Assembly: GCA_044892525.1 (NCBI GenBank)
Contig: CM097885.1
Location: forward strand, 8,992,001-9,056,000
Direction of reading: 5' to 3'
Source: Schmidtea polychroa
Taxonomy: Eukaryota
DNA: 64,000 bases
In this document: piece by piece, positions 1-64,000 of the stretch
Layout of the letters: every line of letters starts with the position of its first letter
How positions within the stretch are numbered: the first letter of the stretch is position 1
The notes under the pieces: generated by a model
What the model was told of the DNA's origin: nothing
The model's database searches: none
What the model saw: the letters and a program-made list of their open reading frames with translations, nothing else
Position numbers and translations under genes: made by a program

Positions 1-452
1 CCTCCTATCCCTCTATGACTCCTCCTATCCCTCTATAACTCCTCCTATCCCTCTATAACTCCTCCTATCCCTCTATAACTCCTCCTATCCCTCTATAACT
101 CCTCCTATCCCTCTATAACTCCTCCTATCCCTCTATAACTCCTCCTATCCCTCTATAACTCCTCCTATCCCTCTATAACTCCTCCTATCCCTCTATAACT
201 CCTCCTATCCCTCTATAACTCCTCCTATCCCTCTATGACTCCTCCTATCCCTCTATGACTCCTCCTATCCCTCTATGACTCCTCCTATCCCTCTATGACT
301 CCTCCTATCCCTCTATGACTCCTCCTATCCCTCTATGACTCCTCCTATCCCTCTATGACTCCTCCTATCCCTCTATGACTCCTCCTATCCCTCTATGACT
401 CCTCCTATCCCTCTATGACTCCTCCTATCCCTCTATGACTCCTCCTATCCCT
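1..452. repeat. 20-bp minisatellite (CCTCCTATCCCTCTATRACT)n, ~22 copies, running off the window start
   Basis: Directly visible near-perfect 20-nt tandem unit with one A/G variable position. Confidence 0.98.
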
Positions 453-500
453 TACCCACATCTCATACAAATATATTATATAACTACATATCTCATTCAG

Positions 501-13557
<13,057 letters not shown>

Positions 13558-14765
13558 TTTATTCCTGAATCCCCCCTCTATATATATATGTTTAGTAAAT
13601 ATCGACTCGACTTATGTTTTTGTTCTCATTACATTTCCCTTCATCATTTACCGTATAATACAAAATATTAAATTCAGTCAATTTGAAATTTAATTTAACT
13701 TTTTAAAAACAATCAATAATTTTAAAAATATCAGATTAATAGAAATTGCTTATAATTGACAATGATGAAAGTAAATAAATGTTTACCTTAATGTTAATGT
13801 TGTCTAATTGTAATGAGATTTATAAGGTCTATTCTATGCTTTGACCCTTGTAGCTTATTGAAATGTGAGGGTGACAGGCCTCTAATCTTGCCCAATTTGA
13901 TTTATGATCTGATGGGACTGGTTGGAAATATAAAAAAATCAGTGAATGCAATATATCAATCATAATTATAATTTATTGTGCCATTAGCCCCAATTGAAAT
14001 TATCAATTTTGATATAGGGCCCCTTTTTGTCAGCCATAATTTTATTTCAAAAATTGAACATATGAAAACTACAATTTTATAGTCTTTCCTACAGGTATTT
14101 AGTCAAATTTGAGATCAATAGAATAATCCGAATAAATGAACAAGAAATAGAAAAATATTTATTTAGAATGATTGATCAATGATAAAATAAATTAATTAAA
14201 AAATGAATTATTTATTAAATTCAATCGCTTATTTGGTCTTGGGTAAAGCTATAACGTGTCCATCACAATGTCCATTTTTTGCTTTTTTCTTGATTACATA
14301 ATTATTGCAGTGGGTTACACTTTTTCCCTGGAATTTTCAATACAAATAAATTTTTGCCTGACTATAGAGAAGAGCTCTCGATGGAAGGGTTCTCGCTAAA
14401 AAGCCAAGGATTTCTCTGACTATAGTTTTTGGTCTCCTTGGTCTTAAGATTTTCAATACAAAAAGGAGGTCCTCGCTAAATATGCGCGGTAAATTTTTGA
14501 ATTAAAGCAAATTATGGGTCAAAAAATTGAATTACAGTAAATTACGGGCTCAGATTTTTGAATTATGGTCAATTATTTTAGAACAAATACGATGACTCAT
14601 CATATTTTTAGAACAAAGACGATGAATCATCTGATGACTCACCATAATTTTAGAGCAAAGACAATGACTCATGCGATGACTCATCATATTTTAGAACAAA
14701 GGCATCAAAATTTATCCTATCACTTGATTATTATCACTTGATTATATCTCTGTGTTATTAAAATT

Positions 14766-16900
14766 GTCTGTATCCCCGGCTATGATATTTATTTGGCAAT
14801 TGAACTGTGCTCGATATTTTGACAGTTCAATATATGTAGTTCATACATTCTAAGTTTAGATAAGTCTAGCACTGTTTGACCAATGTAGCTAGGCCTATCT
14901 AAACAAACTACATCTTTATTCAGCAAAAGGGCAATCAAATCATCAGCAATTTTAATTGAACGTCTAAATGTTGGCTTTGAAGTGTATTTAACCAATTTTT
15001 CGGCATTGTTGCACAATCTCAGATTTATTCTTTTCTTCAGATTCTCCACTGTCTTGCCGTAAACACTATTATTTAAAAGTTTATAAAAATCTCTATCTAA
15101 ACTATTTTGTGATTCAGCTCGAAGTTGGGTATTTGTGTTGATATAATCCTTCAATATCGGCTTTTGTGTAAATTTTATTGCCCGATGTATATTGGTGACT
15201 TCCACTCCAAGGGCCATATATAATTTCAAAAGTCTCCAATGAATAACATAATTAGTTTTCGCATGATGGGTTAATAATAATTTTGGTACATTTGAATCTG
15301 GTGGACACATTTTCTCTGCTACGACTGGGAAATCGTCTAATAGGTCGTGGATATTTGACGGGATGACTAAATCAACTTCCAATGTGTATCCATAAGTTAA
15401 ATTTTCTAGTTTCGAACTAATACAGTCAACTAAAATGGATAATAATTCCACTTCATTATATATCCACTCAAAATCGCTACATGGCAAGTATTGGCTTAAC
15501 GCCCACCCATACAGGTTGTTTATATCGATATAAAGCAACTCTGTTTCATCATCTGTTACTGCGAAGTGTTTATTTACAAATGTGAGACCACCACGGATCC
15601 CATCCTCGAAGAAATTATACATCTCCATGTCCATCAGTAATTCCACTGGTTCTTCTAAGGTCATGAGCGCAGATGCCCAAGACATTCCAGGGATTCCAAA
15701 AAAATTGAGTGGCTCGAGTCCATTATGTGCTTTTGATCTTGCTCGAAATTGTTGGAAAAAATCGGCAAGTAAAAACACATCAAGTTTTAAATAAATTTGT
15801 AAATAATCCATTAGAGTTTCGCAACTTGTTTCTTGCCATATTTGTTGCGCTATTATATACTCTTCATTTGTAACGCCTTCCCAAATAGCGGGCAATTCAT
15901 ATGTTGTTTCTAATATTTCCTCACTTGTGGCAAAATCATAAGGAAAAATTCCTTTGTTGTTTATGATGGTTCCAGTATTGAATACTGAACGGGTCAAAGG
16001 CAATTCGTTCAATGTTTTTACTGCATTATGTAATGAAGTATTGACAAACTGATATGAGTCAATAAATCTTATTGTAAATTTACCCAGCCATGCTATCAAT
16101 GTTAAAAATTTCTCTGTGCTTGTTGGTATGCAGCTGAGACTCCAATGAGGAAATTGATTGAGCCCATATTTCAAAATGTGATGTAGATCATACCCTTTCA
16201 GATTATGAAATACGATGGGTAATGTTTCTCTGATTTTCCTTTGTTGATTGCATACATTGCATGAGGCTCCGAGATATTTGCCAGTGAAATGATCATGGTC
16301 TTTCACTTTCTCTGGCATTGGCTTTTTGCACAAGTAACAATTGACAGCTGTGTGGAATTGCAGCTTTTCCTGATTTGTCAAAAATTTCATTTGACAATGC
16401 CCACTTGTCTTATAATAAACCTTCACTATATTGTTGACAATATTTTCTACATCCATCAGAAATCTGTATACACAATCTGGTCCAATAAAATGACTATATT
16501 TCGTTGACCCAGTAAAATTATTTACCAGTAACAGCCCCGCTGCTATAGGTAAATGTTTTTGGTGTTGTCTTTCATCAAGAGGTAAAACAGCTTCGAAGTC
16601 AGCATATATAACAAAAGGCGGAGTTACCATTTTTGACCAGTCATTAAATTTTAAATCTGAGTTTTCTGGCAACGTGTATAATGTTGTGCCCAATTGGTTT
16701 TTCTTGCATAAAGCTACATGCCTGTCAAAAGCATCTTCTCTTCTAAAACCATTTAAACATGTCTCGCACCATCTGCATTGAATACGGACTGGGCAACAAT
16801 GAGTTTTTCTACAATTCATTAATCGCTGTAAATCTGGAACTGCAGTATAGTGGTATTGGCCATTCGATTCTAAATTTATTTTTCACCGCTATACACCATA
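14766..16900 (-). pseudogene. Inverted truncated copy of Polinton protein-primed DNA polymerase B
   Basis: Near-identical reverse complement of the PolB at 27124; 1-nt deletion near 14833 shifts the frame, and homology ends at 14766 inside the GDTD motif. Confidence 0.93.
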
Positions 16901-18716
16901 AAAATGGACAAGGGCAGCATTTAGCTCACTATGTAAACTTTATTTAATGAGTTACAATATTATTGAATGCCCTTAGTTATTTCAAAATTGTTCAATTTTT
17001 TTTTTATCACAATTCATATTTTTGAAATGAAGTTTCATTTATACTTTCATTATTTTTTATAATAAAATTCATGTTGAACGTCTTAATATAGTTAAAAAAT
17101 ATATATATTGTCTAATAAATTTCATTTAAAATTTGAACTTTGTACTAATTTATTATATATGGCCCTTGGAGTGAAAGTCTCAATAATTCTCAATAATTTT
17201 AAGAAATTTATTTAAATCTAAATCTAAATCTAAATATCTAAATATTTACCAATAAACATCTGATTAAATATCATTTTTTTTTACTATTTTAAATTTTCTT
17301 AAACAAAGAACTATAGAAATATGACAATTATTTAACAATCCATATACTTTTAATTTCACTTACATGAAATACTAGAAGTTTCGTGATGCAATCAAATTTT
17401 AAATTAATCTCATCTTAGTTGATTAATGTAAAAATAATATTGCAAATAAAAATTCGATTTTAAAATGAAGTTTTATTTATACTTTCATCATTTTTTTTTT
17501 ATAATAAAATTAAAGTTGATCGTCGTAATATAGTTAAAATAAACTAACAATAACTATATTAATATTGTCTAAAAAAATAATTTCAGTAAATATATTAACT
17601 TTGTACTTTTTTTTTTCAGTTTATACATCAATATATTTGTATTTATGTGATACGTATATTATTTATGCTTCAAAGGACTTGGGCAAAAATTTGAGTTGCA
17701 TAAATGAACATTTTTATCTTCAAATCTGAAATTTTTATAATACAATTAAAATTGTTAATATTATATATTGAAAATCTGAAACATCAATTGTTTTTGTAGT
17801 CATACTTTTCTTTAACAGGTAAAGTATATAATTTCTTCACCTATTTTTCATGAAAATTGTTTTAGAAAATTATTCTCAGAGATATCAAAAGCAGAAGTTT
17901 ATATTTTTTTAATTTGACATCAGTGACAGAATTCTGTTTATTTCTGGTATAATAAATATCTTTTCTATAATTAGATTACTTATAGTAAAAAATAATATTC
18001 CTTATCAATAATTAAAATATTGTCTAAAAAATAATTTCAGTAAATATATTAACTTTGTACTAATTTTAATTAATAATTAATATATTACTAATTTTCATTA
18101 ATTTTAAGAAATTTATTTAAATGAATTCATCTAAATATTAACATCTGATTAAATATCATTTTTTACTAATTTAAATTTTCTTAAACAAAGAAATATATAA
18201 CTAGAAATCTAAGTTAAATTTTGTAATTTACTTACATTTTATCTTCTTTGCGAAATATTCAATAGTTCCAGCAGCACAAGCAACTGAATCATCAACTGAA
18301 TCCTCATTAAAATTTCCTGGAAAAGACAATTAAGAATAAGCAATGAATTATTATTATTTAACTTTTTCGTCCATATTCGTTTGCAGGTATCGAAGTAACA
18401 AAATGTTCTTCAATTATGACACAATCGCTATCTAGAAAATAAATATATATATATATATATATATATTAAAATGAATTAAAAAATAATGAAAATACCATTT
18501 TCGTAATCGATGTCTGTGATCATTATTTCTAAAGTTATTTTGTAATAATGAAAATGTTTATAATGAAAAGCATACTTTATTCTCCAGCCAATTAAAATTA
18601 AGATAGAAAATATATTACGTTGTGGTATTTTAAAATTATTTTGTGAAAAGTGAAATAAATATGTGCTTAAATTAACTATGATCATAATTACATATTTTTA
18701 TTTAAAATAAATAGAT

Positions 18717-18762
<46 letters not shown>

Positions 18763-19074
18763 TTTAAATGTCTGATAATGACCATTTTATTTTACCATTT
18801 ATTTTACCCTTATTTTGATTCGATTCAATTATGTATTATATATAGTAGACTTTCGAATGATATAAAACTTGTGTGTGAGTAAAACCGTCCATTATTTATT
18901 GCTCCTTATCAATGTTTTCATATACAGACACACATAGATTATCTGACCAAAATAAAACAAATATATATATAGTTTTCATAAATTTTAATCAAATTACATG
19001 TATTTTCTTAAAAAATTTTGATTTTACCCTTATTTATTTCCCTTTACACACATGACTAATGAAAATAACATAAT

Positions 19075-19180
19075 GAAAATGACATTGATCTTAAAATTTG
19101 ACCTTAAGTTGACCTCAAAATTTTCTATGACCTTAAGTTGACCTTAACGATGAGTCATCGTGGGCTCACTTCTACCTACT
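19075..19180 (-). repeat. Candidate Polinton terminal inverted repeat (5'-AGTAGGTAGAAGTGAGCCCACG...); copies at 36838-36943 (+) and 41785-41890 (-)
   Basis: Same ~105-bp block in three places with internal (AAGGTCA) repeats; the outer end reads AGTAG, like the AGT-type ends of Polintons; no TSD found. Confidence 0.55.
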
Positions 19181-19767
19181 TAGGTAATTGGTTTCTGGGT
19201 AGTTCACAAGTTTGACCAAACAGACAATGACGTGATTTACTTCTTGTTTTGCGAAATTGCTTATTTCTCTGTCCCTTCATAACTGCTCTTCTGTACTCAG
19301 CTCTGGCAAAATAAAAGTGAATCATCAAGTTAACTTTTTTAATTAGGTCCAGCAAACACTTGACATCCAATCGAAACAAATTAAATTATCTGAGTTTAGA
19401 CTGACTAGTAGTATCCATGTGGATTATGTGTTGACTGTAGTGTGTGTGTGTTAGTATTGTTCAGAAGAAATTGTCTTTGTGAGTGCTTGTGTGAAGGTGC
19501 TTCCGTGAATTAACCTCTCTATACATGCACGCTTGTGAATAGAGCATGTCAAAAATGGTCTTTCTGCAAGCGTGTGACTGCTTGCAGGATGAATTTACAA
19601 TGGCACGTGTGCGAGCATTTTTACTGGGATAGTACTAATACATACAAACAAAAGTTGGGACCTGTAAACCCTTTTAAACAGCAGTCTTTTGCAGGGATAT
19701 TTCATTTTCTAGCATAAGCACAACTTTTTAGGCATGTTTGGAGAAAAAAAAAATTTCGACCCACCCT

Positions 19768-19945
19768 AGTGAGCATGCAGCTATATCAGTATATTTTTAT
19801 ATAGTCTGCAGTGAGCATGCAGCTATATTTTTATATAGTCTGCAGTGAGCATGCAGCTATATAAGTATATTTTTATATAGTCTGCAGTGAGCATGCAGCT
19901 ATATAAGTATATTTCATATAGTGTGCAGTGAGCATGCAGCTATAT
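19768..19945. repeat. ~35-43-bp tandem repeat (GTGAGCATGCAGCTATAT...), 5 units; second copy at 42478-42655
   Basis: Direct. Confidence 0.9.
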
Positions 19946-19952
19946 CAATTAC

Positions 19953-20012
<60 letters not shown>

Positions 20013-20031
20013 AAAACTTTAAACAGCTTGC

Positions 20032-20136
<105 letters not shown>

Positions 20137-20285
20137 CTTTAAACAGCTTGCAAGGTTACTAGTCATGCTTATTATACATTTGATGGTTACAATTTCTACA
20201 TTTTGAAAACTATATTTTGATTGGCTATCACAATTTTATAAATGTAAGAACAAAAGTAATTTAGTTATTAAGAAATTTATTACTA

Positions 20286-20903
20286 ATGATTTCTATAAAT
20301 AAAACTGATGAATGTGTAACACATTTGGTAACTTTATTATTTTGTCAATATTTTTTTTATATATACCATTTATAGCAAGGAAGTCCTACTAGAAATAAGG
20401 AAAAATTATGTCCAACCTATTCCGAAATTTCATTGAAATTTTTTAACAACACAGTTGAAGATTTTATAAATAATCATGATACTTACAGTGATAAGCAACT
20501 CATAAATATTTTAAAGATTTTCAAACATTCCTCTATTGAATATTTGTTTGATTTATTTAATTATGAGAAATCCATTTTAAAGTTATCTTGTTATTTAATG
20601 TACTTAGAAAAAATAGCAGTAAACAATGATTCACTGAATGAATACTTTTGGAGTTGTATGTATTTAAGGTTGAAACCTGGATATAGTAGATTGATTTATG
20701 ATTGGATAGCAAAAACCGATTTGATTGAAAATAAGCTAACGAAAAAACTGAACGAGGTTAAGAAAAGGTATTTAACTTGTTCAATTTGTAAAGAAAATCG
20801 AGTTTCGGTTTTGTATTTACCATGTGGTCATGTAATTGTTTGTTCTAAGTGTCAAGAGAAGAATGTTCGCAAGTGTCAAGCCTGTTCAACATTGATTAAT
20901 TAA
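20286..20903 (+). CDS. IAP/MUL1-like C3HC4 RING-finger protein, copy 1 (exons 20286-20327 and 20376-20903; GAA>TAA removes the last 7 aa)
   Basis: CSICKENRVSVLYLPCGHVIVCSKC..C..C; a 48-nt GT..AG intron joins the upstream ATG in frame. Confidence 0.8.
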
Positions 20904-21078
20904 TATCATACTATATATATTTAGTTTACCTTTGTTAATTTTACATTATTTTATTGTTTAAATAAATGTATGTTTTGTTGATTTGTTGAGCGTGACCAGT
21001 ACCCTTGTGAGCATTACCCATAGGGGGACAAAATATTTTGTCGGATAGACTCGGAGTATATAGACTCGGTGTATATAG

Positions 21079-21157
<79 letters not shown>

Positions 21158-21306
21158 TTTTAAACAGCTTGCAAGGTTACTAGTCATGCTTATTATACAT
21201 TTGATGGTTACAATTTCTACATTTTGAAAACTATATTTTGATTGGCTATCACAATTTTATAAATGTAAGAACAAAAGTAATTTAGTTATTAAGAAATTTA
21301 TTACTA

Positions 21307-21945
21307 ATGATTTCTATAAATAAAACTGATGAATGTGTAACACATTTGGTAACTTTATTATTTTGTCAATATTTTTTTTATATATACCATTTATAGCAAG
21401 GAAGTCCTACTAGAAATAAGGAAAAATTATGTCCAACCTATTCCGAAATTTCATTGAAATTTTTTAACAACACAGTTGAAGATTTTATAAATAATCATGA
21501 TACTTACAGTGATAAGCAACTCATAAATATTTTAAAGATTTTCAAACATTCCTCTATTGAATATTTGTTTGATTTATTTAATTATGAGAAATCCATTTTA
21601 AAGTTATCTTGTTATTTAATGTACTTAGAAAAAATAGCAGTAAACAATGATTCACTGAATGAATACTTTTGGAGTTGTATGTATTTAAGGTTGAAACCTG
21701 GATATAGTAGATTGATTTATGATTGGATAGCAAAAACCGATTTGATTGAAAATAAGCTAACGAAAAAACTGAACGAGGTTAAGAAAAGGTATTTAACTTG
21801 TTCAATTTGTAAAGAAAATCGAGTTTCGGTTTTGTATTTACCATGTGGTCATGTAATTGTTTGTTCTAAGTGTCACGAGAAGAATGTTCGCAAGTGTCAA
21901 GCTTGTTCAACATTGATTAATGAATATCATACTATATATATTTAG
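21307..21945 (+). CDS. RING-finger protein, tandem copy 2 (spliced, apparently intact)
   Basis: Same unit as copy 1; ORF track 21454-21945. Confidence 0.85.
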
Positions 21946-22099
21946 TTTACCTTTGTTAATTTTACATTATTTTATTGTTTAAAAAAATGTATGTTTTGTT
22001 GATTTGTTGAGCGTGACCAGTACCCTTGTGAGCATTACCCATAGGGGGACAAAATATTTTGTCGGATAGACTCGGAGTATATAGACTCGGTGTATATAG

Positions 22100-22190
<91 letters not shown>

Positions 22191-22339
22191 CTTTAAACAG
22201 CTTGCAAGGTTACTAGTCATGCTTATTATACATTTGATGGTTACAATTTCTACATTTTGAAAACTATATTTTGATTGGCTATCACAATTTTATAAATGTA
22301 AGAACAAAAGTAATTTAGTTATTAAGAAATTTATTACTA

Positions 22340-22978
22340 ATGATTTCTATAAATAAAACTGATGAATGTGTAACACATTTGGTAACTTTATTATTTTGTC
22401 AATATTTTTTTTATATATACCATTTATAGCAAGGAAGTCCTACTAGAAATAAGGAAAAATTATGTCCAACCTATTCCGAAATTTCATTGAAATTTTTTAA
22501 CAACACAGTTGAAGATTTTATAAATAATCATGATACTTACAGTGATAAGCAACTCATAAATATTTTAAAGATTTTCAAACATTCCTCTATTGAATATTTG
22601 TTTGATTTATTTAATTATGAGAAATCCATTTTAAAGTTATCTTGTTATTTAATGTACTTAGAAAAAATAGCAGTAAACAATGATTCACTGAATGAATACT
22701 TTTGGAGTTGTATGTATTTAAGGTTGAAACCTGGATATAGTAGATTGATTTATGATTGGATAGCAAAAACCGATTTGATTGAAAATAAGCTAACGAAAAA
22801 ACTGAACGAGGTTAAGAAAAGGTATTTAACTTGTTCAATTTGTAAAGAAAATCGAGTTTCGGTTTTGTATTTACCATGTGGTCATGTAATTGTTTGTTCT
22901 AAGTGTCACGAGAAGAATGTTCGCAAGTGTCAAGCCTGTTCAACATTGATTAATGAATATCATACTATATATATTTAG
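22340..22978 (+). CDS. RING-finger protein, tandem copy 3 (spliced, apparently intact)
   Basis: ORF track 22487-22978. Confidence 0.85.
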
Positions 22979-23132
22979 TTTACCTTTGTTAATTTTACAT
23001 TATTTTATTGTTTAAATAAATGTATGTTTTGTTGATTTGTTGAGCGTGACCAGTACCCTTGTGAGCATTACCCATAGGGGGACAAAATATTTTGTCGGAT
23101 AGACTCGGAGTATATAGACTCGGTGTATATAG

Positions 23133-23217
<85 letters not shown>

Positions 23218-23366
23218 CTTTAAACAGCTTGCAAGGTTACTAGTCATGCTTATTATACATTTGATGGTTACAATTTCTACATTTTGAAAACTATATTTTG
23301 ATTGGCTATCACAATTTTATAAATGTAAGAACAAAAGTAATTTAGTTATTAAGAAATTTATTACTA

Positions 23367-24005
23367 ATGATTTCTATAAATAAAACTGATGAATGTGTAA
23401 CACATTTGGTAACTTTATTATTTTGTCAATATTTTTTTTATATATACCATTTATAGCAAGGAAGTCCTACTAGAAATAAGGAAAAATTATGTCCAACCTA
23501 TTCCGAAATTTCATTGAAATTTTTTAACAACACAGTTGAAGATTTTATAAATAATCATGATACTTACAGTGATAAGCAACTCATAAATATTTTAAAGATT
23601 TTCAAACATTCCTCTATTGAATATTTGTTTGATTTATTTAATTATGAGAAATCCATTTTAAAGTTATCTTGTTATTTAATGTACTTAGAAAAAATAGCAG
23701 TAAACAATGATTCACTGAATGAATACTTTTGGAGTTGTATGTATTTAAGGTTGAAACCTGGATATAGTAGATTGATTTATGATTGGATAGCAAAAACCGA
23801 TTTGATTGAAAATAAGCTAACGAAAAAACTGAACGAGGTTAAGAAAAGGTATTTAACTTGTTCAATTTGTAAAGAAAATCGAGTTTCGGTTTTGTATTTA
23901 CCATGTGGTCATGTAATTGTTTGTTCTAAGTGTCACGAGAAGAATGTTCGCAAGTGTCAAGCCTGTTCAACATTGATTAATGAATATCATACTATATATA
24001 TTTAG
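23367..24005 (+). CDS. RING-finger protein, tandem copy 4 (spliced, apparently intact)
   Basis: ORF track 23514-24005. Confidence 0.85.
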
Positions 24006-24167
24006 TTTACCTTTGTTAATTTTACATTATTTTATTGTTTAAATAAATGTATGTTTTGTTGATTTGTTGATTTGTTGAGCGTGACCAGTACCCTTGTGAG
24101 CATTACCCATAGGGGGACAAAATATTTTGTCGGATAGACTCGGATTATATAGACTCGGTGTATATAG

Positions 24168-24237
<70 letters not shown>

Positions 24238-24421
24238 TCTTTAGAAATAATAATCTTAATAACAAGATATATGGCTCATTCGAAAGGCCTTGGATCGAGC
24301 TTTAAAATGAGCTATCGATTTTTAATTTTCGTTGAAGGGAACTTTAAAAAAAAATTTAAAATAAAATAATAATATTTTTTAAAAATAATAATAAAAATAA
24401 TAATATTTTTAAAAATAATAA

Positions 24422-24815
24422 TATGACCTTGATGACTCATCGCGATGACTCATATGAACTTGAGAATGACCTTGGATGAGTCATACGACCTTGAAAATGA
24501 CCTTGGATGAGTCATGCGACCTTGAAAATGACCTTGATGAGTCATAGGATGACTCAGACGACCTTGAAAATGACCTTGAAAAATTTTGATGAGTCATAGT
24601 ATGAGGCATATGACCTTGATAATTTTTGATGAGTCATAGTATGAGTCATATGACCTTGAGAATGACCTTGAATGAGTCATATGACCTTGAGAATGACATT
24701 GAATGACTCATATGACCTTGAGAATGACCTTGAATGAGTCATATGACCTTGAGAATGACCTTGAGTGAGTCATATGACCTTGAGAATGACCTTGAATGAG
24801 TCATATGACCTTACT
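24422..24815. repeat. ~30-bp tandem array of TGACCTTGA and TGASTCA motifs (subterminal repeat); related array at 44062-44600
   Basis: Direct: repeated ATGACCTTGAGAATGACCTTGAATGAGTCAT. Confidence 0.9.
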
Positions 24816-25182
24816 CATGCACTTGTATTGCATATGTCTTTGTATTACACACCTTAAGGATAGAAAAATATTTCTAAGCGAGATCTAAAGTGAATGTGTG
24901 TAAAGGGCAATAAATAAGGGTAAAGTCAAAATTTTTTAAGAAAATACATGTAATTTGATTAAAATTTATGAAAACTATATATATATTTGTTTTATTTTGG
25001 TCAGATAATCTATGTGTGTCTGTATATGAAAACATTGATAAGGAGCAATAAATAATGGACGGTTTTACTCACACACAAGTTTTATATCATTCGAAAGTCT
25101 ACTATATATAATACATAATTGAATCGAATCAAAATAAGGGTAAAATAAATGGTAAAATAAAATGGTCATTATCAGACATTTA

Positions 25183-25226
<44 letters not shown>

Positions 25227-25417
25227 CTATTTATTTTAAATAAAAATATGTAATTATGATCATAGTTAATTTAAGCACATATTTATTTCACTTTTCACAA
25301 AATAATTTTAAAATACCACAACGTAATATATTTTCTATCTTAATTTTAATTGGCTGGAGAAAAAAGTATGCTTTTCATTATAAACATTTTCATTATTACA
25401 AAATAACTTTAGAAATA

Positions 25418-25469
25418 ATGATCACAGACATCGATTACGAAAATGGTATTTTCATTATTTTTTAATTCA

Positions 25470-25506
<37 letters not shown>

Positions 25507-25717
25507 TTTCTAGATAGCGATTGTGTCATAATTGAAGAACATTTTGTTACTTCGATACCTGCAAACGAATATGGACGAAAAAGTTAAATAATAATAATTC
25601 ATTGCTTATTCTTAATTGTCTTTTCCAGGAAATTTTAATGAGGATTCAGTTGATGATTCAGTTGCTTGTGCTGCTGGAACTATTGAATATTTCGCAAAGA
25701 AGATAAAATGTAAGTAA
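25418..25717 (+). CDS. Putative small spliced gene of unknown function (exons 25418-25445, 25514-25582, 25629-25717 or further spliced); mirrored at ~18230-18523 (-)
   Basis: Three GC-richer blocks joined in frame by GT..AG introns give MITDIDYENDSDCVIIEEHF...RKRNFNEDSVDDSVACAAGTIEYFAKKIK; no recognisable domain. Confidence 0.4.
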
Positions 25718-27123
25718 ATTACAAAATTTAACTTAGATTTCTAGTTATATATTTCTTTGTTTAAGAAAATTTAAATTAGTAAAAAATGATATTTAATCAG
25801 ATGTTCATATTTAGATGAATTCATTTAAATAAATTTCTTAAAATTAATGAAAATTAGTAATATATTAATTATTAATTAAAATTAGTACAAAGTTAATATA
25901 TTTACTGAAATTATTTTTTAGACAATATTTTAATTATTGATAAGGAATATTATTTTTTACTATAAGTAATCTAATTATAGAAAAGATATTTATTATACCA
26001 GAATTAAACAGAATTCTGTCACTGATGTCAAATTAAAAAAATATAAACTTCTGCTTTTGATATCTCTGAGAATAATTTTCTAAAACAATTTTCATGAAAA
26101 ATAGGTGAAGAAATTATATACTTTACCTGTTAAAGAAAAGTATGACTACAAAAACAATTGATGTTTCAGATTTTCAATATATAATATTAACAATTTTAAT
26201 TGTATTATAAAAATTTCAGATTTGAAGATAAAAATGTTCATTTATGCAACTCAAATTTTTGCCCAAGTCCTTTGAAGCATAAATAATATACGTATCACAT
26301 AAATACAAATATATTGATATATAAACTGAAAAAAAAGTACAAAGTTAATATATTTACTGAAATTATTTTTTTAGACAATATTAATATAGTTATTGTTAGT
26401 TTATTTTAACTATATTACGACGATCAACTTTAATTTTATTATAAAAAAAAAATGATGAAAGTATAAATAAAACTTCATTTTAAAATCGAATTTTTATTTG
26501 CAATATTATTTTTACATTAATCAACTAAGATGAGATTAATTTAAAATTTGATTGCATCACGAAACTTCTAGTATTTCATGTAAGTGAAATTAAAAGTATA
26601 TGGATTGTTAAATAATTGTCATATTTCTATAGTTCTTTGTTTAAGAAAATTTAAAATAGTAAAAAAAAATGATATTTAATCAGATGTTTATTGGTAAATA
26701 TTTAGATATTTAGATTTAGATTTAGATTTAAATAAATTTCTTAAAATTATTGAGAATTATTGAGACTTTCACTCCAAGGGCCATATATAATAAATTAGTA
26801 CAAAGTTCAAATTTTAAATGAAATTTATTAGACAATATATATATTTTTTAACTATATAAAGACGTTCAACATGAATTTTATTATAAAAAATAATGAAAGT
26901 ATAAATGAAACTTCATTTCAAAAATATGAATTGTGATAAAAAAAAAATTGAACAATTTTGAAATAACTAAGGGCATTCAATAATATTGTAACTCATTAAA
27001 TAAAGTTTACATAGTGAGCTAAATGCTGCCCTTGTCCATTTTTATGGTGTATAGCGGTGAAAAATAAATTTAGAATCGAATGGCCAATACCACTATACTG
27101 CAGTTCCAGATTTACAGCGATTA

Positions 27124-29694
27124 ATGAATTGTAGAAAAACTCATAGTTGCCCAGTCCGTATTCAATGCAGATGGTGCGAGACATGTTTAAATGGTTTTAG
27201 AAGAGAAGATGCTTTTGACAGGCATGTAGCTTTATGCAAGAAAAACCAATTGGGCACAACATTATACACGTTGCCAGAAAACTCAGATTTAAAATTTAAT
27301 GACTGGTCAAAAATGGTAACTCCGCCTTTTGTTATATATGCTGACTTCGAAGCTGTTTTACCTCTTGATGAAAGACAACACCAAAAACATTTACCTATAG
27401 CAGCGGGGCTGTTACTGGTAAATAATTTTACTGGGTCAACGAAATACAGTCATTTTATTGGACCAGATTGTGTATACAGATTTCTGATGGATGTAGAAAA
27501 TATTGTCAACAATATAGTGAAGGTTTATTATAAGACAAGTGGGCATTGTCAAATGAAATTTTTGACAAATCAGGAAAAGCTGCAATTCCACACAGCTGTC
27601 AATTGTTACTTGTGCAAAAAGCCAATGCCAGAGAAAGTGAAAGACCATGATCATTTCACTGGCAAATATCTCGGAGCCTCATGCAATGTATGCAATCAAC
27701 AAAGGAAAATCAGAGAAACATTACCCATCGTATTTCATAATCTGAAAGGGTATGATCTACATCACATTTTGAAATATGGGCTCAATCAATTTCCTCATTG
27801 GAGTCTCAGCTGCATACCAACAAGCACAGAGAAATTTTTAACATTGATAGCATGGCTGGGTAAATTTACAATAAGATTTATTGACTCATATCAGTTTGTC
27901 AATACTTCATTACATAATGCAGTAAAAACATTGAACGAATTGCCTTTGACCCGTTCAGTATTCAATACTGGAACCATCATAAACAACAAAGGAATTTTTC
28001 CTTATGATTTTGCCACAAGTGAGGAAATATTAGAAACAACATATGAATTGCCCGCTATTTGGGAAGGCGTTACAAATGAAGAGTATATAATAGCGCAACA
28101 AATATGGCAAGAAACAAGTTGCGAAACTCTAATGGATTATTTACAAATTTATTTAAAACTTGATGTGTTTTTACTTGCCGATTTTTTCCAACAATTTCGA
28201 GCAAGATCAAAAGCACATAATGGACTCGAGCCACTCAATTTTTTTGGAATCCCTGGAATGTCTTGGGCATCTGCGCTCATGACCTTAGAAGAACCAGTGG
28301 AATTACTGATGGACATGGAGATGTATAATTTCTTCGAGGATGGGATCCGTGGTGGTCTCACATTTGTAAATAAACACTTCGCAGTAACAGATGATGAAAC
28401 AGAGTTGCTTTATATCGATATAAACAACCTGTATGGGTGGGCGTTAAGCCAATACTTGCCATGTAGCGATTTTGAGTGGATATATAATGAAGTGGAATTA
28501 TTATCCATTTTAGTTGACTGTATTAGTTCGAAACTAGAAAATTTAACTTATGGATACACATTGGAAGTTGATTTAGTCATCCCGTCAAATATCCACGACC
28601 TATTAGACGATTTCCCAGTCGTAGCAGAGAAAATGTGTCCACCAGATTCAAATGTACCAAAATTATTATTAACCCATCATGCGAAAACTAATTATGTTAT
28701 TCATTGGAGACTTTTGAAATTATATATGGCCCTTGGAGTGGAAGTCACCAATATACATCGGGCAATAAAATTTACACAAAAGCCGATATTGAAGGATTAT
28801 ATCAACACAAATACCCAACTTCGAGCTGAATCACAAAATAGTTTAGATAGAGATTTTTATAAACTTTTAAATAATAGTGTTTACGGCAAGACAGTGGAGA
28901 ATCTGAAGAAAAGAATAAATCTGAGATTGTGCAACAATGCCGAAAAATTGGTTAAATACACTTCAAAGCCAACATTTAGACGTTCAATTAAAATTGCTGA
29001 TGATTTGATTGCCCTTTTGCTGAATAAAGATGTAGTTTGTTTAGATAGGCCTAGCTACATTGGTCAAACAGTGCTAGACTTATATAAACTTAGAATGTAT
29101 GAACTACAATATATTGAACTGTCAAAATATCGAGCACAGTTCAATTGCCAAATAAATATCATAGCCGGGGATACAGACTCATTCTTCCTCGAATGTAAAT
29201 ATGTCAAATTGCGATCACAATTACTTCCTGCAATGATTGCTGACGGATTGTTAGACACCAGCAACTACGATCCTACAGATCCATTATATTCACGAAATTT
29301 GGATTCTGTAATTGGGAAATTCAAGGACGAAAACAAAGGCAAATCATATGAAGAATGGGTATTCCTCAGACCCAAATGCTATAGTTTGCTAACTAGTGAT
29401 AATGATACTATAAATAAAGCCAAAGGTGTATCATTAAAGGGAACAGAAATCACACATCAATCGTATGTGGATTGTTATCTTGGAATGCATATACCGAAGG
29501 TGAATCAATCCCGGTTTGATACACGAAACCATCAATTATTTACATTTAGAACTAAGAAGGTAGCCCTTACAAATAACGATGATAAAAGGGTTTGGGTTGA
29601 AGAGAACAAGAGCTTCGCATATGGGCATTATAATATTTTAGATAATGAATTAAATAATATTTTGCCTCTTGATGAATCATCTGCAGACGAATGA
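27124..29694 (+). CDS. polB: Polinton/adintovirus protein-primed family B DNA polymerase; the N-terminal region upstream is degraded
   Basis: Exonuclease motifs YADFE, FHNLKGYD, FIDSY; HNH/endonuclease-VII-like insert CYLC..DHDHFTG..CNVCN; polymerase motifs YIDINNLYGWAL, KLLNNSVYGKT, GDTDS, GKFKDE, RPKCY, KAKGV; in-frame HYTAVPDLQRL precedes the Met, implying 5' loss. Confidence 0.95.
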   Translation: MNCRKTHSCPVRIQCRWCETCLNGFRREDAFDRHVALCKKNQLGTTLYTLPENSDLKFNDWSKMVTPPFVIYADFEAVLPLDERQHQKHLPIAAGLLLVNNFTGSTKYSHFIGPDCVYRFLMDVENIVNNIVKVYYKTSGHCQMKFLTNQEKLQFHTAVNCYLCKKPMPEKVKDHDHFTGKYLGASCNVCNQQRKIRETLPIVFHNLKGYDLHHILKYGLNQFPHWSLSCIPTSTEKFLTLIAWLGKFTIRFIDSYQFVNTSLHNAVKTLNELPLTRSVFNTGTIINNKGIFPYDFATSEEILETTYELPAIWEGVTNEEYIIAQQIWQETSCETLMDYLQIYLKLDVFLLADFFQQFRARSKAHNGLEPLNFFGIPGMSWASALMTLEEPVELLMDMEMYNFFEDGIRGGLTFVNKHFAVTDDETELLYIDINNLYGWALSQYLPCSDFEWIYNEVELLSILVDCISSKLENLTYGYTLEVDLVIPSNIHDLLDDFPVVAEKMCPPDSNVPKLLLTHHAKTNYVIHWRLLKLYMALGVEVTNIHRAIKFTQKPILKDYINTNTQLRAESQNSLDRDFYKLLNNSVYGKTVENLKKRINLRLCNNAEKLVKYTSKPTFRRSIKIADDLIALLLNKDVVCLDRPSYIGQTVLDLYKLRMYELQYIELSKYRAQFNCQINIIAGDTDSFFLECKYVKLRSQLLPAMIADGLLDTSNYDPTDPLYSRNLDSVIGKFKDENKGKSYEEWVFLRPKCYSLLTSDNDTINKAKGVSLKGTEITHQSYVDCYLGMHIPKVNQSRFDTRNHQLFTFRTKKVALTNNDDKRVWVEENKSFAYGHYNILDNELNNILPLDESSADE

Positions 29695-29700
29695 TAATGA

Positions 29701-29949
29701 TTAATGGTAATGATTTATCCGTTTTATTTTTAAAAATATTTTTATTTTTATTTTAGTTTCTGTACAGTTTCTCCAGTTTTGACACAGTTTCTGAACAGTT
29801 TTGAAAACAGATGAGAACGAACCACCAATATAATGATTCATTTGTAACTTTTGTAATGGCACTTGTTGTAACCAATATAATTGTCCTTTTAATGCATATT
29901 GGTTCTCATAATTATGTTTATTTTTATTGCGTTGGTTCTCTTTTGAGTC
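29701..29949 (-). CDS. Possible small element gene, terminal exon (DSKENQ...GQLYWLQQVPLQKLQMNHYIGGSFSSVF...)
   Basis: Open non-repetitive frame convergent on polB, starting right after a TTTAG; start or upstream exon not established. Confidence 0.35.
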   Translation of the reverse strand, partial: DSKENQRNKNKHNYENQYALKGQLYWLQQVPLQKLQMNHYIGGSFSSVFKTVQKLCQNWRNCTETKIKIKIFLKIKRINHYH

Positions 29950-30025
29950 CTAAATATTTTATTGTGAATGTGTATACGTCCTCTTTAGGACTGCAAATAT
30001 TGATTGCATTTATTGTTGAGAAACG

Positions 30026-30063
<38 letters not shown>

Positions 30064-30080
30064 CTTTATTATTATTATTA

Positions 30081-30196
<116 letters not shown>

Positions 30197-30345
30197 GTTA
30201 TTATTTTTATTATTTTTATTATTAATATTATTAATAAATTCAAGGCTCAAAATATATTTTTATATATATTTTACATTTATTATACATAATTCAGTAACGA
30301 CTTTGTTTAAATAAAGTAACACAACATTTTTTACAATACATTTAT

Positions 30346-30724
30346 TTAACAAAGATGTTTATACATTAGCCAAGCTAGACAATGTTGTCCACAAGTATTT
30401 GTTAATGGATGTTGAAACCGAATTTTATTGTAATCAACTTGACCAATAGTTGATAGCTTTTTGATCAATAGGGCTGGATAGTAAAATCCCATTGGATCGA
30501 AAACATATATTTTATTCGGCTTCACATAGACTGCAATCCAATGTTCTCCACCCAGAGTAGACGAATCTGTGTTGACAATTATGGCTTGATTCACATCTAA
30601 ATAGGGGATTTTGTCTAGTGGGTACACTCCAACAAACTCTTTACCTAATATTTGAGTACCAATTCGATTTATCTGAATAGAACTAACATAATAATTTTAT
30701 TAGTTTAAAGAAAACTTACTCCAT
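30346..30724 (-). CDS. Adenain-like cysteine maturation protease (exon 1 30724-30720, 37-nt intron 30719-30683, exon 2 30682-30346)
   Basis: VNTDSSTLGGEHWIA, FDPMG, FQHPLTNTCGQHC (His/Asp/Gln/Cys); no in-frame ATG unless ATGGA/gtaagt...ttag/TTCT is spliced, giving MDSIQINRIG. Confidence 0.88.
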
Positions 30725-30753
30725 GACAAATGTATTTCGATTTATTCACACAT

Positions 30754-30898
30754 TTATACTAGCACAGTTCTATTTGCAGTAATTTGAACTTCATTTTCAA
30801 ATACTCCATATATAATAACATGTACCGGTTCAGTAATGGCTCTTGCAAACTTTATATCCAGTCGTAAATTCCCGTTTTGTGGTAATTGACTCTGATTT
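30754..30898 (-). pseudogene. C-terminal remnant of the major capsid (hexon-like, double jelly-roll) gene
   Basis: NQSQLPQNGNLRLDIKFARAITEPVHVIIYGVFENEVQITANRTVLV*, resembling Polinton MCP C-termini; longer homologous piece at 53782-54177. Confidence 0.8.
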
Positions 30899-30970
30899 TA
30901 GCCATCCTGATCCGTACTGTTTACCAACGAAGTATGGTAATTCACCGCCAGATTGGCTATCACTATACAT
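30899..30970 (-). pseudogene. N-terminal remnant of a PZ-like virion protein, fused by deletion to the MCP tail
   Basis: MYSDSQSGGELPYFVGKQYGSGWL: QxGG..P.F.G..Q.G.G pattern, located between penton and MCP as in Mavericks. Confidence 0.6.
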
Positions 30971-30986
30971 ACTAATAATATCAGAA

Positions 30987-32054
30987 TTAGCCATCTACTT
31001 TACGAAAATGTAATGTCAAATGAGTATTCGAATCTTTTGGAAAGTTTATAAGGTTTCCACTATCGTCACGAATATTTATTTCTATATTGTTTATACATGA
31101 GCTTGCAATTGGTAAATACATGGGATTATCGATATTTATATTGACAACTTCATCGTGTTCATATTTTCCAATCCATACCGATTTCAATAGAGGAACACTG
31201 GAATCACCAACAATTATGGGCTCAATAATATTAGTATATATGAACATTTGTTGATGATGTTCAAGTATTCTTGGTTTACGTATACCATCAGCTTTTCCTC
31301 GATATTTTTGCTTCTCTAATCCAAGTGTATTTGTCAAATTTTTATCAAATGTAACTTCGCAAATTTCATCATTCAAACTGAAAGTAAACAACAAATCTTT
31401 CACAATGTCCAAACTTTTAAATATGTGTGAACAATTGTACTTTAAATATTTAAGTAACACATCAAGTTTATCAATATATAATTCGTCAGCAAAGGTGAAT
31501 GATTTCTCAACTTCATTATTATACGACACTGATATTTTGATTTCTTCTTTCATTAAACTGTTTGCTTCAAATAGATCAAAACGTAATAAATATTCTGTTT
31601 CCATAACATCATTTTTCAACTTATTGCAACCCATTCGTTTGGCATCTTCAATAGTTTCGAATGTTATTGTAAATGGTTTAAAATCACAACTGATATTTAA
31701 TCCATCCTTGTAAAATATATAGCAATGCTGATCTAATATTTGATTCGGAATATGATATGTTTTATCATAATTACTGATGACAAAGATACCGCTACATGTT
31801 TTCAGAACATTCTTTTTGAAATCAATCTTACATTGACTATAAAATGGGAATGTGTTGTACACGAATGTAAAATCTTGAAGTGCAACTTCCCAGTCACCAT
31901 TTAAAGAAATCGGATTCTGGAGATTGACCATGAATTTGCTGAATTGATTGTCCGGATGAATTAATGGGCAGCTATTGCTTGGTAAAATAGTATAGAAATT
32001 CACTTTACTAGGTCCTTTTCTGATATCCATGATGGGTTTTGATATCCATGCCAT
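30987..32054 (-). CDS. Minor capsid protein (penton-like)
   Basis: FYTILPSNS..PDN..SKF..L..PI.L.GDWEVAL N-terminus and MFIYTNIIEPIIVGDSSVPLL...IEINIRDDSG..I.F...LTLHFR C-terminus; start uncertain because it overlaps the integrase end. Confidence 0.85.
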   Translation of the reverse strand: MAWISKPIMDIRKGPSKVNFYTILPSNSCPLIHPDNQFSKFMVNLQNPISLNGDWEVALQDFTFVYNTFPFYSQCKIDFKKNVLKTCSGIFVISNYDKTYHIPNQILDQHCYIFYKDGLNISCDFKPFTITFETIEDAKRMGCNKLKNDVMETEYLLRFDLFEANSLMKEEIKISVSYNNEVEKSFTFADELYIDKLDVLLKYLKYNCSHIFKSLDIVKDLLFTFSLNDEICEVTFDKNLTNTLGLEKQKYRGKADGIRKPRILEHHQQMFIYTNIIEPIIVGDSSVPLLKSVWIGKYEHDEVVNINIDNPMYLPIASSCINNIEINIRDDSGNLINFPKDSNTHLTLHFRKVDG

Positions 32055-32638
32055 TTGACATAGTATTGTTTATCCTTGCCGACCTTTTTAGTTTTCAATA
32101 TTTTTTGAATTCTTAATACTTTTGGAGGAGGAATAACTTGTAATTCTTGCTCATAAAATTTTCCTTGTACAATATTATTATCATTGTCTTTAATGACATA
32201 CATTACTTGACTCTGGCTAGTATTTATTTTCAAAATTACAAAGACTTCATCACTCCAATTTGTATCGAAATTTTTTATAAATGGTGATGCACTAATTTTA
32301 CTAATTCTAACATGGTCACCTACTTTATATTTAGGTTTTGCAATTTTTACATGTTTTTTAGAATAGAATGTTTTTGAAGTGATATCAATCGGTCTTAATC
32401 CATTCAGTCCTCGATGTGATGAATGATTATAACTGGTTATTATTTTTGGTAAAACATTTACCCATTTTTTATTACCTTGATGCACAAATAATTTCTTTAA
32501 TCTATCTCTCAAAGTTCGGTTAAATCTTTCAACATAAGCTGCTTTGTATTGAGAATATACTGTGTAATGGTTTATTTTCAGTTTATTGAGGATTTGCTTG
32601 ACTTTACTGTTGTAGAATTCTTTACCTAAAAAAAAAAT

Positions 32639-32691
<53 letters not shown>

Positions 32692-33079
32692 CTAAATCTG
32701 TTTGCAAGTTATTAGGATGTCCTTTTTTAAATAAATTATTAATAGCTTTGGACATTTCATCTGCAGATTTTGCCTTGACTGGAATCGCTCGGGCAAACCG
32801 ACTGAATACATCAATACATGTTAAAATATATTTATAACCATTGTTAATTTTTGAATATGGTATCATCTCCATCAAATCCATTTGCCATAAATCGTTTATT
32901 CCAAATGTTTTATATGTTCTTGTTGGGAATCGTTTCTGCATTGGTTTGTTCAAACTGTACGCAAGCTGGTCTGATAACCACTTCTGGGTTTCCTTTTTCG
33001 AATTTGGAACTCTTTTCTTTAATTTTGCGACTCCACCGAAACCCGCTTCGTCTTCTGGGTTTGTCCAAATCTTCTCCAT
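32000..33079 (-). CDS. Retroviral-like (rve) DDE integrase with C-terminal chromodomain; 66-nt intron 32691-32626
   Basis: WQMDL, QTDLG/KEF, VERFNRT, KYKVGDHVRI, and chromodomain IQKILK..QYYVKWHGY..SWI; the poly-Ile insert is bounded by GT..AG. Confidence 0.93.
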
Positions 33080-33140
33080 TACAACAAGAAGATTTAATAT
33101 TAAATTTAATGTCAGGTAATGAAGGATTAGCTCCCATTGT

Positions 33141-33629
33141 TTATGACTGTGTTACTCCACCTAATAATGATAATGCCAAAGGTATCAATGCACCAATAAA
33201 TCCGCCTTGTTGTTTATATATAATTTTTCTCATTTGTTTACGATTTTTATTATTTACTAATGATAACAAAGGTTTCCTATGTTTACTCAATATATGCTTT
33301 TTGGATTTACTGATTTTAATCTTGCCTTTGACTACTTTAAGTATAATATCCAGTAAATCATCGACAACAAAATTTGGAAATGATTGCAAAATATTCATTC
33401 TTTTTATACTCGGTGCCTTTAACAATGTATTAAAAAACGGGAAACTCCGATGATTTTTAACAACTTTTAATTTCTTACTGGTTTTACGGTTAGGTTTAGG
33501 TTTAGGATTTTTCGAAATAAGATTTTTTGCAGGAAAATTTTCAGTAACAAGTTCTTTAGATGGAGTATAACTAGTGGTTGGTGGAATTTTTGGTTCTTTC
33601 TTCCTTGTTATCCTTGTTTTTGAAAACAT
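33141..33629 (-). CDS. Basic virion-associated protein with QQGG/F cleavage-like site and hydrophobic tail
   Basis: Lys/Arg-rich 162 aa ending KQQGGFIGALIPLALSLLGG, between ATPase and integrase; function inferred by analogy to adenain-cleaved precursors. Confidence 0.75.
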   Translation of the reverse strand: MFSKTRITRKKEPKIPPTTSYTPSKELVTENFPAKNLISKNPKPKPNRKTSKKLKVVKNHRSFPFFNTLLKAPSIKRMNILQSFPNFVVDDLLDIILKVVKGKIKISKSKKHILSKHRKPLLSLVNNKNRKQMRKIIYKQQGGFIGALIPLALSLLGGVTQS

Positions 33630-33641
33630 GTTTTATATGTT

Positions 33642-34280
33642 TCAACTTTGTTTTGAATTTTGTTTATAAACCATGGCACCTTTTGGGTTGAAAATATCAG
33701 TTTTTACCCGTAAATCATCAGGACATTGTTGTGTGAAATCAAGAAATATATATCCATGCGGTATTTTAGTAGCATCTTGAAATGCACTGATAAGAAAATT
33801 ACGGTTATTAGGGTATGCTTGTCGTCCAAGAAAATCAATGACAGTTGCATCTCTAGGATTCTTGAAAATAACTAAATATTGTACATTTAAATTACGTGTA
33901 CGATGTGCACCACCTTGATGAAATAGATTTTGTGTTATGAAAATAACTGTTACACCGACATGTCTGCTGATTTTTGTGAATAAATTATTAAAATCTTTTT
34001 CTTTATTGGCTTCTTGGTATAAATCATCGATAATGATGACATCACCTTTCTTCAACCGACTGGACCAGTTTTTATCAAATCCCTTTACTATTTTCATGTT
34101 TTTCAACTGACAGAAACTTGATTGCGTCAATCCATGTTCTTCGTCGGCGCCCCTATGCCAATAAATATTGTTGAATTTTGTTTTGAATAAATTTGATTTT
34201 AGTATTTTACAAACAAATAATGTTTTTCCGCTACCGCTTGGACCAACGATTTGGTATACTGCATCATTTCGTAATTTCAT
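33642..34280 (-). CDS. A32/FtsK-like genome packaging ATPase
   Basis: Walker A GPSGSGKT, Walker B IIIDD, ISRH, ITQNLF, FKNPRD. Confidence 0.93.
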   Translation of the reverse strand: MKLRNDAVYQIVGPSGSGKTLFVCKILKSNLFKTKFNNIYWHRGADEEHGLTQSSFCQLKNMKIVKGFDKNWSSRLKKGDVIIIDDLYQEANKEKDFNNLFTKISRHVGVTVIFITQNLFHQGGAHRTRNLNVQYLVIFKNPRDATVIDFLGRQAYPNNRNFLISAFQDATKIPHGYIFLDFTQQCPDDLRVKTDIFNPKGAMVYKQNSKQS

Positions 34281-34381
34281 TTTTTAAATTTAAACTACAT
34301 AATTATTGTTTATATTGATAATTTAAATGAACTCCGTTTTAAAATAAATATATATATGAGTTTTATAATTATTTCATTAAA

Positions 34382-34845
34382 ATGCTTTCAAATATAAATT
34401 ACAGAGCAAAAGCTGATGTATCAAAAATGGTATTTCCAATGGGGAAACCACAACAACTTATCAATAGAAGTAAAAAATATCCCATAATATATTTCAAAAC
34501 TGGTAAATGTAGAATTATGGGGTGTAAGGAAATAATCAAAGCTAGTGAATATAATGTTTATGATTTAAAAATACAATCGATAACCGTAACTTCCTATATG
34601 GGTTTTCTTGTAATTTAAATGAATTGGCTAAATTAATACCATGTGTTTACGAACCAGAATTATTTCCAGCTTTGAGATATATAAAATATAACCCTATGTG
34701 TGTAAATATATTCGCTAGTGGTAAGATAGTAATTCTTGGAATAAAAAATATTGATTACAAATGTATAGTTGATAATATCATATCTGAAATTAAATCAATA
34801 ATTGAAGGAAAAGAATTTTTAAATTTTTTATTATCACTTAATTAA
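34382..34845 (+). pseudogene. TATA-binding-protein (TBP)-like gene, ~154 aa, one frameshift at ~34612
   Basis: IYFKTGKCRIMGCK, LKIQSI, YEPELFPALRY and VNIFASGKIVILG align by eye with TBP motifs IFSSGKMVCTGAK, FKIQNM, YEPELFPGLIY and LLIFVSGKVVLTG; one added A joins the two ORFs (FLVNLNELAKL). Confidence 0.85.
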
Positions 34846-34981
34846 TAATTTTAAAAAATAAAATCATGTGATTGCAAATTCGATGCAACTGAAATGCATG
34901 ATTCTGATTGGTCGAAATCTAATTGGCTGATGATGATTATTTATAACAAAATGTTTTGGGTTTAGTTATCATTTTTAAACC

Positions 34982-35354
34982 ATGTATAATATTCAAAGTT
35001 CAGCTATAGCTGCCATGAAAGAACATGAACATTATGGTAAATTTAAATTTTTTAATATTAATTGTATTTATCATATTATTATTATTTACAGATGAATATC
35101 ATGCAATAATACTGGAAAGATTGTATTTTTATTACCCGCAATTGTATGATATTCTCAAAGATCGAGATGTTGCAATAATCCCAGATTTAATTTACAATGA
35201 AACCAGAATCTGGATTTTCGATATTATCAATACATTTCTCTGGGATGTGAAGATTGGAAGAACAATGAAGGAAGTGGAAGCAGAATACCCTTGCATTTTG
35301 GGATGTAGCTGTTGCAATTTCGCTACCAGAGATATGTCGAATGGTCTTTGGTAA
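34982..35354 (+). CDS. Hypothetical element protein (exon 34982-35036, 55-nt intron 35037-35091, exon 35092-35354), Cys-rich C-terminus
   Basis: Splicing gives MYNIQSSAIAAMKEHEHY-D-EYHAIILERL...PCILGCSCCNF; upstream GATTGG/TATAA, downstream AATAAA. Confidence 0.65.
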
Positions 35355-35465
35355 AGACACTTCGTAATTATCATTTTTGTCAAATTTTATCCAAATAAAT
35401 TTTTATGTTTAACTATTTGTTGTTTTATTTTTTTTTTAGTAAATAGTAATAGAAATATAAATAAG

Positions 35466-35569
<104 letters not shown>

Positions 35570-35757
35570 TAATGAAATTAGTTTGAAAGTAATAAAAGCA
35601 ATAAAAATAATAATATGACACATATAACATATGACAATGCAACATCAATGCATTTTGAATGTAATTAAAACAAAGACATACTGCAATTTGATTGGTTTAT
35701 AAACAATAGTCATATGTATAAAAACCCTGTACCATTACAATTCAATCATAATTCACG

Positions 35758-36180
35758 ATGACCAAGAAAATATCAAGCACAGAAAAACCAAAGGTTGTTG
35801 TTGCAGAACTTGTACAACCTGTTCAAATGTTCCACGACTACAAAATGTATTTTTTAAAAGAAGAAATCAATATGAAATTGGTGTCACCGATCAAGCTAAT
35901 TTCTACTCAATTTCAATTCTTATCCGGCACACTTTCAATGATAGATGTTGAATCTATTGATGAGGTTTTCAAACGGTTGGATGCAAATCTATCATGTAAT
36001 CAACATGCATGGTTCAACAACCGATATGCAAGATTTTATGATTCCTTTGATGAAATCAGCTTTAAAGAAAACGAAAATTGGTATATAACAATAGCAATCT
36101 TGGGATATAAAGTTGATAATAATGATGTGTATTCTCCAATTTGGAAAATTATGTCTGCTAGACTTTCACAGCTATTTTAA
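35758..36180 (+). CDS. Hypothetical 140-aa element protein (possible OB-fold ssDNA-binding protein)
   Basis: Clean ATG ORF with TATAAAA 41 nt upstream and AATAAA at the stop; the fold assignment is only a guess from the beta-rich aromatic C-terminus. Confidence 0.65.
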   Translation: MTKKISSTEKPKVVVAELVQPVQMFHDYKMYFLKEEINMKLVSPIKLISTQFQFLSGTLSMIDVESIDEVFKRLDANLSCNQHAWFNNRYARFYDSFDEISFKENENWYITIAILGYKVDNNDVYSPIWKIMSARLSQLF

Positions 36181-36338
36181 TAAATGTTGCTATATTTATT
36201 GTTTTTAATAAATGTATTTTGTCCTATTTGTTTTTCATTTACTTAACCAGGAAATTGCAATATCAATGCAAAATACATGCAAACTTTAAAAAAGACATTC
36301 TATAAACAAACTTACATTATAGTTTTAAAGTGTTAATA

Positions 36339-36760
36339 ATGACGTTAGAAAAAGGTTAATATGGTTAGTTAATGATCGAATTATTTATTGTTTAGAACAT
36401 TTAATCAACTTTTTGTTGGCAAAATTAGCAGAAATATCTGGTGTAAAAATGGAGGATATATTATCTGTTTCAAATGCATTAAATATAGACTGGGTAGCCG
36501 AGAGTGAAGATTCAAGATTTGATGAAACTGATGAGGAAATAACAGAACAAATTAATGAAGGAAACACACAAGAAGATGACGAGGAAATCATTCAAGAAAT
36601 TGATGAACCTATTGATGAACCTAAGGAGGAATTTACGGATTATATAACTGAAAATATTAAGTATACCGAACCGCGTGTATATAACGATTGTATAGATCAT
36701 ATCGTTGAAAATGTTATGAAATGCGGAGATGATGAATGTGAATGTGTTAATAAATTTTAG
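36339..36760 (+). CDS. Hypothetical acidic protein (exon 36339-36354, 41-nt intron 36355-36395, exon 36396-36760)
   Basis: Splicing gives MTLEKEHLINFLLAKLAE in frame with track ORF 36413; TATAAA at 36301. Confidence 0.6.
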
Positions 36761-36837
36761 TTTGAGTGTATATTTAAAGTATAATATTTATAAATAACAA
36801 CATTAACTTTTATTTAAATATTTAAACATTACATATA

Positions 36838-39800
36838 TTAGGTAGAAGTGAGCCCACGATAACTCATCGTTAAGGTCAACTTAAGGTCATAGAAAATTTT
36901 GAGGTCAACTTAAGGTCAAATTTTAAGGTCAATGTCATTTTCAATAAAAATTTATTTAAAACTTGATGTGTTTTTACTTGCCGATTTCTTCCAACAATTT
37001 CGAGCAAGATCAAAAGCACATAATGGACTCGAGCCACTCAATTTTTTTGGAATCCCTGGAATGTCTTGGGCATCTGCGCTCATGACCTTAGAAGAACCAG
37101 TGGAATTACTGATGGACATGGAGATGTATAATTTCTTCGAGGATGGGATCCGTGGTGGTCTCACATTTGTAAATAAACACTTCGCAGTAACAGATGATGA
37201 AACAGAGTTGCTTTATATCGATATAAACAACCTGTATGGGTGGGCGTTAAGCCAATACTTGCCATGTAGCGATTTTGAGTGGATATATAATGAAGTGGAA
37301 TTATTATCCATTTTAGTTGACTGTATTAGTTCCAAACTAGAAAATTTAACTTATGGATACACATTGGAAGTTGATTTAGTCATCCCGTCAAATATCCACG
37401 ACCTATTAGACGATTTCCCAGTCGTAGCAGAGAAAATGTGTCCACCAGATTCAAATGTACCAAAATTATTATTAACCCATCATGCGAAAACTAATTATGT
37501 TATTCATTGGAGACTTTTGAAATTATATATGGCCCTTGGAGTGGAAGTCACCAATATACATCGGGCAATAAAATTTACACAAAAGCCGATATTGAAGGAT
37601 TATATCAACACAAATACCCAACTTCGAGCTGAATCACAAAATAGTTTAGATAGAGATTTTTATAAACTTTTAAATAATAGTGTTTACGGCAAGACAGTGG
37701 AGAATCTGAAGAAAAGAATAAATCTGAGATTGTGCAACAATGCCGAAAAATTGGTTAAATACACTTCAAAGCCAACATTTAGACGTTCAATTAAAATTGC
37801 TGATGATTTGATTGCCCTTTTGCTGAATAAAGATGTAGTTTGTTTAGATAGGCCTAGCTACATTGGTCAAACAGTGCTAGACTTATCTAAACTTAGAATG
37901 TATGAACTACAATATATTGAACTGTCAAAATATCGAGCACAGTTCAATTGCCAAATAAATATCATAGCCGGGGATACAGACTCATTCTTCCTCGAATGTA
38001 AATATGTCAAATTGCGATCACAATTACTTCCTGCAATGATTGCTGACGGATTGTTAGACAGCAGCAACTACGATCCTACAGATCCATTATATTCACGAAA
38101 TTTGGATTCTGTAATTGGGAAATTCAAGGACGAAAACAAAGGCAAATCATATGAAGAATGGGTATTCCTCAGACCCAAATGCTATAGTTTGCTAACTAGT
38201 GATAATGATACTATAAATAAAGCCAAAGGTGTATCATTAAAGGGAACAGAAATCACACATCAATCGTATGTGGATTGTTATCTTGGAATGCATATACCGA
38301 AGGTGAATCAATCCCGGTTTGGTACACGAAACCATCAATTATTTACATTTAGAACTAAGAAGGTAGCCCTTACAAATAACGATGATAAAAGGGTTTGGGT
38401 TGAAGAGAACAAGAGCTTCGCATATGGGCATTATAATATTTTAGATAATGAATTAAATAATATTTTGCCTCTTGATGAATCATCTGCAGACGAATGATAA
38501 TGATTAATGGTAATGATTTATCCGTTTTATTTTTAAAAATATTTTTATTTTTATTTTAGTTTCTGTACAGTTTCTCCAGTTTTGACACAGTTTCTGAACA
38601 GTTTTGAAAACAGATGAGAACGAACCACCAATATAATGATTCATTTGTAACTTTTGTAATGGCACTTGTTGTATACATGAGCTTGCAATTGGTAAATACA
38701 TGGGATTATCGATATTTATATTGACAACTTCATCGTGTTCATATTTTCCAATCCATACCGATTTCAATAGAGGAACACTGGAATCACCAACAATTATGGG
38801 CTCAATAATATTAGTATATATGAACATTTGTTGATGATGTTCAAGTATTCTTGGTTTACGTATACCATCAGCTTTTCCTCGATATTTTTGCTTCTCTAAT
38901 CCAAGTGTATTTGTCAAATTTTTATCAAATGTAACTTCGCAAATTTCATCATTCAAACTGAAAGTAAACAACAAATCTTTCACAATGTCCAAACTTTTAA
39001 ATATGTGTGAACAATTGTACTTTAAATATTTAAGTAACACATCAAGTTTATCAATATATAATTCGTCAGCAAAGGTGAATGATTTCTCAACTTCATTATT
39101 ATACGACACTGATATTTTGATTTCTTCTTTCATTAAACTGTTTGCTTCAAATAGATCAAAACGTAATAAATATTCTGTTTCCATAACATCATTTTTCAAC
39201 TTATTGCAACCCATTCGTTTGGCATCTTCAATAGTTTCGAATGTTATTGTAAATGGTTTAAAATCACAACTGATATTTAATCCATCCTTGTAAAATATAT
39301 AGCAATGCTGATCTAATATTTGATTCGGAATATGATATGTTTTATCATAATTACTGATGACAAAGATACCGCTACATGTTTTCAGAACATTCTTTTTGAA
39401 ATCAATCTTACATTGACTATAAAATGGGAATGTGTTGTACACGAATGTAAAATCTTGCAGTGCAACTTCCCAGTCACCATTTAAAGAAATCGGATTCTGG
39501 AGATTGACCATGAATTTGCTGGCTTGATTGTCCGGATGAATTAATGGGCAGCTATTGCTTGGTAAAATAGTATAGAAATTCACTTTACTAGGTCCTTTTC
39601 TGATATCCATGATGGGTTTTGATATCCATGCCATTTGACATAGTATTGTTTATCCTTGCCGACCTTTTTAGTTTTCAATATTTTTTGAATTCTAAATACT
39701 TTTGGAGGAGGAATAACTTGTAATTCTTGCTCATAAAATTTTCCTTGTACAACATTATTATCATTGTCTTTAATGACATACATTACTTGACTCTGGCTAG

Positions 39801-40216
39801 TATTTATTTTCAAAATTACAAAGACTTCATCACTCCAATTTGTATCGAAATTTTTTATAAATGGTGATGCACTAATTTTACTAATTCTAACATGGTCACC
39901 TACTTTATATTTAGGTTTTGCAATTTTTACATGTTTTTTAGAATAGAATGTTTTTGAAGTGATATCAATCGGTCTTAATCCATTCAGTCCTCGATGTGAT
40001 GAATGATTATAACTGGTTATTATTTTTGGTAAAACATTTACCCATTTTTTATTACCTTGATGCACAAATAATTTCTTTAATCTATCTCTCAAAGTTCGGT
40101 TAAATCTTTCAACATAAGCTGCTTTGTATTGAGAATATACTGTGTAATGGTTTATTTTCAGTTTATTGAGGATTTGCTTGACTTTACTGTTGTAGAATTC
40201 TTTACCTAAAAAAAAT

Positions 40217-40272
<56 letters not shown>

Positions 40273-41890
40273 CTAAATCTGTTTGCAAGTTATTAGGATG
40301 TCCTTTTTTAAATAAATTATTAATAGCTTTGGACATTTCATCTGCAGATTTTGCCTTGACTGGAATCGCTCGGGCAAACCGACTGAATACATCAATACAT
40401 GTTAAAATATATTTATAACCATTGTTAATTTTTGAATATGGTATCATCTCCATCAAATCCATTTGCCATAAATCGTTTATTCCAAATGTTTTATATGTTC
40501 TTGTTGGGAATCGTTTCTGCATTGGTTTGTTCAAACTGTACGCAAGCTGGTCTGATAACCACTTCTGGGTTTCCTTTTTCGAATTTGGAACTCTTTTCTT
40601 TAATTTTGCGACTCCACCGAAACCCGCTTCGTCTTCTGGGTTTGTCCAAATCTTCTCCATTACAACAAGAAGATTTAATATTAAATTTAATGTCAGGTAA
40701 TGAAGGATTAGCTCCCATTGTTTATGACTGTGTTACTCCACCTAATAATGATAATGCCAAAGGTATCAATGCACCAATAAATCCGCCTTGTTGTTTATAT
40801 ATAATTTTTCTCATTTGTTTACGATTTTTATTATTTACTAATGATAACAAAGGTTTCCTATGTTTACTCAATATATGCTTTTTGGATTTACTGATTTTAA
40901 TCTTGCCTTTGACTACTTTAAGTATAATATCCAGTAAATCATCGACAACAAAATTTGGAAATGATTGCAAAATATTCATTCTTTTTATACTCGGTGCCTT
41001 TAACAATGTATTAAAAAACGGGAAACTCCGATGATTTTTAACAACTTTTAATTTCTTACTGGTTTTACGGTTAGGTTTAGGTTTAGGATTTTTCGAAATA
41101 AGATTTTTTGCAGGAAAATTTTCAGTAACAAGTTCTTTAGATGGAGTATAACTAGTGGTTGGTGGAATTTTTGGTTCTTTCTTCCTTGTTATCCTTGTTT
41201 TTGAAAACATGTTTTATATGTTTCAACTTTGTTTTGAATTTTGTTTATAAACCATGGCACCTTTTGGGTTGAAAATATCAGTTTTTACCCGTAAATCATC
41301 AGGACATTGTTGTGTGAAATCAAGAAATATATATCCATGCGGTATTTTAGTAGCATCTTGAAATGCACTGATAAGAAAATTACGGTTATTAGGGTATGCT
41401 TGTCGTCCAAGAAAATCAATGACAGTTGCATCTCTAGGATTCTTGAAAATAACTAAATATTGTACATTTAAATTACGTGTACGATGTGCACCACCTTGAT
41501 GAAATAGATTTTGTGTTATGAAAATAACTGTTACACCGACATGTCTGCTGATTTTTGTGAATAAATTATTAAAATCTTTTTCTTTATTGGCTTCTTGGTA
41601 TAAATCATCGATAATGATGACATCACCTTAAAATTTGGAAAAATTAGACTTTGGCATCAGAAGTTGACCTTAAAATAGCCTAAAATCGACTTTGACCTCA
41701 AGATTTGACCTTAAAATGGCCTAAAATCGACTTTGACCTCAGAATTTGACATTAAAATGGCTTAAATTGACCTTAAACTGTCCTGAAAATGACATTGACC
41801 TTAAAATTTGACCTTAAGTTGACCTCAAAATTTTCTATGACCTTAAGTTGACCTTAACGATGAGTCATCGTGGGCTCACTTCTACCTACT
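36838..41890. mobile_element. ~5-kb TIR-bounded deletion derivative of the same Polinton: 5'-truncated polB 36948-38497 (+), penton 38672-39634 (-, C-terminus deleted), integrase 39580-40660 (-, 67-nt intron 40272-40206), basic protein 40722-41210 (-), ATPase fragment 41223-41628 (-)
   Basis: Near-identical to 28145-29870 and 31092-34048; ends are inverted copies of the GTAGAAGTGAGCCCACG block. Confidence 0.85.
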
Positions 41891-42662
41891 TAGGTAATTG
41901 GTTTCTGGGTAGTTCACAAGTTTGACCAAACAGACAATGACGTGATTTACTTCTTGTTTTGCGAAATTGCTTATTTCTCTGTCCCTTCATAACTGCTCTT
42001 CTGTACTCAGCTCTGGCAAAATAAAAGTGAATCATCAAGTTAACTTTTTTAATTAGGTCCAGCAAACACTTGACATCCAATCGAAACAAATTAAATTATC
42101 TGAGTTTAGACTGACTAGTAGTATCCATGTGGATTATGTGTTGACTGTAGTGTGTGTGTGTTAGTATTGTTCAGAAGAAATTGTCTTTGTGAGTGCTTGT
42201 GTGAAGGTGCTTCCGTGAATTAACCTCTCTATACATGCACGCTTGTGAATAGAGCATGTCAAAAATGGTCTTTCTGCAAGCGTGTGACTGCTTGCAGGAT
42301 GAATTTACAATGGCACGTGTGCGAGCATTTTTACTGGGATAGTACTAATACATACAAACAAAAGTTGGGACCTGTAAACCCTTTTAAACAGCAGTCTTTT
42401 GCAGGGATATTTCATTTTCTAGCATAAGCACAACTTTTTAGGCATGTTTGGAGAAAAAAAAAATTTCGACCCACCCTAGTGAGCATGCAGCTATATCAGT
42501 ATATTTTTATATAGTCTGCAGTGAGCATGCAGCTATATTTTTATATAGTCTGCAGTGAGCATGCAGCTATATAAGTATATTTTTATATAGTCTGCAGTGA
42601 GCATGCAGCTATATAAGTATATTTCATATAGTGTGCAGTGAGCATGCAGCTATATCAATCAC

Positions 42663-42825
<163 letters not shown>

Positions 42826-42974
42826 CTTTAAACAGCTTGCAAGGTTACTAGTCATGCTTATTATACATTTGATGGTTACAATTTCTACATTTTGAAAACT
42901 ATATTTTGATTGGCTATCACAATTTTATAAATGTAAGAACAAAAGTAATTTAGTTATTAAGAAATTTATTACTA

Positions 42975-43613
42975 ATGATTTCTATAAATAAAACTGATGA
43001 ATGTGTAACACATTTGGTAACTTTATTATTTTGTCAATATTTTTTTTATATATACCATTTATAGCAAGGAAGTCCTACTAGAAATAAGGAAAAATTATGT
43101 CCAACCTATTCCGAAATTTCATTGAAATTTTTTAACAACACAGTTGAAGATTTTATAAATAATCATGATACTTACAGTGATAAGCAACTCATAAATATTT
43201 TAAAGATTTTCAAACATTCCTCTATTGAATATTTGTTTGATTTATTTAATTATGAGAAATCCATTTTAAAGTTATCTTGTTATTTAATGTACTTAGAAAA
43301 AATAGCAGTAAACAATGATTCACTGAATGAATACTTTTGGAGTTGTATGTATTTAAGGTTGAAACCTGGATATAGTAGATTGATTTATGATTGGATAGCA
43401 AAAACCGATTTGATTGAAAATAAGCTAACGAAAAAACTGAACGAGGTTAAGAAAAGGTATTTAACTTGTTCAATTTGTAAAGAAAATCGAGTTTCGGTTT
43501 TGTATTTACCACGTGGTCATGTAATTGTTTGTTCTAAGTGTCACGAGAAGAATGTTCGCAAGTGTCAAGCCTGTTCAACATTGATTAATGAATATCATAC
43601 TATATATATTTAG
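42975..43613 (+). CDS. RING-finger protein, copy 5 (Cys>Arg in RING: LPRGH)
   Basis: ORF track 43122-43613; within a duplicate (41785-~44280) of the 19075-24815 block carrying one RING unit. Confidence 0.8.
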
Positions 43614-43775
43614 TTTACCTTTGTTAATTTTACATTATTTTATTGTTTAAATAAATGTATGTTTTGTTGATTTGTTGATTTGTTGAGCGTGACCAGTACC
43701 CTTGTGAGCATTACCCATAGGGGGACAAAATATTTTGTCGGATAGACTCGGAGTATATAGACTCGGTGTATATAG

Positions 43776-43875
<100 letters not shown>

Positions 43876-44061
43876 TCTTTAGATATAGTAATCCTAATAA
43901 CACGATATATGGCTCATTCGAAAGGCCTTGGATTGAGCTTTAAAATGAGCTATCGATTATTAATTTTCGTTGACGGGAACTTTGAAAAAAAAAATTTAAA
44001 ATAAAATAATAATATTTTTTAAAAATAATAATAAAAATAATAATATTTTTAAAAATAATAA

Positions 44062-44710
44062 TATGACCTTGATGACTCATCGCGATGACTCATATGACCT
44101 TGAGAATGACCTTGGATGAGTCATGCGACCTTGAAAATGACCTTGATGAGTCATATGACCTTGAGAATGACATTGAATGAGTCATATGACCTTGAGAATG
44201 ACCTTGAATGAGTCATATGACATTGAGAATGACCTTGAATGAGTCATATGACCTTGAGAATGACCTTGAATGAGCCATGGTCTTTGTTTAAATGACCTTG
44301 AAAATTTTTATGACTCATCGGATGAGTCATATGACCTTGAAAATGACATTGATGAGTCATAGTATGAGTCACATGACCTTGAAAATGATCTTGATGAGTC
44401 ATGGGCTTTGTTTAAATGACCCCGAGAAAATTTTTTGACCTTGATGAGTCATATTATGAGTCATATGACCTTGAAAATGATCTTGATGAGTCATGGTCTT
44501 TGTTTAAATGACCTTGAGAATTTTGATGAGTCATAGGATGAGTCATGGTCTTTGTTTCAATGACCTTGATAAGTCATATGTCTTTGTTTAAATTTGACCT
44601 TGAAAAAAATGTACTTTTAGACTTAGAATATTTTTGAAAATCTTACCGACGGGGGAGGGGGGGTACTGTGCTAGCGGTGCCCTGTGCCAGCGGTGCCCAA
44701 TCCATCTACT
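44062..44710. repeat. Subterminal TGACCTTGA/TGAGTCA array followed by a GC-rich candidate terminus ending ...CCATCTACT
   Basis: Array is visible directly; the end reads AGTAGATGG on the minus strand and sequence character changes after 44710. Confidence 0.55.
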
Positions 44711-46367
44711 GCTATATAGTAAGAGCTCACTAAAAGATCAAAAATAAAGTTTTTCTACAAATATTTCGCCCATCAAATACTAAATAGAAATGATATATAT
44801 TGATTGATTATAATTCTTCAGCTATTCAGCCAATCATTTTCAAGCAAAAATAGCAAACTAAATCACAAATTTCAGTACAATAATTTTCAAGTAAATTTAA
44901 ATTCCTTGATAAAGTTAACTGGTTTCTTAGCTTATGTTTTTTAAAAGTTCATCAATGTGTAAATGGAAAAAATATTCTTCGAAAATTATTGAAAAGATTA
45001 TTTAGTCAAATATCATTATAAAGTCATCAAAAAGTAAACCTATCACTTGATTATTAACCTAACAGTCATTAAAAATTAATTTTTATATAAAATTAAAATA
45101 CAAGTCAAAAGGATTTAGCAAATTATCAAGAAAATCCATTAAAATCACCATTAAAAATTTAATTTTTAATCAATCAACATGAAATTCATAAAACTATTAA
45201 GTCAAATTCAATATCATTACAAAGTCATAATCAAATTAAATACTTATCTTTAAATTCTAATCTTTAAAGACAGAGATATTTCAAGGAAATTTGATGTTTT
45301 TAGATGATTTTATTAGAGAATTCTGTTGGATACAACAAATGGTAAAATATTGTCATTTAAATGAATTTACTGGTTTAGTAGATGTTATCAATAGTGGGCT
45401 TAAATCAATCTCTTTTGTTATTTGTTTCTAAGATATTGTTGACTTTGATAATTTTTAATGAATTTATGCTGAATATTTGGAATATTTTGAGCAATCAGTC
45501 AATAAATTTGAGTATATATATTTTATTATTAAAAATATTAATATAAGGTATCTGGTTGTGAGTATCTAGTTGTAGGTATCTGGATGTAAATACGTGTTCG
45601 TAAGTTACTGGTTGATGATAATAAGTTTTTAGTATCTTGTACTTGGTAGTTGGTAGCTGATTGTTGGTTTGTTGTTGAATTAATATTATCAAACATAATT
45701 ATTTAAATTTGTCTTTGAAAAATATATCATTAAAATTTTCATTAAAAATTATCTTAAAAAATTATTCCATAAAAATTTTCATTAATATTTATTTAAAAAA
45801 TTATTTCATAAAAATTCTATTACAAATTGACTTAAAAAAGTCATAATCAACAAAATTTATCCTATCACTTGATTATTATACAAACCTATCTGTCATTAAA
45901 AATATATTTTTTATTTAAAATTTTAAAACAAGTCAATAAAAACACAGCAAATTATCAAAAAATTAATTAAATTTACCTTAAAATTAACAATAAATTTTTA
46001 AATATTCTTTCAATCAACATGAAATTCACGAAAATGATAGAAATTCACAAAAATGATAGAAATTCACAAAAATGATAGAAATTTACAAAAATGATAGATA
46101 TATACATGAATATTTACTAAAACCATCAATTCTAGAAAACTACTAATGAATGCCTTCAACAACAAATTTACCTAAATAAACATTCAAATAAAGTATTAAA
46201 ACCAAATACTGGTCGAAACAATTATTATTATTATTATTATCATTATTATTTTCAAAGTATCATTTTCAAAATATTTTTTCTTTATTATTATTATTATTAT
46301 TGAATAAATAGTTAAACATCCATGGCAATGATTTAATTATAAGATAACGCCAATCAAACATTCTTTT

Positions 46368-46406
46368 CACGATTAATTTCGACAGTTTTCCTGTCATCAT
46401 CAGGTG
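46368..46406 (-). ncRNA. Minimal type-I hammerhead ribozyme motif (Penelope-like-element type)
   Basis: Minus strand CAC-CTGATGA-T-GACAG-GAAAA-CTGTC-GAAA-TTAA-TC-GTG: complete core, 5-bp stem II, palindromic short stem III, 3-bp stem I. Confidence 0.7.
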
Positions 46407-48229
46407 GGATATAATAACTCATTAAATTAAGGATTTTAAACAAATTTAGTTATATACAAAAAATTTTATTCATTTTATAAAAAAATATATTTTTTTTTGA
46501 AAATTTTAACATTTAAAATTTAATTTAATAATTTGAAAATATTTTATTTATTATTTAATTTAACACAAAAATCAATACATACAATACACAAAGGTTTATT
46601 TAAAAACACCCAACACACAAGTATTTACTGCATTCTGCACATTAATTTTCGGATTCAATGATTTTATCAACAACAATAAATAAAAATTTTAAACGATGAG
46701 TCATCGATGAGTCTTTGTCTATATGTCTTTGTTTAAATGTAATTGTTTAAATATTTGTTTACACGTCTTTGTTTAAATGTAATTGTTTAAATATTTGTTT
46801 ACACGTCTTTGTTTAAATGTCTTTGTTCAAATATTTGTTTACGTGTCTTTGTTTAAATATTTGTTTACATGTCTTTGTTTAAATGTCTTTATTAAAAATA
46901 ATGAGTCACATGTACTTTAATGATGAGTAATCGTCTTTGTTTAAAATGTTGAGTCATATGTATTTTAACGACCTTGATGGCGGCTTCTTGATGATCGGAA
47001 CTGCCGCAGGAGTTCCTGAGATAGATGATGCGATAGCAGTGAACCGTCCGTGTGTATCCCGGCACGAAAATCGATAATATTCTGTATCTGCTTTCGGATT
47101 GTGATCTAGAGATCACAAGTGATCCCTTGAACCTAGACTAGACACTTCTCGATTGTGTGGAATTTTTTATATAACTTGTGAACATCGTAACCATGTTGCT
47201 AATAGCCTTCTACACTTCCTGACCAAAATCCCGACTTTTTTGGATTGAAGGGCCACCTCCGATATGTAAGGCATTACGTCATGGCCAAATTTCGCCATTT
47301 GATACATGCTATAACTGCTTTTTTTTTAAATAAGCTTAAAGCGCTATTGAAGTTTTCCAACTTACCACCAGTAGATATGACTTCATCCGAGTATCTGCTT
47401 ATTACTTTTCTTTCTCTTCCTTGTTTATTTATTTCTCGCATCTTTTTGCTATTTTTCTTTCAGTGAATTGAATTTGAATTCTTCGCATTTTCCTTCATGT
47501 TTCTTCGTTTCAAATAAACTAATGGTAAAATATTTTTAATTTTTACTTTTTTATTTTCAAATTATTTTAGACTTCGAAATATTTTTAATTTGCATTTTCT
47601 AATTAAAATATATTCAATTAAAATATTGATTTAAATAATTTTTGAAAAATAAGCTGTTTTTAAATTATGATTTGAATACATTGTTGGTATCTAGTTGCTA
47701 GTTGTTGGTATCCAATTGTTAACTGATCCTTAGTATCTAGTTAATGGGTAGGTTGGGAGGGGTTGAGTGTGACCAATACCCTTACGACCAATACCCATAG
47801 GGGACAAAACATCCTGTCGGATAAAATCAGACTATATATAATAAATCGAATTAACAATGACTACTTATTGAATAAGCATGAAATTTTTACTTTGCAATAA
47901 TAAATCAGTACGTATGTTAGTAATCAATTAAAAGTTAAGCAGATCTTTTGTGAATAAAAATTATAATTCTATAGTCTTTCGTTGTAATTTTAAAATATTT
48001 AAATTATTTTCAATTCCATGTGGTGTTTTAAAGTGGCTGAGTTGACAATTATTCATTTTTTTAACGAAAATCATCATTTTTGATAAATTTATACATTTTT
48101 CTTAGAAAGGTTTTTCTACTGTTTGTAATTCAAAATATTTATGAATTCTAACACAAATAAAAAATTTTATTTATTTGAAAAGTATTTGATAAAATACAAT
48201 GAAGAATATTTAGTTAGTTGAAAGTTTTA

Positions 48230-48745
48230 AGTATCTAGATGTTTGAGAGTTAGTACTTTGTATTTGGTATTTAGTTGGTTGCTTGTGAGGATATATTGTT
48301 GGTATCTAGTTGTTTGTTGGCTGTTGTAATCTAGTTGTAGGTTGGTATTTGTTAATTTCTCGATTGGATTTGTTGTTGGTTGTTAGTACTTGGTACATAG
48401 TTGTTGGTAAATGGTTTTAAGTACATGGTAGTAAGTATCCGGTTGTAAGTACTTAGTTGTATGTATTTGGTACTTATTTATTAGTACCTAGTTAAAAATT
48501 CTTAGCAGCTGATAGTTGGTACTTGGTGTTTGATTGTAAATAGTACCAAGATAGTATCTAGTGGAAAGCTGTTTGTTAGAAGTACATAGTTGTTAGTATT
48601 TGGTTGTAAGTATCTGGTGGGTTGTTAGTTCCTAGTGGTTGACACTAATCTGTTAGTATCTAGTTTTTTGTTGGTTGTTAGCACATGGTACTTGGTATCT
48701 AGTTTTAAGTACTTGGTTGTTGTTGGTATCTAGTTGTTGAATTAT
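48230..48745. repeat. Degenerate GT-rich satellite, inverse of the 59620-61340 array
   Basis: Repeated TTGGTATCTAGTTG / GTTAGTACTTGG. Confidence 0.8.
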
Positions 48746-48765
48746 TATTACTATTATTAGGATTC

Positions 48766-49200
48766 TCATCTATCTTCTCGACTCCAGCATGACACAATAG
48801 TCTATGTATTTCCTTTATGGTTTCTTGTATCTCGTTTTCAGGTATCATCGTTTTCTTTCGTAATTCTTCTTCCAAATTTATTTGTTGATTGGTGCTCCTA
48901 CCTTCTTCTCTGATCGAGTCTAGTAATCTAGTTTTTATCTTTCCTTTCTTAAATTCTTCGTGAGCCATTTGACATTGAACACACGTTTCACATTTAGTTC
49001 TGGACACCATGTCTGCATTTTGGTGATTAACACCCTTTCTATATTCAACGATTATATCCAAACTGCTCAAATAATTGATCCAGGTTTGGAATTGAGAAGT
49101 AATTGGCTTTTTGGTTGTCATCATAAACGTGATCGCCTTGTGATCTGTCCATAGCGTGAATCTTCTTCCGTAGAGATAGTGCTTAAAATGAATACAAAAA
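48766..49200 (-). mobile_element. Ty3/gypsy LTR-retrotransposon pol fragment (RNase H end to integrase Zn-binding start)
   Basis: HFKHYLYGRRFTLWTDHKAI..WINYLSSLDIIVEYRKG..HQNADMVSR...IKEIHRLLCHAGVEK. Confidence 0.85.
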
Positions 49201-50060
49201 AATTATTACTGCATTCTGCACATTAATTTTCGGATTCAATGATTTTATCAACAACAATAAATAAAAATTTTAAACGATGAGTCATCGATGAGTATTTGTC
49301 TATATTTATAATTATCATGAAAAAATTTGAAATATTTTAATAATTTCATAATGAAATATTTAATTGATTTTTTCATAATTATTGATTCGAAACTTATTCG
49401 AATAAGACAAAATATTTGCATTTTTAACATTTTCACGAATAATTATTTTATTTATTTATTCGTTTTACTACAAATTTTCATTATCCCGATTGACTTATTT
49501 TAATTATTTCATAAAATTCTTGATTCAAGATTTAGATTAAATCTTCTGAGTGAATTATATTCTAATATTTGGATCAGTGAAATATCCTTATCCAATTGTG
49601 GATCATTCCCAATATTTATAACCATAACGAAATCATTATTTCAAAGACCAAAACCCAAAAATTTCTGAATACATTAACAACCCGTTTAGTGTTTCCCAAT
49701 AATATTTTATGAAAAATGTTTATTTTTATATTTTGATCTATTTTTAATTTGTATTTTCCGTTTAAAAATGTTCTTTAAATTTCCATAAAAATTTTACTTT
49801 TTGTTATAAAAATTTAATTTAAATAATTTTATAAGATTTAAAATAAATGAATATTTAAAATAAACACTGAAAATTAACATTAATAAAATATCGAATTTCG
49901 CTCAATGCTAAAATAAAATATTTATAAATTGTTTGTTTATCTACATTAAAATACAAATTAAAAATATTGAAATTGTAAACGTCAGAGGAAATAATTAATA
50001 TAATAAGTAAGATTTATGAATGTTGTTAAATGTTAAAAATTTATAAATGTAATAGGAATA

Positions 50061-51152
50061 ATGAAGAGCAATAAATTTAAATTCGATAACAATCAGCCAA
50101 TCAGATGTCCATTTAATAAAATTGGATGCGAAATGAATGAAGTGGTGAATAACGAAATGAAAGTCCATCTCAATGAGAACATTGAAAGCCATAGCAAATT
50201 ATTGATTGATCAGATCAGTAATTTATGCAATGAGATGCAATCAATGAGAGATGAGAATATGCATTTGCCTAACGAAGTTATTGAATTGAAAGGAGAAATC
50301 ACGCAATTCAAACAACAATTTAATAATATCAATGTAAAATTTTATTTGTAATTAATTTTATTTGTATTTGTAATTGGAGATGAAATTGTGCAATATTGAA
50401 AGGGAAGAAGTGCACAACAGAGGGGAATTCGATAAATTGAATGAGGAAATGGTGGCAGTGAAGAATGACAATCACTCATTGAGAATGAAGATGGAGACAA
50501 ATATTGGATCAACCAATCAAGTTTGATTATTTATTTGATTTGTTATTGATTTGTTATTGATGCGAAGCAGATCAGACAGCAAGTTGGTGAGACGAAAAAG
50601 AAATGCGAGCAGCGTCTGCAACAGGAAAATGAAAAGGTTAATTATTGAATTATTATTGAAATATTTGAATTTTCGATTCAGTTGCAGCTTGAAATGACGA
50701 AATGCACAAATGAAAAAAATATAAATTATGGATTTTTTGAATGGAACATCGATAAATTATCACAACAAAAGAGAAGTCAATATATTTACAGCGAGTCATT
50801 TTATTCAGGGCTAGTTGGTTACAAAATGTGCTTGAGGATGATGATTAGGGTTTCTAAGGGTCATGGGGATGCAATTTGGGTTGGTTTCTGTTTGATGCGT
50901 GGGGAAAATGATAAGCAGTTGGATTGGCCGTTCAAACAATCTGTGACAATCGATGTGATCGATCCAGCAAATGGCAACATTTATAAGAGTCAGTCGACAA
51001 ATTATTCAGATCGCCCTCGTGATGCCGGATGGAAGAAACCGTCAAAGGACAGAAATGATTCAATTGGCATTTATCATTGTGATGTCTCAATCTATGAATT
51101 TGCAGCCAAAAATAATAAATTGCTGCTCAGATGCAGAATTGAAAAATTATGA
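50061..51152 (+). CDS. TRAF-like protein (TRAF zinc finger, coiled coil, MATH domain); exons 50061-50333, 50380-50520, 50571-50636, 50682-51152
   Basis: CPFNKIGC..H..H finger; MATH FEWNI..YSESFYSG..GYKMCL..LMRGEND..LDWPF; three phase-0 GT-AG introns of 46, 50 and 45 nt; AATAAA at ~51173. Confidence 0.88.
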
Positions 51153-51623
51153 GAAATTTAAAAAAGCATTTCAATAAAAATTGATTTATTTTGGCTTTTC
51201 ATCAGTTTTATTATTTTGGAAATATTTGTTAAAAAAACATTTTTAAAAAATCAGTTTATTGATGCATTTGGCCAATTATAAACTAATTGCAACATTAGTA
51301 TGCTGTGGATCAGTTGTAACCATATTCAATGTTGATTGGATGGTTTCGGGTTCGGGTTCGGTTTCAGTCTCTGGAAAATATAATTATTGAAAGAATTCTT
51401 TAGTAAAATTCAATATCATTATAAAGTCATCATCAAAATTAAGAGAAATATCCAATCACTTGATTATTGTAAAAACTGTAGACGGTTGGATGTTTAAATG
51501 GGTCAAAATATTTGGTGAGGGACTGGTGGAATCTTTTGAATATTTAAATGGGTGAAGTTTTATTGGAAATGTTTTATGATGAAATTACAATAGGGGAAAT
51601 AGTGAATCAATAATAGTTCCTGT

Positions 51624-52834
51624 GTTGGTGTAACAGTTATTTTCATAACACAAAATCTATTTCATCAAGGTGGTGCACATCGAACACTTGATTGATTTTC
51701 TTGCACGTCAAGCTTACCCTAATAACCGTAATTTTCTTATCAAAGCATTTCAAGTTGCTACGAAAATACCGCATGGATATATATTTCTCGATTTCACACA
51801 ACAATGTCCTGATGATATACGGATAAAAACAGATATTTTCAACCCAAAAGGTGCCATGGTTTATAAACAAAGTTCAAAACAAATTTGAAAACATATAAAT
51901 CATGTTTTCAAAAACAAGGATATCAGGTTAAAAACAACTAAAAGTTCCACCAACAACTAGTTATACTCCATCTAAAGAACTTATTACAGAAAATATTTCT
52001 GCAATGAATCTTATTTCGAAAAATCCTAAACCTCTAACCTAAAAGTAAAACAAGTAAGAAAGTAAAAGTTGTTAAAAATCATCGGAGTTTCCCGTTTTTT
52101 AATACATTGTTAAAGGCACCAAGTATGAAAAGAAACAGTATTTTGCAATCATTTCCAAATTATATTGTCGATATTATACTTAAAGTAGTCAAAGGCAAGA
52201 TTAAAATCAGTAAATCTAAAAAGCAATTACTGAGTAAAGAAAACCTTTGTTATCATTAGTAAATAATAAAAATCGTCAACAAATGAGAAAAATTATATAT
52301 AAACAACAAGGGAAATTTATCGGTGCATTGATACCTTTAGCAATATCATTATTAGGTGGAATAATAGGAAGTCGATCATAAACAATGAGTGCTAATCCTT
52401 CATTACCCGACATTAAATTTAATATTAAATCTTCTTGTTGTAATGGATAAGATTTGGACGAACCCCGAAGACGAAGCCGGTTTTGGTGGAGTCGCAAAAA
52501 TAAAGAAAAGAGTTCCGAATTCGAAAAAGGAAACCCAGAAGTTTGAACAGTTTGTACAGTTTGAACAAACCAATGCAGAAACGATTTCCAACAAGAGCAT
52601 ATAAAACATGGAATAAATGATTTATGGCAAATGGATTTGATGGAGATGATACCATATTCGAAAATTAACATTCGGTATAAATATATTTTAACATGTATTG
52701 ACGTATTCAGTTGGTTTGCTCGAGCAATACCAGTCAAGGTCAAAATCTGCAGATGAAATGTCAAAAGCTGTTAATAATTTATTTAAAAAGGACATCCTAA
52801 TAACTTGCAAACGGATTTAGGTAATATTATTAAA

Positions 52835-52911
<77 letters not shown>

Positions 52912-52918
52912 GATTATG

Positions 52919-52968
<50 letters not shown>

Positions 52969-54205
52969 AGGTAAAGAATTCTACAACAGTAAAGTCAAGC
53001 AAATCCTCAATAAATTGAATATAAACCATTACTCGGTACATTATCAATACAAAGCTGCTCATGTTGAAAGATTTAAATGAACATTGAGAGATAGATTAAA
53101 GAAATTCTTTGTACATCAAGGTAATAAAAAATGGATATTGGTTTTACCAAAAATAATAACCAGTTATAATCATTCATCACATCGAGGACTGAATAGATTA
53201 ATGCCGATTGATATCACTTCAAAAACATTCTATTCTACAAAACCTGTAAAAATTACAAAACCTAAATATAAAGTAGGTGACCATGTTAGAATTAGTAAAA
53301 TTAGTGCATCACCATTTATTAAACATTTCGATACAAATTAGAATGATGAAGTCTTTGTAATTTCAAAAGTAAATACTAGCCAGAGTCCTGTAATGATTGT
53401 CATCAAAGACAATGATAATAATATTGTACAAGGAAAATTTTATGAGCAAGAATTACAAGTTATTCCTCCTCCAAAAGTATTTAGAATTCAAAAGATATTG
53501 AAAACTAAAAAGGTCGGCAAGGATAAACAATACTATGTCAAGTGGCATGGATATCAAAACCCATCATGGATATCAGAAAAGGACCTAGTAAAGTGAATTT
53601 TTATACTATTTTACCAAGCAATAGTTGCCCATTAATTCATCCAGATAATCAAGCCAGCAAATTCATGGTCAATCTCCAGAATCCGATTTCTTTAAATGGT
53701 GACTGGGAAGTTGCACTGCAAGATTTTACATTCGTGTACAACACATTCCTATTTTATAGTCAATGTAAGATTTATTTCAAAAGATCTCATACTGCTTCCA
53801 GCTCAATTTTCAAAAACTTTGGTGTTACTTCATTGACTTTGTCTAAAAATACTGATTATAGAGAAACATATACTCAAGATTTCGAAAGTGATAATTACTG
53901 TGCTACATATATGCAAAGTATTGTTAGAAATCTGGGTTATTTAGATAAAAACTTGAATTGTGGAATAACTCTTGAAGAATTTAAAATCAAATACCCATTT
54001 TTCACATTTGTTTTAGCCCCCGAGTTTGATTTAAATCAGAGTCAACTACCACAAAACGTCAATTTACGACTGGATATAAAGTTTGCAAAGGCCATTACAG
54101 AACTGGTACATGTTATTATATATGGAGTATTGGAAAATGAAGTTCAAATTACTGCAAATAGAACCGTGCTAATATAAATGTAAACAGAAATATAGAAATT
54201 TGTCA
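51624..54205 (+). mobile_element. Older degraded Polinton copy: ATPase fragment 51624-51888, basic protein 51902-52381, integrase 52443-53596 (150-nt intron 52821-52970), penton N-terminus fused to MCP C-terminus 53593-54177
   Basis: Collinear with the reverse complement of 30.7-34 kb, with many substitutions, frameshifts, stops and internal deletions. Confidence 0.9.
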
Positions 54206-54207
54206 TG

Positions 54208-54525
54208 GTACGTCTGTGTAATTCTTCACAGAAATTATTAACATTCTGTTCGAAACCAACTTTTCGAAAATCCACGAAAATAGATGATGACCTGATTTCG
54301 GTTTTATTGAGGAAGGATTGTATCTGTTTGAATAGACCTAGTTACATTGCTCAAACTGTACTAGATTTATCCAAACTCAGGATGTACCAGCAGCAGTATG
54401 AACAGTTGCAAAAATATCGCGACGAATTCAACTGCGAAATTAATATTGTTTCTGCGGACAGAGATTCCTTCTTCTTGGCAATTAAACATTGTAGTCTTGA
54501 CATTCTTTTACCTGCGATGATTAGA
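54208..54525 (+). pseudogene. Fragment of the second-family polB; inverted duplicate of ~56692-57008
   Basis: RLCNSSQKLLTFCSKPTF...LLPAMIR is shared with the 56212-57036 ORF. Confidence 0.85.
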
Positions 54526-56211
54526 TACTCAGAGTATATATAATAAAACCAACTAACTTCATCAAATTTATCATTGAATCAGTCAAATTATCATAAATTT
54601 TGGTTTATTGGATGGATAAATTTAATCTTTCAATGCAACTACTCGGTAAAATTGTACAGTAATATTTATTTCAAATTTCAAGTACAGTGATTTACATTTA
54701 GAACAAAAATTTAATTATAACTTGTTTTATCAATAGATTTATAAATTATTTAGGGCCAAATTTTTTTACATGTCTTTTAGGGAAATATTTGTGATATTTG
54801 GAATTAAAGTTAGAATTATAGTCATTTAAAATCCTTTAATCAATTTGCTGACTTTAATAATTTTGTTCAATAAATGTCAATCGCAGGTATAATACAGAAT
54901 GGCTGGTGGCAAACCGTCGTCAAAGGAGCCTAGCCAGGATTCGTCGTACACGCTGGAGGAAAACACCACTGCTAGCCCCCTACCAAATCAGTTTCAAGGT
55001 TGCGAACCGAGTGGATTTGGTATAAAATCCATGGAATGATGGTTATCACCAGATGCGAACCGACCTCGCTAGCGGGAAGATCTGTCTCGCCACTCCCAAG
55101 ACGGAGGCTCTCCCAAATCCGGCCTTAGAGGCGAATGACGACAGTGCCGTCACCGCTACCCAGGACGCAATCCCGAACAGCCTGTAAACAGATCAAAAAA
55201 TTAGGTCAGGGGTCCTGGAAAATCCCAGTGGGAACACCCGGGTCTGATTAGACCCTACACTGCTCGCCGAGCTGAATGCATGGCACGCCAGGTCAGAACG
55301 AGAGTATAGAGCAGCACTCTCTGCCCAGGAGGCCAACCCCCGGAAAGTGGCCGACACCGTAAATCAGTAACACTGGCAACGGCCAACGGGAATCTGGCGC
55401 AAATAACAATCCCCGAACATAAAATATTGTGATTCGTTAACTTTTAACTTTTGTGTTGACTTAGTTATTATTAAACTGTTTGTTTAATCTTTATTTAATT
55501 ATAATTATCATGCATACGGAGAACATAAATAGCCAGCAAGGTGTTTTCGAAGTTTTATTGATAATTTAAAAATTTTTTTTTAAATAACAAAATAAAGACA
55601 TAGTATATAACAAAGAACTATTACAAAACAATTATAAATTACACGACAAAGACATATTACGTAACAAAGACATGTTATGTACCAAAGACATGATATGTAA
55701 CAAAGGAATATTACATAACAAAGTCATAAATTTAAACAAAGCCTTATTACATAAGAAAGACATTTTAACAAACACATAAATTAAAAAAAAACTGACTATT
55801 ACATAACAAAGACATATGACTCATAAATATTACGTAACAAAAACATTTTAACAAAGAAACATGACTCATCATACTTTTTAAATATATTACGTTGCGTTAT
55901 TTTAATTTTAAATATATTTTAAATACTTATTTTGACGCTAAAGTCGACAGAATAAAATTATTGCATATACTTTGCACATACTTTGCAATATTATTATTAT
56001 TATATATAGTCTGAGTTTATCCGACAAGATATTCTGTCCCCCTATGGGTACTGCTTACAAAGGTACTGCTAAAAAATATTCAAGGCAAAACTTTAACATA
56101 TTATTATTACACACACACACACATATAATGTATAAAAAATTGTTCACAAAGGTACTGCTAAAAATACTCAAGGCAATAAAATCAATACATTTATTAAATA
56201 ATTTAACCACA

Positions 56212-57540
56212 TCATTGAAAATAATCATGTCCAAAATAATTATCATCTGCTGGATCATGGAAATCATCTGGATCATCTGCTGAGACAGTTTCTGTTGAAT
56301 CTATAAATATATCGGTGTCACCTCCCCTATAATGGCCATATGCCAAACTTTGAATTTTATCCACCCAATTTCGCTTATCATCTCTACATGTCAAGGCTCT
56401 TTTATTATTTTTAATACCAAAAAGTTGGTGATTTTTCGATGTTATTCTAAATTGAGGGACTGTGTATATTTTATCGTTTAAATAACAATCTAGATACGAC
56501 TGATGTGTTAGTCCCTTAGCCTTCATACTTTCATCATCACCCATTAAACTGTAACATTTAGGTCTCAAGAATACCCAATCTTCATATAATAAACCTTTAT
56601 TCTCGTCTTTGAATTTACCAATGACAGAATCAAGGTTCCTACTATATAAAGGATGATTTGGGTCAAAATTCGAAGTATCTAATAATTGATCTCTAATCAT
56701 CGCAGGTAAAAGAATGTCAAGACTACAATGTTTAATTGCCAAGAAGAAGGAATCTCTGTCCGCAGAAACAATATTAATTTCGCAGTTGAATTCGTCGCGA
56801 TATTTTTGCAACTGTTCATACTGCTGCTGGTACATCCTGAGTTTGGATAAATCTAGTACAGTTTGAGCAATGTAACTAGGTCTATTCAAACAGATACAAT
56901 ATTTCCTCAATAAAACCGAAATCAGGTCATCATCTATTTTCGTGGATTTTCGAAAAGTTGGTTTCGAACAGAATGTTAATAATTTCTGTGAAGAATTACA
57001 CAGACGTAAATTAATACGTTTTTTTAAGATTTTCAACTGTCTTGCCGTAAAAGACTGTTGTTTAATAATTTATAAAAATTTTTATCAAGTTTATTTCTCG
57101 GCGCTGCTCGTAACACCGTATTTGTGTTAATATAATTTTTGAAAATTTTATCTTGTTTAAATTTAATTGCTCTATGAGTTTTTGATATTTTAACACCTAA
57201 TTTAATAAATATTTGCAGAAGCCTCCAATGAAGAACGTAGTTCATCTTGGGGCTGTGTGTAAGCAACATCTTCTCTATTTTCGAACCCGGTACACACATC
57301 TTTTCAGCGGCAACGGGAAGATCGTCCAGTTTGTCGTGAATTGACGTCGGTATTTCTAAATCCACGTCTATGGTATAACCATAATCAAGTAGATCTAAAT
57401 CTACCGTTGTGCACTCAACAATTATATTATTTAATAAATTATCATCTGTAACCCATTAAAAGTCAGTGCAAGGTAATGGTTGACTTAAAGCCCAACCATA
57501 TAAATTATTTATATCTATGTAAAGCAAAGCGGTATCCATC
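56212..57540 (-). pseudogene. PolB of a second, diverged Polinton family (stop codon and frameshifts)
   Basis: LLYIDINNLYGWALSQ, KLLNNS, GKFKDENKG, RPKCY; many amino-acid differences from the 27124 PolB; DTDS is mutated to DRDS. Confidence 0.9.
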
Positions 57541-57594
57541 ATGTTGTTGCACGATTTTTTTTTGTTGCAACTTTTTATTACGCAATTGTTCCAC

Positions 57595-59300
57595 ACTATA
57601 GTGAGGGGGTCTCGATGGTCCTGGGATTTTCAATACAAAAAATTTTTTTCAATACAAAAACGATGGTCCTGGGATTTTCAATACAAAAAAAAATTTTTCG
57701 ATACAAAAACGATGGTCCTGGGATTTTCAATACAAATAAAATTTTTTCTATACAAAAATCCGACTACCAATAAAAAAGCATGGAATTTTCAGACTATAGT
57801 GAGGGGGTCTCGATGGTCCTGGGATTTTCAATACAAATAAATTTTTTTCAATACAAAAATCCGACTACCACTAAAAAAGCATGGATTTTTCTAGGTCAAT
57901 TCAGGTGGGTCTCCTTGGTCCTGGGATTTTCAATACAAAAAAAATTTTTCAATACAAAAAGCTGGTCTACACTAAAAAAGCATGGTAATTTAAGGTCTCA
58001 GGATTTTTTCAATACAAAAAGCTGGTCTACACTAAAAAAGCCAAGGATTTTTCAGACTATAGTGAGGTGAGTCTCCTTGGTCCTGAGAAAAAGGTGGTCT
58101 ACACTAAAAAACGTGGTAAATTTTTTCAATTAAAGTAAATAATGGTCCTAAAAATTTAAATTACAGTAAATTATGGTCCAAATTTTTCAAATACAGTAAA
58201 TTATGGTCCTAAAAAATTAGATTACAGTAAATAATGGTCAAAAATTTAGAATTACAGTAAATTATGGTTCTAAAAATTAAATTACAGTAAATAATGGTTC
58301 TAAAAAATTAAATTACAGTAAATAATCGTTCTAAAAATTAAATTACAGTAAATTATGGCTCAAATTTTTGAATTACAGTAAATTATGGGTCTAAAAAATT
58401 AAATTAAATTAAATAATGGTCCAAATTTTTCAATTACAGTAAATTATGGTCCTAAAAAATTAAATTACAGTAAATTATGGTTCTAAAAATTAAATTACAG
58501 TAAATAATCGTTCTAAAAATTAAATTACAGTAAATTATGGCTCAAATTTTTGAATTACAGTAAATTATGGGTCTAAAAAATTAAATTACAGTAAATAATG
58601 GTCCAGATTTTTCCATTACAGTAAATTATGGTCCTAAAAAATTAAATTACAGTAAATTATGGCTCAAATTTTTCAATTAAAGTAAATTATGGTCAAAATT
58701 TTTGAATTACAGTAAATTTTGGGTCTAAAAATTAAATTAAAGTAAATTATGGTTCTAAAAATTAAATTAAAAGTAAATTATGGGTCTAAAAATTAAATCA
58801 CAGTAAATTATGGTCCTATAAATTTAAATTACAGTAAATTAAATTACAGTTAATTATGGTCCAAATTTTTGAATTACAGTAAATTATGGTCAATAATTAT
58901 GAATTACAGTAAATTATGGCCAAAATTTTTTAATTACAGTAAATTATGGTCCAAAAATTTAAATTAAAGTAAATTATGGTTCTAAAAATTGAATTAAAGT
59001 AAATAATGGTCCAAATTTTTAAATTAAAGTAAATTTAAGTTCTTAAAACTTAAATTAAAGTAAATAATGGTCCAAATTTTTCAAATACAGTAAATTATGG
59101 GTCAAAAAATTAAATTACAGTAAATTAAGGTTCTAAAAAATTAAAATAAAGTAAATTAAGGTCAAAATTTTTAAATTAAGTAATCAATGGTAAAAATTTA
59201 AATTAAAGTTAAATAAGTAAATTAAAGTAATAATTTTTAAATAAGTAAATTAAAGTAAATTAAAGTAATAATTTTTAAATAAGTAAATTAAAGTAATGTA
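57595..59300. repeat. Two adjacent tandem arrays: GGTCCTGGGATTTTCAATACAAAAA-type (57595-58110) and ~30-bp AATTACAGTAAATTATGG-type (58125-59300); short related copy at 14325-14575
   Basis: Direct. Confidence 0.9.
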
Positions 59301-59619
59301 ATAAGTAAATTAAAGTAAGATTTTAAAATTTATTAACAAAAAGTTGAAGGTGTTTGAGAATTGAAATTTTTTAATGAAAATTTTTATGGAATAATTTTTT
59401 AAGTAATTTTTAATGGAAATTTTTATGAAATAACTTTTTAAGTTAATTTTTAATGGAAATTTTTATGAAATAATTATTTAAGTTAATTTTTAATGGAAAT
59501 TTTTATGAAATATTTTTCAATGATAATTTTAGATTGAAATTTTTAAGATAATTTTTAATGAAAATTTTTATGAAATATTTTTCAAAGACAAATTTTAATA
59601 ATAATTCAACAACAAACCA

Positions 59620-61340
59620 ACAACTTAGTACCAACAACCAGTAACGTACGAACATGTATTAACAACCAGATACCTACAACTAGTTACTAACAACTAGATA
59701 CCAAGTACCTACAACTACCTACCCATTAACTAGCAACCAAGTACTAACAACCAGGTCTCAAACAACTAGATACTAACAAACAGTTACCAAGTACCTACAA
59801 CCACCTAGCCATTAACTAGCTACAACCACCTACCCATTAACTAGCTACCAAGTACTAACAACCAGGCCTCAAATAACTAAATACTAACAACCAAAAACAT
59901 GCAACCAACTTGCTACCAAGTACTAACAACCAACAACAACCAGGTACTAAGCATTAATTACCAACTACTAAGTACCTACAACCTACAACTAGATACCAAG
60001 TACTATCAACCAAAAACAACCAACCAACTAGGTACTAGATACCAAGTACTCACAACCGACAACAACCAAGTACTAAGCATTATTAACCAACTACTAAGTA
60101 CCTACAACCTACAACTAGATACCAAGTACTATCAACCAAAAACAACCAACCAACTAGGTACTAGATACCAAGTACTCAAAACCGACAACAACCAAGTACT
60201 AAGCATTATTAACCAACTACTAAGTACCTACAACTAGATACTAACAACCAAAAACAACCAACCAACTAGGTACTAGATACCAAGTACTAACAACCTACAA
60301 CAACTAGGTACTAAGCATTATCAACCAAGTACCTAAAACCACCTAACAAGTACATACAACCAACATCAACCAAGTACTAAGCATTAATTACCACCTACCC
60401 ATTAACTAGCTACCAAGTACTAACAACCAGGTCTCAAACAACTAAATACTAACAACCAGTTACCAACTACTAAGTAGCTACAACCAACTAGTTACCTGAT
60501 ACCAAGTACTTACAACTAAATACTAACAACCAGTTACCTGATACCTAGTACTTACAACCAACAACAACCAAGTACTAAGCATTATCAACCAACTAAATAC
60601 TAAACACTAACAACCAACCAACTAGGTACTAGATAGCAAGTACTTACAACCAACATCAACCAGATACCTACAACTAGATACTAACAACCAGTTACCTGCT
60701 ACCAAGTACTTACAACTAGATACCACGTACTAACTAACTCTCAACCCCACCTACCCATTAACTAGCTACTAAGTACTAACAACCAGCTAACAACTAGATA
60801 CCAAGTACTTACAACCAACATCAACCAAGTACTAAGCATTATCAACCAACTAAATACTAAGTACTAACAACCAACCAACTAGGTACTAGATACCAAGTAC
60901 TTACAACCAACATCAACCAGGTACTAAGCATTATCAACCAACTACTAAGTACCTACAACCAACTAGCTACCACCTACCAAGTACTAACAACCAGTTACCT
61001 GATACCAAGTACTAACAACCTACAACAATTAGCTAACAACTAACTACCACCTACCAAGTACCTACAACTAGATACTAACAACCAGTTACCCATTAACTAG
61101 CTACAACCAGCACTCAACTAGCTACCAACTACTAAGTACCTACAACCAACTAGCTACCACCTACCAAGTACTAACAACCAGTTACCAACTACTAAGCATT
61201 AATATCCTACAACTAGTTACTAACAACTAGATACCAAGTACATACAACCAGACACTAAGCATTATCAACCAAGTACTAACAACCAAGTAACTTGCCTAGT
61301 ACTAAGCACTGTCAACTAGATACCAAACACTTACAACCAG
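59620..61340. repeat. Degenerate CA-rich satellite (ACCAAGTACTAACAACC / CAACTAGATACC)
   Basis: Direct; includes a ~123-bp higher-order repeat at 59930-60240. Confidence 0.9.
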
Positions 61341-61654
61341 ATGACCACATGAAATTATTGGTTAAATATGAAAATAAGGATTATATTTAGTTGTTAAGTA
61401 AATTATGGTGTAAAATTAAGAAATAAAGAATAATTAGGTAAATTAAGGATAAGTAAATTAAAGTTAAAAATTTTAAATTAAAGAAAACAATGGTTCAAAA
61501 TTTAAAATTAAGTATCCAATGGTTCAAATTTTAAATTAAAGCTAAATAAGTAAATTAAAGTAAGATTTTTAAATTTATTATCAAAAGATTGAATAACCAC
61601 CAACTTTTTTGAGAAATGTAATTTATAATGAGAATTTAAATGGAAATTTTAATG

Positions 61655-61700
<46 letters not shown>

Positions 61701-64000
61701 TCAACAGTTCCCAACAATCGGTTACTAAATATTTTTAACTAGATGCTAATAAATAAATACCAAATACTTTCAACATGATCCCACATACTAACTAACTAAC
61801 TCTCAAACAACCAAGTAAAAACAATCAAGTACCAACAATCAACTAAATATTCTTTATTGTATTTTATGAATTGTATTTTTTATACAGCTTCTATAATAAT
61901 TTTAATTACAATCAGTAGAAAAACCTTTTCAAAATGTCTAAATTTAACAAAAATGTTGATTTTCATCAAAAAACCACAGCTCAATCACTTTAAAACACCA
62001 CGTGAAATTCAAAATAATTTAAATTACAATGAAAGACTAATGAATTCTAATTTACAAAACATTCTTCTTTTAAATGATAACTACTGACTTATTATTGCAA
62101 TGTAAAAATCGCATTCAATAAATACTTATTGTTGATCAGTTTTATTATATATACTCTGAGTTTATCCGACAGGATGTTTTGACCCCCTAAGGGTACAGGT
62201 CGTAAGGGTACTGGTCGTAAGGGTATTAGTCGTAAGGGTACTGGTCGTAAAGGTACTAGTCGTAGGGGTATTGATCACTCTCAATCCCCACCTACTCATT
62301 AATTAGCTACCATGTACTAACCACTAGGTTTCAAACAACTAAATACTAAACACTTACAACCATGTACTAACAAACACCATCAAAACCCATCGAGAAATTA
62401 ACAAATATCAACCTACAACTAGATACTTACAACCAGATACCTGCTACCAAGTACTTACAACAAGATACCAAGTACCAACAATCAACTAACCACACATAAA
62501 AATAATAGCAATTAAATACAAAATATTCTTCATCACATACAATATCTTCTTATTAAAATCTAAAAAGTCAATCAGATACCAACTACCAAGTACCAAGTAC
62601 TAACAACCAACTACCTAGAACCAACAACTATGTACTAACAAATTGATCTTTAAAAGAAAAATACTCATCACTTGAAAAATTAGATGGAAAATTAATTGAA
62701 CTCAAGGCATCAATAACTAGGTAAAAATTGATTAAATTATTGTAAAAATTTAAAATATTCGAAATAAATATCATAAAAATTTAATTAATGGTCAGGAAAA
62801 AATTCTAGTCATCAAGTAAATAAAAAAAATATTGATCATTCAAGTTGAATCAACTAAGATAATAAATTAATAAGATAAGATCTAGTAGATAATTGATTTA
62901 GATTGAATAAATTAATTGAAATAAAATTAATTTTAAGTATTTTTTTAAAAGTAATACATGTACTCAAATTGATTGACTGATTTCTCAATATATTCAAAAA
63001 AAATCAGTATAAATTCATTACAATTATCAAAGTCAGCAATCTACAATAAAAATAATTATCATAAAATTCCAAAAGAGACTGATAACTAATGATAACATCT
63101 AATAAACCAGTAAATTTATTTAAATGACAATAATTGGTATATCCTAGTGAATTCTCCAATTTCTCATTTCCTCCCAAATATATCAATATGTAAAGATTGG
63201 TATTGTAATGATAAATACTTGTTAAAGATCATATATTCACCTCAAACTAACAAGATTCCTTAAAATCCCTTAAATGACTATATTTCTATCCTTAATTCAT
63301 ATTATTACAAATATTTCACTAAAATCATCTAAAAAGCATCAAATTTCATTGAAATAACTCTATCTTTTAAGATTGATATTTTAATGATAAGTACTTGTTA
63401 AAGATCATATATTCCCCTCAGACTAATAAGGTTGCTTAAACTCCCCTTTAAATGACTATAATTCTAACTTTAATTCCTATTATCATACATGTTTCACTAT
63501 TGATAAAACCAGTTATAATTAAATTTTTGTTAATCACTGTAAATTTTTGTAAATCACTGTACTTGAAATTTAAAATAAATATAACTGACTAGGTCCCATT
63601 GAAAGATTAAATTTATCCATTCAATAAAATATATTTCTTCAAATGGTCAACTTTTGTCGTTGTCCGTCTAAATAAAGATAAAATTAATTTAAAGTTGATA
63701 TCAATCCCATTTATCTGTAAAGTTTTCATCGTCAAAACCAAGTAAATCGATCATTATCCCTACTTAATAGAACATTGTTCTAAAACATAAATATAAATTA
63801 ATATACAATGAATTAATCACAAACTAATAAAACAATATAATTATTATTGATACATAACTGACTAATTGACATTTCCCTTAAAACAATGATATTTTACCAA
63901 CATCACCATTAAAAAAATCATATATTCCCATCTTAACCCATGTCTCATTAAATTTAACCGACTATATTCCCATCTTAACCAATCCTTCATTAAATACAAT

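Follow-up and report, generated by a model that had tools for sequence, protein, structure and literature searches.

A putative lineage-specific intron at the catalytic motif of a Polinton-type integrase

Background

Elements of the Polinton/Maverick type are marked by terminal inverted repeats and a 6-bp target duplication. One study is said to have found spliceosomal introns in an endogenous giant virus. For Polintons, an rve integrase with a C-terminal chromodomain has been described (PMC8502044). The element reported here resembles those Polintons in its pPolB, weak chromodomain, A32-type ATPase and adenain protease, but its integrase is interrupted at the D-x-G motif, a position at which 306 of 316 related proteins are continuous. 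Polintons are listed among the actively repressed transposons of planarians (PMC10558129).

Introns are known in the integrase-type enzyme family, since the Ginger1 transposases, which are encoded by integrase-type DDE genes, carry 1–4 mostly GT-AG introns (Bao et al. 2010, PMC2836005). Unlike the present element, Gingers are cut-and-paste transposons and lack pPolB and virion genes (PMC2836005). Polinton-like viruses of protists contain group I introns (PMC12220804), and in dinoflagellates about 25% of the maverick-polinton-like proviral elements contain introners, most of them gained after integration (PMC11957031). The passages available from PMC8502044, 10.1101/2023.08.22.554363, 10.64898/2026.07.28.741278 and PMC6431247 do not mention spliced Polinton integrases. 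The literature searched, of which subscription journals, Repbase reports and supplements were not part, yielded no description of an animal Polinton whose integrase gene has a spliceosomal intron.

AGGT proto-splice sites can gain introns in several ways, among them tandem duplication, the insertion of a transposon and the repair of breaks, and most new introns have no traceable origin (PMC3443670). In Daphnia, parallel gains at one site are common among neointrons (43 of 90; PMC4202315).

Results and discussion

The Polinton-type elements and their neighbourhood

The window (the whole stretch of DNA that was analysed, 64 kb) contains three copies of the integrase gene. Copy 1 lies on the minus strand and is split by the insert into an upstream part (32,692–33,079) and a downstream part (32,000–32,625). 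The upstream part starts with MEKIW and holds WQMDL and QTDLG, the two catalytic aspartate motifs, which were placed by comparison with solved retroviral integrases. The downstream part begins KEFY, contains VERFNRT with the catalytic glutamate and ends in a weak chromodomain. The integrase matches Pfam rve (PF00665, E 4.9e-8). The same element encodes a pPolB (27,061–29,694, plus strand; Pfam DNA_pol_B_2, PF03175, E 1.8e-29), an adenain-type cysteine protease (30,346–30,696, minus; Peptidase_C5, PF00770, E 2.9e-7) and a packaging ATPase (33,642–34,283, minus; Pox_A32, PF04665, E 1.1e-6), and by this predicted gene content it is of the Polinton/Maverick type. Its gene order is that of a metagenomic relative, locus L001, in which the integrase is 62–65% identical and uninterrupted. 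The ORF that follows the integrase (30,987–32,002, minus) is, by its position, a putative minor capsid gene; it is 33% identical to the syntenic ORF of L001, and its look-alikes in the Atlas are unnamed proteins, the top two mostly viral.

Copy 2 of the integrase (39,580–40,660, minus) lies in a rearranged partial duplicate (36,945–41,629) of the copy 1 element and, along 2964 nt, matches copy 1 at 99.7% identity. Copy 3 (52,443–53,596, plus) is 90–94% identical to copy 1, has insert ends of its own and is decayed: outside the insert it shows 5 indels and 2 new stops. The elements that carry the three copies are all defective, because the copy 1 element keeps just the last 47 codons of an ORF that measures 469 aa in L001, the copy 2 segment is truncated (the protease is missing from it, as are the 5' portions of both the ATPase and pPolB) and copy 3 is decayed. 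The 469-aa ORF of L001 is, by position, probably the major capsid gene; it had no match in Pfam or PDB. These 47 codons of the 469-aa-type ORF are joined to the beginning of another ORF at a deletion joint (30,757–30,988, minus). Loose contig ends at 30,896–30,902 in sequencing runs X8 and X12 fit other copies that continue at this point.

Several further features were seen in and around the elements. Head to head with the ATPase, the copy 1 element carries a TBP-like gene in two overlapping frames (34,343–34,845, plus; Pfam TBP, E 4.4e-10). A small ORF starting MGANPS (32,910–33,140, minus) overlaps the start of the integrase in a different frame. Over the first 20 residues of this ORF the identity with L001 is 80%, and its product is possibly myristoylated. 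A RING-finger gene is present in four tandem copies (20,376–24,005, plus), with one more at 43,065–43,613 (plus); the units are separated by (AAT)n arrays of differing length, and L001 has one homologue adjoining its ATPase. The pPolB region is duplicated in inverted orientation (14,766–19,053 versus 24,894–29,178, 99.4% identical). Residues 174–214 of the pPolB at 27,061–29,694 (plus), and the corresponding pPolB at 14,789–16,882 (minus), show a weak HNH-type (endonuclease VII) match just below the Pfam cut-off, a domain that has been called unique to the pPolB2 of nematodes and oomycetes (10.1101/2023.08.22.554363). A TRAF/MATH-domain gene (50,037–51,152, plus), a retroelement RNase H fragment (48,705–49,202, minus) and a second pPolB in pieces (56,212–57,542, minus; DNA about 66% identical) were also found.

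Anatomy of the insert

Re-reading of all three copies bore out the coordinates and lengths given in the initial annotation. The insert measures 66 nt in copy 1 (32,626–32,691, minus), 67 nt in copy 2 (40,206–40,272, minus) and 150 nt in copy 3 (52,821–52,970, plus). In each copy it begins with GT, ends with AG and has a body of (ATT)n, and in each it follows the first base of the Gly codon in the D-x-G-x-E-F motif, two residues past the second catalytic aspartate. Removal of the insert joins QTDLG to KEFYN, as had been claimed; the flanks are in register with homologues, and the exon text at the site reads TTTAG|GTAAAG.

The copy 1 insert (66 nt at 3% GC) consists of GT, (ATT)16, TTAAT, T10 and AG. 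A YTRAY branch-point-like motif (32,639–32,643, minus; its A at -15), a motif match only, is the sole interruption of the array, and a T10 pyrimidine tract (32,628–32,637, minus) stands ahead of the AG. At their 3' ends the inserts of copies 1 and 2 read TTAAT, then A, then a T-run (10 in copy 1, 8 in copy 2) and finally AG; copy 2 has 17 ATT units and the A of its YTRAY motif at -13. Copy 3 runs from GTAAT to AAG, has 25 + 16 units and lacks both the T-tract and YTRAY. A direct repeat is common to both ends of the insert; it measures 6 nt in copy 3 and 8 nt in the other two copies. In copy 1 it lies across the donor end at 32,689–32,696 and across the acceptor end at 32,623–32,630 (both minus).

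The frame was said not to be kept. This holds for copy 2, the only shifted insert of the three, which has one ATT more and a T-run of 8 instead of 10, a difference that could be a homopolymer error. In copies 1 and 3 the insert lengths, 66 and 150 nt, are divisible by three and neither insert contains a stop, and copy 1 forms one open frame of 359 codons to which the insert adds 22 mostly Ile residues. The argument from length variation is weak, because only one of the three lengths leaves the frame and the copies do not count as separate witnesses. As internal comparative evidence the three copies therefore weigh less than had been assumed, copy 2 being a 99.7% duplicate of copy 1. That copy 2 may be functional, as was also suggested, agrees with its break lying wholly inside the insert and with coding parts that differ from those of copy 1 by 2 substitutions; the segment is, however, truncated.

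The in-frame inserts of copies 1 and 3 would be expected if the insert were translated as a poly-Ile stretch, 22 residues long in copy 1 and 50 in copy 3, either looped out of the catalytic domain or giving an inactive product, with the one-base shift of copy 2 a sequencing error or a later mutation. The 3-nt repeat unit, in which slippage preserves the frame, fits such a translated stretch, but it would preserve the frame with or without selection, and in view of the relatives described below we hold translation to be very unlikely.

The repeat itself is ordinary at this site, because ATT arrays are common in the window, with 24 runs of at least 6 units in 64 kb. Their presence everywhere in the window, together with the defective state of all three elements, is what would be seen if the insert were an ATT-rich filler lesion at a fragile site, bounded by a target duplication of 6–8 nt, which inactivated the integrase and later spread by copying between non-autonomous elements, these relying on integrase supplied by other genomic copies that have no insert. 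The GT and AG ends would then be automatic, as the target contains AGGT. Against this, AGGT occurs in only about 1–1.5% of possible targets: elsewhere in the integrase coding sequence it was found in 9 of 1001 6-nt windows and 15 of 997 8-nt windows, frequencies which take no account of the site having been picked for its ends. We consider such a lesion unlikely overall, on this and on the evidence from relatives, selection and splice signals.

The same site in related integrases

With P0001 as query, solved retroviral integrases were matched, and the insert site aligns to their T-D-x-G active-site motif, which argues against a translated insert. Of the 120 proteins from a first search, a pattern anchored 116, and in every one of these D-x-G-x-E-F is free of any insert. 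The initial annotation had called for the site to be compared in related Polintons, and this comparison was extended to 316 related integrase-like proteins, a set which holds some near-duplicates and is biased toward unbroken frames. The 306 proteins that are continuous at the motif, with collinear flanks on either side, comprise 294 scored by script and 12 scored by eye in the script output. One of the remaining ten has a 2-residue deletion, four leave the frame at the Gly codon and five end before the site. Since none of the 316 has an in-frame insert at the motif, an insert at the protein level looks untolerated there, which again speaks against translation.

The four proteins that break at the Gly codon came from a search for short proteins over the region and from cluster members of its matches. 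Two of them, P0250 and P0284 (from JGI and Logan), end QTDLG-KIII-stop; along their first 130 residues the identity is 76% for P0250 and 75% for P0284. In P0285 (ENA, 93% identical) the text past the Gly codon runs INIIIFII and reaches a stop after 17 residues. These three are protein texts only, from which GT and AG ends and a downstream part can be surmised, and their breaks could be contig artefacts at a repeat. The fourth, P0248, a 93% relative identical to P0285 upstream, skips from the Gly codon straight to the C-terminal 14 residues of the integrase, either by a deletion or by a misassembly starting at the insert site. Three of the 15 intron starts in the window read alike in phase 1 (two in the host, at 8890, GKIIILY, and 8421, GINF; one in the pPolB leader, at 25,446, GIFIIF-stop). 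P0400 (IIIIGK followed by integrase text at 75%) was rejected as support, since it has more gaps and its gene model seems to be chimeric.

The reading as translated poly-Ile is opposed by P0250, P0284 and P0285, which reach stops within 4–17 codons. For a filler lesion the same-codon break in a lineage only about 75% identical is difficult, since it requires either function with the insert or repeated events, although the large deletion of P0248, which starts at that codon, suggests a fragile site.

Uninterrupted relatives as close as P0250 exist (76–78% identity), which speaks against an intron. No uninterrupted protein more than 78% identical over the first 130 residues was found in the collection, which holds few proteins of the host; this, too, speaks against a lesion beside intact copies, within the same limits of the collection. 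In a tree of 52 N-terminal parts both interrupted lineages stand in an open fork, with one origin of the insert in 17% of the bootstrap trees, and a single origin was not rejected by the AU test (p 0.42). The inserts may share a common ancestor.

Metagenome contigs yielded two relative loci, of which L001 spans the site and is uninterrupted. Three scans of viral contigs gave no integrase relatives (none of 31 pattern matches was upheld by tblastn), and genome contigs gave 0 matches.

Selection on the integrase

Copies 1 and 3 diverged under purifying selection before the insert, where 15 synonymous and 9 non-synonymous changes were counted over 122 codons (dN/dS 0.13, P 8e-6). After the insert there are 11 synonymous and 25 non-synonymous changes over 205 codons, and the ratio is not significant (dN/dS 0.58, P 0.11). 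When both parts are pooled, 26 of 60 changes are synonymous (P 6e-5). For two neighbouring genes, with dN/dS of 0.62 and 0.41, selection was not significant.

Because synonymous divergence is unequal on the two sides of the insert (0.20 before and 0.09 after), copy 3 is possibly a mosaic, and the upstream selection may be older than the insert. If the insert predates the split of copies 1 and 3, the integrase kept working while carrying it. The upstream dN/dS of 0.13 between two insert-bearing copies speaks against an insertion that killed the gene.

Splice signals and host introns

Ten candidate host introns were located from the edges of homology and from a phase without stops. They are 43–60 nt long with loose donors (GTAT in 2 of 10), have YTRAY at -13 to -30 in 8 of 10, and end in AAG in 1 of 10, like copy 3. 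Many such introns of 43–60 nt lie in a CHD3/4/5-type host gene (420–13,557, plus), which is divergent and has its best named matches in animals (55%). The inserts, at 66–150 nt, are at least as long as this short-intron class, and all three have the donor and acceptor dinucleotides of U2-type introns. Copies 1 and 2 combine YTRAY at -15 and -13 with the strongest T-tracts of the set, and the decayed copy 3 has neither; these are motif matches only, YTRAY being frequent in AT-rich DNA and counted here without a shuffled control. In copies 1 and 2 the branch-like motif and T-tract are located where an intron requires them, which speaks against a filler lesion. One host intron, at 8890, begins GTAAG and continues as (ATT)42.

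The pPolB leader offers a parallel. At 25,418–25,710 (plus) and 18,317–18,495 (minus) it consists of three small stop-free pieces in phase 1, with two candidate introns between them. Candidate intron 1 (25,446–25,513, plus) is a GT..AG interval filled with (AT)n, 68 nt long here and 64 nt in the inverted copy (18,495–18,432), and it resembles the integrase insert in that its length changes by the repeat regardless of frame. Candidate intron 2 (25,583–25,628, plus; 46 nt, GT..AG) has the A of a YTRAY motif at -14. The chain from the leader pieces to the main pPolB ORF could not be closed.

In 19,074–36,900, of which 57% is coding, 14 of 15 microsatellite runs, at about 6 independent sites, lie outside coding pieces, and the integrase insert is the exception. 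This gives modest support to an intron, as AT-rich spacers seed repeats more easily.

Sequencing-run contigs

Contigs of four runs were compared over 30,300–35,400, namely X8 and X12 (guessed to be RNA), X1 from the same organism A, and X9 from organism B. No run recorded as RNA contained the stretch. In all four runs there are contigs to the left and to the right of the site; the interval 32,625–32,700 is masked as repeat, so the junction is unread in them, and masking alone accounts for the depth in the bin with the insert. One joint and 15 loose ends fell in the masked interval, and 15 of the 177 other joints were displayed. The one joint could be an insert-free DNA form, as expected if the insert were a lesion absent from other copies. 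The element family is abundant in organism A, with 41,740 matching contigs in run X1, for which the summed depth is no copy number.

The masked site, together with the error-prone lengths of microsatellites and T-runs (66 versus 67 nt may be such an error), would also allow the insert to be an assembly artefact, a repeat that was misplaced or missized. This we judge highly improbable: copy 3, 6% diverged, has its own insert ends, and proteins of three other sources break at the same codon.

Origin of the insert

The most probable explanation of these observations is that the insert is a lineage-specific, phase-1, U2-type spliceosomal intron at an AG|GT site, and that it is spliced. The initial annotation had come to an intron as well, and as the likeliest reading this stands, probably on grounds other than those first given; the length variation within the window, mostly in frame, does not carry it. 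The insert is probably a young intron in the style of the host.

According to this explanation, one branch of animal Polintons (Maverick, adintovirus-type) would have gained an intron in its integrase gene. TTTAG|GTAAAG would be a good acceptor and a good donor at once, so that a staggered insertion or a short duplication across it would leave a donor on the left and an acceptor on the right, both working, with the protein unchanged. The interior, free of coding constraint, would have been filled with the commonest microsatellite of the host, and its length would therefore drift, with the branch-point-like motif and T-tract persisting in those copies that have decayed less. The insert would be cut out of the mRNA by the spliceosome of the host, making integrase output dependent on host splicing, and transcripts that retain it would give a protein broken beside the catalytic aspartate.

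An origin by AGGT duplication and repeat expansion, as first proposed, fits the direct repeats of 6–8 nt but is indistinguishable from two alternatives, filler left by repair and an ordinary AT-rich intron into which the repeat spread afterwards. Like known gains at AGGT, the insert has an AG|GT site and short direct repeats at both ends, but it differs from them in lying in a viral-type gene and in having an interior of almost pure (ATT)n (PMC3443670). The repeats do not prove the route of gain, because direct repeats of at least 5 nt flank old introns as often as new ones (26% versus 25%; PMC3443670). A retroposon with a (TAA)n tail and target duplication is a possible source of filler; no duplications flanking other ATT arrays in the window were obvious by eye.

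Two other identities were rejected. The members of an introner family are transposons that have their sequence in common and occupy many sites (PMC11957031), whereas the insert is, within the window, a bare ATT array at one homologous site, with no shared non-repeat sequence and in an animal-type host. A self-splicing intron or an intein was discounted by inspection, the insert being 66 nt at 3% GC.

A more specific version, which we regard as doubtful, holds that the intron was born in the element by a 6–8 nt duplication across AGGT and is now a host-controlled switch on transposition. The weak donor and the slippage-prone ATT and T runs might allow splicing to be tuned according to cell type or to the state of small RNAs; transcripts that keep the intron would yield poly-Ile or truncated inactive integrase, and spliced ones alone the enzyme. 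The third intron of the P element in flies is a comparable splicing switch on transposition. If such a switch existed here, a virus-like element in thousands of copies would be tied to the host spliceosome at its active site, and its copies would form a natural allele series for watching an intron arise.

Conclusions

If the insert were a lesion only, it would be an ordinary microsatellite in dead copies. If it is an intron, which we favour, virus-like elements would adapt to host splicing. Polinton genes are usually found as open frames, and an intron at the active site would make working families look dead, so that they would be lost from surveys. With uninterrupted relatives at 76–78% identity, interrupted ones at 75–93%, an AGGT repeat and many copies, the site is well suited for testing how an intron is gained and whether this happens repeatedly.
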